From: Oligoflexales bacterium
GTDB lineage: Bacteria; Bdellovibrionota_B; Oligoflexia; Oligoflexales; JAPPIL01
NCBI GenBank assembly: GCA_965215515.1
Contig: OZ244057.1
Coordinates: 2,048,001 to 2,112,000, forward strand
Length of the DNA: 64,000 nt
Reading direction: 5' to 3'
Shown: positions 1-64,000 of the stretch, piece after piece
Numbering within the stretch: the stretch's first letter is position 1
Layout of the letters: each line of letters opens with the position of its first letter
Notes under the pieces: generated by a model
Told to the model about the DNA's origin: nothing
Databases searched by the model: none
What the model saw: the letters and a program-made list of their open reading frames with translations, nothing else
Position numbers and translations under genes: made by a program

Positions 1-46
1 GAGAGATGAAGGTTGGCACTACGGAACTCAGGACAAACAAAGCCAC

Positions 47-1390
47 TTACACGTCGTTGTTGAGCAGTTCGGCGATAAAGCCCGTAGAGCATTCTCCTCT
101 ACGGAAAGCTGGGTGGTTGATAATTTTGCTGTGAAAATTGGTGTTGGTTTTGATCCCTTCGATTTTTATCTCCTGCAGGGCACGGTTCATGCGCGCCAGT
201 GCCTCCTCACGATCTTGCCCATGCACGATGAGTTTTGCCAGCATGGAGTCGTAATCGGGCGGGACACGATAACCGTTGTAAATCATGCTATCGATTCTGA
301 CCCCAGGCCCGCCAGGCATGTGGCAGTTGGTGATTGTGCCAGGGCTAGGGACGAAGGTCATCGGGTCTTCAGCGTTGATGCGACATTCGATAGCATGTCC
401 CTGCAGCTGCGTGCACGATGTAAGCCGTGGTAGTTTTTCTCCTGCGGCAATCTTGATTTGCTCTTTAACCAAGTCGATACCTGTTACCATCTCGGTTACG
501 GGATGTTCGACCTGAATACGGGTGTTCATCTCAATGAAATAGAATGCCCCGTTTTGGTCGAGTAAAAACTCCACTGTGCCTAGCGATTTGTAACCGCATG
601 CTCGTGCGATTTTTAGGGCAGCATTGCCCATCCGCAGGCGTAATTTCCTGTTGACCAGCGGGCAAGGTGCTTCCTCAACTATTTTCTGGTGGTGGCGTTG
701 CAGCGAGCAATCACGTTCGCCGAGATGAATGGTATTACCGTGTGTGTCTGCCATGATCTGTACTTCGACATGCCGCGGCGAGGTCAAATACTTTTCAATA
801 AATACTTGCGGATTGCCAAAGAAAGCCTCTGCTTCGCTCTGTGCCAGCCGAAACCTGTTCTTCAACTGTTCTTCGGAACGCACGATCTTCATGCCTCGTC
901 CGCCTCCACCCGCCGCGGCCTTGATGATTAGTGGATAACCGATACGCCGCGCCACCTGCAAAGCTTCGCGCTCAGAAGCGACGGGGTCGGCACTACCCTG
1001 TAACAGACGTACGCCCGCGGCCGCCGCGATTTTCTTTGCGGCAATTTTATCGCCTAGCTCTTTTATCTGCTGAGGGGAAGGGCCGATGAATTTTATTTTG
1101 TATTGTTCGCAGACATGCGCGAACTTGTGGTTCTCGGCCAGAAACCCGTAACCAGGATGAATGGCATCGATGCCACTCACCGCTGCGACACTCATGATTT
1201 GCGCGACCGACAGGTAGCTTTTGCGGCTCGGTGCAGCTCCGACACAATAGCATTCGTCGGCAAGACGGCAGTGCAGAGCATCCCGATCGACCGTTGAACA
1301 GATCGCCACCGTGCCGATACCCAGTTCACGACAGGCACGGATGATGCGCACCGCAATCTCGCCGCGGTTAGCGATAAGAATTTTGTGCAT
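47..1390 (-). CDS. accC: Acetyl-CoA carboxylase biotin carboxylase subunit
   Basis: KILIANRGEIAVRIIRAC, HPGYGFLAEN, GGGGRGM, RDCSLQR, EMNTRIQVEHPVTE motifs; directly downstream of accB. Confidence 0.97.
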   Translation of the reverse strand: MHKILIANRGEIAVRIIRACRELGIGTVAICSTVDRDALHCRLADECYCVGAAPSRKSYLSVAQIMSVAAVSGIDAIHPGYGFLAENHKFAHVCEQYKIKFIGPSPQQIKELGDKIAAKKIAAAAGVRLLQGSADPVASEREALQVARRIGYPLIIKAAAGGGGRGMKIVRSEEQLKNRFRLAQSEAEAFFGNPQVFIEKYLTSPRHVEVQIMADTHGNTIHLGERDCSLQRHHQKIVEEAPCPLVNRKLRLRMGNAALKIARACGYKSLGTVEFLLDQNGAFYFIEMNTRIQVEHPVTEMVTGIDLVKEQIKIAAGEKLPRLTSCTQLQGHAIECRINAEDPMTFVPSPGTITNCHMPGGPGVRIDSMIYNGYRVPPDYDSMLAKLIVHGQDREEALARMNRALQEIKIEGIKTNTNFHSKIINHPAFRRGECSTGFIAELLNNDV

Positions 1391-1392
1391 CG

Positions 1393-1821
1393 CTATGTCA
1401 GAACGATCAGAGGCTGATCGAACTCGACTGGCTTGCCGTTCTCAACCAAAATTTCCGCTACCGTGCCAGCACTCTCCGCCTCGATTTCATTCATCAGTTT
1501 CATCGCCTCGATGATGCACAATACCTCGCCTTTCTTTACCTGCTGTCCGACCGTGACGAACGGTTCAGCTCCTGGCCCTGGTGCACGGTAAAACGTGCCG
1601 ACAAAGGGTGACGTGATGGTCTTGCGTGACTCCGTCGGTTTTTTTGCTGTGGGGGGTTGTGCTGCGGGCGTAGCACTGACCGTAACCTCCGCCTCGCCAG
1701 CACTGAGCGTGTTTTGCTTCACGATCCTTATTTTTTGATTGTTGTCGGATACCTCAATCTCGCTGACTCCGTAATTTGCCATCAGCTTCATGATGTGTTC
1801 AAGTCGTTTAATGTCCATCAT
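1393..1821 (-). CDS. accB: Biotin carboxyl carrier protein
   Basis: [11 protein letters not shown] and EAMKLMNEI biotinylation motif. Confidence 0.97.
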
Positions 1822-2381
1822 TTAACCTTTTCCACGTAAGCACCAGAGCGTGTATCTATCTTCACGATATCACCTTTTTTGATATGGAAAGGAGCAGTCA
1901 GCGTCAAGCCTGTTTCGGTAGTCACTGGTTTGCCTCCTCCTGATGAGGTATCGCCTTTGATATTGGGCTGGGCTTCGCTAATCATTAAGGCGACGAAGGT
2001 GTCGATTTCGCAGGCGACAGGTTTACCGTTGTAGAAGGTGATTTTGACGGCACTGCCCTCCTTGAGGTAGTAGATGTTGTCATCCAATTCCGCCGCAGTT
2101 AGGACATACTGCTCATAGTTCTCGTTGTCCATGAAGTTGAAGTTGTTGCCCTCGCGGTAAAGGTATTCGGTGCTGCGCACCTGCAGGTCAGGAATACCTA
2201 CTCGATCGACCCCCGCCTTGAAGGTAACCTCCAGCACCTGTGTCGTTTCAAGATTTTTGAGCCGCGTGCGCACGAACGCCGACCCTTTGCCAGGGTTGAC
2301 GTGCTGAAAGCTGATGATCGTCCACGGCTGTCCTTTGTATTCAATGCGTAGACCCTTGCGAAAGTCGGTTGTTTCGTACAT
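1818..2381 (-). CDS. efp: Translation elongation factor P
   Basis: [31 protein letters not shown] motifs; start set at [10 protein letters not shown] (ATG 2381); efp-accB-accC synteny. Confidence 0.95.
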
Positions 2382-2497
2382 GTGTGCTCCTACGCGGCCG
2401 AAAACGGCGTAGCTTACCTCGTGTGTTGCGCGACTGCAACTTTCTCTCTCCGTTCCCGCCATAGGCTTGCTGTGCGTCGCACGAAATGCCCTCGTCT

Positions 2498-3115
2498 TCA
2501 GTTTCCTCCTATCAGGCGACGGTGGCGTAGAATACGGTACAACGGGCCGCGAAAGTGGGCGAAGGCAACCTGTCGTGCTCTCTGCAAAGCCACACCAGGG
2601 CCGCGCAGTTCACGTCCTGCGGTGACATGCACAACCGTGCCCCGTCCTCTGCCGCTGACTGTCTCCACTATCGCTACATGTCCTTCGTAAACAAGTAGAT
2701 CGAGGGGGCGAATGAGGCGCAGCTGTTTAGGCATGGTGACCAAGTGCCAAACCTTCTGGAGCGTTTGGGGTGATAGTTGCAGCATTTGTTTGGTGGTCAG
2801 ATAGGGCATGGTCAATCCCGCGTGGTTAAAAACCTGATGCACGAAGTTGCTGCAATCGAGACTGCATTCGCGACAGGGGGCGCAAGTTTTGCTTTTGCTC
2901 TGCTTTGTCTCCCCCACGAGGCATTGCACACAAGCGGTGCAAGCTGCGACGCTGCTGACCTGTGTGCCGCCATAGACATAGGTGATGGCGTAGTCGCGCA
3001 TCATCTGTGCGACCACTGCAGTGACACGTTGGTGGTAAATTTGCCCCCTAGGTGGTTTGTGGCTCTTGGCAGCACCGCTTAGCAGTAGGGCACAAGCCAG
3101 TGTGGCTAGTCTCAT
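2498..3115 (-). CDS. Secreted NlpC/P60 family cysteine peptidase
   Basis: Signal peptide; YVYGG...LDCSNFV (catalytic Cys), DLLVY.GHVAIV (His), VVH. Confidence 0.8.
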   Translation of the reverse strand: MRLATLACALLLSGAAKSHKPPRGQIYHQRVTAVVAQMMRDYAITYVYGGTQVSSVAACTACVQCLVGETKQSKSKTCAPCRECSLDCSNFVHQVFNHAGLTMPYLTTKQMLQLSPQTLQKVWHLVTMPKQLRLIRPLDLLVYEGHVAIVETVSGRGRGTVVHVTAGRELRGPGVALQRARQVAFAHFRGPLYRILRHRRLIGGN

Positions 3116-4497
3116 TGTCCATCCCGTAGCAGCAAGCTGATCATGTCTCCGACATCGCGGCGGTTGAGGAATTCCAGGTGTCGCACATGGTGCATCGGCA
3201 CGGCGGTGACGTTGCCCTGCCGTGGGTGGAAAATACCGTCTGCACCTGTCGCGACGCTATCGTTGAGCGAATGCATGCAATAAACTTGCAGTGACGGTGG
3301 TATCTCGCTGTTGTGCAAGTCGCGCAGAAATAGGGAGTTGGGACGCATCTGCCACAGATCGTGCCACGCCAGCCCCAGCGGAGTCATCAACGCGATGTAG
3401 GTCAGCTTCGAGCCGCGAAAAGGTGTACCCATCGTGATTATCTTGTTGCAGTAGCGTGCGCCGTCGAGTTTCAACAACCACCACAGAGCGACGAGACCGC
3501 CCTTGGAATGAGCGACGATGTTGATTTTGTCGAAGTTGTGCAGGGCAAATAAATCCCGTAGCTTGTTGTCGATAAGTCGCGCCGAATCGATGATGTTCTC
3601 CGTGAAAAAAGCCCCCAACAGGCCGCCGAGATTGAAGCTGACGACATCATAACCTCTTGAAGTCAGAATACGCTCCGTAATCATCAGGCAGTTGCGAGAG
3701 GAAAAGAAACCGTACAACAACAGCAGCGGTGTGCGTTGCGGGCTGAAGGCGGTGCGTTTGATCAGCTCGTTGTTTTCCTGCAACTCCTCGAGCAGTTCGT
3801 GGTAAATTGCTTTCATCTGGGCGATGAGCGAGGAATGGCGGCTCGACAGTTCCCAAGTCAGGGCAGGGATTAGCAGTACCAACGTCAAGAGCAGCAATAC
3901 TAATATCGTGCGGGCGATAAAGTCAGCGTGTAGCGCAGCAAAGTGGGCGATCAGCAACGATTCAGGCAAGATGCCGATAAACGTGAAAATCACCACGTGC
4001 CGCACCCGAAAAGCCAGGAGACCGAAGGCAAACGAACAAAGATCGAAGTGCGCAAAGGGAAAGAGACGCAACAGCAGAATTACCTTGTAGTCCTGTGAGC
4101 GCATGAACTTGTGTGTACGGGGTAAATTGCGTTTCATCCACGGCACGACGATTTTTTTGCCGACGAGACGGGCGAGGAAGAACACGACCAAGCCCGACAA
4201 CACCGCCCCGATAGCATTGCTCAGTGCTCCCCCCACCGTGCCGAAGCTTTCCGCCGCGATCGCGGGCAACAAGGAAACAGGAGTAAAGACAAACGGACGG
4301 ATGATTGCCAGCAACAAGAACCGCGGTAACTGCAGAGGTTCGTAAGCGCCCAAACAACCACGCAAGGAGTTGCCGCAAACATTCTGCCAAAAGGATGTCG
4401 CGACGAACAGCGCGACAGCAATCAGCAACACTTCGACAGTGAAGACGGTTCTAAGCCTGCTGGTTCTGAAAAATAAGCGCATCGCTAACACCTGCAC
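3112..4497 (-). CDS. VTT/DedA (TVP38) membrane domain fused to alpha/beta-hydrolase (lipase-like)
   Basis: N-half hydrophobic with LLLRLFPFAHFD VTT motif; C-half has LLLYGFF, IVAHSKGG nucleophile elbow, ITMGTPFRGS. Confidence 0.75.
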   Translation of the reverse strand: MQVLAMRLFFRTSRLRTVFTVEVLLIAVALFVATSFWQNVCGNSLRGCLGAYEPLQLPRFLLLAIIRPFVFTPVSLLPAIAAESFGTVGGALSNAIGAVLSGLVVFFLARLVGKKIVVPWMKRNLPRTHKFMRSQDYKVILLLRLFPFAHFDLCSFAFGLLAFRVRHVVIFTFIGILPESLLIAHFAALHADFIARTILVLLLLTLVLLIPALTWELSSRHSSLIAQMKAIYHELLEELQENNELIKRTAFSPQRTPLLLLYGFFSSRNCLMITERILTSRGYDVVSFNLGGLLGAFFTENIIDSARLIDNKLRDLFALHNFDKINIVAHSKGGLVALWWLLKLDGARYCNKIITMGTPFRGSKLTYIALMTPLGLAWHDLWQMRPNSLFLRDLHNSEIPPSLQVYCMHSLNDSVATGADGIFHPRQGNVTAVPMHHVRHLEFLNRRDVGDMISLLLRDGQ

Positions 4498-4722
4498 CTA
4501 TTTTAGCAGATTACGACCCCGTTGATGAATAGCTCGGGTTAACGAACGGTGCCCTGAGTCCCGTGGGTAGGGCGCTGTTAGGCAAGGAGCAAACCAGCCT
4601 CGTTGAGAAGATCGTCGTTAACCCACTGGAGAACGCACGTGCTGAGCTAGAGTTTGTCCTGCGGAATTTATCCACACCCCTACGTAACGGAGAGGTCGGA
4701 AATTGTCTATCGGTACCTCGGA

Positions 4723-4796
4723 TGGGTCTGGGGGGACTCGAACCTCCGACCTCACGCTTATCAGGCGTGTACTCTAACCAGCTGAGCTACAGACCC
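4723..4796 (-). tRNA. tRNA-Ile (GAU)
   Basis: Reverse complement GGGTCTGTAGCTCAGCTGGTTAGAGTACACGCCTGATAAGCGTGAGGTCGGAGGTTCGAGTCCCCCCAGACCCA folds as a cloverleaf, anticodon GAT; CCA not encoded. Confidence 0.96.
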
Positions 4797-4871
4797 CACG
4801 TCGCACACTTACAGGAATTGCAACAGAATGTGAAGAGAAAGTGTAACTCACGCGCCTCAGTAGGTGTGTTT

Positions 4872-6284
4872 TTAGGCGGCGGGAGGTGGCTCGATAATGC
4901 CGCGGGGAAATATTTTGTTGAGTGCGTTGAAGGCCGCGATTTTGTAGCCCTCGGCTAGGGTCGGGTAGTTGTAGACGACGTGGAGCAGATCCTGCGCCGT
5001 GCAGTTTTTTTCCATGAATATCATACCGATATGAATAAGCTCGCATGCGCCTTCACCGACGATATGCACCCCGAGCAACTTGTAGGTGCGCTTACAGACA
5101 AGCAGTTTTAGTTTGCCGTGACTATCGCCACGAATATAGCCACGCGCTATTTCTCGGTAACCTGCGCGACCGACGACATACTCTCGCCCCGCGGCGCGCA
5201 GTTGTTCTTCTGTCACACCAACACTGGAAAGTTCGGGAATTGTGTACACCCCGATGGGGTAGTTGTGGGGAAAACGCAAGCCGTGCAGGCCGAACGCATT
5301 GCTCGCCGCTACCCGCCCTTGATAGGAGGAAGTTGCGGCCAGGGCAGGCACTCCGATGACATCGCCCGCGGCGTAAATGGAAGGCACACTGCTCTGAAAA
5401 TCAGCGTTGACGACAATCATCCCGCGCTCGTCGCACTCAACGCCTACTGCCGCGGCGTTGATGTGATCGCTGTTCGCGGTCCGTCCTGCCGCGAAAAAGA
5501 ACACGTCGGTGACATGTGTTTCTTCCCCGAGCGTTACCGCGACCGTGGTATCGTCAGGTTCGATCGTGTGCAACTCCCGCGCGAGCAAAAACTGCACTCC
5601 CATCGCCTGCATCGAATCCCGCAGCTCGGTGGCAATCTCACGATCGATCCCTGGCATGATGTGTGGGCGAGAGTCGGCAAGCAACGTCTCCACTCCCAGC
5701 GCAGCAAAGATACAGGCATACTCGCAGCCGATGATCCCCGCGCCGTAGATGATAATACGATTGGGGGCGTGTTCCAACTGCAACACTTCGTCCGAGTCGA
5801 TTACCCGCCAACCATCGAAAGGCACGGAGGCAGGACGACGCGGCCGCGAACCCGTGGCAATCAAAATACGCGTCGCGGTGATGGCCTGAGTGCTTTCCTT
5901 CTGCTGTAGCATAACCGTCTGTGCGTTCTCGAGCTTGCCTTCACCTGCCAGTAACTGCACGCTGTTTTTGGCGAGGTAACGCCGCACGTGTTCCTCCTGA
6001 CGCTGGGCTGCATGCCGTGCCCTCGCAAACAAACGCCCCGCCAACATGGCCTGCACAATACGTGCCGACCACTGTGCCCCCGATTGGGCACGCACGCTGT
6101 TGGTCATCGCCAACACCTCGCGCAAAGTCTTCGACGGTAGCGTGCCCGTCTGAATCCACGCCCCACCGATACTCTCAAAATTCTTCTCGATAACACAGAC
6201 CCGTTTGCCCAACTTGGCCGCCTGCACCGCGGCACTTACCCCCGCGGGGCCTGAACCGATGATTGCCAAATCATAACCAACCAT
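4872..6284 (-). CDS. sthA: Soluble (Si-specific) pyridine nucleotide transhydrogenase
   Basis: YDLAIIGSGPAG, GG..IQTGTLPSKTLRE (no redox CxxxxC), YNYPTLAEGYKIAAFNALN C-terminus; start at MVGYD. Confidence 0.9.
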   Translation of the reverse strand: MVGYDLAIIGSGPAGVSAAVQAAKLGKRVCVIEKNFESIGGAWIQTGTLPSKTLREVLAMTNSVRAQSGAQWSARIVQAMLAGRLFARARHAAQRQEEHVRRYLAKNSVQLLAGEGKLENAQTVMLQQKESTQAITATRILIATGSRPRRPASVPFDGWRVIDSDEVLQLEHAPNRIIIYGAGIIGCEYACIFAALGVETLLADSRPHIMPGIDREIATELRDSMQAMGVQFLLARELHTIEPDDTTVAVTLGEETHVTDVFFFAAGRTANSDHINAAAVGVECDERGMIVVNADFQSSVPSIYAAGDVIGVPALAATSSYQGRVAASNAFGLHGLRFPHNYPIGVYTIPELSSVGVTEEQLRAAGREYVVGRAGYREIARGYIRGDSHGKLKLLVCKRTYKLLGVHIVGEGACELIHIGMIFMEKNCTAQDLLHVVYNYPTLAEGYKIAAFNALNKIFPRGIIEPPPAA

Positions 6285-6436
6285 TGCGCCGCATCTTGTC
6301 GGGTTAATGCACCTGCTTTTTGAGCTATTTTTTCCTGAGTTCCGCAGGCAAATTAGCATTGTTGCCTAAGTCGATGTGTTTCCAGGCACTACGAGTCAGT
6401 TTGGCAAATATACCTTCACTATGCCGTTGCGGAGGA

Positions 6437-7576
6437 TTATTTCTGAATGGTGAGTTTGACCTTCTTGCGCGCGAGCGGTAACTTAACGGTAAGGGTGCTG
6501 CCCTTGTTGAGGGTGCTGCGCACATCGAGACTGCCGTCGTGATCCTTGATAATCCCGTAGCAGATAGACAGTCCGAGCCCTGTGCCGTCACCTGGCTGAC
6601 GTGTCGTGAAAAAGGGCTCGAAGATGCGCTTGATATGTTCCTGCGGAATACCAACACCCGTGTCGGAGATACTGAACACCCCGTATTTGCAGTTGGTTTC
6701 GGCATTGATTTCGGTCTGCGCCATCAGGGTTATTGTGCCTCCTTGTGGCATGGCATGGGCGGCATTTTGAATTAAATTCAAAAAAACTTGAATTAATTTG
6801 TTGCGCTCGCCAAAGACAACTATGTCATCTTCGGGATAATTTTCGATCACTTTTGTGTTACTGTTGAAACTAACTTTGGCAAAATTTAGCGCAGCCTTGA
6901 ACGCTTCTACCGCCGAGACCGACGAGCGTTTGTCGCCTTCTGTTGCCCCCCGATGCCGCGCAAATTCCAATAACGACGACACAATTGCCTTGCATCTTTG
7001 TGTTGCCGCCTCGATCTCCACGACATCCTTGTAATGCGGAGAGTCTTTATCGAGCTCTTTCAGTAAAATTTGTGCAAACGCGAGAATACCACCGAGAGGG
7101 TTATTTATTTCATGTGCTACGCCACTCGACAGTAAACCGATCGAGGCAAGTTTTTCCTGCTGTACAATTTTATCTTGCAGGTTTTTTGTTTCAGTACGAT
7201 CGTGATAAATCTGCACCGTGCCTGTAACCTCTTCCTTGGAATTTTTCAGTGGCTGTGAAGTAACTTCATAAAAACGTTCCCCACTTTGCATCTCCCAATT
7301 ACGAGTGGATTTGTTGTCTATTGCCTCTCGCATAGCACATTCAGGACAAGGGCTGCTACGATTAGCAAAAATTTTGTAGCAAGTCTTGCCCACAACATCA
7401 GTGACAGGCAAGTTTGTAACTCTTGCCATAGCAAGATTAGAGCGAATAATTCTATAATCTTTGTCAACCAGCATCAGTGGATCGATCAAAGCATCGATTG
7501 TCTCCAGCCATTGTTGTTTCAGATCTTCAACAAAACTAACGAGATCACGTTCTTCAAGTTTGATCGCTTGTGCCAT
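6437..7576 (-). CDS. Cytoplasmic PAS-domain sensor histidine kinase (NtrB-like)
   Basis: PAS region, H-box GVAHEINNPL, N-box QVFLNLIQNA, DTGVGI, FEPFFTT, GTGLGLSI. Confidence 0.92.
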   Translation of the reverse strand: MAQAIKLEERDLVSFVEDLKQQWLETIDALIDPLMLVDKDYRIIRSNLAMARVTNLPVTDVVGKTCYKIFANRSSPCPECAMREAIDNKSTRNWEMQSGERFYEVTSQPLKNSKEEVTGTVQIYHDRTETKNLQDKIVQQEKLASIGLLSSGVAHEINNPLGGILAFAQILLKELDKDSPHYKDVVEIEAATQRCKAIVSSLLEFARHRGATEGDKRSSVSAVEAFKAALNFAKVSFNSNTKVIENYPEDDIVVFGERNKLIQVFLNLIQNAAHAMPQGGTITLMAQTEINAETNCKYGVFSISDTGVGIPQEHIKRIFEPFFTTRQPGDGTGLGLSICYGIIKDHDGSLDVRSTLNKGSTLTVKLPLARKKVKLTIQK

Positions 7577-7585
7577 TGGTAATCC

Positions 7586-10087
7586 TCAATGTGCGAAGGA
7601 AAGGTTTTCGTTATCGACATTACCGCCTGTAATTTTTTTTAATTTTTGAAACAGCATGTCAGGTTTTTCTTGAATGTTTTTCCATACCAGCGCATGCATA
7701 AGGACATCATCCATGTGATCGACAGTGATGATTTTTAGTTCTTTCAGCACTGTCTTGGGCAACTCATTAAGATGGTCACCATTTTCTTTAGGGATAAGAA
7801 TTTTACGAATGCCACCACGGTGTGCTGCGAGAATTTTTTCCTTCAAACCACCGATAGGAATGACTCGTCCCTGTAATGTCACTTCGCCTGTCATGGCAAT
7901 GTCTTTACTGATGGGACGCTCAGTCAAAGCTGAGGTAAGAGCTGTGGCAATACAGATACCAGCCGAAGGGCCGTCTTTCGGTATCGCCCCTTCAGGGATA
8001 TGGATATGGATGTCTAATTTCTGGTAAAAATCGGAGTTAAGATCAAGAAACTGTGCGCGCGAACGCACGTAGCTGAGTGCGGCATGCGCTGATTCCTGCA
8101 TGACTTCACCGAGCTTGCCCGTAATCGTTAGTTTACCCTTGCCTGGCAAGACAGCTACTTCACAGACGAGCAAATCACCCCCGACCTCCGTCCAGGCCAT
8201 GCCCGTGCACAAACCGACCTCATGTTCGGTATGCTGCACACCGACACGAAATTTACGTGCACCGAGATAATGTTGCACCGATTTAACGGTAATTGTCTCG
8301 ATAATTTTAAAATTATCGTTGCTCATCTCAGTCACAGTCGCAGTTTGCTCTGTTACTACACGAGGTGTGTTCTGTTGACTTTCACGTTTGCTCAAGTGAC
8401 GACGTGCAACTTTGCGACATATCGTGCCTATTTCGCGTTCAAGATTACGCACCCCCGCTTCTTTGGTGTAGTAGGTGACCAGTTCTCGTAATGCTTGTGT
8501 GTGAAAACGTAAATTGTGTTTCTTATCCAAACCATTCTCATGTAACTGCTTGGGAACAAGATACTGTTTAGCAATCTGAATTTTTTCTTCTTCAGTGTAG
8601 CCAGCGATAGAAATTATTTCCATGCGATCCAATAGCGGCTTAGGCACATTGTGTAGCGAATTGGCAGTAGCTACAAACAGACATTTTGAGAGATCATAAT
8701 CAAGATCGAGATAATGATCAGCAAAGTTGCTGTTCTGCTCGGGATCAAGTACCTCCAACAGAGCCGAAGCAGGATCGCCACGAAAATCCTGACTCATCTT
8801 GTCGATTTCATCGAGCAACATAACGGGGTTAGAGTAATTTACTTTTTTGATAGCAAGGATAGGCTTACCAGGCATCGAGCCGATGTAAGTACGGCGATGT
8901 CCACGAATTTCAGCCTCATCCCGCACCCCACCGAGTGAAATACGAGTAAACTTACGCCCCGTTGCCTTGGCGATACTGCGTGCTAGGGAAGTTTTCCCCA
9001 CGCCAGGCGGGCCGACTAAACATAGAATCGGACCCTTCGAAGTCTCTGTCAGCGAACGCACAGAAAGGTATTCGAGAATGCGATCTTTAACCTTTTCCAG
9101 CCCATAATGGTCGTTGTCAAGCGTTGCCGCGGCAAAACCTAAATCACGTATTTCTTTGATATATTCACCCCAAGGCAACGATAGCACCGTCTCGATATAA
9201 TTGCGTACCACCGTTGCCTCAGCCGACATGGTGGACATCATTTTTAATTTGCGTAATTCTTTTTTTAGTTTTTCGCTAGCTTCTCTAGATAGTTTTTTGT
9301 TTTTTATTTGATTTTCAATTTCACTAACTTCGGTACGACCGTCGTCACGTTCACCGAGTTCTTTTTGGATAGCGGCCATTTGTTCGTTTAGATAGTATTC
9401 TTTTTGGGTACGTTCCATTTGGTTTTTCACTCTGGCTTTAATTTTGCGTTCAACTTGCATGATTTCTACTTCGGAGTGAATGTGGCTGTAGATTTCTTCG
9501 AGGCGTTTGCGCGGGTCGGTTTCTGCTAGTAATTTCTGGCGTTGTTTGAGGCGTAAGTTGACGAGGTGGGCAACGAGAGTATCGGCGAGTTTAGACTCGT
9601 CTTCTATCTGTTGAATGGAGATCAGCATTTCGGGTGGAATGCGTTTATTGAGGCGTACATAGTTGTCGAATGAGAGACGCACAGCACGGGTAAGTGCCTC
9701 ACTTTCCAGACCGCGGGAGGGATGATCAGGCAACCGTTGTGCTTCGACCATAAAATAATCATCTTCGTGCACGTAGCGGATAATTTTGGCCCGTGCTTTG
9801 CCTTCCACTAGCACTTTTATTGTGCCGTCAGGTAGTTTGAGAAATTGTAAGATAGAAGAGATTGTGCCAACATCGTAGATATCGTCAGCAGTTGGGTCAT
9901 TGACACGTGGTTTTATCTGCGCAGCGAGCAAAATTTCTTTGTTGCCAGACATGGCTTCCTCAATAGCGCGAATAGATCTTTCTCGTCCGACAAACAGGGG
10001 CACGGCAGTGGCAGGGAACACTAAGATATCCCGCAGGGGCAATAAGGGAATCCTTACCACGCCGACACCGCGACCTGAAGTGGGCAT
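7586..10087 (-). CDS. lon: ATP-dependent Lon protease
   Basis: LPLRD N-domain, GPPGVGKTS Walker [16 protein letters not shown] catalytic Ser, IGGLKEK. Confidence 0.98.
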
Positions 10088-10324
10088 GATGCGCCTCCTT
10101 TGCGTGCTGCAGTTGTGCTTATAGAATCATTCTATCGCATCAAATTGGCAGATGCTAGGCGTGTCGCTGGTCTTTTATTGCTCGGCGTTATGTCCACCTC
10201 TTCTGTCAGGTTAATCTATCGTTCAAGTTGATGGGATAGCAAAAAAACCTAGACACGGCCTCTCTGTCGTTGCTAGACTGCTGCAGGTGGGTAGGGGTAA
10301 TGATTTGAGAAAGGAAAGCGATAG

Positions 10325-11860
10325 ATGACGAAGCGAGATGCATGGCGTGATTGGATGCCGCGTGCCTTTCAGTGGCTGGAAGAGTTACAACTGGAGACCG
10401 TGACTGGTTTAGGGCGCGGGGCGTTGCACATCGTACCGACCACCTGTGCGCAAGGCGAGATGCCGCAGGCGGACACGGCGGCACTGCCCGCCGATTTTGC
10501 GGAGCGTGTAGGTGCGGCGTTGCGTGATGATCGTTGGTGTGGGCAGGGTGGTAGCCACTTGCTGAAGATCGACGAATGTTATTTTTTGCTGCTACCGACC
10601 GCCAAGTTCGATACTTCGGCACCCCAGAAGGGTCGTCAGATAGGGATCGATGCCGCAAAACGGCTGGTGGATTTTAAGTTCACGCAGGTCGTTATCTGTG
10701 CCACAGAGCTCGATCCTTTGACCATCTTCGACGGCTTGGTGATGGGTTTCTACGGCATGAAGTTCAAGCGCACACCGTCTTTCTGCGGTGACGAGGACAG
10801 GGAGGCGGTCACCTTGCCGCAGCAGATACAAATTCTCGGGGAGGTCTCCGCGGCGCAGTTGGCGCGCACTCGTGAATTGGCACGGGCGGTCGTCATTACA
10901 CGCACCTTGCAGGATTCTCCACCCAACTGGCTTACCCCTGAGTGTATGGCGAGTTTCGCGACCAGTGCCGCGGCTGAGTTGGGCATCCCCTGCCGTGTCC
11001 TGGGGCCTGAGCAGCTGCGCGAGCTCGGTATGGGGTCTTACCTCGCGGTGGCTCAGGGCAGCATCAACGAGCCGCGCATGATTGTGCTGGAGGTAGAAGG
11101 CAGAGATCCGACTCGCAAAAAAGTTGCTTTGGTCGGTAAGGGTGTGACCTTCGATTCAGGGGGTATCAGCATCAAACCAGGACATGGGATGGCGGAGATG
11201 AAGTACGACATGTCAGGCGCGGCTGCCGTTTTTGGGGCGATGTGTTTTCTCGCCAAAGAGAGGCCACCTACTTCCGTCGTGGGTTTGATCGGTGCGGTGG
11301 AAAACATGCCTTCTGGCAGTGCTACTCGTCCTGGCGATATTGTGACCGCGATGGACGACACCAGCATCGAGGTGCTCAATACCGATGCGGAGGGTCGACT
11401 GGTGCTGGCTGATGTGCTCTGCTACGCAGTGAAAAATTATCAGCCACAGTTAATCATCGACATCGCCACCCTAACGGGCGGAGTTCTCTACGCTCTCGGT
11501 CAGAACGGTGCGGCTTTGATGAGCAACGACCGTAAATCCGCCGAGCGTGTTCTCAAGGCATCGTCGGCGGCAGGCGAGCCGCTGTGGCAGTTACCGCTCT
11601 GGCCTGAGCTGAAGAAGGAGGTGAAAGGCACGTACGCCGATCTGCAAAACATCACCGCTCCCAATGTCAAGGCGGGCACGATTACCGCGGCATGGTTTCT
11701 GGAGCGCTTTGTCTCCTCCACTCCGTGGGTGCATCTCGACGTGGCGGGCACGGCTTGGGACTGCAAGGCGACGGGCTACCCGCAAAAAGGCAGCTGTGCC
11801 TTTGGTCTACGCACGATGGCAGAAGTCTGCCACGGTATGACGGGAGACGACCGACTCTAG
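10325..11860 (+). CDS. pepA: M17 leucyl aminopeptidase
   Basis: VGKGVTFDSGGISIKP, MKYDMSGAA, NTDAEGRLVLAD, DIATLTG, HLDVAG. Confidence 0.93.
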   Translation: MTKRDAWRDWMPRAFQWLEELQLETVTGLGRGALHIVPTTCAQGEMPQADTAALPADFAERVGAALRDDRWCGQGGSHLLKIDECYFLLLPTAKFDTSAPQKGRQIGIDAAKRLVDFKFTQVVICATELDPLTIFDGLVMGFYGMKFKRTPSFCGDEDREAVTLPQQIQILGEVSAAQLARTRELARAVVITRTLQDSPPNWLTPECMASFATSAAAELGIPCRVLGPEQLRELGMGSYLAVAQGSINEPRMIVLEVEGRDPTRKKVALVGKGVTFDSGGISIKPGHGMAEMKYDMSGAAAVFGAMCFLAKERPPTSVVGLIGAVENMPSGSATRPGDIVTAMDDTSIEVLNTDAEGRLVLADVLCYAVKNYQPQLIIDIATLTGGVLYALGQNGAALMSNDRKSAERVLKASSAAGEPLWQLPLWPELKKEVKGTYADLQNITAPNVKAGTITAAWFLERFVSSTPWVHLDVAGTAWDCKATGYPQKGSCAFGLRTMAEVCHGMTGDDRL

Positions 11861-12051
11861 TCGGCGCTGCGCTGGTTTTTTATTTTGGCGGTGACTAGCG
11901 AGATCAGCTGCGAGGATACGGAGATCACGTCTCTGTTGCTACAACCCTCGTTGCACAACTGCTCGTAGATCGAGCAGGCAAGCACCTTGGCTGCTCTCTC
12001 GCTCACAGTCCCTGCGGGATGCGTCTCCCGCGCGATGCTCCTTTGGCTCAA
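11857..12051 (-). CDS. Small helical hypothetical protein
   Basis: 64-aa ORF with amphipathic helices (AKVLACSIYEQL...RDVISVSSQLISLVT), stop overlapping pepA stop; TTG start uncertain. Confidence 0.55.
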   Translation of the reverse strand: MSQRSIARETHPAGTVSERAAKVLACSIYEQLCNEGCSNRDVISVSSQLISLVTAKIKNQRSAD

Positions 12052-12333
12052 GTTTAATCCACCCGTCCGCTCTGGTCTTGCTGCATAAGTCGGAGGGGTG
12101 TCAGGAGCGCGCCACTGTCCCCTCTATTGCAATGCTGTAAGTCCTTGTTGTGCTCAAACATTCGGCTGGGCTTGGCCAGCCAACCACTGCCAGGGTAGCA
12201 TATTTCGGGCTTGCAGTTCAACTTTTGCAAAAAACAATCCCCCCAAACAGTGAGCCAATACTTACCATAACCATTTAAAGAGCTAGTTAAAGATGAAGAG
12301 TTACTCATATCGTTGCTTACTCTCACAGTACAA

Positions 12334-12377
12334 TTTTCTTCAGTTTTGCCTCAATTATTTTACAAAACTGAAGAAAA
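12334..12377. terminator. 15-bp inverted repeat, probable terminator downstream of ansA
   Basis: TTTTCTTCAGTTTTG ... CAAAACTGAAGAAAA, ~36 bp past the ansA stop. Confidence 0.45.
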
Positions 12378-12413
12378 AGGAAGGTAGCTGTCCGACAAAA
12401 AATTTTAGTGTGT

Positions 12414-13412
12414 TTATGTTTTGCTCAGTTCACCCGCCAATGAGGTGGTGAACAGTCGCTCAATCGTAGTGCGTTTGTGGTGTGTGCCTTGCAATAACAT
12501 CATTTTGACGAGGCTGGTCTCGATGGTCATGTCGTAGCAGGAGATTGCCCCCCGTGCTTGTGCTTCACGCCCTCCTTCGTAGAGCGATAGGTCGACACAG
12601 CCGCGGGGGGATTGTGTAGCGATGGCAATGGTAAGACCGCTTTTGCTGTGTGCCTCCAACCATCGCAGCATGCGTGGGTAGAGGGGGATGTTGCCTGCCC
12701 CAAAGCCTTGTAAGATCATAGCCTTGCAGTTTACGGGAGGCAGAATGTCGAAGAGTGTCTCGTCAAAACCAGGATGTAGCTTGAGGCATAGCACTTTTGT
12801 TTCAAAACGTGGGTTAGGAAAAAAGTTTGTGCGCTCGCGCTGCATGTGCCTGTGAGCGAGCGACACGTGTAAACCGAGTTGTCCGAGAGCTGGATAATTG
12901 GGAGAATGAAAAGCGCTGTAGCGATCGTTGCTGATTTTTTGCACACGATTGCCCCGCCAGAGAGTGTTGTTGAATAGCACTGCGGTCTCTGGAATGTTTC
13001 TCGTGGCTAGTTCCACTGCATCGATAATATTGGTGCGAGCATCGGTGCGCAGCACACGCAAAGGGCGTTGTGCCCCTGTAAGAATTATCGGTAACGTCAT
13101 GTCTGCCAACAAAAAAGATAGTGCCGCCGCAGTATAAGCGATGGTATCAGTGCCGTGCAAAATTACCAGGCCATCACAGTCGTTCTGTGCGAGACGTGCA
13201 ATCCGTGCCAGTTGTAGCCAATGTACAGGTTGGATGCTGCTGCTGTCGAGGTTAAACGGCACTTGCAGCGCAACCTCAGCAACATCGGCCAGCTCAGGCA
13301 ACGAACGCAGCAGCGTCTCGGGGTCTTGCAGCGGACGCAGCACCCCGTCCTTGTTCCGCACCATACCGATCGTGCCACCCGTGTGAATGATAGTGACTCT
13401 CTTCTTGCTCAC
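12414..13412 (-). CDS. ansA: L-asparaginase type I
   Basis: IHTGGTIGM, DSSSIQP, HGTDTIAYTA, LTGAQRP, GFGAGN. Confidence 0.92.
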   Translation of the reverse strand: MSKKRVTIIHTGGTIGMVRNKDGVLRPLQDPETLLRSLPELADVAEVALQVPFNLDSSSIQPVHWLQLARIARLAQNDCDGLVILHGTDTIAYTAAALSFLLADMTLPIILTGAQRPLRVLRTDARTNIIDAVELATRNIPETAVLFNNTLWRGNRVQKISNDRYSAFHSPNYPALGQLGLHVSLAHRHMQRERTNFFPNPRFETKVLCLKLHPGFDETLFDILPPVNCKAMILQGFGAGNIPLYPRMLRWLEAHSKSGLTIAIATQSPRGCVDLSLYEGGREAQARGAISCYDMTIETSLVKMMLLQGTHHKRTTIERLFTTSLAGELSKT

Positions 13413-13518
13413 AGTTCGTCCAGGAAATACAGCTATGAGTGGGTTGCTAGCACAAATTGTCGAAAACGAGCAATAGCTGAAATGCTGTTGCCCTCGTTGT
13501 ACATCTGCCTTTAGAAGA

Positions 13519-13550
13519 GGGATAAGTTGCCTGATCAGGCAACTTATCCC
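13519..13550. repeat. Perfect 32-bp palindrome (terminator or binding site)
   Basis: GGGATAAGTTGCCTGA|TCAGGCAACTTATCCC. Confidence 0.7.
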
Positions 13551-13619
13551 TACTCATCTTACCTGCCAACTCTAGGAGGAAGCATATCCTATCGAATCTC
13601 TCTGGCTATCTTCCTTTCT

Positions 13620-14519
13620 TCACTGTCCATAGTCCATATAATCAGGCACGACGCTTCTTTTACCTATTATACCTTCAGTTAAATTTGATGGTATAAGCCA
13701 CATAACATGATCATCATCTCGAATCTCTCTGGCTATCTTCCTTTCTATATCGTCCATATGTTCAAGCACGCTTCTTTTACCTTTACCTTCAGTTAAATTT
13801 GATAATATAAACCGAATAACAGAATCATCATGAAGATAACTACCAGTACTTAATAATTTACCAGATTTAGATAGCTCATCATGTGCTTCGTTTTTAAGTT
13901 TAAGCAGCAGATCCATCTCGAGCTTATGTTGAGACGCTTCACTCTTCAGTGACTCAAGCGGGTTAGTGCCCCAAAATCCATACCGCTCGAGCGCGATAGG
14001 GTCATCTATATGGGCATCAACAGCAAGAAAGTTTGCATCTGTAGCCGCTTGAGCTGCTTTTTTCTCCACCAACTTAACCGTTTTGACATCCCCACTAAGA
14101 TATGCTGCCAACTGAACGTGTTTGAAATCTTCTGGAGCACCTAAACCCTCAGTCAGCAACCCCTTCAGTGCAAGAGTATCGCCACCTGCCGCTGCGTTTA
14201 CTGCTTTAATGGTGTTACTACTACACGCGGCAGGATCAGCAAGACAATCTCTCACGGTAGCCCTACTAACATCTACAGAAACATACTTCCCATACCCCCA
14301 AGGTAATCTTTCACCCGAAAGCCTGACAACATCTGCAATAGCCTGCATGCTTCCGAAGCCAGTAAAACCGCGAGGATTTACCTCCTTTGCAGTCAGTATT
14401 CCTAGAGTCTTGGCGGAACTGCGCACCTGCTTGACTACTGATGCTATGACACGCGGTGACATACTGAACACATTGCTGGACATACCTAGACACATCATTA
14501 AAAACAACAACTTCTTCAT
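13620..14519 (-). CDS. Hypothetical exported protein with C-terminal repeats
   Basis: SD AGGAG, signal-like MKKLLFLMMCLGMSSNVFS; SNLTEG..KRSV repeated; locally AT-rich. Confidence 0.6.
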   Translation of the reverse strand: MKKLLFLMMCLGMSSNVFSMSPRVIASVVKQVRSSAKTLGILTAKEVNPRGFTGFGSMQAIADVVRLSGERLPWGYGKYVSVDVSRATVRDCLADPAACSSNTIKAVNAAAGGDTLALKGLLTEGLGAPEDFKHVQLAAYLSGDVKTVKLVEKKAAQAATDANFLAVDAHIDDPIALERYGFWGTNPLESLKSEASQHKLEMDLLLKLKNEAHDELSKSGKLLSTGSYLHDDSVIRFILSNLTEGKGKRSVLEHMDDIERKIAREIRDDDHVMWLIPSNLTEGIIGKRSVVPDYMDYGQ

Positions 14520-14714
14520 TGTAGTTCTCCTAAAATGATTAATGAAAACAATAACGGAGTAATTGTAAAAAAAAAACGTTCTTGTCAATGAAAATTTGGA
14601 AAATTATTCTTTTACTTATCGCGGCTGCCTGAGTGAGGTAGTCCGCGAGTGCATTTGTTAGCCAAGTACACCAGCCTCGTGTTAAAATATCGAACACAGC
14701 ATGACAGGGTGAAC

Positions 14715-15857
14715 ATGACTGGGCGACGAAGACGCACAGAGAGGAAAAGACAGCGCCACAAGGCTGCCAAAGCCCGTCACTCCCACCCTCATGACAGCGT
14801 CTTCAAGACAATCTTCAAGCGTCCCGAACACTGCCGTGCCTTGCTACAGGTCTTGCTTTCCCCTAGCTTCTACGCCATCTTCAATTGGCCCGCGCTGCAG
14901 ATCACCGAAAGCACCGCAGCGGGAAGGAAGGGACAGGAACGCAGAGCTGACATCGTACTGGAAGTGCCGTTGTGGCCTTCCAAAGCCCGTGTCATCATCA
15001 CTATCATCTTGGAGCACAAGAGTTACCGTGACAACGACACCATCCTGCAGATGCTGGGCTATTACAACGAGATCGCCCAACAGACGGGCGGCATCATCCT
15101 CCCCATCATCGTCACCTGTGGCAAGGACAAGAGAGCAGTTATCCCCTCCGATTACCTTAGTTGGGCACTGCAAAAGCAGGGTGCACCCGAAGAGTTGAGG
15201 CGGCAACTGAAGAAAATTGCCAATTTTGCTTGTCCTTTAGTGAACTTACACGATTTATCCTACCGTCGCATGCGCCGCGGAGGCGAGGTGGTGAGCTTGG
15301 CGTTGTTCGGCATACGTAACTACTGGGATATGGACGAAGAGGTAGTGGTCAAGATTCTCAAGAAGGCACGCCTGTTGCCACAACAGGAGCGAGAGTTTAT
15401 GCTCAATGTGTTAATGGACTACTACGAATGTGCCGATAAGGGGTACGACGTGAGGGGGTTTGCGGAGATTGAACGTAAGCGTTTTCCACACCTGAAGGAG
15501 GAAGAAAGACTGATGCCAGAGATGGAATTTGGCCTTGATAGAGCGAGACAAGAGGGCATACGGCAGGGTATGCGCAAAGGCAAGCGGCAAGGTATCGAGC
15601 AGGGTATCGAGCAGGGTATCGAGCAAGGTATCGAGCAAGGTATCGAGCAGGGTATCGAGCAGGGTATCGAGCAGGGTATCGAGCAGGGTATCGAGCAGGG
15701 TATCGAGCAGGGTATGCGCAAGGGCGTAGAGCAAAAACAGCGGGATGTCGTCGCGCGGATGTTGGCGAGAGGTATGCCTGACAAGCAGATCTGTGACGTT
15801 ACACAGATTAGCACAAAAGAGCTAGCTGACATTAAGCGTGAGCTGCAAAAAAGCTGA
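14715..15857 (+). CDS. Rpn/YhgA-family PD-(D/E)XK nuclease (copy 1)
   Basis: [25 protein letters not shown] motifs; (GIEQ)x10 tail then [20 protein letters not shown]-like end. Confidence 0.88.
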
Positions 15858-15949
15858 TCGTCAGGTGGCTCACAAATTTGCCCATGCATTTGTTAGCCAA
15901 GTACACCAGCCTCGTGTTAAAATATCGAACACAGCATGACAAGGTGAAC

Positions 15950-17068
15950 ATGACTGGGCGACGAAGACGCACAGAGAGGAAGAGACAGCGCCGCAAGGCT
16001 GCCAAAGCCCGTCACTCCCACCCTCATGACAGCGTCTTCAAGACAATCTTCAAGCGTCCCGAACACTGCCGTGCCTTGCTACAGGTCTTGCTTTCCCCTA
16101 GCTTCTACACCATCTTCAATTGGCCCGCGCTGCAGATCACCGAAAGCACCGCAGCGGGAAGGAAGGGACAGGAACGCAGAGCTGACATCGTACTGGAAGT
16201 GCCGTTGTGGCCTTCCAAAGCCCGTGTCATCATCACTATCATCTTGGAGCACAAGAGTTACCGTGACAACGACACCATCCTGCAGATGCTGGGCTATTAC
16301 AACGAGATCGCCCAACAGACAGGCGGCATCATCCTCCCCATCATCGTCACCTGTGGCAAGGACAAGAGAGCAGTTATCCCCTCCGATTACCTTAGTTGGG
16401 CACTGCAAAAGCAGGGTGCACCCGAAGAGTTGAGGCGGCAACTGAAGAAAATTGCCAATTTTGCTTGTCCTTTAGTGAACTTACACGATTTATCCTACCG
16501 TCGCATGCGCCGCGGAGGCGAGGTGGTGAGCTTGGCGTTGTTCGGCATACGTAACTACTGGGATATGGACGAAGAGGTAGTGGTCAAGATTCTCAAGAAG
16601 GCACGCCTGTTGCCACAACAGGAGCGAGAGTTTATGCTCAATGTGTTAATGGACTACTACGAATGTGCCGATAAGGGGTACGACGTGAGGGGGTTTGCGG
16701 AGATTGAACGTAAGCGTTTTCCACACCTGAAGGAGGAAGAAAGACTGATGCCAGAGATGGAATTTGGCCTTGATAGAGCGAGACAAGAGGGCATACGGCA
16801 GGGTATGCGCAAAGGCAAGCGGCAAGGTATCGAGCAGGGTATCGAGCAGGGTATCGAGCAAGGTATCGAGCAAGGTATCGAGCAAGGTATCGAGCAAGGT
16901 ATCGAGCAGGGTATCGAGCAGGGTGTGCGCAAGGGCGTAGAACAAAAGCAGCGGGATGTCGTCGCACGGATGTTGGCGAGAGGTATGCCTGACAAGCAGA
17001 TCTGTGACGTTACACAGGTTAGCACAAAAGAGCTAGCTGACATTAAGCATGAGCTGCAAAAAAGCTGA
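15950..17068 (+). CDS. Rpn/YhgA-family PD-(D/E)XK nuclease (copy 2)
   Basis: Same motifs as copy 1; (GIEQ)x8. Confidence 0.88.
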   Translation: MTGRRRRTERKRQRRKAAKARHSHPHDSVFKTIFKRPEHCRALLQVLLSPSFYTIFNWPALQITESTAAGRKGQERRADIVLEVPLWPSKARVIITIILEHKSYRDNDTILQMLGYYNEIAQQTGGIILPIIVTCGKDKRAVIPSDYLSWALQKQGAPEELRRQLKKIANFACPLVNLHDLSYRRMRRGGEVVSLALFGIRNYWDMDEEVVVKILKKARLLPQQEREFMLNVLMDYYECADKGYDVRGFAEIERKRFPHLKEEERLMPEMEFGLDRARQEGIRQGMRKGKRQGIEQGIEQGIEQGIEQGIEQGIEQGIEQGIEQGVRKGVEQKQRDVVARMLARGMPDKQICDVTQVSTKELADIKHELQKS

Positions 17069-17185
17069 TCGTCAGGTGGCTCACAAATTTGCCCATCAAG
17101 TATGGTACACAGTGACTACTTGGTGATGTTCCAGAGTAAGGAGTTAGCGATATTGCCGAACACATACCGCGTAAGTACCCAGTAA

Positions 17186-17599
17186 GTGATGGCAGGCACT
17201 TCAAGTAAAGCACTTGATGCTGCTAAGATGGCACTGGATTGGGAGGATACATCTCTCATGGCTGGTGTAAATGCATTTATTTCTGGAGGGAAGAAGGTAG
17301 ATACAGAAAAAGAAGCACTGAAAGGAGCAGAAATGTTTAAAAATTTTTTTGCGCATGAGAAGAAGAAGATATTAGGTATTAAGACCGCTGCATCAGGAGC
17401 GGGAGCGGCGGCTGTGATAGCACTTACTCAGGCTGTTTGGGGCCAGGGTGAGAAGGAATTGGGCAGTAGCTGGAATCAGATTTTTAGTACCAGCGGCGAG
17501 TTTGCCGATGCCACCTCTGTCAGTGATCTGCCCGCCATCGTGCACAGCCTTGCCGAAACATTCGGTCATAAAGTAAACACGGCTGCGCTGTCCCTGTAA
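17186..17599 (+). CDS. Hypothetical protein, possibly a 3' gene fragment
   Basis: 137-aa ORF with protein-like composition but no clear SD; follows the Rpn tandem. Confidence 0.35.
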   Translation: MMAGTSSKALDAAKMALDWEDTSLMAGVNAFISGGKKVDTEKEALKGAEMFKNFFAHEKKKILGIKTAASGAGAAAVIALTQAVWGQGEKELGSSWNQIFSTSGEFADATSVSDLPAIVHSLAETFGHKVNTAALSL

Positions 17600-17650
17600 T
17601 CAGGTGACGCGCCCCCAGTCAATATGTCGCGGGAGTGTTTTTTGATAATA

Positions 17651-18376
17651 CTACAAAGCATAACAGAAAATTTCACGGTTGCCCTTCGTGCCACTGATAC
17701 GACAATCGACGGCGGTAAAATCTTGATAGCCATGTTCTTGGAAAAGATTTTTAACTCGCTGCACAGCATAGCCGCGTAGCTTATCATTACGTACAATACC
17801 GCCGCGCGGCACAAGACGACGAGGTAATTCAAACTGCGGTTTAACAAGCACCAAATACTCCGCACGCGCTAGATTGGTAAACACAGCGGGTAAAACTGTC
17901 GTCAGCGAAACAAAACTCACGTCGGCAACCACAAGGTTATTATGCCGATAATGCTGTCCAGCAAAAGTACGGATATCGGTTTTTTCAAAAACTTTTACCC
18001 GCGGGTCACAGCGCAGACTCCACGCCAGTTGATTCGTGCCAACATCAACCGCAGTCACACCTGCCGCACCGTGTTGCAAACAACAATCAACAAAACCACC
18101 TGTCGAAGCCCCAATATCGAGCACATGCCTATCTTTCACCCGCACCGACAGGTCTCGGAAGGCAAGTTCGAGCTTCTTACCGCCACGACTGACATAACGC
18201 TTGCTTGCCTTGACCCGCAGCGTAGCAGAACGTGACACCCGCAGCGCGGGGCTAGTGACCTTGACCTCCTCGACAAAAACCTGCCCCGCCAGAATCTTAG
18301 CATGCACCAACGCCAACGAGGAAATTACGCCCTGCTCCAACAACAACTGGTCAACTCTTATCCGTTCCACACCCAT
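17651..18376 (-). CDS. tlyA: TlyA family rRNA 2'-O-methyltransferase
   Basis: S4 domain RVDQLL, YVSRGGKKL, LDIGASTGGF.DC, VDVGTNQL, DVSFVSL, LVKPQFE, GTKGNRE. Confidence 0.93.
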   Translation of the reverse strand: MGVERIRVDQLLLEQGVISSLALVHAKILAGQVFVEEVKVTSPALRVSRSATLRVKASKRYVSRGGKKLELAFRDLSVRVKDRHVLDIGASTGGFVDCCLQHGAAGVTAVDVGTNQLAWSLRCDPRVKVFEKTDIRTFAGQHYRHNNLVVADVSFVSLTTVLPAVFTNLARAEYLVLVKPQFELPRRLVPRGGIVRNDKLRGYAVQRVKNLFQEHGYQDFTAVDCRISGTKGNREIFCYAL

Positions 18377-18440
18377 GCCCACCTTTTGACAAACTAAAGT
18401 GATCTCGTCAACTGCCGAATGACAGGCGGAGGGATACACC

Positions 18441-19196
18441 GTGAGTAGACAGATTGCTATCTTGAACATTGACGGGCGTGACGTGGCACAACGCCTCGAC
18501 TTGCAAGGTTTTCGTGAGATGGGCTTTCGAGCTGAAGCACTGCACAGCTACGTAGAGGCACAGACATTACTACATGTCGCTGACAAGAAAGAAGCTATTG
18601 AAATTATTGCGGATTTAGTGATGAAAGAGAACATCGATCTCATTATCATCAACCTCGACACCGACGTGGTCGATGCTTTCCACCTCCTACATCACTTTCG
18701 CCGCCATGCCGCGACCGCAAACATACTGCTGGTCGCTACCAGCGTACAGACCGAAGGCATGCCAGAAAACAGAGTGCTAGAAGCTGGAGCTGACCTGTTT
18801 GTACGGCAGCCATTGCCACGCAAAAACTTCGTAAAAAAAATCAGAGCACTGCTCAAACAACAATCACGAGCAGATGAACGGGTAAAAATTGCAGGTCGCA
18901 CCGAATTTGTGTGGGAAAATACCCGCTACCAATGTGGTATCGCCAATATCTCCCGCAGCGGAGTCCTACTGGCAACAAGGATTAATTTTGAAAAAGGTAC
19001 AGTCGTCAGACTGAATATTTTTCTCGCCAAATCTCGTCAACCACTGGTCATTGAAGGCGAATTCGTGCGCGTGGCAACGCAAAAAGATAAAGGTATCGGG
19101 GTGAAATTTATCGCACTCTCCGAACAGCAAGCCACTGCTCTCGACCACTTTATCGCCCAACACTCCGACGAGGCACTGGAGATGATCTACTACTGA
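18441..19196 (+). CDS. Atypical receiver domain plus PilZ domain protein
   Basis: Receiver-like N-half (LEAGADLFV); PilZ motifs RADER and NISRSG, GIGVKF. Confidence 0.75.
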   Translation: MSRQIAILNIDGRDVAQRLDLQGFREMGFRAEALHSYVEAQTLLHVADKKEAIEIIADLVMKENIDLIIINLDTDVVDAFHLLHHFRRHAATANILLVATSVQTEGMPENRVLEAGADLFVRQPLPRKNFVKKIRALLKQQSRADERVKIAGRTEFVWENTRYQCGIANISRSGVLLATRINFEKGTVVRLNIFLAKSRQPLVIEGEFVRVATQKDKGIGVKFIALSEQQATALDHFIAQHSDEALEMIYY

Positions 19197-19267
19197 CCCC
19201 ACAACGACACCATGCCGCGCCAAGAAACTTATCGCCAACGTCTCCCTGCTCACACCGACTAAAAACA

Positions 19268-20956
19268 CTACAACCCTGTCGCAAGACCGTAGGCGCGTGG
19301 GTCAGAAACAGCACGCAATTCCCGCTTACGGCGTTCCACAGCCTGCACGTAACAACGGATTGCTTTCTTCTCCGTTTGCCAACCCATCGCGCTGAGTTTC
19401 TCGTGGGTTGTAGCACTAAATGATGGTTCTTGCTCCAACAGTAAAATATCAGGATGCCACTGATGGTGAAAGCGTGGTGCAGCAACCGCTTCATAGAGTG
19501 ACATGCCGTAATCGAGATAGTTCAGCAGTGTTTGCAGCACACAGGTAATGATACGTGTTCCACCTGGTGCACCGAGTGCCAGCAGAGCCTGACCGTTACG
19601 CATCACAATCGTCGGTGACATAGAACTCAGTGGGCGTTTATGCGGGGCAATGCTGTTTTGCTTCCCGCCCAGAGCACCGAACATGTTGGCGGTATCGGCC
19701 TTGATGGCAAAATCATCCATTTCATTGTTCAACACGATGCCCGTTTCACCCGCCACTAACCCTGCCCCGAACCAACCATTAATCGTCTGTGTAGACGTAA
19801 CCACATTGCCTTCAGTATCAATCACACTGAAATGCGTCGTCGAGTCAGAGGATAACTCGGTGCGCGACTGCGTTGCCTCTGAAGAACGTGCGCGTTGTCG
19901 ATCGATCTTGCTAGCAACCTCACGTGCATAGCCTGGCGAAGTCAAGCGGGTAACGGGAACTTTGACAAAATCACTGTCGCCCAGATGTAGTGCCCGATCG
20001 GCATAAGCACGCTGCATCGCTTGCGCCAGCACATTGATGCGTGTCGCGTGGTCAAAGCTTGCACGTTTAAAAGAAAACTGTGCCATAATGTTGAGCATCT
20101 GCAAAATATGCACACCCCCAGAGCTGGGCGGTGGCATAGAAAAAATCTGATAGCCACGAAATGAGCCATGTAGCGGATCTCGCCAAACAATGTGGTAAGC
20201 TTCGAGATCACGCGTGCTGATGTTGCCACGCGTGGCAGTTGCAATGCTGCTGGCCACCTTACCACGATAAAAAGCGTCTTTTCCCTGTGCCGCGATCGCA
20301 CGCAGAGTCGCAGCTAACTGTGGTTGCCGCAGTACCTCACCGATACGATAGGGATTGCCATCTGCTTTCAGAAAAATGCGCGCGGCATTGCTGTCACTAG
20401 CTAGCAATTTTTGTTTTTTCTGCAAAGCTGCAGCAAGATGATTGTAGACAACGAATCCCCTCTCAGCTAGACGTGCCGCGGGCTCGATAACCTTAGCCCG
20501 TGCCAAGCGGCCGAAACGTTTCTGCGCGGCGAGTACACCAGCAACAAAACCTGGCACCGCTACCGCGGCAGCCCCTTGCCGTGACTTTTGTGAGATAACA
20601 GCACGCTCGCTATCCAGAAACATATCGCGCGTGGCATGCTGCGGTGCTTTTTCACGAAAGTCAAGGGCATAGACCTTGCTCTGCTTTGCCATATAGATAA
20701 GCATGAAGCCACCACCACCGAGACCAGTCGATTGCGGGCGCTCCACCGCCAACACAAATGACAACGCTGCCGCTACATCAACAGCATTGCCACCCGCGGC
20801 GTAGATGTCGCGACCGATACGGCTGCTGTGCTTACCCTGACTGGCAATAGCTAGTTTGCGTCCAGCAAACTCGTGCCCAACTCCGTACCTAACCAGCGAC
20901 AACGAGCAGGAGACAAGCACCCCCGCGCCTAACGTCAGAGATAAAATAACTTTCAA
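19268..20956 (-). CDS. ggt: Gamma-glutamyltransferase
   Basis: GGNAVD, GLGGGGF, DFREKAP, PPPSSGG, TTHFS autoproteolysis site, NNEMDDF, KRPLSSMSP. Confidence 0.96.
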   Translation of the reverse strand: MKVILSLTLGAGVLVSCSLSLVRYGVGHEFAGRKLAIASQGKHSSRIGRDIYAAGGNAVDVAAALSFVLAVERPQSTGLGGGGFMLIYMAKQSKVYALDFREKAPQHATRDMFLDSERAVISQKSRQGAAAVAVPGFVAGVLAAQKRFGRLARAKVIEPAARLAERGFVVYNHLAAALQKKQKLLASDSNAARIFLKADGNPYRIGEVLRQPQLAATLRAIAAQGKDAFYRGKVASSIATATRGNISTRDLEAYHIVWRDPLHGSFRGYQIFSMPPPSSGGVHILQMLNIMAQFSFKRASFDHATRINVLAQAMQRAYADRALHLGDSDFVKVPVTRLTSPGYAREVASKIDRQRARSSEATQSRTELSSDSTTHFSVIDTEGNVVTSTQTINGWFGAGLVAGETGIVLNNEMDDFAIKADTANMFGALGGKQNSIAPHKRPLSSMSPTIVMRNGQALLALGAPGGTRIITCVLQTLLNYLDYGMSLYEAVAAPRFHHQWHPDILLLEQEPSFSATTHEKLSAMGWQTEKKAIRCYVQAVERRKRELRAVSDPRAYGLATGL

Positions 20957-21038
20957 AACAAATACCTCAGTAAATAGTTACTCCATAAAACTGTGTACGG
21001 GATTACGTCCCCGTAGGTGGCTGACCTGCTCACAGCAA

Positions 21039-21971
21039 CTAAAAACGCTGGATACTGCGCAAGGCCGCATCGATCTCAGTAAACTTGAATTTATAGCCCG
21101 CCGCCAACATACGCCGAGGCACAACCCGCTGGCTGGTAGTGACCACCGTTGCCTTCTCGCCCAGCAACAGACGTACCCCCCACCCTGGGATGCGCACAGG
21201 ACTAGCCAACACAGGGCGGAAGCGACGCAGCAAGGCACGATGCAGTGTGTCATAAGTAATCGCCCGCGGCACAGTTAGATTGTAAACCCCACGACAAGAA
21301 CTGTGCCGTATGGCATGACGCACAAAACCACAGATATCATCACTATGTACCCAAGAGACATACTGCTTGCCACTGCCTAACGACGCACCGAGAGCAAAAC
21401 GGTAAATCCTGCGCAACACCCGCAACGCCCCTCCCCCCTCACCCAACACCATACCGAAACGCATGATTACCCAGCGATTGGCCAGCGACGCACCAGTAAG
21501 ACTTGCCTCCCATCGCTGAGCAGTACTAGCGAGAAAACCCGTACCCGCAGCGCTGTCCTCAACCAGTTCAGCATCACCACGCTCGCCATAATAACCAATC
21601 GCACCCGCTTGTAACACCACAGGACGATGTGACAACTCCCGCAACGCCGCCACCATCGCACATGTCGTCCGCACGCGGGACGCGACAATCTCCGCCTTGC
21701 GAGCCCGACTCCAACGCCCCTCGGCCACCGACGCACCCGCCAAATTAATCACCACATCAACCTCAGCCAACGCCGCCGCAGGAATCGTGCCGTCTCGCCG
21801 CCAACAGTAGACCCGCGCACGGTAAGGCAAATCAAGTTGCGTGGCGCGGCTCACCACCCGTAAGGCACAGCCCTCACTCTCCAGAAAAACACCGAGCTGC
21901 CGTCCCACAAAACCACTACCACCGATTAACAACACCTTCAGCGCAGTCCGCTGTTTTTTTAGAAATACCAT
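21039..21971 (-). CDS. TIGR01777-family NAD-dependent epimerase
   Basis: GGSGFVG, VINLAGAS...RWS, AIGYYG, GSGKQYVSWVH, SQRVVP; start approximate. Confidence 0.85.
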   Translation of the reverse strand: MVFLKKQRTALKVLLIGGSGFVGRQLGVFLESEGCALRVVSRATQLDLPYRARVYCWRRDGTIPAAALAEVDVVINLAGASVAEGRWSRARKAEIVASRVRTTCAMVAALRELSHRPVVLQAGAIGYYGERGDAELVEDSAAGTGFLASTAQRWEASLTGASLANRWVIMRFGMVLGEGGGALRVLRRIYRFALGASLGSGKQYVSWVHSDDICGFVRHAIRHSSCRGVYNLTVPRAITYDTLHRALLRRFRPVLASPVRIPGWGVRLLLGEKATVVTTSQRVVPRRMLAAGYKFKFTEIDAALRSIQRF

Positions 21972-22069
21972 GACTCTCCGCACCGATACCTGCCATAGCA
22001 CGTACCCAACAGGCATCGCTAGGGAGCGTGGGAGGAAACACCACACGTGCATTGGGAACGCTGATCTGC

Positions 22070-22813
22070 TCACACCCCTGTAGCCTGATCCCACACTTGA
22101 ATGTGAAGGCGGGTGCTATAATTGTAGCGATATTCTCGACACAATGCAAAGACGCGACGCTCGTTGGCTTGCAGAACAGACAACGTTGCCGCAGCAGGCA
22201 TCAACCATACCCGCGTAGGGGCAATACCGTAAGGATCGATGTACTCTTCTCTGATCTGCTCTACGTCGGCACGACTACTAACGACAAATTTAAACACCGC
22301 CTTGCCGTTGCCCACCAACGCACGCATAGCCGCGGCGTTGTGCCTGTGGGAACGCAAGTTGCCGCTGTTCGCTCCCTTAGGGCTGCAGTTGTACTGTACG
22401 ACATACCTGTCAAGTGCCGCGATAGGCACACGGGTGGCATTAGTTTCAATCTCAACGGCAGGACACGGATGACAAGTGACCAGATAGCGCAAAAACGATT
22501 CCAAGGCACGCTGTTGCAACAGTGGCTCACCACCCGTAACGATAAGACGCGCCCCGCGGGCAAGATGTTGCAGCCAACCCTGCATGCGCCAGTGAGCAAC
22601 AATCTGCGCACCAGTGAATGCCTGTCCCGTACGCCATACCGCCAAAGTATCACAGCTCCAACTTGCTTCGCCGCTCCCACAGAGTAAGTTGCAGTGCTGA
22701 AGACGCAAAAAAACCGCAGGACAACCAGTGCTGCGCCCCTCGCCCTGCAGAGAATAAAACATCTCGGCAACCCGCAGCTTATCAGTACCAGACGATGTGA
22801 CTGCGGTAGGCAA
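22070..22813 (-). CDS. queE: 7-carboxy-7-deazaguanine synthase (radical SAM)
   Basis: EMFYSLQGEG, FLRL.CNL.C...CDT, VTGGEPLLQ, EIETN, CSPK, STRLHIQVW. Confidence 0.85.
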   Translation of the reverse strand: MPTAVTSSGTDKLRVAEMFYSLQGEGRSTGCPAVFLRLQHCNLLCGSGEASWSCDTLAVWRTGQAFTGAQIVAHWRMQGWLQHLARGARLIVTGGEPLLQQRALESFLRYLVTCHPCPAVEIETNATRVPIAALDRYVVQYNCSPKGANSGNLRSHRHNAAAMRALVGNGKAVFKFVVSSRADVEQIREEYIDPYGIAPTRVWLMPAAATLSVLQANERRVFALCREYRYNYSTRLHIQVWDQATGV

Positions 22814-22836
22814 AAATACAACCCGCGTCCCCCTGC

Positions 22837-23508
22837 CTAGTATTTTGGCAAAGGCTCGATAGCAGTGATGTCCGCACGCGGCACGAGAAGCATCCGACGC
22901 TGGTCAAGAGGCACAACACCGCCCGCATCGCCCTTCCGCTCCTCGGCAATGACATAATAATAGCCACTATCAAAAACCTTGAGTACCTCGCCATACAAAA
23001 TGCTGCCGTCTCTAGAATCAACGAAAATAACCTTCGCATACTCATGATCGTGCCGCTCGATAGCTTTACCCATTATGTTTTTAATGGGAACAAGCTTGTT
23101 CTTATCCTCATAAGAGGAATAAATTAACATCTCACCGTATGGATAGACCCAATCTTGCACTTCACCTTCATAATGATTTTCACCGACCGTGTAATGAAAA
23201 ATACGACCGATGATGTCATCATCAAATCTAATGATAGTGTCAAGCATAATGCTGGGCTGAGATGCCTCCCTGTTACCGATAAAATCACGAACCATCTCGC
23301 CACAGAGCAATGTCATACATCCCATCATGCTGACGAAGACCATGCCCGCACCCCATTTTTGCAATATGTCGGGTGCGCCTACCCCACGCAACTCAACAAA
23401 ATTCCTCACCCTTTGCCCCCACCTCGATAGGGAGCGAGCCGCATTCAGGTCAGGAACAGAAAAAGAAAAAAACAACCCCACAACTACAGCGCACAACACA
23501 CCACGCAT
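22837..23508 (-). CDS. Hypothetical exported/membrane protein with two hydrophobic leader segments
   Basis: SD GGGGAGG; signal peptide, second Cys-containing hydrophobic stretch, beta-rich C-terminus. Confidence 0.6.
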   Translation of the reverse strand: MRGVLCAVVVGLFFSFSVPDLNAARSLSRWGQRVRNFVELRGVGAPDILQKWGAGMVFVSMMGCMTLLCGEMVRDFIGNREASQPSIMLDTIIRFDDDIIGRIFHYTVGENHYEGEVQDWVYPYGEMLIYSSYEDKNKLVPIKNIMGKAIERHDHEYAKVIFVDSRDGSILYGEVLKVFDSGYYYVIAEERKGDAGGVVPLDQRRMLLVPRADITAIEPLPKY

Positions 23509-23676
23509 ACACACAGCCCCCTCCCCAGAAAACTCGGATGCAGATAACATTGCGAGACCCCTACCGCAAAATCAATAGGCGTGTCAAGACAATCTTGCGC
23601 TTACGAAGATGCTTTGGGGTTACCAAAAAATTTAAGCTGTGCGATAATGAGCAGGTGATCGCGAGAGGAGCACGAT

Positions 23677-25161
23677 GTGGACATGATGACGGCGCTGTTG
23701 CTGATAGTCATCGCCATGTTGCTGGTGCTGATAGTCGCACTGGCGCTGTGGCGCAAGTCTGACAGTCCCGCACACTTGGCGAAGCTGACCGCGATCAACG
23801 CCACGTTACAGAGCAACCTTGACCATAACCAACACAATCTGGAACGACTGCAAGATCAACTTGCACCGCTGGATGAAATGCGCAGTGAATGCGCAGGCCT
23901 AAAGGAGAGCCTCGCCGCAGCTCGTGATCTGAACAGACGTATCGAACAAGAGAAAACAACCTGGAAGAGCCGCAGCGAACTGCTACAACAACAGACACAA
24001 GAGTTAACCGCGCGCAGGAGCGAATTACAAACCAAACTTGACAACGTACAACAGCAACTGAGTGAGCGCGATACGCTGGAAAAACGTTTCAAGGATGCTT
24101 TTCGTGCTCTGTCCGCCGACATTCTGAAGACACAAGGAGACAATTTTCAAAGCAATGCTGACAAACTATTCAAAACAGGGCAAGAGGAAATCGACAAGAT
24201 CATACGTCCACTGAGGAGTAAGATCGAGCACCTCGATCGCGATAACGTCGCCAACGCCTCGCTGTTCAAAGCACAGATGGAAAAAATGATCGAGGAGAGC
24301 CGCCTACTCGGGAAGGAAGCACAAGCATTGCAGAACGCCTTGCGTAAACCCAGCGTGCGAGGACGTTGGGGTGAAATTCAACTGGAGCGAGTACTGGAGC
24401 TATCGGGGTTGCACAAAGATATCGACTACAGCGTGCAGGATAGCTTCGATAACGATGAAGGGCAACGTCTGCGTACCGACGTAATCGTCAATATGCCCGA
24501 AAACCGCCGTGTCATCCTCGACTCCAAAGTATCGCTCGCCGCTTTGATGGAGGCTTTCAATACCGATGACGAAACACAAAAAACACAAGCACTGGAACGT
24601 CACGTTGAACAAATCAAAACCCATATCAACAACTTATCGAGTAAAGAATACTGGCAATTGCTGCCTGCTACCGACATCGTGGTGATGGTGTTGCCAGAGT
24701 TCGCATTTTTGCCCGCCCTGGAACAGGAAACCGACTTGATCGAATGGGCGCTAGATAAGAAGGTAATTATCGTCACTCCCCCGACTTTGCTAGCTCTACT
24801 AAAAGCAATCGCCCTGACCTGGAAACAGGTGCGTGTCGTCGAGAAAGCTCGTGAAATTAGCGAGCTGGGCAAAGAACTACACGATCGCCTCGCAGTCTTC
24901 GCCAAGCACTACGTGTCAATAGGCAAGTCACTGCAACAGTCTGTCGAACACTACAACAAGGCCAACAATTCCTGGGACAGCCGCCTTATGCCTAAGGTAC
25001 TGGCTTTCAAAGAACTGGAAGTGCCCGTGACCAAAGACCTGCCAACTACAAACGCTATCGAAAGCGTACCCGCCACAATCAGCAAAGTACCAGAAACAGA
25101 CGAGAGTTCCACCGCCACAATCAGCACACCACCAGAGCTCGAGGAAGAGGAAGCTAGCTAG
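23677..25161 (+). CDS. rmuC: DNA recombination protein RmuC
   Basis: N-terminal TM, coiled coil, RGRWGEIQLERVLELSGL, R.D.IV..P, ILDSKVSL, IVTPPTLLALL. Confidence 0.92.
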   Translation: MDMMTALLLIVIAMLLVLIVALALWRKSDSPAHLAKLTAINATLQSNLDHNQHNLERLQDQLAPLDEMRSECAGLKESLAAARDLNRRIEQEKTTWKSRSELLQQQTQELTARRSELQTKLDNVQQQLSERDTLEKRFKDAFRALSADILKTQGDNFQSNADKLFKTGQEEIDKIIRPLRSKIEHLDRDNVANASLFKAQMEKMIEESRLLGKEAQALQNALRKPSVRGRWGEIQLERVLELSGLHKDIDYSVQDSFDNDEGQRLRTDVIVNMPENRRVILDSKVSLAALMEAFNTDDETQKTQALERHVEQIKTHINNLSSKEYWQLLPATDIVVMVLPEFAFLPALEQETDLIEWALDKKVIIVTPPTLLALLKAIALTWKQVRVVEKAREISELGKELHDRLAVFAKHYVSIGKSLQQSVEHYNKANNSWDSRLMPKVLAFKELEVPVTKDLPTTNAIESVPATISKVPETDESSTATISTPPELEEEEAS

Positions 25162-25294
25162 TCAGTAACACTCGCAGTACGCCCTTTTCCAACGAAGACC
25201 ACCCGTACACACAGCTGTCTTGACAGCTGTACACCCGCTGGGCTAGACTCCAGCCCGCTCAGCATGTAATCGTTATGGAAAGATAACTTGCGGC

Positions 25295-27466
25295 ATGGGA
25301 ACGGTTAACTACTCCTCTGGTCGCCGCACAAGCACGGCACGGCTCGCTGATACATGCGCTACGTGGATTATCAAAGGTGGCGGCGCACTGGTGATCGCCG
25401 CTACAGCCGCTATCCTCGTGCTGATAACCACAGTGGCCTTGCCGCTGTTCTACAGTGCAGGTGTACAACAGTTAGCCACACAACACCTACCCACCGCATC
25501 CACCATACTGGCTGCAGGCAGTGACGAACATCTGCGCACACTCTACAGTCTCGACGCGCACGGTCGTGTCACAGTACACAACCTCACAGGACGCAGCACA
25601 CAAAGCACATATCGCCTGCGCCCCACCCGCGATGCCCACATCGTTGCAGTTGCCAGCGAACGCAGCGCACAATACACACTCGTGTGGAACGATGGCGTGG
25701 TCAGTGCTATCGATGTCAACGCCACGCCCGTATTGCTCTATCAACGCCAACTGCTGCGCCCGCCACGCCTCGCCGCTCTGCGTAAAAAAAATATTCTTTT
25801 CGCGGTCGATGGCGATCTGCTTACCGTAACTTCACCAGCTGTTGCCGTGAGCACACCCGACGAAGAAACAAACGACTTCTTCAATGACAGTGCCGACGAA
25901 CGACCACAACAATTCAACCTGTCTTTCCGCCTCGCTGCGGTGACCGCCCTCGATGTCAGTGCCGACGGGACAAAGATTGCGACAGGAAATGCCGAGGGTG
26001 AGGTCACGTTCATCAAATTGGACACAGAAGGTGGCAGCACAACGAGCACCGCTGAAGTTAGCCATACTGCGGTGACCGCCATCAAATTCATCTACGGCGA
26101 CAACTCTTTCGTCGTCGGTGACGCAGAAGGACAGCTAGCCGCGTGGCAAACCACACAAGACAACAAGCTGGTGCGATTCAAAACCTTCGCTTCATTACCC
26201 GCTGCGGTGCAGATGTTTAGCAAAGCAGCACGTAGCAAATTTTTCGCCGCCCTCGATATCCACGGTGGCATGGCGCTGTACCACTTGACCAGCGCTGCAA
26301 CCGTGCACCACATCCCCCCCCACAACGGATTGCGACACACACTCACCTTAGCGCCACGTGACGATGCCCTGATAACCGTCAATGTCTCCAACACCGCAAC
26401 GCTATGGCAAGTTGACGCACCCCACGCCGCCATCAACCTCACCACCCTCATGCGACGCGTCTGGTATGAGGGCTACCCTCAACCCGCTTACGTGTGGCAA
26501 TCTTCCAGCGGTACAGATGATTTTGAACCCAAACTAAGCCTTGTACCGCTCATTTTTGGCACGTTCAAAGGCACGCTGTACGCTTTGTTGCTCGTCTTAC
26601 CCCTGTCCATTGCGGCGGCGGTCTACGTCAACCAATGCGCATCGAACACGTTTAAGGCTTTCATTAAACCTGCCATCGAAGTGCTAGCTTCATTGCCTTC
26701 AGTCGTTATCGGCTTTCTCGCGGCGTTGTGGCTTGCACCCTTTTTGCAAAATTTTATCGTTACCTTTTTGTTGAGCATCATAACCTTGCCGCTAGTTTTC
26801 TTGTTTTTTTTACTATCGTGGGGACGATTGCGTAATTTCACTTTGATCGAACGTTTCGAACGTCAACGTGAATTTTTAATTCTTGTGCCAGTCATAGCAG
26901 TAGCGGCAATGTCTGCCTATTACCTGACTTTGCCTGTAGAAAATTACTTTTTCCACGGAGATTTCAGCACCTGGCTTTACGATGTCATAGGCATGCAATA
27001 CGATCAACGTAATAGTATCGTTATAGCTTTTGGTTTGGGTTTTGCCGTAATACCGATAATTTTTTCAATTTCGGAAGACAGCCTTAACAGCATTCCGAAA
27101 TCTCTGCCACTGTCGTCGTTGGCGCTCGGTGCGAGTCGCTGGCAGACGATCTGGCGGGTGGTACTGCCCTCGGCCAGCCCTGGTATTGCAGCCGCGGCAA
27201 TCATCGGATTCGGACGAGCAGTGGGTGAGACGATGATCGTCCTGATGGCAACGGGCAACACACCTATAATCGACCTCAGCCCCTTCAACGGCATGCGTAC
27301 CTTGGCAGCCAACATCGCCGTAGAAGTGCCTGAAGCACCAGTCAACAGCACGCTGTATCGTACTTTGTTTTTGTGCGCGGTAGTGCTATTTGCCTTGACG
27401 TTTATATTCAACACAGTGGCAGAATTGGTGCGCACAGGTTTGAGAAAACGCTATGGCAATTTATAA
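25295..27466 (+). CDS. pstC: Phosphate ABC transporter permease PstC (long form with beta-propeller-like insertion)
   Basis: VWYEGYPQPAYVWQSSSGTDDFEPKLSLVPLIFGT, GRAVGETMIVLMATGN. Confidence 0.9.
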   Translation: MGTVNYSSGRRTSTARLADTCATWIIKGGGALVIAATAAILVLITTVALPLFYSAGVQQLATQHLPTASTILAAGSDEHLRTLYSLDAHGRVTVHNLTGRSTQSTYRLRPTRDAHIVAVASERSAQYTLVWNDGVVSAIDVNATPVLLYQRQLLRPPRLAALRKKNILFAVDGDLLTVTSPAVAVSTPDEETNDFFNDSADERPQQFNLSFRLAAVTALDVSADGTKIATGNAEGEVTFIKLDTEGGSTTSTAEVSHTAVTAIKFIYGDNSFVVGDAEGQLAAWQTTQDNKLVRFKTFASLPAAVQMFSKAARSKFFAALDIHGGMALYHLTSAATVHHIPPHNGLRHTLTLAPRDDALITVNVSNTATLWQVDAPHAAINLTTLMRRVWYEGYPQPAYVWQSSSGTDDFEPKLSLVPLIFGTFKGTLYALLLVLPLSIAAAVYVNQCASNTFKAFIKPAIEVLASLPSVVIGFLAALWLAPFLQNFIVTFLLSIITLPLVFLFFLLSWGRLRNFTLIERFERQREFLILVPVIAVAAMSAYYLTLPVENYFFHGDFSTWLYDVIGMQYDQRNSIVIAFGLGFAVIPIIFSISEDSLNSIPKSLPLSSLALGASRWQTIWRVVLPSASPGIAAAAIIGFGRAVGETMIVLMATGNTPIIDLSPFNGMRTLAANIAVEVPEAPVNSTLYRTLFLCAVVLFALTFIFNTVAELVRTGLRKRYGNL

Positions 27467-29000
27467 AAAGAATTTCTGGCGCGCAGGTGAACCGTGGGTA
27501 TGGGTAACCGCAGCGGGTATGACGCTGATAATGCTAATGACGGTAGGGTTTTTTGGCATCATCGTTGTCAACGGTTTGCGTGCGCTGTGGCCAGGCGATA
27601 TTGCGCAAATCTCAACTACAGATGGCAAAATTATCGCTGGTGAAATTACCCAACAAGAATGGCATAACGACACGCGGCAACGTCTGCAACTCAAGACCGC
27701 TAATCGTGATATCAACGGCCACGATTTCAAATGGCTCAACGCCGATAGCGTGCATGAAATTTCTTCCCCACCCGAAATATATGTTATCGAACGCGCTGCC
27801 TATGGTGACTTTATAGGCTATCTCGCGCAAGAGAACCCCCCGCACATCAAGCAACATTTCGTTAGCAAAACACTACGCCTTCAGATAGAAGCACTGGTTG
27901 CACACATAGACGCACTGTACAAGTCGGTAGGTGAATACAACGATCGCTTGCGTGCCGCAGAAAAAAACACCCCTGTCCAACCAGTAAACATACAGCACTA
28001 TCGGGATTTGATCGAGACACACAACAAACAAATAGCAGAAGCAGAGCAAGAACTCGATATGCTACAAGCCTTGTTCATTACTGCAGACGGCAAAGAAAAA
28101 AATATTCGTCTCGCAGAGATAATTCGCTTCTACCAACCCAATAGCATGAGTATGCTTGCAAAAATTTTGCACTATGCGGAAAAAATTGGCGAGCTGCTAT
28201 TCGCCGCCCCGCGTGAAGCAAACATGGAGGGAGGAGTGTTTCCCGCAGCATTTGGCACAGTATTACTGGTGTTTATGATGAGCATCACATCTTTTCCCCT
28301 AGGGGTGTTAGCGGGCATTTATCTCGGTGTCTACGCAGGCCGTGGTGTTTTTCTGCAATTAGTGCGAGTAGCAGTGCACAACTTAGCGGGTATCCCGTCG
28401 ATCGTCTTCGGTATTTTTGGTCTCGGTTTTTTCATCTACGGTCTCGGCAGCCGCGTAGATGAACTATTTTTTTCCCCAACGTTGCCAGAACCGACGTTTG
28501 GCACGGGCGGTTTGCTGTGGGCAAGCCTCAGTTTAGGTTTGTTGACTATGCCGGTGGTAATCGTGGCGGTGGAAGAAGCCTTGCGCACTATTCCCCGTGC
28601 ATTTCGTGACTCATCGCTGGCACTGGGAGCAACACGTTTGCAGACCCTGTGGCGAGTGTTGTTGCCAGCCGCGTCGCCTGGAATTCTGACGGGGTTTATC
28701 TTGGCAATGGCACGAGCGGCAGGCGAAGTTGCACCGTTGATGATTACAGGCGTGGTGAAACTTGCACCGAGCTTGCCGCTCGATAGCACGTTTCCCTTTC
28801 TGCACCTCGACCGCAAGTTTATGCATCTTGGTTTTCACATTTACGATATAGCCTGTCAATCTCCTAACGTTGAAGCAGCAAAACCATTGGTGTATGCTTC
28901 AACCCTATTGTTGGTGGTAATTGTGCTGTTGATGACAGGCAGCTCGGTGTGGATGCGCAGTCACCTACGCAAGAAATACAGCGTCAGTAGCGGATTTTAG
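27453..29000 (+). CDS. pstA: Phosphate ABC transporter permease PstA
   Basis: [36 protein letters not shown]. Confidence 0.92.
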
Positions 29001-29001
29001 T

Positions 29002-29787
29002 ATGACAAGCGACACCTACGTGATGCAGCTCGATGATTGGATTTTGCAGGTCGAGGATTTGAATTTTTTCTATCGCCAGCACCAAGCACTTTTCGATATT
29101 TCTTTCACCATCCCGCGGCATCAAGTAACCTCTCTGATCGGGCCGTCGGGCTGTGGCAAGTCCACGTTTTTACGTTGCCTCAACCGCATGAACGATAACG
29201 TGCTAGAGGCACGAGTGGTAGGTAGTATCAAGTTTAACGATTTGGAAATTAATCAAGCGACACTCGATGTTACCTCCCTACGACGACGAATAGGTATGGT
29301 ATTTCAAAAACCTACCCCGTTTCCTAAATCTATTTACGAAAATGTTGCCTACGGTTTACGCATTCTCGGTGTGCGACGACGCAGTGACATTGACACAGCA
29401 GTAGAGACATCGTTGCGCCAAGCAGCGTTATGGGATGAGGTCAAGGACAAACTACAACAGTCTGCCCTTGCACTGTCAGGCGGACAACATCAACGCCTTT
29501 GTATCGCACGGGCGATTGCAGTAGAGCCCGAAATTATTCTGATGGACGAGCCCTGCTCGGCACTTGACCCACGCGCGACCAAAAAAATCGAAGCGCTAAT
29601 CGCGACACTGCGCACGCAGTACACGATTATCATCGTCACCCACAACATGCAGCAAGCGGCACGTGTCTCCGATGGCGCGGCATTCTTCTATGAAGGCAAG
29701 CTGATCGAATACAACAAGACCGACATCATGTTCACCGCCCCTCGCATTCGTGCCACCGAAGACTACATCACAGGACGGTTTGGCTGA
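29002..29787 (+). CDS. pstB: Phosphate ABC transporter ATPase PstB
   Basis: [38 protein letters not shown]. Confidence 0.97.
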
Positions 29788-29944
29788 TAACCTGTAGCCT
29801 GCTCGCCTATGCTTATCTCTTTCCTGTCAGCGTAAAAACTTGACAGCGCTGCGCAATTGTGATTATGAGGCGTACTTTACCGTTGCCGCACGCGCTGTTG
29901 TTCGCGTGGGTGGTTTTGTTCAATCAGAATGGGGAGGGTGTGTC

Positions 29945-31429
29945 ATGAGAGTTTTTCTTGCTGCATTGTGCGTCGCATCGTTGTCGTTGAGCAGTGTTGC
30001 AGCAGCACGCGGTGGTGCGATCACCAAGTCCAGTAGCGGGGTCGCTGCGTGGCTGAGTAAGATGAAGAAGGTGGTGGTGGCTGGTCAGACCATCGGTATC
30101 GTAGGTGCTCAAGACATAGGCAAGGAGGCTGGTCAGACCATCGGTATCGTAGGTGCTCAAGACATAGGCAAGGAGGCTGGTCAGACCATCGGTATCGTAG
30201 GTGCTCAAGACATAGGCAAGGAGGCTGGTCAGACCATCGGCAAAGTAGCGAAGGCAGGGTTGGCCATGGCTGTGGGGATAATGGTCGCATGTGGTCTGCA
30301 GGGGTGCGATCCCGCGCAGAACCTGGCCAAGGATGTTATCGGGGCTAGAACGGGTAGCGACAATCCTGTTAAGATCGGGTTGATCACCGAGCACGAGTTC
30401 CAGCAAAGCCGTAACGGTGCTATGCTAGCGGCTGAGCAGGCTAACCTCGCGGGCGGGATTGACGGCAGAATGGTAGTCCTTGTGCCCCAAACAATCTACG
30501 GCCGCAACAAATCTGGTGCGGTCATTGCGGCGGAAAATCTTATCAAATACGATGAGGTGATTGCCATCTCGGGGGCTAGTTACTCCACCCTGTCGGAGTT
30601 TATCGACGAGGTCGCTGAACTTGAGGACGTGCCGATGGTGACTATCGGCTCGACCAATCCTCACGTGACCGCTGCCAGCGAATGGGTTTTCTTGGCCGCC
30701 TTCCCCGATAGTTTCCAAGGACGGGTAATGGCACTGTTGGCACGTGAAGAACTTGGTGCGGACACGGCCGCCGTTCTCTACTGGGGTGCGGATGCCTACT
30801 CGAAGGGTCTGGCTGGGTCATTCATTAAAAGCTTCGATGAATTGGGAGGTAGCGTGATAGACTTCGCCTACACCCACGAGCATGGTACAGCCAGTGATGT
30901 TTTCGCGGTGGAACTGGACGCATCTGGCATTATCGACGAAGTGGTCGCGGCGCAACCCGATGTGGTGTTTATCCCCAGCTTTGCTGCTGACGCTGGTACT
31001 GTAGCGAGAGCGTTGCGGGCGGCGGGTGAAGATGCCGCCTTGCTGGGTGCAGATGGCTGGGGATCGGGAGGTGATCTAGTCGAGATTGCGGGTGCGGCTG
31101 CCGAGGGTGCGCTCCATTCCGATCATTTTACCCCCGAAGCTTCTCCACAATTCACCGCGGCCTACACCAGCGCGTATGGGATTGCTCCCGACGGTCTTGC
31201 CGCACTCGGCTACGATTCGGTTATGATCATCATTCAGGCCGCACAGCGGGCGGCGGCGGGTGGCGAGCTTACGCGCACAGCGCTGCGTGATGAGATAGAG
31301 GCTACGGATGACTACAGGGGAGCGACACATATCATCGGATATGACGAAAATCGTCATCCCGTGAAAGATGCGGTGATCTTTACCATTCGAGATGGAGAGA
31401 GGGTGTTTTTCGAAACCTTTAGCCCGTAG
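29945..31429 (+). CDS. LivK-like (type 1) ABC substrate-binding protein with N-terminal repeats, paralog 1
   Basis: VKIG, NLAGGIDGR, F.DSFQG, DAYSKGLA, GADGW, ALGYDS; SD GGGGAGG. Confidence 0.85.
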   Translation: MRVFLAALCVASLSLSSVAAARGGAITKSSSGVAAWLSKMKKVVVAGQTIGIVGAQDIGKEAGQTIGIVGAQDIGKEAGQTIGIVGAQDIGKEAGQTIGKVAKAGLAMAVGIMVACGLQGCDPAQNLAKDVIGARTGSDNPVKIGLITEHEFQQSRNGAMLAAEQANLAGGIDGRMVVLVPQTIYGRNKSGAVIAAENLIKYDEVIAISGASYSTLSEFIDEVAELEDVPMVTIGSTNPHVTAASEWVFLAAFPDSFQGRVMALLAREELGADTAAVLYWGADAYSKGLAGSFIKSFDELGGSVIDFAYTHEHGTASDVFAVELDASGIIDEVVAAQPDVVFIPSFAADAGTVARALRAAGEDAALLGADGWGSGGDLVEIAGAAAEGALHSDHFTPEASPQFTAAYTSAYGIAPDGLAALGYDSVMIIIQAAQRAAAGGELTRTALRDEIEATDDYRGATHIIGYDENRHPVKDAVIFTIRDGERVFFETFSP

Positions 31430-31447
31430 CGCGTGAACATGTGACAT

Positions 31448-31484
31448 CATCTCCTCTCTGCATCGTAGGTAGGGAGGAGAGATG
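31448..31484 (+). terminator. Hairpin after SBP paralog 1
   Basis: CTCCTCTCTGC...GTAGGGAGGAG; analogous hairpin at 33363-33402 after paralog 2. Confidence 0.4.
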
Positions 31485-31576
31485 GTAGGGTTTCTCGCCG
31501 CGAGTGCGACGAAGTGCGTTCTTCACAGCGCACACGGGGTGGGTTGTTGTTCAATCAGAATGAGGAGGAGTGTGTC

Positions 31577-33346
31577 ATGAGAGTTTTTCTTGTTGCGCTG
31601 TGCGTCGCATCGTTGTCGTTGAGCAGTGTTGCAGCAGCACGCGGTGGTGCGATCACCAAGTCCAGTAGCGGGGTCGCTGCGTGGCTGAGTAAGATGAAGA
31701 AGGTGGTGGTGGCTGGTCAGACCATCGGTATCGTAGGTGCTCAAGACATCGGCATGGCTGGTGCTCAAGACATCGGCATGGCTGGTGCTCAAGACATCGG
31801 CATGGCTGGTGCTCAAGACATAGGCAAGGAGGCTGGTCAGACCATCGGCATGGCTGGTGCTCAAGACATCGGCATGGCTGGTGCTCAAGACATAGGCATG
31901 GCTGGTGCTCAAGACATAGGCAAGGAGGCTGGTCAGACCATCGGTATCGTAGGTGCTCAAGACATAGGCAAGGAGGCTGGTCAGACCATCGGCATGGCTG
32001 GTGCTCAAGACATCGGCATGGCTGGTGCTCAAGACATAGGCATGGCTGGTGCTCAAGACATAGGCAAGGAGGCTGGTCAGACCATCGGCATGGCTGGTGC
32101 TCAAGACATCGGCATGGCTGGTGCTCAAGACATCGGCATGGCTGGTCAGACCATCGGCAAAGCAGCGAAGGCAGGGTTGGCCATGGCTGTGGGGATAATG
32201 GTCGCATGTGGTCTGCAGGGGTGCGATCCCGCGCAGAACCTGGCCAAGGATGTTATCGAGGCTAGGACGGATAGCGACAACCCTGTTAAGATCGGGGTGA
32301 TTAACGAGCACGAGTTCCCGCAGGGTTGGAAGGGTGCTATGTTAGCGGCTGAGCAGGCTAACCGCGCGGGCGGGATTGATGGCCGACTGATAGTCCTTGT
32401 CCCCCAAACGATCTACGGTCGCAGCAAATCTGGTGCGGTCATTGCGGCAGAGAATCTTATCGAATACGACGAGGTGATTGCCATCTCGGGGGCTAGTTAC
32501 TCCACCCTGTCGGAGTTTATCGACGAGGTCGTTGAACTTGAGGACGTGCCAATGGTGACTATCGGCTCGACCAATCCTCACGTGACCGCTGCCAGCGAAT
32601 GGGTTTTCTTGGCCGCCTTCCCCGATAGTTTTCAAGCTCGGGTGATGGCAACGCTGGCTCGTGAAGAGCTTGGTGCAGATACGGCCGCCGTCCTCTACTG
32701 GGGTGCGGATGCCTACTCGAAGGGTCTAGCTGGGTTGTTCAGTGAAAGCTTCGGCAAATCGGGAGGTAGTGTGGTGGCGAACTTCGCCTACACCTACGAG
32801 GGAAACACAGCCAGTTTCGCGACAGAACTAAACGCATCTGGCATTATCGACGAAGTGGTCGCGGCACAGCCCGATGTGGTGTTTCTCCCTGGCTTTGAGG
32901 CTGATTCAGGTACTGTAGCGAAAGCGTTGCGGGCAGCGGGTGAAGATGCTGCCTTGCTGGGTGCGGATGGCTGGGGATCAGCGAGAGATCTGGTCGAGAT
33001 TGCGGGCGAGGCGGTCGAGGGTGCGCTCCATTCCGACCACTTTGCCCCTGAAGCATCTCCGCAATTCACCGCAGCCTACACCAGCGCGTATGGGATTGCC
33101 CCCGACGGTCTTGCCGCACTCGGCTACGATTCGGTTATGATCATCATTCAGGCCGCACAGCGGGCAGCGGCGGGTGGCGAGCTTACGCGCACAGCGCTGC
33201 GTGATGAGATAGAGGCTACGGATGACTACAGAGGAGCGACACATATCATCGGATATGACGAAAATCGTCATCCCGTGAAAGATGCGGTGATCTTTATCAT
33301 CCAAGACGGAGAGAGGGTGTTTTTCGAGACCGCCACCGTCCATTAG
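31577..33346 (+). CDS. LivK-like ABC substrate-binding protein with expanded N-terminal repeats, paralog 2
   Basis: Close tandem paralog of 29945-31429; SD GAGGAG. Confidence 0.85.
   Translation: MRVFLVALCVASLSLSSVAAARGGAITKSSSGVAAWLSKMKKVVVAGQTIGIVGAQDIGMAGAQDIGMAGAQDIGMAGAQDIGKEAGQTIGMAGAQDIGMAGAQDIGMAGAQDIGKEAGQTIGIVGAQDIGKEAGQTIGMAGAQDIGMAGAQDIGMAGAQDIGKEAGQTIGMAGAQDIGMAGAQDIGMAGQTIGKAAKAGLAMAVGIMVACGLQGCDPAQNLAKDVIEARTDSDNPVKIGVINEHEFPQGWKGAMLAAEQANRAGGIDGRLIVLVPQTIYGRSKSGAVIAAENLIEYDEVIAISGASYSTLSEFIDEVVELEDVPMVTIGSTNPHVTAASEWVFLAAFPDSFQARVMATLAREELGADTAAVLYWGADAYSKGLAGLFSESFGKSGGSVVANFAYTYEGNTASFATELNASGIIDEVVAAQPDVVFLPGFEADSGTVAKALRAAGEDAALLGADGWGSARDLVEIAGEAVEGALHSDHFAPEASPQFTAAYTSAYGIAPDGLAALGYDSVMIIIQAAQRAAAGGELTRTALRDEIEATDDYRGATHIIGYDENRHPVKDAVIFIIQDGERVFFETATVH
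31711..32160 (+). repeat. In-frame 24-bp modular tandem repeat (GMAGAQDI / GKEAGQTI / GIVGAQDI)
   Basis: About 19 octapeptide modules, versus 7 at ~30080-30243. Confidence 0.95.
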
Positions 33347-33443
33347 CTGAGCATGTAGCACCCCACCTCCTCTCCACGCTACAGGTAGTAGGGGGGAGGT
33401 GGTAAAAATTTTCCCCCCTTCGTTAACGAAGTAAGCGAGTTGC

Positions 33444-34700
33444 GTGATGGAGCAACGAGTGTCTCCGTTGAATAACAGAGAGGCACAACAGCTGCTTGCC
33501 GCACGTGAGTGTCGCGATGCGACCTACCTGGGTGATTCCTGCCCTCTTGTCTTTGCACGTGCTAGAGGCTCGCGATTGTGGGATTGTGACGCACGTGAGT
33601 ATATCGATCTCTGTGCTGGTTTTGGCTCGTTGCCACTCGGTCATAACAGTGCCGTGTTGCGTGCCGCATGTAGTAAGGACGATTGTCTCGTTACGGGCAT
33701 GGGTGACCTCTACGCCTCGACCGCCAAAGTAGCGTTGTTGTCTGCTTTACATCGGGTAACGCCACCTTACTTGAGTCGTTGTGCCTTAGCACTCACAGGT
33801 AGTCAGGCAGTGGAGCTGGCCATCAAAACCGCATTGCTCTACCATCGCGGTAAACGCGGTGGCTTCATCGCCCTGCATGATTGTTATCACGGACTTGATT
33901 GCGGAGCGTTGTCGTTGACGGCGATGACAAAATTCCGCCAGCCTTTCTCGGCTTGGTTACACGAAGACAAAGTTACATACGTGTCGTTAGGTTGTGCGCG
34001 CGCCGAGCTTGCACAGGCAGTACAACGGCAGCGAGGTATCGGCACCGCGGCACTTATCGTCGAACCTGTGCAGGGACGAGGTGGTGCACGTGTATGTTCC
34101 GATGCTTGGCTGCGGCAAATGCATGATTTTTGCCGTCAACACAACATTTTGTTGATTTTTGACGAAATTTTTACCGGACTTGGACGCAGTGGCACGTTGA
34201 GCAAGGCATTCAGTGTTGAATGCGATTTACTCTGTCTAGGTAAAGCACTCGGTGGAGGTATGCCTCTCTCGGCTTTGCTGGGGCGGGAGGAAGTCATGCA
34301 GGCTTGGCCGCACAACAAAGGTGAAGCTCTGCATACGGGAACTTTTTTCGGACATCCGCTGAGCTGTCGTGTCGCTACCGCTACGCTTGACAGCATCGTG
34401 GCGGACGATCTTTGCTGCCGTGCGCAACAACTCGGCGACACTGCCCGCTACCGCCTGCAATCACTGCTCGCTGCCCATCCCGACGTGCAGGAAGTGCGCG
34501 GCACTGGTCTATTGCTGGCGGTCGTTTTTCGCCACGCACGGCAAGGGGTGCAGGTTGCTCACCGTCTCGCCACACAGGGGGTTATTGCCGTTCCCGCAGG
34601 CGCACGCGGTGAGTGTTTAAGTATTACCCCCGCGCTCAACATTCCTGCCGACCTATTGTGGCAAGCGATAACGACACTGACAGAGGTGTGTGAGTATTAA
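33444..34700 (+). CDS. Class III PLP-dependent aminotransferase
   Basis: YIDLCAGFGSLPLGH, TGSQAVE, YHG, VEPVQGRGG, FDEIFTGLGRSG, GKALGGG, HTGTFFGHP. Confidence 0.9.
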   Translation: MMEQRVSPLNNREAQQLLAARECRDATYLGDSCPLVFARARGSRLWDCDAREYIDLCAGFGSLPLGHNSAVLRAACSKDDCLVTGMGDLYASTAKVALLSALHRVTPPYLSRCALALTGSQAVELAIKTALLYHRGKRGGFIALHDCYHGLDCGALSLTAMTKFRQPFSAWLHEDKVTYVSLGCARAELAQAVQRQRGIGTAALIVEPVQGRGGARVCSDAWLRQMHDFCRQHNILLIFDEIFTGLGRSGTLSKAFSVECDLLCLGKALGGGMPLSALLGREEVMQAWPHNKGEALHTGTFFGHPLSCRVATATLDSIVADDLCCRAQQLGDTARYRLQSLLAAHPDVQEVRGTGLLLAVVFRHARQGVQVAHRLATQGVIAVPAGARGECLSITPALNIPADLLWQAITTLTEVCEY

Positions 34701-34712
34701 GTCAAGGAAGAG

Positions 34713-34737
34713 GGCGGGGCTTGCCTCACACCCCGCC
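34713..34737. terminator. Hairpin between convergent genes
   Basis: GGCGGGG...CCCCGCC between aminotransferase and PBP stops. Confidence 0.4.
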
Positions 34738-34746
34738 AACTTTGGT

Positions 34747-36513
34747 TTACAGTGGTACGGGTAATGAGAGGTAGCGTTCTTGTCGAGAATCGTGCACTTG
34801 TAAGCTAACGAAAGCCATGTTCCTGTACGTGGAGGAGGGGATGTTGCCCTGAATCATATCGTGGAAAAGGTGAGCGAACAGTTTGCTGGCTTGCCGTTGT
34901 CCTGCTGGCAAACGCATGCGACCGTACTCCGCTCCCAGCCAGATACCAGCACTGATGCGAGTGTTGTAGCCGAGTACCCAGGCATTGTGTCGATCTGTGC
35001 TGTGTGTTGCATAGCTGCGTAGCTTACTGCCATGATGTTGTGCAAAGACACGCAGTGCTTCACCGACGATGAAAGTTGCCTCGGCGGAAAATATTTGTGT
35101 TCCACGTGCCGATGTTGCGCTGAATAAGTTTTTGCCATCGCTGGCATCGATGCGCAAGACGTAGCGTGGCTTGACTTGGTAACCGTGATTGGCAAACGCT
35201 GCGAAGGCTGCGGTCATCTGCTCTAGGGTAAAGTTGAGTGTAGGTATGGCAGGATCAAGTTCGATTGCGAAAGGGGAGAGCATTTTATGCAACGAGCCCG
35301 CACCTACCTGCATCAGCAGTGCACCTACATCGACCTGTTGCGGTTGTAGGAAGGCACTATACAGGGTTGCGAACGCAGGGTTGATGTCGTTGCTATCGTG
35401 TTGTGTTGCCGAGCCGTGGCTGAGTGCAGCAAGGATGAAGGGTAGTAGCAAGTGTTGCGCTTGTCGTCTCGTTTGCAGAGCGCGGTTGAACTGGGTATCG
35501 TGATAGGCCGAGCCACCCTGCACTGCGAGCACGTCACCATCGCGGGCGTGCAGGATGAAGAAAGCCGCTTGCAGTTCTTTGCCTTGTTTGCGGCGTAAGG
35601 CGGTAACGTGTTGACGAAAACGGCTGGCGGTGCGGCGTTGCAGTTTGCTGTCGAGGGCGGTGTGAATTTGGTAGCCGCGGTGGTTGAGTTCGTGCAGGCT
35701 GTACTTACGATGCAGTAGTTTGCGTACCGCGGCGTTGAAATATGGTGCGTGCGAGGTAAACTTTGGTGCGTGTGGGTAGACCTTTACGGTGGTTTTGCGC
35801 ACGGTCTCGTAGTGCTGAGCTGAGATAATGTTGTCTGCCAGCATACGTTGCAGGACAAGTTGACTACGTTGTCGTGCCGCGGGGTAGTTGCGATGCGGGG
35901 CGAGGGCGCTCGGTGCTTTGGGTAGTGCTGCTAGTAAGGCAGCTTCGGGAAGGTTAAGTGCTCGGCTTGATTTGCGAAAATAAATGCGACTGGCGGCTTC
36001 GACTCCATGTGCGCCGTTACCGAGATAGATGCTGTTTAAGTAGTAGGCAAGAATTTTTGTTTTGGGATATTTTTTTTCCAGCACTGCGGCAATCTGTGCC
36101 TCGCGGCTTTTGCGCAGCCAGGTTTTTTGGCGATTGAGAAACAGTATGCGTGCTAATTGCTGTGTGATGGTGCTTCCGCCCTGCTTGATCCTGCGTGTTC
36201 TGATGTTTGTCCACAGAGCACGCAGTGTCGCAAAATAATCTATGCCGCGGTGTGTAAAAAAATCTTTGTCTTCCGTGCTCAAGAATGCCTCTACCAAATA
36301 ACGCGGCATTTCTTGCAGAGGCACGAAGTATCTTTTCTCTTGGGCAAATTCGCCGATCTTGATGCCGTGGCGGTCGTAAACTTCACTAGCAAGTGGTAGT
36401 TGGTTGCGCTCCAGTACAATTTGTGCAGGCACAACCGTCTCGATTTGCAGCAGTGAGTAGTATAGTGCAAAAACTGCGGGGATTGGTAATGTAATTTTTA
36501 GCAGTAGTTTCAT
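34747..36513 (-). CDS. Class A PBP-like protein: intact GT51 transglycosylase, degenerate transpeptidase
   Basis: EDKDFFTHRGID, GGSTITQQL, RK..E, YLNSIYLG; SxxK and KTG motifs absent. Confidence 0.85.
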   Translation of the reverse strand: MKLLLKITLPIPAVFALYYSLLQIETVVPAQIVLERNQLPLASEVYDRHGIKIGEFAQEKRYFVPLQEMPRYLVEAFLSTEDKDFFTHRGIDYFATLRALWTNIRTRRIKQGGSTITQQLARILFLNRQKTWLRKSREAQIAAVLEKKYPKTKILAYYLNSIYLGNGAHGVEAASRIYFRKSSRALNLPEAALLAALPKAPSALAPHRNYPAARQRSQLVLQRMLADNIISAQHYETVRKTTVKVYPHAPKFTSHAPYFNAAVRKLLHRKYSLHELNHRGYQIHTALDSKLQRRTASRFRQHVTALRRKQGKELQAAFFILHARDGDVLAVQGGSAYHDTQFNRALQTRRQAQHLLLPFILAALSHGSATQHDSNDINPAFATLYSAFLQPQQVDVGALLMQVGAGSLHKMLSPFAIELDPAIPTLNFTLEQMTAAFAAFANHGYQVKPRYVLRIDASDGKNLFSATSARGTQIFSAEATFIVGEALRVFAQHHGSKLRSYATHSTDRHNAWVLGYNTRISAGIWLGAEYGRMRLPAGQRQASKLFAHLFHDMIQGNIPSSTYRNMAFVSLQVHDSRQERYLSLPVPL

Positions 36514-36649
36514 GGGCGAACACGAGCAGTGGGAGGAAAGGCATCCTTCTAATAATAATTTTCGCACTATCTATATCGCTGTGCAATGCTACTTATTTTC
36601 CTCTCCCTTGCAACGTATTTCGTCATGTGTTAGCTTCGCTTCCCGCTAA

Positions 36650-36733
36650 GCTGCGGTGGCGGAATTGGTAGACGCGGAGGGCTCAAAATCCTCTGGCAGC
36701 GATGCCGTGTGAGTTCGATTCTCACCCGCAGCA
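36650..36733 (+). tRNA. tRNA-Leu (CAA)
   Basis: GCTGCGG...CCGCAGCA acceptor, GGAATTGGTAGAC D-arm, CTCAAAA anticodon loop, long variable arm, GTTCGATT. Confidence 0.96.
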
Positions 36734-36749
36734 TGTTTTCCGCCTTACA

Positions 36750-37526
36750 TCAGGCCGAGGGTTTTTTCTTTTCGAGTGTTGTGAGCACGATGATGGACAG
36801 TTCGTACATGCCGTAGACTGGCAGGGCGAGGCCGACTTGGGAAATCGGGTCGGGTGGGGTGAGCAGTGCTGCGAGTACGACGATGCCGACGAGCACGAGT
36901 TTGCGGTGGGAACGCAGTGCCTGGCTGTCGGTAAGGCCGATAATGCCGAGTAGTACAAGAATGAGGGGGGTTTCGAAGATGAGGGCGAATGCGAAGATGA
37001 GGACGACGAGCAGCGAGATGTAATCGGCTACTGTGATGATGGGTGTACCGACTTTGAGGCCTATGGTGATGAGAAAATCGAGTGCCAGAGGCAGGATAGC
37101 GTAAAAACAGAATATAATACCGAGCAGGAACAGCGCGATCGAGCTGATCATGAAGGGAAAGACGTAGCGGCGTTCCTCGGGTAGCAGGCCTGGGGTGAGA
37201 AAACGCCAGAAGTGGAACAGCCACACGGGGCAGGCGCAGACGAGGGCGGCGAGGAATGCGACCTTGAGGTTGGCGAGGAACACTTCGAGTGGCGAGGTGA
37301 AGTGCAGGGCGTTGCTTGTTGCGGGTAGCGCTCGTGCGAGCGGGGCACGCAGAAAGGCCAGCAGTTGTTCGGAGAACAGCAGGAACAGTATAAACAGCGC
37401 AAGCACGGCGATGCACGAGGTGATGAGACGGGTGCGCAGTTCGGCAAGGTGGTCAAACAGCGGCATGATTTTTTCACTGCGATCGTCGTTGTTGGTGGAG
37501 GTAGGTAGGTTTTTGTTGTCGGTCAC
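36750..37526 (-). CDS. tatC: Twin-arginine translocase subunit TatC
   Basis: MPLFDHLAELRTRL, F.TPGL..ERRY, FETP, LTPPDPISQ, YE. Confidence 0.96.
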   Translation of the reverse strand: MTDNKNLPTSTNNDDRSEKIMPLFDHLAELRTRLITSCIAVLALFILFLLFSEQLLAFLRAPLARALPATSNALHFTSPLEVFLANLKVAFLAALVCACPVWLFHFWRFLTPGLLPEERRYVFPFMISSIALFLLGIIFCFYAILPLALDFLITIGLKVGTPIITVADYISLLVVLIFAFALIFETPLILVLLGIIGLTDSQALRSHRKLVLVGIVVLAALLTPPDPISQVGLALPVYGMYELSIIVLTTLEKKKPSA

Positions 37527-37631
37527 GCTGATATTCTCCTCTGTCGTAGGGTATTATAGCAGGAATGTTTGCTAAATGTCTTTGTTTCTGGTAGCATGCC
37601 GCCTGTTTTTATTGATGGCGAGGGGTGTTGG

Positions 37632-38915
37632 GTGGAATTTGCAGAGTTGAGTGCAGGCGATCATAGGCTCAAGCTGCCGATCATGGAAGGGTCGGAGCGG
37701 GAGCGGGCGGTGGACATCAGGGAGTTGCGGGAGAAGACAGGTCTGATTACGCTTGATTCTGGTTATGGCAACACGGGTGCTTGTCAGAGCTCCATCACTT
37801 ACATCGATGGCGAGAAAGGTGTTCTCAACTATCGTGGCTACTCGATTGAGGATTTGGCTAACGGTGCGACTTTCGTTGAGGCTAGTTACTTATTGATTTA
37901 TGGGCATTTGCCGACGGAAGTGGAGCTGGCTGATTTTCGTAGGTTGTTGATTCGCAACTCGTTGTTGCACGAGGACATGTTGCATTTCTATGATGGTTAT
38001 CCCTCGACTGCGCATCCGATGGCAATTCTGTCGTCGATGATTTGCTCGCTTTCAAGTTATTATCCTGATTCGCTTGATCCGCAAGACCATGAGCAGGTTG
38101 AACGCCTCATCCCGCGGGTGCTATCTAAAATCAGAACTATCGCCGCGTTCGCCTACAAGAAGTCCATTGGGCAACCCGTAATTTATCCTGATAACAACCT
38201 CGACTACTGTTCTAACTTTTTGCACATGATGTTCGCGGTGCCTTCGGAAAAATACCTCATTGATCCTGACATTGTAAGAGCTTTGAACATCTTGTTGATC
38301 CTGCATGCCGATCATGAGCAGAACTGCTCGACTTCAACCGTGCGGTTGGTGGGGTCAAGTGATGCTAATCTGTTCGCTTCGATTGCCGCGGGTATTTGCG
38401 CCTTGTGGGGGCCGAAGCACGGCGGGGCGAACCAAAAGGTAGTCGAGATGTTGCAGAGAATCGCCGACGAGGGCTTGGATGTCAAGGAAGTCGTGCGTAT
38501 GGCAAAGGACAAAAGCAGTTCTTTCCGTTTGATGGGATTTGGGCATCGTGTCTACCGCAACTACGATCCGAGGGCACGAGTCATCAAGGAAGTATCGGAT
38601 AAGTTGCTGGCCAAGCTCAATCGTTCCGACCCACTGCTTGACATCGCCAAAGAATTGGAGGAGCATGCCTTGAATGATGATTACTTCATCGAGCGCAAGC
38701 TCTACCCGAATGTTGATTTTTATTCGGGGATCACCTACCGTGCCATCGGTATTCCCCTCGATATGTTTACGGTGATGTTTGCCATTGGCAGAACCCCAGG
38801 CTGGATTGCTCACTGGAGAGAGATGCATCTTGAAGGTGACGGTCGTATTGGCAGACCGCGGCAGATTTACACAGGGGAACGTAAGCGTGCCTTCACGGCG
38901 ATTGCACAACGCTGA
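37632..38915 (+). CDS. gltA: Citrate synthase
   Basis: ITYIDGEKG.L.YRGY, HADHEQNCST, GPKHGGAN, GFGHRVY, YPNVDFYSG; GTG start after GAGGGG. Confidence 0.97.
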   Translation: MEFAELSAGDHRLKLPIMEGSERERAVDIRELREKTGLITLDSGYGNTGACQSSITYIDGEKGVLNYRGYSIEDLANGATFVEASYLLIYGHLPTEVELADFRRLLIRNSLLHEDMLHFYDGYPSTAHPMAILSSMICSLSSYYPDSLDPQDHEQVERLIPRVLSKIRTIAAFAYKKSIGQPVIYPDNNLDYCSNFLHMMFAVPSEKYLIDPDIVRALNILLILHADHEQNCSTSTVRLVGSSDANLFASIAAGICALWGPKHGGANQKVVEMLQRIADEGLDVKEVVRMAKDKSSSFRLMGFGHRVYRNYDPRARVIKEVSDKLLAKLNRSDPLLDIAKELEEHALNDDYFIERKLYPNVDFYSGITYRAIGIPLDMFTVMFAIGRTPGWIAHWREMHLEGDGRIGRPRQIYTGERKRAFTAIAQR

Positions 38916-39099
38916 AGGCAGGACAGTGACTGTGTGAGACTTTGTCGCTTTCTTCGACAATTCGCGCTGGCAACTCGTTGCTGTGCGAGTGTTTGTGTGT
39001 TGCTTTCTTGCTTCATGGATATGATAGAGGGGCGTATGCACAGGGGTTGTTATCGCTGTGTGTATGTGCCATAGTGGTGGTACTGAGTTGGGGGAGATA

Positions 39100-39945
39100 A
39101 TGTCGGAGGGAGGCGATAGGGTGAGCGAGGGCGATAAGGGTGGTCGCGTGCCTACTGTGGCTGAGATAACGCAGCGTCTCGATCGTGTTGCTGCGCAGCA
39201 GGAGAAGACCGAGGCGCAGGTGGCTGAGAATTCTGTTGCACTGAAGGAGCTGATCGAGCAAAGCAAGCAGAATGATAAAAAAACCAATGAGAAGATCGAC
39301 AAGCTGGCTGAAAAAACCGACAGACAGATCGCAAAGACCAATGAGAAGATCGACAAGCTGGCTGAAAAAACCGACAGACAGATCGCAAAGACCAATGAGA
39401 AGATCGACAAGCTGGCCGAAAAGACCAACGAAAAAATCGATAAGCTGGCCGAAAAGACCGACAGGCAAATCGCAAAGACAGAAAAGCTGGTGGGGAGATT
39501 GGCGAAGCAGATCGGGGGTGTGGACAAAATTTTCGGTGATATGGCGGAATACGTGTCTTTCACCAACTTGGAGCGGCTACTCCACGAGCAGGCTGGCATT
39601 GTCATCAAGGGTGTGACCAAGCGTTGGAGAATGACTCACGAGGGGCGTAGTTATGAGTTCGACTTGATAGCACTTGGCACGGGTGTGGTGGTGGCGATTG
39701 AGGTCAAGACCACCCTACGTAGCGAGAACATCGACAGATTTTCCTCTTCTATGCTGGAGTTTCCTGCGATTTTTCCTGAATATAGGCGCAGCGACATCTA
39801 CGGCGGCTTTGCCTACATGAAGGCTCAAGATGGTGCAGAGGACAGAGCGCACAAGCATGGCATACTGACTATCCGTGCCATCGGCGGGTCGGCTTCGCAG
39901 TTAGTCGGCTTCGACGCGGATGCTCTGCGGAACTTCAAACACTGA
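39100..39945 (+). CDS. Coiled-coil plus PD-(D/E)XK nuclease-like protein (DUF3782-like)
   Basis: Repeats KTNEKIDKLAE(KTDRQIA); EFDLIA...VAIEVKTTL; IYGGFAY; homologous to 58376-58933 and 59035-59622. Confidence 0.7.
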   Translation: MSEGGDRVSEGDKGGRVPTVAEITQRLDRVAAQQEKTEAQVAENSVALKELIEQSKQNDKKTNEKIDKLAEKTDRQIAKTNEKIDKLAEKTDRQIAKTNEKIDKLAEKTNEKIDKLAEKTDRQIAKTEKLVGRLAKQIGGVDKIFGDMAEYVSFTNLERLLHEQAGIVIKGVTKRWRMTHEGRSYEFDLIALGTGVVVAIEVKTTLRSENIDRFSSSMLEFPAIFPEYRRSDIYGGFAYMKAQDGAEDRAHKHGILTIRAIGGSASQLVGFDADALRNFKH

Positions 39946-40295
39946 ATCGCTCATCCTCTACTACATCAGCCATAACTTTCTGGAGCAACTCCCTTATGCG
40001 TCGAAGCAGTCCTCCTCCAACATGTGCAAAAAATGAGCAGTGGGCAATATAGGGGTCTTTGACCGTCCATAAAACCCCCCCGAAATGCACACAATCCCTT
40101 TTTACCAACACCTATAGATGTTATGCACAGGTATTCATTTAACTAATGTTTTGTGAACGGCAATCTCATCTGTAGGGGGTGTAATAGCGGGAAATAGAGC
40201 TTTTGCGCGCTCTTGCATATTAATCAACGACAGCAGAAATAATGCTGCTGTTGATTAGACTACATAGCAGCAGCAAAATTACTGATGTTGTTTTT

Positions 40296-40538
40296 TTAAA
40301 GAAAAGACAGTCCCCGTATGGGGGCAGCAGTTGGAGCAGATTTTTTCATATTGCAAAGAAGTAGGTGGTAGGCTTGTGCCCCATCGTCTCTTTCGATCGG
40401 CACAGCTCCTAAAGTAAACTTGCCGTCACTGATTGCATGCAACCTCGCTGCTGGTTTCCTGGACATGACTATGCAAGCAGTGTGTGCCATCACCATAAGC
40501 ACGAGCATACCTGATAAGACTAAAGCCGGCCGTCCCAT
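40296..40538 (-). pseudogene. Probable truncated exported protein
   Basis: Signal-like N-terminus, early stop, ~350 bp of ORF-less sequence downstream. Confidence 0.3.
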
Positions 40539-40819
40539 AGCTACTCCTAGTTGTTTCTGCTCGATACCGAGCCGTTTACCCTGTCGATTCCATCGGCGTT
40601 TTTTTTTTCACTTTAGTTACAAAGAAAAAACATAATTCTCAGCCACCTGCGCCTCGGTCTTCTCCTGCTGCGCAGTGCTAAAACAAAGCAAAATTTTCCG
40701 CATGGCATGATCGGATGTCCGTTTTTTAGGAGGACACTTCTTACAGAGGCTTTGACAGGAGATCGTTGAAGGTGCTACAATCTAGTTGGGATGGATGTAA
40801 AAATCGAGGGGTAACAAAA

Positions 40820-42064
40820 ATGCGTTTTGTGCTAGCACTCGTCTGCCTCGTCTTGGCGTTAGGATGTGATATGGCGGATAAGAAACAATCCGCACAAGAA
40901 TACAACCCTCCGTCTTTCATGGTGGAGATGTTTGACTATGTCAATAAAAGTACTCCTGATAATACTACTGACGAACACGGACTGACCAGCTACGCGGTTA
41001 GTGACCCTCCTTGTGAGGCCGAGATGACCGCGTATAACGACGCGACCGAAGCAACACAAGTAGAGTTTCACGTCTGTATGACTAACATTAATGAAGAACA
41101 CAAACAGTGCGAGACAGCAGAAGACGGCACAATTCACTTGCATAGCGAATTAGCGTTAATGATGACTAGACACAGCCATACCCAAGCACTATTTAGAAAC
41201 TGCCTTATGCAAGAAGACAAGGACTATTATAATTTTTCCATTGTCACAAATGATGAGGAAAAAACAAGCTACCGCGGTGGCAGTATAGGTGACCCACTGC
41301 TCGACAACACTCGTTTTATCGGTTGGCGCGAATACAAAAACGATAACGGTGTAATCGACAGAACAGACGGCGAAGCAGACATCGTGGACGGCGAGATGAT
41401 CATGCTTCATCTACAAAAAGAAGATAAGCACAGAACACAGAATCGCATCGATCTCACTAAGCGCAATGCCCTGCGCCAAATATCTACCCTCGGATGGACA
41501 CATAATCCAGGTGAGAATGGCGGATATGAGCTTCATGTAGCACATAATGCCCATATGGTTGAATTCGATGACGGCAACAACAAAGAACAACTGCTCAGTC
41601 TGCGCTATTACGGCGGCCATATCGCGGAGACAACAATAGCCACTGACGGTACTGAGAACGAACAACCATCAAGCAAAGTATGGTTAGTACTAGCACACAT
41701 GAAAGCTAGTGGAGCAACAATACTAACAGCAGTGTGCCAAATCAAAGATGAAGAAGACTACAATAAGGACTGCTCAGCAGATGTGCTCGATGGAGATTTC
41801 AGATTGCACTACGTCGATGCCGACGGCAACGAGCAAGAGAATGATAACCCAAACTTACCACCTGCTGGTTTCGATAGCTTCAAGCAAACAGTTGCTGATT
41901 TTGTCACCAATGAACAGATGAGCTGGGCACACGGTGACTATGATAAAGAGAAACTCGATCCCCGTCGTGTGCTCTTCGAAGGAAGTCAAAACGACGATCT
42001 AGACACCAAACGCGAAGCAGTCTTCACCAACGGTTTGCCAGAAGATGGCGACAGCAACACCTAA
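40820..42064 (+). CDS. Hypothetical acidic lipoprotein
   Basis: SD GAGGGG; MRFVLALVCLVLALGC lipobox; D/E/N-rich. Confidence 0.7.
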   Translation: MRFVLALVCLVLALGCDMADKKQSAQEYNPPSFMVEMFDYVNKSTPDNTTDEHGLTSYAVSDPPCEAEMTAYNDATEATQVEFHVCMTNINEEHKQCETAEDGTIHLHSELALMMTRHSHTQALFRNCLMQEDKDYYNFSIVTNDEEKTSYRGGSIGDPLLDNTRFIGWREYKNDNGVIDRTDGEADIVDGEMIMLHLQKEDKHRTQNRIDLTKRNALRQISTLGWTHNPGENGGYELHVAHNAHMVEFDDGNNKEQLLSLRYYGGHIAETTIATDGTENEQPSSKVWLVLAHMKASGATILTAVCQIKDEEDYNKDCSADVLDGDFRLHYVDADGNEQENDNPNLPPAGFDSFKQTVADFVTNEQMSWAHGDYDKEKLDPRRVLFEGSQNDDLDTKREAVFTNGLPEDGDSNT

Positions 42065-42129
42065 ACAAAGCTAAAAAAGGGCGTGCCATCGTCACCCCTT
42101 ACCGTCGTATCAACCACAGCTCACACCAT

Positions 42130-42843
42130 CTACAAGGTCAGCCCGACTTTTGTTGGGGGAACCGAGCTGTCATCTTCTGCTGGAGAGACTTCTTGCTGCT
42201 CGCTCTCTTGGCCTGAAGATGAGGCTGTGTGTTCGTTATTGTTCTTGCGCAACGTAATTGGTGCTACAGATGTGCGTTCTTCATTCGCAAATTCCTCCCC
42301 TTCCACTCCTTCTACGGGAGTAGCCACATGTTGAGCGACATCCTGAACTTTAGTCTCTTCGGTAACACCTTCCTCCTGTGGCAAAACAACATCCTGAACA
42401 TCATCATAAAGCTGCGCAGCTGCCGCAGTGTTGGTTAACGAACCATCTATACCATCAGCTTCAGAACGTTGCGCTGACTGCATACCCTCAAATGCACCAA
42501 AAACTTTATTCTCTAAACGCTTGATACGTCTATTGACAGGGAACAAAGAAGTCTCAACAACATCATGAATCATACGCTCATACCCACCGCTAGGTTTAAG
42601 AGCTGCATCGATGATACGCGTCTTCGCTTCAGCTTCACTATTGCTGTTGCTGGAACGTTCGACACCACTCAGCAAGGCACGTACCTTGACCGCGACCGCC
42701 ACCGCAACTACTACAACCGCCAGTATCAACAAGGTAATAACTACAGACTTCACGAAATGCGTAGACTCAATACCAATAATGCCCGCAACAGTGACAACAA
42801 TCCTATCTAGCCATAAAGGTATCTCCACCAATTCCCTCACCAC
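42130..42843 (-). CDS. Hypothetical membrane-anchored protein with acidic disordered tail
   Basis: N-terminal hydrophobic segments, low-complexity E/Q/S tail. Confidence 0.55.
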   Translation of the reverse strand: MVRELVEIPLWLDRIVVTVAGIIGIESTHFVKSVVITLLILAVVVVAVAVAVKVRALLSGVERSSNSNSEAEAKTRIIDAALKPSGGYERMIHDVVETSLFPVNRRIKRLENKVFGAFEGMQSAQRSEADGIDGSLTNTAAAAQLYDDVQDVVLPQEEGVTEETKVQDVAQHVATPVEGVEGEEFANEERTSVAPITLRKNNNEHTASSSGQESEQQEVSPAEDDSSVPPTKVGLTL

Positions 42844-43016
42844 ACTAGACTACCTAGCGTGACCTTTCCCAAAATTAACCACACACCCGCGTATCGCCAA
42901 ACTATACACATTACCTTAGCATACACAGATAATAACAGTATCTTAAGTAAGCTATCTCACCACGAGAGTGTAGGGATAACTTGCTCCGTCCGCAGAAATT
43001 GACAAGAGGAAGGGAG

Positions 43017-43652
43017 CTAAGCCCTAGTAATGAGAAAAACCCCGTCCCGAATGTTAACAAGAACTTTGCGCACATCCTGACGTGCTGCGATGTAGCCATT
43101 AAACTCCGCCATCGCCCGTACTCCTTCGCTTGCCGTATCGTTGTGCAATACCGCACCATCCATAAAGGTATTATCTACCGCAATAACGCCATGCTCACTG
43201 AGCAACTTCAACGCACCCGTGAAATAAACCTTGACATTCTCCTTGTCGGCATCGATGAAAACTAAATCAAACTCACCTGCCAACTCCCCCAACACCTCCA
43301 GCGCAGGCTTGACTACCGCCGTAATCTTCTTGCTCGCCGCACTCCTATCCCAAAAAGACCGCGCTAACCGCGTCGTCTCGGCATCGATATCAACCGTTAC
43401 CAGCTCGCCATCCGCAGGTAAAACCTCCGCCATCGCTAACGCCGAATACCCCGTGAACGTGCCAATCTCCAATACCCGCCGTGCCCGCGTTATCATGATC
43501 AAAAACTGCAAGAAACTCGCCTGCCAAGAACCGATAAGCATACGTGCCAACTCAAAATTCTGCTGCGTATGCCTAGCAACCTCCTCGCACAAAAGCGAAG
43601 GTGAAGAACTGTGCGCCTCACAATATTTCTCTAACTCGCCATGCTTGTACAT
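43017..43652 (-). CDS. Class I SAM-dependent O-methyltransferase (caffeoyl-CoA OMT-like)
   Basis: VLEIGTFTGYSALAMA, FDLVFIDADK, IAVDN, IRDGV. Confidence 0.92.
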   Translation of the reverse strand: MYKHGELEKYCEAHSSSPSLLCEEVARHTQQNFELARMLIGSWQASFLQFLIMITRARRVLEIGTFTGYSALAMAEVLPADGELVTVDIDAETTRLARSFWDRSAASKKITAVVKPALEVLGELAGEFDLVFIDADKENVKVYFTGALKLLSEHGVIAVDNTFMDGAVLHNDTASEGVRAMAEFNGYIAARQDVRKVLVNIRDGVFLITRA

Positions 43653-43679
43653 ACGTGCACCCCAAAGATCGCCTGCCCC

Positions 43680-43997
43680 TTTCTCGCTTCGCTTCGCTCC
43701 GCCAGGCTTTTTTTTCGCTTTCTCGCTCCGCTTCTCATGTCCGATTGCAAGGAGCGAGCTAGCAAGCGAGCGTTACTAAAAGCCGCTTTGCTTGCTAGCT
43801 CCGCTTCGCTCCGCCAGGCCTGTTTGCCGCTTGCTAGCTCCGCTTCGCTCCGCCAGGCCTGTTTGCCGCTTGCTAGCTCCGCTTCGCTCCGCCAGGCCTG
43901 TTTGCCGCTTGCTAGCTCCGCTTCGCTCCGCCAGGCCTGTTTGCCGCTTGCTAGCTCCGCTTCGCTCCGCCAGGCCTGTTTGCCGCTTGCTAGCTCC
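43680..43997 (-). repeat. Modular 39-bp repeat/palindrome element, intergenic copy
   Basis: 5 x GGAGCTAGCAAGCGGCAAACAGGCCTGGCGGAGCGAAGC, then a palindromic module, then a variant unit. Confidence 0.95.
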
Positions 43998-46900
43998 TCA
44001 GGCAACGCTTGCCCTCCTTCTTCTAAAAATTTTCCAAAAAATACCTGCAATATCATCACTTATCCTAACCACTGCAGGCAAGACCAATACGGTCAATAAC
44101 GCGCCACCGAGAATCCCCCAACCCAATGCCAACGCAATCGGAACGACAAACGGGTCAAGACCCCCAAAACCATACGCGGTCGGTAAAATCCCCGCCGATG
44201 TCGTGATCGTTGTCAAAAAAATCGGACGTAAACGTCGCTGTGCGGCATCTTTGACAGCAGCCACCTTCTCCAAACCACGCCGCCGTGCACTATTGATAAA
44301 ATCAATGAACACAATAGCATTGTTGACCACCACACCAGCTAAGGCAATAATGCCGATCATCGCCAAAAAACTCAGCGTCATGCCATGCACATAGAAAGCA
44401 AAAACAGTTGCGGCAATACCCAACGGAATGGTAGTTGCGATGATAAACGGCTGGTATAAATTCTTAAACAACAATGTTAGAAGGAAGATAATGCCAAACA
44501 AGGCAAAAATAAAAGTTACCCGCAACGATGCCATGCTCTCTTTAGTATCGCTATCCTCACCGCCAAAATGAAAAGTGAGGGAAGGATGCTGTGCTGCCAT
44601 CGCGGCAACCTTCTCGCGCATAAAACTATTCACTACGGCGGAAGTGGTCACCTTGTTGTCAACTTCCGCGGTAACCGTCACCTGTCGTTGATTGTCTTCA
44701 TGCTCATAAACCGATACCCCACTGACAGTATCCCAACTTGCAGTCTTCCGTAACGGAATAAGCTGACCACGACGATTAGGAATCTCAATATCAGCTAACG
44801 CCCGTGCTCCTTGCTGTGCTTCTTGCTGCAATGTGACACGTAAATCTATTTCTTCATCGAGACCACGAATAGTCGTTGCCACAATACCTTCAAACGCCGC
44901 ACGCACCGCCAAGCCAATGTCCTGCAACGACAACAGCGCAGCCGCAGCTGCCTCTTGCTTGACTCGCACACGCATCTCCTCTTTGCCAGTTACATGACTG
45001 TTCTCGACATCAGTCACACCTTCAACGGCACGCAACTGTTCCTCTAACTGCTGCACCGCAGGCAAAATATTCACATACTCATCGCCACGCACACCGATAC
45101 TGACCGCCTTGCCCACAGGCGGCCCGCCCGCCACCTGCCTGAAACTTACCACCTCCAAACCTTCTGGCTGCACAACATTACTGCGTACATCCTCAACGAT
45201 AGTGGCCGTGTCACGTTCACGCGTCAAAGCATCCGTTAAATACACCATAATCTCCGCATACTCAGCCCCACGTTTCATCCCACGCGGATTATGCATGCCT
45301 TGCCGACCAATAATACTAATAAAATCTTCCATCTCACTATCAGGCAAAGAAGCAATATACTCCTCATAAGGGCGCACCAAACGCTCGGTCTCGTCTAAGG
45401 ATACCCCTGTCTCCGCTTGCAGACTTATCGAAAACATATAGACACCCCCAGGCGGAAACAACACAAAACCGACCTTCTCCTTCGCCAAATAAACCATGCC
45501 GCTGAACAAAACAAGTGCCGCTAGAATCACTAAATAACGCAATTTCAACACACCGTTAAGCACATATAGATAAGGTTGCTCTACCAGCGGTCGCCAAATT
45601 TTGGTATCGAAAAACGATCTGCCACTGCGCAACTTGCTAGTTCTTACCCAACTAGCAACATGATGAGGCAAAATGAAAAAACATTCCCATAAACTAACCA
45701 ATAATGAGATAACTACCGCCACAGGAATAAAGTAAATAAATTTGCCAAAAATTCCCGTCATAAACATCATCGGGGCGAAAACAATAACCGTCGTCATCAC
45801 CGACGCAGTCACAGGAGCCCAGATGCGTTGTGTGCCTTTAATGGCAGCCTCTGCAGGGCTGAGCCCGTCTTCGATAAAACGCTGCGCATTCTCCGTGATA
45901 ACGATGGCATCATCGACCAACATGCCGACAACAATAATCAAGCCCATCATCGAGACAAGATTTAAACTTATACTGCCAAAATGAAAAATAGCCACCACCG
46001 CTAGGAACGCAAACGGAATACCAAACACCGTCACCAAAGCGATGGGCAAAGGTAAGATTAAGGCAAGAATAACCAACACTAACATCAAGCCAATAACCAT
46101 ATTATTGGTCAGAACTTGCAAACGTCGCTTAACATAATAAGAAACATCGTTAATAAAACCTACCTCGATAGCAGGATTGATCTTATGTTTCTGCTCGTCA
46201 ATCGTTTGCCGCACCTTGTCGACTAGAGTAATCGCATCACGATGCTCCTTGCGCAACACCCTGAGGTTCAATGACCGTGAGCTGTTAGTTCTATAGCGAT
46301 ACTTTTCTTTGGCAAAAGTCATAGTCACGGTGCAAACATCTTTTATCCTGATACTGCGACCCAACGAATTGGCACGGATGACGGTATCTTCAACATCTTC
46401 AACACCCTGATACTCGCCGATGGTGCGAATAATTATCTCCTTGCTGCTGTCTGTTGCTGCCGAAGACACCCCACCAGGGATATTGATGTTGTTTTTTTGA
46501 ATTGCATTTATCAGCTCTGGCAAAGAGAGGCGAAATTTTTTCAGCTTGTCAACATGTGCCTCTATTCTTATCTCCAGGTCGCGCATACCGCTGAAGTTAA
46601 CTTGCGCTACCTCGCTAATTTTTTCTAACTCCCGCTCCAAAAACTTTGCTGCCTTGCGCAACTCTGTCTCCGCAACATCACCGCTTAACGTCACATCGAT
46701 GACGGGACGACGCTTGCTTTCCATCAACGTAACTTTGGGGTCTTCTGCTCCGTCAGGCAAAGTCGTGAGGTTGCTAACGACATCATCTATGTCTATCTTT
46801 GCCTCGTTGGCAGTCGCTTGGTCAGGGTCGAGCTGCAAAGCAATGACACTCTGCCCTTCTACCGAATACGAGGTCATTTTCTTGATACCATCAACCTCCC

Positions 46901-47117
46901 GCAGAGCTTGCTCCAGCGGGTTAGTGACCAGCCTTTCCAAAGATTCCGCAGCACCGCCAGGGTAAGCTGTCGTCACGGTGATCACATCAAACTGAATGTT
47001 GGGGAAAACCTCGCGATTGATGTTGAACAACGACCAACCGCCAGCTAGAAAAACCATCACCGTAACGATGTTGACAAACGCACCCTGCTTGACAAAATAT
47101 TCGATCAGCTTGTTCAT
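43998..47117 (-). CDS. RND (AcrB/AcrD/AcrF family) efflux transporter permease
   Basis: REVFP, YPG...LE.LVTNPLE, GMLVDDAIVITEN, GVVVNNAIV, RLRPIFLTT. Confidence 0.95.
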   Translation of the reverse strand: MNKLIEYFVKQGAFVNIVTVMVFLAGGWSLFNINREVFPNIQFDVITVTTAYPGGAAESLERLVTNPLEQALREVDGIKKMTSYSVEGQSVIALQLDPDQATANEAKIDIDDVVSNLTTLPDGAEDPKVTLMESKRRPVIDVTLSGDVAETELRKAAKFLERELEKISEVAQVNFSGMRDLEIRIEAHVDKLKKFRLSLPELINAIQKNNINIPGGVSSAATDSSKEIIIRTIGEYQGVEDVEDTVIRANSLGRSIRIKDVCTVTMTFAKEKYRYRTNSSRSLNLRVLRKEHRDAITLVDKVRQTIDEQKHKINPAIEVGFINDVSYYVKRRLQVLTNNMVIGLMLVLVILALILPLPIALVTVFGIPFAFLAVVAIFHFGSISLNLVSMMGLIIVVGMLVDDAIVITENAQRFIEDGLSPAEAAIKGTQRIWAPVTASVMTTVIVFAPMMFMTGIFGKFIYFIPVAVVISLLVSLWECFFILPHHVASWVRTSKLRSGRSFFDTKIWRPLVEQPYLYVLNGVLKLRYLVILAALVLFSGMVYLAKEKVGFVLFPPGGVYMFSISLQAETGVSLDETERLVRPYEEYIASLPDSEMEDFISIIGRQGMHNPRGMKRGAEYAEIMVYLTDALTRERDTATIVEDVRSNVVQPEGLEVVSFRQVAGGPPVGKAVSIGVRGDEYVNILPAVQQLEEQLRAVEGVTDVENSHVTGKEEMRVRVKQEAAAAALLSLQDIGLAVRAAFEGIVATTIRGLDEEIDLRVTLQQEAQQGARALADIEIPNRRGQLIPLRKTASWDTVSGVSVYEHEDNQRQVTVTAEVDNKVTTSAVVNSFMREKVAAMAAQHPSLTFHFGGEDSDTKESMASLRVTFIFALFGIIFLLTLLFKNLYQPFIIATTIPLGIAATVFAFYVHGMTLSFLAMIGIIALAGVVVNNAIVFIDFINSARRRGLEKVAAVKDAAQRRLRPIFLTTITTSAGILPTAYGFGGLDPFVVPIALALGWGILGGALLTVLVLPAVVRISDDIAGIFWKIFRRRRASVA

Positions 47118-48661
47118 TTTTTCATCATGCTCTGCAAATAATCCATTACCCCTCCTGCATTGCGGCGAATTTTCCACGCGCTGGTAGCCATATCTCGCAC
47201 TGTCTCTTGCAGTTGTAGTTCAGTTTCAATCACACTTCCGCCCGCTTGAATGACACTTAATACATCAACCTGCCCTAAATTGAAACGCTCTTCCAGCAAA
47301 ACAACCCGCCGCTTGCTACTACGCAATACTCGTTGCAAAACCTTGCGCTTTGCTGCCAAACGCTGCAAGCGCTCACATATCGTCAAAGCCGTAAGGCGCA
47401 AGCTATCTTGTGTCTGTTCAATGCTTAATTCAGTCATATGCTGTTGTTGCAAAGTGTTTTTGATGTCTACCCGTGCAGCATGATTGCCCAGCGTCATGTT
47501 AATACCCGCGGTGAGTGCCCAGGTCGGATTTACTGAGAGCAAGCTGCTGTTTACACTTTTGATGAGAGAAGCATCTGCACCGTTGTTGGCGAGACGCAGC
47601 GACACAAAAATATCGGGCAACATTTTGTCTTTGTGCATAAAAAGACGCTGGCGCAAGGCATCTTGGGAAGAATATAAAAAATCTAACTGTGTCGAGTGCA
47701 TGTTGTCGTAGTTATGTATCTGCCAGTCCCTGCACTTTGCCACCGCAAATTCAGTGTCATGTCCTAAAACAAGCGTGAGTTTTTCCATCTCAACATCGAG
47801 ATATACACGTGGCAAACGCATCGGGATGACCAGCTGATACCAGATGTCTTTAAGCATTTTCTCCGTATCACGCACCCGTTGGCGTGCGGTCGTCACCACA
47901 TTCCTACTCTGTAACAAATCAGTCGTTTCTGCTGTGCCTAATTCATGCTTGGCATGCGTCACTTTGTACAAGCGACGCTGCAAGGACAACTGTCGCTGTG
48001 CAGCATTGAACTGCTCGTGCAAAAGCCACGCCCGATAATAAATATCAACAATGCCGAGCAGCATCTCTTCCATCTTTACCGTCACCTGTTGTTCAGTCGC
48101 CTGCGCCTGTGTACGCGCTGCATCTAACTGTGCCGCAAAAGCTTTGCCAAAAAAATTACGCCCCAGACTTTGCTTGATAGTAACCGCAAGCTGCGACTGG
48201 TAATGATCGCTGTCGGGTATTTGCTCGGCACTGAACTCGCTGGCACGGTGTTCGAGCAGCCACTCGGCACTCAACGCCGTGCCCGTCTTGAACAGTTTGT
48301 GGTGAGTAAATTTGAGTTGGTAATGCTGGGTATGGTCGACGCTAAGCGGCCCAGCGGGTGTCTGTGCATTGCTGTTCAACAACGAGATGTTCGCTCCCAC
48401 CTGTGCATCGAGCTGTGCCGCGATGCGCTCCCGTGCATTGTCCTTAACCAGCAGCTCGAGTTGCAATTTTTTGAACTGTGCGGTGTTGAGCACGCCCTTC
48501 AAAATCATCGGCAAGGTGAGTTGTAAACCGTCCTTGACAGAGGGAGGGGATGAAGGAACGTCGTGCGCAAAAATCGCACAACTGTGCACAAGGCAGCAAA
48601 ATAACGACAGTAGGGTTGTCACGGTACCGAGCATACTATAGTATGGTAGCAGGTATCTCAC
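47114..48661 (-). CDS. TolC-family outer membrane protein
   Basis: Helical/beta pattern, QSLGRNFFG, ERFNLGQVD; stop overlaps RND start; start uncertain. Confidence 0.8.
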   Translation of the reverse strand: MRYLLPYYSMLGTVTTLLSLFCCLVHSCAIFAHDVPSSPPSVKDGLQLTLPMILKGVLNTAQFKKLQLELLVKDNARERIAAQLDAQVGANISLLNSNAQTPAGPLSVDHTQHYQLKFTHHKLFKTGTALSAEWLLEHRASEFSAEQIPDSDHYQSQLAVTIKQSLGRNFFGKAFAAQLDAARTQAQATEQQVTVKMEEMLLGIVDIYYRAWLLHEQFNAAQRQLSLQRRLYKVTHAKHELGTAETTDLLQSRNVVTTARQRVRDTEKMLKDIWYQLVIPMRLPRVYLDVEMEKLTLVLGHDTEFAVAKCRDWQIHNYDNMHSTQLDFLYSSQDALRQRLFMHKDKMLPDIFVSLRLANNGADASLIKSVNSSLLSVNPTWALTAGINMTLGNHAARVDIKNTLQQQHMTELSIEQTQDSLRLTALTICERLQRLAAKRKVLQRVLRSSKRRVVLLEERFNLGQVDVLSVIQAGGSVIETELQLQETVRDMATSAWKIRRNAGGVMDYLQSMMKK

Positions 48662-48698
48662 TCAGATTGAACCAAAAATCGCCGTGGGTCAGCGACTA

Positions 48699-49877
48699 AT
48701 GACAGCAGCGGCCAGCACTACACCACAGACAGTTCGACCGCGAGTGATTACCAGTCGTTATCTTGATTTTTGGCTGTTGGGCGGAGCAAGTCTCGTCCTC
48801 TGGGCGTTGTTGATGCTACTCACGCCTTTTCGTGAGGACTCCGCTACTGTTAACAATTATCTCAACAGCATCTCAGGCTTCTTCGTTACTTGCTTTTTGC
48901 TGGTCAACTACCCTCACTTCATGGCCTCGTACAAACTCGCCTACGGGATGGGGATGCGTTTCATTGGACGCAATTGGTTGCAACTGCTGCTTGTGCCGTT
49001 ATTGCTGATCAGTTTGATTGTGCATGCTTTTTTCTATGCAGACATGTCTCCGTTTTGGACAGAACTGCTTAATGAAGCGCTCCGCATCGTCGGCATTGAG
49101 GCTTCGTTTCAAGCTCCGTCCGACAACTACGGCACAGAAAGCATGGCGGTGTTATTGGCACTGATGTATGTCAGCGTCGGCTGGCACTACAGCAAACAAG
49201 CTTATGGTTGTATGATGGTATACAGCCACTACGATGGCTACCGTCTCGATGCTTGGCAACGGCGTTTTGTCAAATGGAGTCTGTTCAGCGTCTGGTTTGC
49301 CAACTACTTTGCCTATAACCGCGGCTACCAGCCTGGGGATCTCTACGGTATCAGCCAGTACCCGCTGGACTTCACTTCCTATGGCACTTACTTCGGCTAT
49401 GGGTCATTCGTGGCCAGCCTAGCGGCACTGCTCGGTCTGGTAATTTTTAGGAACTATCGTACCTACAGGCAGCTACCCACCGCTAACTTTCTCATTCCTT
49501 ACATCTCGTTGGTTGTCTGGTGGCTGCCACCCTTCAACCAACCCTTCTTCTACATGACAGCTGTGCCCTTTTTTCATTCATTGCAATATTTACCCTTCGT
49601 CTATCGGCTTGAAACACGCCAAACACCCGCTCATTATAGCGCCCTACGACGCAATGTCCACTACGCGGCAATCATCGCTGCGTTGGTTGCTACAGGGTGG
49701 CTGAGCTTCAACCTCGTGCCCGAACAACTCGACCTCAGCTTTAATACCATCGGATTGATGAATGTTTGGTATTTTACCGCTGCCTTTCATATTTTTATCA
49801 ACATTCATCATTATTTTATCGATAACGTCATTTGGCGTTTTAATAACCCGAACATCAAGAGATACTTATTAACTTAA
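48699..49877 (+). CDS. Uncharacterised polytopic membrane protein with conserved His motifs
   Basis: NYPHFMASY, GWHYSKQAYG, FFHSLQY, IHHYFIDNVIW; multiple TM segments. Confidence 0.75.
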   Translation: MTAAASTTPQTVRPRVITSRYLDFWLLGGASLVLWALLMLLTPFREDSATVNNYLNSISGFFVTCFLLVNYPHFMASYKLAYGMGMRFIGRNWLQLLLVPLLLISLIVHAFFYADMSPFWTELLNEALRIVGIEASFQAPSDNYGTESMAVLLALMYVSVGWHYSKQAYGCMMVYSHYDGYRLDAWQRRFVKWSLFSVWFANYFAYNRGYQPGDLYGISQYPLDFTSYGTYFGYGSFVASLAALLGLVIFRNYRTYRQLPTANFLIPYISLVVWWLPPFNQPFFYMTAVPFFHSLQYLPFVYRLETRQTPAHYSALRRNVHYAAIIAALVATGWLSFNLVPEQLDLSFNTIGLMNVWYFTAAFHIFINIHHYFIDNVIWRFNNPNIKRYLLT

Positions 49878-49892
49878 ATCTGTGGAAATTTT

Positions 49893-52292
49893 ATGAATAA
49901 AACTCAGCTTAGGTGGTTGTTATTTTTTGTATTTATTGCTGCGGCGGCAGCTTTCTTTGTATTTGATGTGCAGCAGTTTTTAAGTTTTGCTTATTTGAAG
50001 GCACGGCATCTTGAGTTTAGAGAGTATTATGTCCAGCACACGTTGTTAACTGCGTTGTTTTATTTTTGTGTTTATGTGTTGGTCACGTCTTTGTCGGTGC
50101 CTGGGGCGTTGGTGATGACGATTGCGGGCGGGGCGATTTTTGGGGTGGTGTATGGCACGATAATTGTGTCGTTTGCTTCGACGATAGGGGCAACGCTGGC
50201 GTTTTTGGCGGCGCGCTTTATTTTGCGGGATTTTGTGCAGAATAAATTCGCGACGAAGTTGCGGACTATCAACGCTGGGATGGAGAAAAACGGTGTATTT
50301 TATTTGTTTACTTTGCGTTTAGTGCCTATCTTTCCGTTTTTTATGATTAATATGGTGATGGGCTTGACAAGAATTAAAACATGGCATTTTTTCTTTGTCA
50401 GTCAGGTCGCGATGTTGCTCGGCACGGTGTTGTATGTTAATGCAGGAGCACAGTTGAGCAAGTTGCAGTCGCCCGCGGATATTTTATCGTGGCAGTTGTT
50501 GTTGTCGTTCGCGCTTCTGGGTATTTTTCCTCTGCTCGCGAAAAAAATAGTTGACGTTGTGAAAGCGAGGCGTGTGTATCGTGGTTTTACGCGCCCGCGT
50601 CATTATGATTACAATCTAGTCGTCATTGGGGCGGGAGCGGCAGGCTTGGTCAGTGCTTATATCGGAGCGACGGTGAAGGCGAAGACGCTGTTGATTGAGA
50701 GGCACAAGATGGGAGGTGATTGTCTCAATACGGGGTGTGTACCGAGCAAGGCACTGCTAAAGTCGGCACAAATTGCCGCTTTACAGCACAAGGCACGACG
50801 GTATGGGTTTGCTAAAATCGAGTTGTCGTATCTCTTCAGTGAGGTGATGGAGCGGGTGCAGAGGGTGATTGCGAAGGTTGAGCCGCACGATTCAGTAGCA
50901 AGATACAGTGCCCTAGGAGTTGAGTGTCGGCAAGGTGAAGCAAGAATTATCTCGCCGTATGAGGTGCAGGTAAAGGAGCGAGAAAGCAAAGCTGCTTTTA
51001 GTAACGCTCGCTTGCTAGCTCGCTCCTCACACTCAGATGTGGAGAGCGAAGCGGAGCGAGAAAGCGGCAAAAAAGCCTGGCGGAGCGAAGCGGAGCGAGA
51101 AAGCGGCAAAAAAGCCTGGCGGAGCGAAGCGGAGCGAGAAAGCGGCAAAAAAGCCTGGCGGAGCGAAGCGGAGCGAGAAAGCGGCAAAAAAGCCTGGCGG
51201 AGCGAAGCGGAGCGAGTGGTCACGGCGCGCAACATCATTATTGCTAGCGGTGCAACTCCGTTTGTGCCACCGTTGGCGGGGTTGGAGCAGGTTGACTACT
51301 ACACTGCCGACACGATTTGGAGTTTGCGTGAGAGACCGTCGTGTATGTTGGTGCTTGGTGGCGGGCCGATCGGTTGTGAGTTAGCGCAAGCTTTTACGCG
51401 GCTCAGCGTAAAGGTGGTGCAATTGGAGCAGGGAACACGGCTGTTGCCGCGTGAAGATGTGGAAGTGTCTGATTTTATGATGCAGGTGTTTCGTGACGAA
51501 GGTATTGAGGTGCTAACGGAGCATCGGGCGTTAAGTTTTGGCAAAGAGGAGGGCGGGAGTTTTGTTGTTTGTCGGCATAAGGAGCAGGAGAAAAAGATAA
51601 AGTTTGATGTGGTGTTGCTAGCGTTGGGACGCAGAGCGACGGTAACTGGTTTTTGTGGCGAGGCTATGCAGTTAGATTTAACCGAGCGGGGTACGTTGCA
51701 GGTTAATGATTATTTGCAGACCAATTATCCTAACATTTATGCTTGTGGTGATGTTGTTGGGCCGTATCAGTTCACGCACATGGCTGCGCATCAAGCGTGG
51801 TATTGTGCCGTCAATGCTTTGTTCTCGCCTGTGAGTTTCAAAGTCAACTACAGGGTTGTTCCTTGGTGCACCTTTACTGATCCAGAGGTGGCACATGTGG
51901 GGCTGAGTGTTGCTGAGGCAGAGCGACGTGGTATTGCTTATGAGGTGACGATGTATGGTCTGGATGATCTTGACCGTGCCATTGCTGATAGCGACGATCG
52001 TGGTTTTGTCAAGGTATTGACTGCACCGAAGAGGGACAGGGTGCTCGGTGCAACGATTGTTGGCGCACGTGCGGGTGAGTTGATTACTGAGTTCGTCAGT
52101 GCGATGCAGCATGGCATTGGTCTGAACAAAATCCTCGCCACGATTCATATCTATCCGACCTTTGCCGAAGCCAACAAGTACGCGGCAGGCAACTGGAAGA
52201 AGACGCATGCTTCTGCCCGTGTGCTTGCTTATCTTGAGAAGTTGCATAGCTTGCGGCGGGGGGCAAACGAAAGGCGAGCACATGGAAGATAA
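49893..52292 (+). CDS. VTT/TVP38 domain fused to FAD-dependent pyridine nucleotide-disulfide oxidoreductase (MerA/Lpd-like), carrying a 78-aa repeat insertion
   Basis: LFTLRLVPIFPFF VTT motif; GAGAAG, GGDCLNTGCVPSK, GGGPIG, HIYPTFAE. Confidence 0.9.
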   Translation: MNKTQLRWLLFFVFIAAAAAFFVFDVQQFLSFAYLKARHLEFREYYVQHTLLTALFYFCVYVLVTSLSVPGALVMTIAGGAIFGVVYGTIIVSFASTIGATLAFLAARFILRDFVQNKFATKLRTINAGMEKNGVFYLFTLRLVPIFPFFMINMVMGLTRIKTWHFFFVSQVAMLLGTVLYVNAGAQLSKLQSPADILSWQLLLSFALLGIFPLLAKKIVDVVKARRVYRGFTRPRHYDYNLVVIGAGAAGLVSAYIGATVKAKTLLIERHKMGGDCLNTGCVPSKALLKSAQIAALQHKARRYGFAKIELSYLFSEVMERVQRVIAKVEPHDSVARYSALGVECRQGEARIISPYEVQVKERESKAAFSNARLLARSSHSDVESEAERESGKKAWRSEAERESGKKAWRSEAERESGKKAWRSEAERESGKKAWRSEAERVVTARNIIIASGATPFVPPLAGLEQVDYYTADTIWSLRERPSCMLVLGGGPIGCELAQAFTRLSVKVVQLEQGTRLLPREDVEVSDFMMQVFRDEGIEVLTEHRALSFGKEEGGSFVVCRHKEQEKKIKFDVVLLALGRRATVTGFCGEAMQLDLTERGTLQVNDYLQTNYPNIYACGDVVGPYQFTHMAAHQAWYCAVNALFSPVSFKVNYRVVPWCTFTDPEVAHVGLSVAEAERRGIAYEVTMYGLDDLDRAIADSDDRGFVKVLTAPKRDRVLGATIVGARAGELITEFVSAMQHGIGLNKILATIHIYPTFAEANKYAAGNWKKTHASARVLAYLEKLHSLRRGANERRAHGR
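50975..51216 (+). repeat. Modular 39-bp repeat/palindrome element, in-frame intragenic copy
   Basis: 78-bp palindromic module plus 4 x GGAGCGAGAAAGCGGCAAAAAAGCCTGGCGGAGCGAAGC, bounded by GGAGCGAG. Confidence 0.95.
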
Positions 52293-53214
52293 TTGGCGCA
52301 CGTCACCTAATGCCCACAATGATTTTATGGCCGCTTTGCTGGAGACAGCCGACGATTGTCGCGGCCTGCTAGCCTTAGCCGTCGCCAAAAACAAAGTGGA
52401 CGACGTACGAGAGAAGAGGGTGACGCGTTTGCCAGCTGATCATCCTGATTTTAGGCAGGTAGTACGCCATCTCGATGCGGTGCTTGGGATGAACGCAGGC
52501 GAGGCCACTGGTGGCGAGGAAGCTTATGAACATATCTACCTGCTCGAATTCAAGAGTAGTCTGAGCAAACACTCGCTGTTGCGGCAGTTGCTGGGTTATA
52601 TCTTGATTTTACTGCGTTTTTGTACATTAGTGACCCCTATCGTCATCTACACAGGTAAACGTCCGCTGCCCGCAGTTCGTAAACGGATACGTCCCCATGC
52701 CTGGTTACAAACACTCATCGCCAATCGGTGTGGTGTTAGCCTCACCTGTGTCGTAGTGAACATAGCTGAGGTCAAACGCACCACCCTGCTGCGCTATGCT
52801 CCCACAATTGCAGCGGGACTGTACCTCGCCAAACATATCTACCACTTGACTGAAGCACACATTGCCCAGTTCTTTCAGCTGGCCAACACTATGCCCAAGG
52901 TTTGGCGAGAGAAGATGGTTGAAAAGGGTTGCGTATATATCATAAAATGCGTGGAGGGCTACGATTGGCGGCGTTTGGAACGCATCGAACGCGAGGTAGT
53001 ACCAGAGAGGAGGCGTGTAGTGGCACGGGTAGCTTATAGCCGCGAGGCGGCCGTAGCCGAGGGTAAAGCCGAGGGTAAAGCCGAGGGTAGAGCCGAGGGA
53101 CTGGCAGAAGTTGCTCAGCGCATGCTTGTGGAAGGCATGGATATCGAGATCATCTGCCGCACAACTGGTCTCACGCGCAGAGAGCTGACACGACTCAAGA
53201 AAAAACGCGCCTAG
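52282..53214 (+). CDS. Divergent Rpn-like PD-(D/E)XK protein
   Basis: AHNDF, HLDAVL, LLEFKS, PIVIYTGK, (EGKA)n tail, RMLVEGMDIEIICRTTGLT end. Confidence 0.75.
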   Translation: MEDNWRTSPNAHNDFMAALLETADDCRGLLALAVAKNKVDDVREKRVTRLPADHPDFRQVVRHLDAVLGMNAGEATGGEEAYEHIYLLEFKSSLSKHSLLRQLLGYILILLRFCTLVTPIVIYTGKRPLPAVRKRIRPHAWLQTLIANRCGVSLTCVVVNIAEVKRTTLLRYAPTIAAGLYLAKHIYHLTEAHIAQFFQLANTMPKVWREKMVEKGCVYIIKCVEGYDWRRLERIEREVVPERRRVVARVAYSREAAVAEGKAEGKAEGRAEGLAEVAQRMLVEGMDIEIICRTTGLTRRELTRLKKKRA

Positions 53215-53242
53215 CAACCATTCTCACGTGTGCGGGGGCATG

Positions 53243-53315
53243 GGAAGAAGACGCATGCTTCTGCCCGTGTGCTTGCTTTTATCTTGAGAAGTTGCATAGC
53301 TTGCGGCGAGGGGCA
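53243..53315 (+). repeat. Direct repeat of oxidoreductase 3' end (partner 52195-52265)
   Basis: GGAAGAAGACGCATGC...GGGGCA; one TT insertion and one substitution. Confidence 0.93.
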
Positions 53316-53317
53316 GA

Positions 53318-54856
53318 TTAGCCCCCCTGTGGATCGGGGCTGGTGTCGCTGAGGGCAGAATCTTTACTCTTCTCATTGTCCACAGTGTAAGCTTCAAGTA
53401 GACTGCGCGCGGCGACGTATACTTGCTCGCTGTTATTGTGTGTTACGTAGTATTGTTCTTCGCTCTCAGCATGGGCGTGGAAAGAGATTTCTAGTTTGTT
53501 AATTTTTTGTTGATGTCTATCTTCCGTTGCTTCGTCGCTGCCGTCTGCCGTTTCCTTGTCATCAAAGTTTTCTTTGTCTTCCAGCCATAAAGTTATACGG
53601 CGGGCAGGCGGTTTAGCGAGGGTTTCTGTCACTTCCTTACGACCGACAAACTCGATTGCTTCTGCGGTTTCTAGACTGTCGAGCAGCAGATCGACCGAGT
53701 CGTTAGGCATAGGCTTGTTTTCTTCGGGTAGTTTGCCTTCTTTATCAAGTGCGGCACTACGATACCAATCATTATCAACGCGTTGATAAGTTTCGCCATC
53801 GATATCAAGCTCGATAACCTCTGCGGTAGTGAAGGTGAAGATGCTGTGGTCGCGAAAATTTTCGCTCAGATCGCGCACCTTTTCTTCAAAACTAGCGGGT
53901 AAACCGAACACTAGCTTGTCAGGTGCAAACGCGGCCAGCAGCTCACCCCGATCACGTACGAAGGTCAATTCCTTGCTTTCACCAGAGCTGAACTCAAATA
54001 CGGCACTCATGACAATCTTGTTTGCGGTATTGAATTTTTTGGTTAGTTCCGCTGCGGGTGTGTCGATAAATTTCTCCGCTCGTACTTGATCGAATGCCTC
54101 GATATACTCGCGGACTTTCTGTTGTGCTGTTTTAAAAGGTTCAGGCTTGAGCAGCTGAAATTTTCCTCCCTGCCGTGCCACCTCGTATACTTGTGATTCA
54201 CGATGCCAGAAGGTCACCCGTGACAACTTTTCCGCATCGAGGACGAGCAGCTGTTTGTCGCGAAAATTAAACAGGCCTTTTTCGGTTGAGTTCAGTACAT
54301 ATTGGCTGCCGAGATACACTTGCTGTTGCTTTTGTTGTTTTGTTGATCCCTTTACTTGAAAATAAGTGCTATAGCCCACGGGGGCATTGTTGCCCAAGCG
54401 CAGTTCGTAACTGCTACCATCCTCTGCCTGCAGGGTAATTACCCGCCGTGGCTCTTGCAAGCCAAACTCCTGTAACTCGATGTTCTCTGTCTCAGTCTTA
54501 ACAACTTCTTCTTCGTATTTGTAATCGAGTACTGTCTTAATAAAATCGCTCACCTCACGCTCATCGGCAGCTGTCTCCAGCGGGGCGACGATGCGCCATA
54601 CACCGTCGATCATCTCCAGTATTACTTGTTTTGGTATGTTTGCCACTTCCGTTTCAGCGACATCGTCTGTCTGGTCATCAGTATCCTTCTGGGCATGATC
54701 GAGCAGGGTAATTTTACGTATTTGCTTTTCGTCAAGTGTGGTGAGCTTGCTTGCCTCTTCCTTCTCTTTTTGTTCTGTTTTTGTTTGCCATTCGTCCCAC
54801 GTAGCCAGACCACCGAGTGCGAGCAGCACTGCGGCAAGAATTAGTGGTGTGCGCAT
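53318..54856 (-). CDS. DUF4340-like membrane-anchored protein
   Basis: N-terminal TM, WRIVAP, FGL.EP, LG..AP, FRDK; last gene of Gld-type ABC cluster. Confidence 0.75.
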   Translation of the reverse strand: MRTPLILAAVLLALGGLATWDEWQTKTEQKEKEEASKLTTLDEKQIRKITLLDHAQKDTDDQTDDVAETEVANIPKQVILEMIDGVWRIVAPLETAADEREVSDFIKTVLDYKYEEEVVKTETENIELQEFGLQEPRRVITLQAEDGSSYELRLGNNAPVGYSTYFQVKGSTKQQKQQQVYLGSQYVLNSTEKGLFNFRDKQLLVLDAEKLSRVTFWHRESQVYEVARQGGKFQLLKPEPFKTAQQKVREYIEAFDQVRAEKFIDTPAAELTKKFNTANKIVMSAVFEFSSGESKELTFVRDRGELLAAFAPDKLVFGLPASFEEKVRDLSENFRDHSIFTFTTAEVIELDIDGETYQRVDNDWYRSAALDKEGKLPEENKPMPNDSVDLLLDSLETAEAIEFVGRKEVTETLAKPPARRITLWLEDKENFDDKETADGSDEATEDRHQQKINKLEISFHAHAESEEQYYVTHNNSEQVYVAARSLLEAYTVDNEKSKDSALSDTSPDPQGG

Positions 54857-54861
54857 AAACT

Positions 54862-56505
54862 TCACAACGACCTCCGTCTCAGCCAACTAACCACACCGCT
54901 GCCCATAAAAACGATGGGATAGAAGAAGCAGATCAGCTTTAGTATCAATTGGCTCATGCTTGAAGTTAGGGCAATCGAGCTTTTCTGCACGTCTTTGGGA
55001 CGCAGTGAGATAAAATCTTCGTCTTTCAGGAGGAAGTTGGTCATGTTGACAAACATGTCGCGATGTTCGACTGCTGCTTGTACTCCCTGGTTACGAGCAA
55101 AGTGGGATGAGCCAGTGACAATTAGGCGCACTTGCCTTTCCTCCGCGGTCGGTAGCGCTTTGTTGTCCACGTCTTTTGCCTCTTCTTTTTTGCTTTGTTC
55201 TGTACCTGCATCAGCCAGTTGTGGTGTCTTGGTTTTGCCTGTTGCCACGGCAATCACGGCGAATTGGCCTGCGGTCACTCGATCTTGTGTAATCTCACCG
55301 AGATCGGATTTGTCGGTAACGTTATCGACCTTGACGATTGTTGTGGAGGTCTTGGCCACTAATTCGACGTTCATCTTATGTTTGTTATCTTCTACCTTTG
55401 CTAGTGAGCGCACGTTAGGCATTAGCAGGGTCGCGGCACTTTGTCGTGCAAAGTCTTTGGTCACGCTATGAAAATCATCGAAGTCGGTCACCAGAGCGTT
55501 GTTTTGCCCTAGCAGCAGGGCGCGTGGATCATCGGGAGGCAGCAGTAGCAGGTCGTTGTTGATTTTAACGCCAAATTCTTCGGTGAATGCTGCAAGGTTA
55601 TTCATTTTCGTTACCGCATCGAACATCACCAACAGCGCTCCACCGCGTTGCAAATAATTACGCAAAAAATTAATTTCTTCTTTGCGCAGATCGTAACGAG
55701 GCCCTGCCACCACCACTAAATCTGCATCAGCTGGCACTTTACCTGTCTCTAGCAACATCAGTGCTTCGGTGCTGTATTTGTTGTTTTCCATCTCCTGCAC
55801 GACAAAGTCGTAGCCTAGGGGACTTTTTGCTCCCAGTTCACCCTCACCGTGCCCACGGGTGAAATAAACTTTCTTTGATTTGTCCTTCAGCACCTTGACC
55901 AGGGCGTTGGTAAGTTTTTCCTCTGTGAAGGTGGCGATACGTGTTTCCAGCTTGCCGCGTCGAAAAATTACCGTGTTACCAGAGGTCAACTTGTCCGCCA
56001 TCGCTTGTGTCGGTTTCTGGCGCGGGTCAAGCCAACTGACATTAAACTCTGCACCTTCTATCTCATATAGGGAGAGCAAATTCTTGAAATTATCTTTTGT
56101 TCCTTGGTCTTGAAACCAAGCTGTAATCCTGAGCGGTTCTGTGCTCTCCTTGACCTTGGCGATAACTTTCAACGACTGGTCAGACAGGGTGTTGGTTTGC
56201 GAACGGGTCACGTCAAAGCTCTTGTTGAATCGTGCTCGGGATGACAACAGTGCCACTGCTACGATAATGGCGATGCCCAGCACTACTGTCAAACTTGAGC
56301 TTGCGCCAAACTTCGAGCCTTTACGCCGCAAGAATTTCTTGAAATTTTCGATATCCCACGAAATCCAGAAAACTACTAGCGCCACCGCTAGCACTAGACT
56401 AGAACTACCCACCCAGACCAGCCCAGGGTAGGAAGACTTGACCGCGGCACCGATTGCCGCTACCAGCACGGCTAAAAAAGGCAAAATAAAAAGTCCTGAC
56501 CTCAT
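54862..56505 (-). CDS. GldG-family ABC transporter auxiliary protein
   Basis: FDVT...TLS.QS, EEKLTNAL, VYFTRGHGE, VPADAD..VVAGP, C-terminal TM plus WLRRR. Confidence 0.82.
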   Translation of the reverse strand: MRSGLFILPFLAVLVAAIGAAVKSSYPGLVWVGSSSLVLAVALVVFWISWDIENFKKFLRRKGSKFGASSSLTVVLGIAIIVAVALLSSRARFNKSFDVTRSQTNTLSDQSLKVIAKVKESTEPLRITAWFQDQGTKDNFKNLLSLYEIEGAEFNVSWLDPRQKPTQAMADKLTSGNTVIFRRGKLETRIATFTEEKLTNALVKVLKDKSKKVYFTRGHGEGELGAKSPLGYDFVVQEMENNKYSTEALMLLETGKVPADADLVVVAGPRYDLRKEEINFLRNYLQRGGALLVMFDAVTKMNNLAAFTEEFGVKINNDLLLLPPDDPRALLLGQNNALVTDFDDFHSVTKDFARQSAATLLMPNVRSLAKVEDNKHKMNVELVAKTSTTIVKVDNVTDKSDLGEITQDRVTAGQFAVIAVATGKTKTPQLADAGTEQSKKEEAKDVDNKALPTAEERQVRLIVTGSSHFARNQGVQAAVEHRDMFVNMTNFLLKDEDFISLRPKDVQKSSIALTSSMSQLILKLICFFYPIVFMGSGVVSWLRRRSL

Positions 56506-56511
56506 AGTTTG

Positions 56512-57288
56512 TTATCTCCAGCGTTGCGAGTCCAAAACCACATTTGTAAAAAATAAAAACAAAGACGTGAAACACATAAAATAGAAAATGTCTTTGATGG
56601 TAATCATGCCTTTCATCATGTTCTCGAGGTGTTGCATTGAGGCGAGGTATTTGAGTGTTTCTTCTGCCCAGCCGCCACCTGAGAGGTTAGGGGCGAGCCA
56701 GTTCAGTATCAGCAGCATGAACAGTCCGAACATGGTGAATAGGAAGGCGAGGAACTGGTTTTTGGTCATGGAGGAGATCCAAATGCCCAGTGCTAACTGC
56801 GAGCTGATGAGCAGAAACAGGCCGAGGTAGGCACTCAGGATAACGCCGACATCGGGGTTCCCGTATTTGACAGTGAACAGCGGGAAGATAGTCGAAGCCA
56901 GCAACACCAGCGTCATCATCAGCAGTGCGGCGAGGTATTTACCCAAGACGATGTGTAGTGGTCTGATGGGTGCGGTGTGTAGCAAGCGAATCGAATGATT
57001 TTTGATTTCTTCCGAGAAAGAGGCCATTGTTACTGCGGGTACGATCAGAATCAAAATGAAGTGCAGGTTATGGAACAGTGCGGTCAGCAGTTGTTCGAGG
57101 GTGGGTGCTTGCCCGCCCATTGCGGGGGCGCGTTGCTGCATTTCGAAGAAGGTTTGCATGAAGCTGTTAAAGAACACTCCCATAAAGGCGAGAAAGAAGA
57201 AGAAGATTGCCATGCCCTTCGGTGAAGCGAAGAAGGCTGCCAGATCACGGCGGGCAATTGTCCAGGTAACGCCAAAGCTGGGTCGCAT
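56512..57288 (-). CDS. ABC transporter permease (GldF-like)
   Basis: IARRDLAAFFASP, PAVTM..FSEE, IVLGKYLA, SSMTKNQ. Confidence 0.88.
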   Translation of the reverse strand: MRPSFGVTWTIARRDLAAFFASPKGMAIFFFFLAFMGVFFNSFMQTFFEMQQRAPAMGGQAPTLEQLLTALFHNLHFILILIVPAVTMASFSEEIKNHSIRLLHTAPIRPLHIVLGKYLAALLMMTLVLLASTIFPLFTVKYGNPDVGVILSAYLGLFLLISSQLALGIWISSMTKNQFLAFLFTMFGLFMLLILNWLAPNLSGGGWAEETLKYLASMQHLENMMKGMITIKDIFYFMCFTSLFLFFTNVVLDSQRWR

Positions 57289-57303
57289 TTTTCCTCCCTA
57301 AAA

Positions 57304-58227
57304 TCAGTGTGTGACCTGGAAAAACACGTCTTCCAGGCTTTTGGTTTTGACATTCAGCTCGCGCAGACCGTAACCACCCTTGACTGCTTGCATAGCCACC
57401 TTATCTATGGTGTCATCGGGTGCGTCTTTGCGCAGGGCAAATTCGATCACGTCGGTGGAAGCGGCGCGTGGCTGGGTCAGGGCAGGGAGTGTCGTCAGTT
57501 CGTTAGCGAGCTGTTCCGCTTTTTCTCCCACTCGTAGGGTATAGACGCGGTCAGCGTCGAGCCGTTCAAGCAGTTCCTCGTATGTGCCTTCTTCGACAAT
57601 CTTGCCCTTGTCGATGATGATGATTTTTTCGCACATCTGCTCTACTTCCGAGAGGATATGTGAGCTTAAGATGATCGTGTGTTGTCCTGCCAATGATTTG
57701 ATTAGCTCACGAATGTGCACGATTTGGTTGGGGTCAAGTCCTTCGGTTGGCTCGTCGAGCACCAGCACTTTTGGGTCATGTATTAGTGCTTGTGCTAGTG
57801 CCACTCGCTGTCGATAGCCTTTGGACAAGTTGCCTATGATTCGTCCGCCGACCTCGTGCAGTTCGAGTTTGGTAAACACCTCGTTCATCCGTCCTTGGAT
57901 ACGTTCTTTTGGCACACCTCGCAAGCATGCGGCGAAAACAACGTAGTCAGCCACTCGCATCTCGGCGTGTAGCGGCGGCACGTCAGGCAGGTAACCTAGC
58001 ATGCTTTTTGCTTCCAGCGGAGCATCGGTGATATCGCAACCAAAAATGCGTGCATTGCCACTGTCTGCTCCGATACAGCCACAGAGAATGTCCATCGTTG
58101 TCGTCTTGCCAGCACCGTTAGCACCGAGAAAACCGACTATCTGCCCCTCTTCTACCTTGAAGCTGATGTCGGCCAATACCTGTACGCTACCGTAGGATTT
58201 CGACAACCCGTTGATTTCAATCATCAT
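57304..58227 (-). CDS. ABC transporter ATP-binding protein (GldA-like)
   Basis: GANGAGKTT, LSKGYRQRV, LDEPTEGLDP, SSHILSEV. Confidence 0.92.
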   Translation of the reverse strand: MMIEINGLSKSYGSVQVLADISFKVEEGQIVGFLGANGAGKTTTMDILCGCIGADSGNARIFGCDITDAPLEAKSMLGYLPDVPPLHAEMRVADYVVFAACLRGVPKERIQGRMNEVFTKLELHEVGGRIIGNLSKGYRQRVALAQALIHDPKVLVLDEPTEGLDPNQIVHIRELIKSLAGQHTIILSSHILSEVEQMCEKIIIIDKGKIVEEGTYEELLERLDADRVYTLRVGEKAEQLANELTTLPALTQPRAASTDVIEFALRKDAPDDTIDKVAMQAVKGGYGLRELNVKTKSLEDVFFQVTH

Positions 58228-58375
58228 CACTCCCACCTGTCCCTGAAACGTCACTGAATAAGCAACAAGCGACATTTTGACAAAACTTAACGTGCTTGTC
58301 TACCCCTTTATGCACATCCACCCTCCTGCCTTCGCGGTGAGCGTGTGCGGTTGGTGTATGTCACTGATGATCTAC

Positions 58376-58933
58376 TTAGGGATGGAAGTCGCGCAGCTTG
58401 AACCCTTGCGGGAAGGAGACGAGTTCTTTGCTGGTTTCGGTTGGATGGATGAGCAGTAGTCCTTGTTGTTGTGCGTAGGCTTGCACTGCAGCGCTGGCAC
58501 TGAGAAAACCGATTGCGCCGTAAATTTTCTTGCCCTTAAAGGTCGGTGCAAGCTCAGTGAATATTTTGAGTTTTCCCGCGACGAAGTTTTTGACATCCGT
58601 CTCCTTCAGAGTAGACTTGGCTTCGATGACGACCACCACGCCATCACCGTCCGCGATGCCATCGATTTCCCACTCCTTGCCGTTATAATCTTTGCGAAGG
58701 TTGGTGTACAGAGTGTGCACCTCGATGCCATCGGCAGAGTTGAGGACGGCAATGGACTCGCCGACCGTCATGGCCTCACCGAGATCACCCCACTTGTTGC
58801 TCAATCCACCGATATTCTTCGCCAGCTTGTCAACTCTCGCATCCGTCTGCTTGAACCTAATCGCGACCTCACGGAATAGTGCCCAAACATCCTCAAGAGT
58901 CGGCCTTTTCTTCTTCTTACTCTTGCCTGCCAT
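58376..58933 (-). CDS. Small PD-(D/E)XK nuclease-like protein (DUF3782-like), array unit 1
   Basis: IGGLSNKWGDLGE, EIDGIA...VIEAKSTL, KIYGAIG. Confidence 0.72.
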   Translation of the reverse strand: MAGKSKKKKRPTLEDVWALFREVAIRFKQTDARVDKLAKNIGGLSNKWGDLGEAMTVGESIAVLNSADGIEVHTLYTNLRKDYNGKEWEIDGIADGDGVVVVIEAKSTLKETDVKNFVAGKLKIFTELAPTFKGKKIYGAIGFLSASAAVQAYAQQQGLLLIHPTETSKELVSFPQGFKLRDFHP

Positions 58934-59034
58934 GCGCTGTCTATCCTCACCAAAATGCCCGCATCGCCAGTCTAACACAACGCAGCACTGTGTGCTGCAC
59001 AAAAAGCATCCATCGCTACCTCCATCACAAACTT

Positions 59035-59622
59035 TCAGGGATGGAAGTCGCGCAGCTTGAAACCTTGCGGGAAGGAGACGAGTTCTTTGCTGGTTTCGGT
59101 TGGATGGATGAGCAGTAGTCCTTGTTGTTGTGCGTAGGCTTGTACTGCAGCGCTGGCACTGAGAAAACCGATTGCGCCGTAAATTTTCTTGTTCTCAAAG
59201 GATGGCTCAAGCTCAGTGAATATTTTGAGTTTTCCCGCGACGAAGTTTTTGACATCCGTCTCCTTCAGTGTAGCCTTGGCTTCGATGACGATCACCAGTT
59301 CTTTGCCAATGGCAATTCCGTCTATTTCCCACTCCTTGCCCTTGTAGTTAGTGATGATGTTTGAATGCAGGCTGTAGACCTCGACACCGTCGATGGTGTT
59401 GAAGACAGCAATGGACTCGCCGACCGTCATGGCCTCACCGAGATCACCCCACTTGTTGCTCAATCCACCGATATTCTTTGACAGCTTGTCAATTCTCACG
59501 TCACTTGCCTTAGCATTGACGGTCAGTGCCTCGATATCGGCTCTAGCTGCCCTCAGGCCAGCCACAACTTCACGTAACGATTCCAGCAATTCTCCGAAAG
59601 CTAGGATCTCTTTGCCTGCCAT
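59035..59622 (-). CDS. Small PD-(D/E)XK nuclease-like protein (DUF3782-like), array unit 2
   Basis: C-terminus identical to unit 1, different N-terminus. Confidence 0.72.
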   Translation of the reverse strand: MAGKEILAFGELLESLREVVAGLRAARADIEALTVNAKASDVRIDKLSKNIGGLSNKWGDLGEAMTVGESIAVFNTIDGVEVYSLHSNIITNYKGKEWEIDGIAIGKELVIVIEAKATLKETDVKNFVAGKLKIFTELEPSFENKKIYGAIGFLSASAAVQAYAQQQGLLLIHPTETSKELVSFPQGFKLRDFHP

Positions 59623-59723
59623 GCGCTATCCATCTCCACCAAAATGCCCGCATCGCTAGTCTAACACAACGCAGCACTGTGTGCTGCACAAAAAACATCC
59701 ATCGCTACCTCCATCACAAACTC

Positions 59724-59818
59724 TCAGGGATGGAAGTCGCGCAGCTTGAACCCTTGCGGGAAGGAGACGAGTTCTTTTCAATCTCAAGAGTCGGCCTTTT
59801 CTTCTTCTTGCCTGCCAT
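59724..59818 (-). pseudogene. Internally deleted third array unit
   Basis: MAGKKKKRPTLE start joined out of frame to the last ~17 codons (KELVSFPQGFKLRDFHP). Confidence 0.8.
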
Positions 59819-59966
59819 GCGTCACCTGCCTCACCGAAGCAAGGTACATACCCAGCCTACCACAGGAGAACGCACCGCAACCAAGCCCGTCCTCACAAAC
59901 CCCTGCAGCGGCAAGCATCGGTGTGGTAGCGAATCGGTTTTTACGTGCTGGTATGTATCGGTTAGA

Positions 59967-60641
59967 TTAGCCTGTGCAGCCCGTGACAATATCATAATAG
60001 TTATCCATTCTTCTGTTATTGTCAATGCACCATCCATCACCGCCACCACTGCCTACTTGGTTCCCACCATCAACACCGCCATGAAGCTGCGTAGCAGGTG
60101 CCAGGCAGGGCTCGGAGACAGCTGCGCCACCCGTACTATCTACAGCAGAACCTGCATTGACAGTAATAGCAGTCCTGGCATTGTTTGTGCCATCACAACC
60201 GGGAAAAATCCGCTTTTCAGAAGTATCCGAAGCAGCAAAGGCAATTGTCAAGAACTCAGTCTCGTTAGCACCAGCCATCCAATAGCCGTAACGCGCTTTG
60301 TCACAGTTGGCCAAGCGAAAACCGAGCTTGTTAGCCTCGCAAACTGTTGTACCACCATCGCGATACCCGTCTCGTGAAGCGCGGGCATTCATGGGAGTCC
60401 CGCCCCAATGAGCATTATCGCCGTTGTAATATTCTTGATTATCGATAGCGAACGCTTCCTGTAGGGTGAAGATAACGCCAAGGTTGCTTTTTGCCTCTGA
60501 CTGACGGGCACGGGCGCGGAAGATGTTGAACCGCGGCACGGCCACCGTTGCCAAGACACCGAGTATTGCCACCACAACCATCAACTCCAACAAAGAAAAG
60601 CCAGCAAGTTTTTTCCTTGCCCAAAAAACCACCCTGTTCAC
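59967..60641 (-). CDS. pilA: Type IVa major pilin
   Basis: G|FSLLELMVVVAILGVLATVAVP prepilin cleavage/methylation motif, RARQSEAKSNL, paired Cys. Confidence 0.85.
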   Translation of the reverse strand: MNRVVFWARKKLAGFSLLELMVVVAILGVLATVAVPRFNIFRARARQSEAKSNLGVIFTLQEAFAIDNQEYYNGDNAHWGGTPMNARASRDGYRDGGTTVCEANKLGFRLANCDKARYGYWMAGANETEFLTIAFAASDTSEKRIFPGCDGTNNARTAITVNAGSAVDSTGGAAVSEPCLAPATQLHGGVDGGNQVGSGGGDGWCIDNNRRMDNYYDIVTGCTG

Positions 60642-60988
60642 GTTCCCCTCCTACCTTGTAAAAGAAACCGCGTCTGCCTGCTGTTTCGCCAAATTAGCCG
60701 ATAAGTTTAGTTTCTTACATAATTGATTGATATTACAGCAAAAATTAGAAGTCAATTGCCATCAGGCGGTGTGCCGACGACAGCAGCCTACCCGCACGGC
60801 AAACACAACCTCTACTGACCATTCTACCACACTCACCTGACCAAAACACATCATGTCGCCCAGTTTTTTCAGCTGACTAACACCCTGCCCGCAGTTTGGC
60901 AGAGAAGGCAAGGCTGAGGGGATGATGCTGGTAGATCAGAGCCTGAAGAGACCGCGCATGCCACACGAACCTACGCTGTCCGCAAATT

Positions 60989-61428
60989 TCAATCTGCCCC
61001 TCGCCGCAAGCTATGCAACTTCTCAAGATAAGCAAGCACACGGGCAGGAGCATGCGTCTTCTTCCAGTTGCCTGCCGCGTACTTGTTGGCTTCGGCAAAG
61101 GTCGGATAGATATGAATCGTGGCGAGGATTTTGTTCAGACCAATGCCATGCTGCATCGCACTGACGAACTCAGTAATCAACTCACCAGCACGTGCGCCAA
61201 CAATCGTTGCACCGAACACCCTGTCCCTCTTCGGTGCAGTCAATACTTTGACAAAACCACGATCGTCGCTATCAGCAATGGCACGGTCAAGATCATCCAG
61301 ACCATAAAGCAATACCACGTCGCTCTGCCTCAGCAACACTCAGCCCCACATGTGCCACCTCTGGGTCAGTAAACGTACACCAAGGGACAACCCTGTAGTT
61401 GACTTTGAAACTCACAGGCGAAAACAAA
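60989..61428 (-). pseudogene. Inverted partial copy of the oxidoreductase 3' end (~51818-52265)
   Basis: Near-identical on opposite strand; 14-bp frameshifting deletion; no 5' part. Confidence 0.92.
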
Positions 61429-61641
61429 AAAGTCTACCGCAAATTCACAGATGTTGAGTCCTGCGTGCCCGTAGTTCTGGCTATCGGTTATGCTGTTGCT
61501 ATAGTTCTTTCGTTGCTGTGGTGTTTTTTGTAGGTAAATGATTACATACCCACTCTCTATTTTGTGATTTTCATTTTGTTACCTTGATTGTTAAGCTTCT
61601 CTCTAACATCACTCTTGTCCCTACCCATTTACCATTCGTCG

Positions 61642-62961
61642 CTATGTTTCTTTGCCACGTAGCTTCTCGATCAAACACACCGTCTCCACGGCAACAGTGA
61701 TGGTGCTGAGTAGCAAGCGTAAGATATAGGGTGCGTCGTCGCTATAGTTGTTGGGGTCGTCGAGCAGGTCGGTTTTGGGGTCAATTTTGCGATAGTAGCG
61801 TTCTACTATCCACTTCACTGGTGCATAGCCGCTGACTTGATATTGCCAAGTTTCAGCGGGAATGCCTGTGACAGTGATGTCATCATTGTATTTGATACTT
61901 TGTTGATCTTTAGCTATCTTCATTTTAGTTACCAATAGGCTTGCAGGTGGTATGCGCTCTAAACGTGTCTCCTGGCCACGATACAAAATCTTCACCCCCG
62001 CGAGCTGTGGTTGCTGCTCATAACCGATATGCAACTCGTTGAACATAGTGCAGTAGTAGAGATGTTTTTTAATAAAGGGACGATAGCTGGACAGTTTTAT
62101 TTTATCAGAAGTAAAAGTTGCTTCTTTGCCTTTAATCAGCGATTGTTTGAGGCTACGACTCCATTTGATCTTTTTTTCGTTAAGCTCAATATGTTGATCG
62201 ATATTTTTTACATTCAGCTGCTCACCTGCTAGTCGGTCGCGCTCACAGTTGTAAACACCGATCATCTCTGCCATGTTTGCCGCTACCATGCTGTGATCAT
62301 AATTGTAAGCCCAGCCATCCCTATTTGTCTTCACACCACAGCTATACAGTGCAAAAATTCCCCCACCCCGCTTCTTATCGCCGAGCACGGGCAACTGCTC
62401 ATAGTCACTATCGCGTTGATCGAGCCAATCACCATGCTTGTCAGGTGTAATTGTTTGCCAGTTGATGTTTGTGATTGAACTGTAAGCGGATATTTTTTGT
62501 AGTTTCTGTTCGCGACTGAGATAGTCACCGATATCATGGTAGTAAATTTCTGCCTCTTTAGTTAGTCTTCTGGGGCCTTTGACTAAAAAGCTGATCGCTA
62601 CTGGTGTTCTGCTGTTTTGTCCGAATATTTTTCCACCCTCCTTGCGCGCTAACTCTCCTTTAGTACGTTGGTTACCGCGCAGATGAAAAGAATAGATGGC
62701 ATCGAATTCTTCAACTAAGCATCGCCTTAGCCCTTGTGTGCTACGTTCATCAAGCATAGAGGCATTATGGACAAAGCCTATAATACCGCCGCTGTCTCCA
62801 ATTCTATCGCTCGCCCAGCGAATGGCTTTAATGTAGGAGTCGAGCAAAGCGCGCTTAAGTGTGGCATTTAACTTAGCCATGTAGCTCTCTTGCACTCGCT
62901 TTCGTAAATGTGGATACACCGTGTTTTTGTTAGCATCGTTTTCTGATTTTTGCCCCACTGA
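61642..62961 (-). pseudogene. 3' fragment of type ISP restriction-modification enzyme
   Basis: SVGQKSEND, DSYIKAIRWASDRI, LRGNQRT.GE..RKEGGKIFG, YHDIGDYLSREQKL, GVKTNRD.W, SYRPF, LHIGYE. Confidence 0.85.
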
Positions 62962-64000
62962 GGAAGATTTTATTAGTATTATTGGTCGGCAAGGCATGCA
63001 TAATCCGCGTGGGATGAAACGTGGGGCTGAGTATGCGGAGATTATGGTGTATTTAACGGATGCTTTGACGCGTGAACGTGACACGGCCACTATCGTTGAG
63101 GATGTACGCAGTAATGTTGTGCAGCCAGAAGGTTTGGAGGTGGTAAGTTTCAGGCAGGTGGCGGGCGGGCCGCCTGTGGGCAAGGCGGTCAGTATCGGTG
63201 TGCGTGGCGATGAGTATGTGAATATTTTGCCTGCGGTGCAGCAGTTAGAGGAACAGTTGCGTGCCGTTGAAGGTGTGACTGATGTCGAGAACAGTCATGT
63301 AACTGGCAAAGAGGAGATGCGTGTGCGAGTCAAGCAAGAGGCAGCTGCGGCTGCGCTGTTGTCGTTGCAGGACATTGGCTTGGCGGTGCGTGCGGCGTTT
63401 GAAGGTATTGTGGCAACGACTATTCGTGGTCTCGATGAAGAAATAGATTTACGTGTCACATTGCAGCAAGAAGCACAGCAAGGAGCACAGGCGTTAGCTG
63501 ATATTGAGATTCCTAATCGTCGTGGTCAGCTTATTCCGTTACGGAAGACTGCAAGTTGGGATACTGTCAGTGGGGTATCGGTTTATGAGCATGAAGACAA
63601 TCAACGACAGGTGACGGTTACCGCGGAAGTTGACAACAAGGTGACCACTTCCGCCGTAGTGAATAGTTTTATGCGCGAGAAGGTTGCCGCGATGGCAGCA
63701 CAGCATCCTTCCCTCACTTTTCATTTTGGCGGTGAGGATAGCGATACTAAAGAGAGCATGGCATCGTTGCGGGTAACTTTTATTTTTGCCTTGTTTGGCA
63801 TTATCTTCCTTCTAACATTGTTGTTTAAGAATTTATACCAGCCGTTTATCATCGCAACTACCATTCCGTTGGGTATTGCCGCAACTGTTTTTGCTTTCTA
63901 TGTGCATGGCATGACGCTGAGTTTTTTGGCGATGATCGGCATTATTGCCTTAGCTGGTGTGGTGGTCAACAATGCTATTGTGTTCATTGATTTTATCAAT
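62962..64000 (+). pseudogene. Inverted near-identical copy of RND gene internal segment (44292-45330), runs off window
   Basis: Exact reverse complement wherever spot-checked except A at 63489; lacks the 5' half of the gene. Confidence 0.9.

Follow-up and report, generated by a model that had tools for sequence, protein, structure and literature searches.

The window, the stretch of 64,000 nucleotides analysed here, belongs to the 2.18-Mb, one-contig genome of an Oligoflexales bacterium (G000) and contains a flavin disulfide reductase gene interrupted by short repeats (Table 1). Two GGAGCGAG octamers lie 234 bp apart at 50975 and 51209, with further copies at 51053, 51092, 51131 and 51170. 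The insert consists of a 78-bp module followed by four identical 39-bp units, and TRF reported 4.4 copies at 100% identity (51044-51216). The redox motifs of the enzyme (GGDCLNTGC and the C-terminal H-x-Y-P) are unbroken; orthologues outside the genus have open frames of 718-727 aa. The initial annotation described 234 bp inserted in frame between two octamers with all catalytic motifs intact, and both the sequence and the lengths of the homologues agree with this. In a comparison of 88 homologous loci, which includes one mis-parsed row, the segment spanning the affected turn has 39 residues in 54 loci, 43-48 residues (4-9 extra) in 29 loci, 53 residues in two congeners (three loci, one genome being counted twice) and 117 residues in G000. 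The 78 additional residues account exactly for the difference between 117 and the canonical 39, so removal of the insert restores the canonical length. As previously noted, the 39-bp units have no stop in any of the six frames; the whole insert is open in only two of the six, the host frame among them. The hairpin ascribed to the insert was recovered for the 78-bp module, which folds with about -20 kcal/mol as DNA, but the 39-bp unit reaches only -3.0. The apparent 6 x 39 modularity turned out to be coincidental, since array periods across the family range from 18 to 110 bp; some arrays incorporate host DNA.

Table 1. Components of the reductase insert, its host gene and the second composite copy (window positions)
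Feature	Position	Strand	Description
Host gene	49893..52292	+	799 aa, DedA/VTT membrane domain fused to class I pyridine nucleotide-disulfide oxidoreductase (flavin disulfide reductase)
Composite module, 78 bp	50975..51052	+	Start of plus-strand (B) core, inverted A-type core forming hairpin, spacer
Inverted A-type core (GAGCTAGCAAGCGAG)	51007..51021	-	Subfamily dominating G001 intergenic DNA
Four identical 39-bp B-type units	51053..51208	+	Core, A-run, arm, GCGAAGC loop motif; translated (ERESGKKAWRSEA)4
Right end	51209..51219	+	GCGAGTGG (51212-51219), usual 3' end of simple family copies
Second composite copy	43674..43997	-	5.3 x 39-bp units and 78-bp module, between RND transporter and O-methyltransferase genes

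An AlphaFold model based on a 64-sequence alignment gave pLDDT values of at least 90 for 438 of the 563 residues of the modelled enzyme and placed the insert, with low confidence, between strands 127-132 and 210-220; a single-sequence run gave no confident fold (pLDDT 36). The insert sits in a beta-turn, and in the model the enzyme folds around a disordered loop. Sequencing data were available as three runs from three samples of one study, possibly including the source. Unitigs enter each end of the insert by 30 nt, 1 nt short of the bridging threshold, the unit unitig has 2.2-3 times the depth of the flanks in the three runs, and no empty-site joint occurs among the unitigs listed for these runs. 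An assembly artefact is therefore unlikely as the source of the insert, while the number of units is fixed by the assembly only.

Apart from the two copies in Table 1, the 78-bp module was found in an AddA-like helicase gene and in nuoCD of G000. At the right end of the reductase insert both congeners read R-T-V-T where G000 reads R-V-V-T. Because the right octamer continues into GCGAGTGG, the usual end of a B unit, and threonine is replaced by valine relative to the congeners, we infer that this octamer belongs to the element and does not duplicate a host target; the insertion probably overwrote a few host bases there.

Parts of two genes of the window recur nearby as inverted copies, one at 60995-61428 (94.6% to 51818-52265, where the reductase gene has its 3' end) and one at 62962-64000 (99.9% to 44292-45330 within the RND gene); these may represent long duplications next to inserted cassettes. 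Rpn-like genes whose tails consist of 12-bp tandem repeats are located at 52282-53214, 14841-17068 and 61642-62958; the one adjoining the reductase gene has no Pfam match. Paralogous genes at 29981-33346, 39064-39945 and 58376-59622 contain internal 24-, 33-, 48- and 54-bp repeats unrelated to the core family.

Distribution and architecture of the repeat family

A census covered three congeneric Oligoflexales genomes (G000 and its congeners G001 and G002) and 124 relatives, with reversed sequences as control. The core GAGCKAGVAAGCGRS occurs 83 times in G000 and 1650 and 431 times in the two congeners; the 124 other genomes contain 0-3 cores each, like the reversed control. Of the congeners, with main contigs of 2.84 and 2.95 Mb, 1.2 Mb each was examined. 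G003, a member of the same family outside the genus, is represented by an assembly in 280 contigs that is 86% complete. Relatives of the insert are present at about 40 places in G000, one of them the second composite copy in the window. The window has no Rfam match, a plasmid blastn search with the insert gave no meaningful match, and 35 metagenome and 18 viral single matches lack flanking family motifs, except for one viral contig. This contig has the loop and core adjacent (401-425), followed by CAAA, in a single copy, and is the sole such match outside the genus and the ColE1-type sites. The repeat has so far been found in one genus only. A full-text literature search, chiefly of open-access papers from 1995 onwards, found no account of the family, nor of any primosome-site-like repeat scattered over a chromosome. 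The analysis supports the earlier proposal of a non-autonomous element family, which is multi-copy and has no Rfam match, and the tandem amplification proposed with it is seen in arrays throughout the family.

The B unit of about 42 bp is composed of the core, an A-run and a hairpin with a constant 11-nt loop, GAGCGNAGCGA, and variable stems. In the A type, which prevails in the intergenic mosaics of G001, the core continues as GAGCG(T/A)TACAAAAAGC. Stems around GAGCGNAGCGA covary: among 63 distinct arm pairs the mean number of paired bases is 2.38 against 1.21, a value reached in 0 of 2000 shuffles, although relatedness among copies makes this an overstatement. Simple copies are polar, with the core at one end and the hairpin, about 25 nt further on, at the other, and have no terminal inverted repeats. 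The core itself is very well conserved, while the bases preceding it vary and do not form a conserved GTAG tetramer; GTGG or GTAG is frequent directly before the core in G002. A replication-strand bias of the copies was not seen (p=0.07 and 0.14; GC skew is weak). The gyrB-gyrA spacer of G000 is filled by an array of 13 x 27 bp (993359-993705), and in a repeated intergenic element of G002 (e.g. near 43052) a perfect 7-bp hairpin (TTCG loop) splits the core in some near-identical copies and is missing from others.

The three congeners allow the history of the reductase locus to be followed. In G002 the turn holds a single B unit, which is an older copy of 42 bp and is read in another frame; G001 has a degenerate insert of the same length, 14 codons, and AAGGAGCG at the same codons. 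The turn is empty in G003 and in the other genera, the orthologues in which an empty site was sought. An older G002 copy lies at the same place in three of the four loci with the 78-bp module (reductase, AddA-like helicase and 43674 spacer, not nuoCD). As the chance of a G002 copy in a random 120-bp coding window is about 0.004, in most cases the module was written over an older copy or added to one. The reductase locus is most simply explained by an old copy remodelled into the module and four units; independent insertion at a native GGAGCG by microhomology is a possible alternative.

Among known repeats the Rickettsia palindromic elements (RPE) come closest in description: they are lineage-restricted short repeats that lie in frame in unrelated metabolic genes and add a peptide, and their units of about 150 bp are described as encoding a conserved peptide (PMC10969869). 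The present family, for which no cognate enzyme was found, differs in its polar units of 25-45 bp, which are read in several frames and both orientations, form tandem arrays and mosaics and replace host bases; it is by description and length that the two are set apart. Pneumococcal BOX elements and enterobacterial BIMEs are modular and, like our family, form hairpins, can expand in tandem and occur as nested copies in intergenic DNA. Unlike these, the family has co-oriented cores and frequent in-frame coding copies and has neither a GTAG tag nor a RAYT. With REP and REPIN sequences it shares the covarying hairpin but not the repeat-flanked RAYT/TnpA-REP or the GTAG tetramer, and MITEs differ by their terminal inverted repeats and constant target-site duplication. 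The family works like a repeat of the RPE or BOX type and appears to be neither a MITE nor a REP. Yeast mitochondrial GC clusters, although organellar and unrelated in sequence, are also short GC-rich hairpin repeats without an enzyme that occur in frame in genes and are thought to move by conversion-like copying.

The repeat might serve the host as a signal, for instance by binding a protein, acting as a terminator or restraining mobile genes, with ordinary gene conversion to spread it and selection to maintain it. The strong conservation of the core would suit this, as would the positions of the G001 clusters, 374 of 400 being intergenic with convergent gene ends over-represented, and the many copies that disrupt Rpn, integrase and FtsK-like genes. 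However, copy number differs 20-fold among the congeners, most positions are specific to one lineage, housekeeping enzymes contain arrays of up to 130 residues, and the broken mobile genes are explained by relaxed selection. We regard a host signal as quite unlikely.

Reading frame and translation

Fifty-eight clusters, in which both flanks match one protein, were scored for their effect on the reading frame. In single-copy genes 25 of 26 are open, and the exception looks Rpn-like by eye; of the 32 in multicopy genes, 23 carry a frameshift or a stop (Fisher's p = 3e-9 with the exceptional gene reassigned, a value overstated by paralogous copies that share events). The coding copies set against the intergenic ones comprised 49 clusters in orthologue-supported genes of the three genomes, 35 sense, 13 antisense and 1 mixed, a few of which are chance one-mismatch matches. 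All 12 tandem arrays in such genes have periods divisible by 3. The host genes include those for a DapD-like transferase, ComEC, the AddA-like helicase and NuoCD. Landing is therefore frame-blind, and selection retains only in-frame copies in single-copy genes.

Because the frame is kept in single-copy genes and lost in multicopy ones, the in-frame copies are survivors, which argues for their translation. The 78 residues of the reductase are most likely translated as a disordered loop, and the tolerance of the element in protein loops claimed by the initial annotation accords with the in-frame copies in single-copy genes and with the model that folds around the insert. Removal or bypass of the insert at the RNA or protein level might be considered, given its large size and its hairpin. 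Since frameshifting copies are confined to dispensable multicopy genes, such removal is not needed; moreover, the turn tolerates 4-9 extra residues in other homologues, and we consider this explanation extremely improbable.

At least four related conjugative elements with VirB4/TraC, FtsK-like, Replic_Relax and large serine recombinase genes are present in G000 (2835-19003, 125366-142494, 607360-620442 and 1630831-1644447), and their recombinase genes have been struck by the repeat at several independent positions.

Junctions and mode of spread

Filled and empty alleles with flanks of up to 99-100% identity were found among paralogous ICE genes, Rpn genes and intergenic repeats. Junctions were chosen by eye from 41 + 142 comparisons; most of these represent exchanges of modules within older elements and were left out of the count. 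In ten events the element starts with (T/G/A)GGAGC and replaces 4-7 host bases, most commonly six (G002 43052, G001 283308, G001 1389775 and G000 4170). Seven bases are replaced at G001 1012915, G001 1693316 and G002 2888139, five in a recombinase gene, and six and four in an FtsK-like gene. Three other junctions are apparent clean insertions, and two of these show a TGG(A) repeat of 3-4 bp. In G001, A-type patches take the place of at least 17 bases, one of them with a net loss of 9. Near-identical pairs of paralogues show that the left end is fixed and the right end variable. Some copies have arms complementary to neighbouring host bases, and at G002 2850167 the loop is inverted between unbroken arms, which we take as a template-switch signature.

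These junctions do not support a reading of the octamer as a duplicated target. It forms the end of the repeat itself, and most insertions delete host bases and do not duplicate them. A classical MITE, mobilised by a DDE transposase and flanked by GGAGCGAG as its 8-bp target duplication, would account for the octamer on both sides of the reductase insert, for the canonical length after removal and for AAGGAGCG at the same codons in G001. Simple copies, however, have no terminal inverted repeats, there is no constant duplication, host bases are lost at most well-resolved sites, and the octamer recurs in every unit. The paralogue junctions thus largely refute this explanation, which we regard as very improbable. 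As for the targeting of the element to its own motif, the older copy at three of the four module loci agrees with the earlier proposal, whereas 37 empty sites showed no excess likeness to the element when compared with their own flanks (p=0.18), which rules out a general resemblance of targets to the element.

In copies made by target-primed retroposition one end is typically fixed and the other variable, and a little of the target is deleted. The junctions would therefore also suit retroposition of a small structured RNA by target-primed reverse transcription. This is improbable, because neither an Rfam match nor a master gene was seen, and no reverse transcriptase (PF00078) was found in five genomes including G000-G003 (controls were positive in 3 of 14).

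Another candidate is a REP/BIME-like family whose spread was due to a single-strand transposase of the HUH (RAYT) type, now lost or diverged beyond recognition. The short hairpin with a covarying stem, the absence of a constant target duplication, the mosaic intergenic clusters in G001 and the frequent GTGG/GTAG before the core in G002 could be explained in this way. Profile searches (PF01797, NF047646) in G000-G003, genomes that are 86-94% complete, gave no RAYT; the only Y1 match was an IS605-type TnpA in G000, which adjoins a broken tnpB and has no core nearby, and G001 and G002 have no Y1 enzyme. Nor was there a core within 1.5 kb of TnpB loci. A stand-alone GIY-YIG nuclease was not found, each genome having one frame of 570-631 aa read as UvrC, so that no partner of the suggested HUH/RAYT or GIY-YIG kind was found with the copies in the genomes searched. 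The cores in G001 clusters are almost all co-oriented (2 of 400 clusters are mixed), whereas REP pairs are inverted. The tetramer shows no conservation, and polymorphism among near-identical copies points to recent activity in the absence of the enzyme. A lost or diverged transposase therefore seems unlikely to us. Y2 transposases (IS91/ISCR) were found in 0 of 4 genomes, the control genomes being likewise without a match, and each genome has one tyrosine recombinase and no extra one. An ICE was rejected as donor: across the ICE copies no native core occupies a shared position, and the core is present only as lesions. The ICE relaxase also occurs in 9 genomes outside the genus.

The pattern of junctions fits template-switch copying at a break better than cut-and-paste transposition. 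The fixed end and the modal 6-bp loss could equally reflect a dedicated nuclease, of which the selected protein families searched gave no example. We favour, with a probability of about 0.5, a genus-restricted, parasitic and enzyme-less mini-repeat that would be copied by host repair synthesis through break-repair template switching and would then expand by slippage. A break or gap would arise at a largely arbitrary site, the expanded Rpn nucleases being a candidate source. The free 3' end, to judge from the junctions, would switch template to an existing copy and copy about 25-70 nt, with one boundary fixed at (T/G)GGAGC; rejoining would usually cost about 6 host bases and sometimes proceed via fold-back on the hairpin of the element. 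Tandem expansion and overwriting by newer modules, a pattern seen directly in the copies, would follow, and frame-blind landing with selection for in-frame copies in single-copy genes would complete the sequence. The preference for the element as template might come from a folded single-strand signal like the n'-primosome assembly site of ColE1, putatively bound by PriA.

Rpn genes number 18, 63, 9 and 6 in the four genomes of the family (6 in G003) and 1 in 27 other genomes, which leaves the rest of the order nearly without them. In G001 a core lies within 400 bp of 34 of the 36 genes of the three largest Rpn-like families, compared with 205 of 815 single-copy genes; in G000 this is true of 0 of 14 Rpn-family genes. 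G003 has six Rpn genes yet no core, and the number of Rpn genes does not follow that of the repeats. RpnA is described as making non-specific breaks with 3'-OH ends that polymerase can extend, and its authors propose primer-template switching and name PriA as a candidate partner (PMC5350276). Loss of repair genes specific to the genus was considered and dismissed: MutS, PriA and RecJ are present, and the apparent absences of SbcD (not found in 5 genomes, two of them outside the genus) and RecG extend beyond it. No RecG scored above the cut-off in 31 genomes of the order, all matches being Mfd-sized or partial frames (controls passed in 8 of 14). RecG is described as limiting PriA-driven re-replication in E. 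coli (PMC5055574). The Rpn expansion and the apparent absence of RecG may have provided permissive conditions, which would not explain the restriction to one genus.

Filled and empty alleles are seldom available side by side, one reason why the entry of enzyme-less repeats such as RPE and BOX into genes is still poorly understood. Here the near-identical paralogues give junctions resolved to the base and the three congeners a history, and the ColE1 match offers a cheap biochemical test.

Resemblance to the ColE1 primosome assembly site

The comparison with ColE1 and its statistics are post hoc. About 150-175 nt past its origin ColE1 has, on one strand, GAGCGTAGCGA, six bases, GAGCGAGGAAGCGG and an A-run. 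It shares with the family GAGCGNAGCGA, with the same free loop position, and the core motif GAGCGAGGAAGCGG, and the block with both motifs is common to at least 5000 plasmids. We take the bases bearing the motifs to be ssiA (n'-pas, the PriA primosome assembly site). The family matrix scores 23.8 bits on the ColE1 site, within the range of the family and reached by 0 of 200 nulls; a k-mer test for a ColE1-type site gave 2 of 300, and the joint two-motif pattern has a per-position chance of about 2e-12. This pattern occurs seven times in the viral collection, five of these being ColE1-type sites with the same loop position variable. Spacing differs, the loop and core being 6 nt apart in ColE1 and mostly overlapping in the family.

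The site ssiA is described as a PriA site directly downstream of the ColE1 origin (PMC3167613, PMC8246471, PMC5935869). ColE1/pBR322 ssiA resembles the family in having GAGCGNAGCGA and GAGCGAGGAAGCGG with an A-run on one strand. It differs in being a single site of about 65 bp beside a plasmid origin, in which the loop precedes the core, and in its upstream arm, which has no counterpart in the family. The family motifs, in contrast, are scattered over the chromosome in hundreds of copies, and in single units the core comes first and the loop second. In phiX174 the two short motifs occur once each, at 2315 and 2357, one in the PriA hairpin and the other directly after it according to the description in bioRxiv 10.64898/2026.07.25.740675; the site is not the top one by matrix or k-mer test. 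G4 and M13 have neither motif. The top match in 50 of the 99 kb of the F plasmid, at 48067 between a resolvase gene and repE, is ColE1-like, but its 13.4 bits lie under two matches in a 596-kb background.

A possible source of the likeness to ColE1 is convergence on GAGC-rich hairpin motifs. A bolder reading, tentative and to our mind doubtful, would make the family a 'selfish primosome assembly site', i.e. a plasmid-type PriA loading signal turned chromosomal parasite that, without a transposase, would prime or capture repair synthesis on single strands and write loops into dozens of housekeeping proteins, in an order apparently without RecG. If PriA did recognise the element, it would be a mobile DNA parasitising replication restart; if not, it would still be a well-resolved case of repeat-driven growth of protein loops. 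PriA does not explain the genus specificity of the repeat, since it is single-copy in all 31 genomes searched. Its open frames measure 667-677 aa in the family (G000 1341195-1342754), whereas about 760-850 aa is usual elsewhere in the order.
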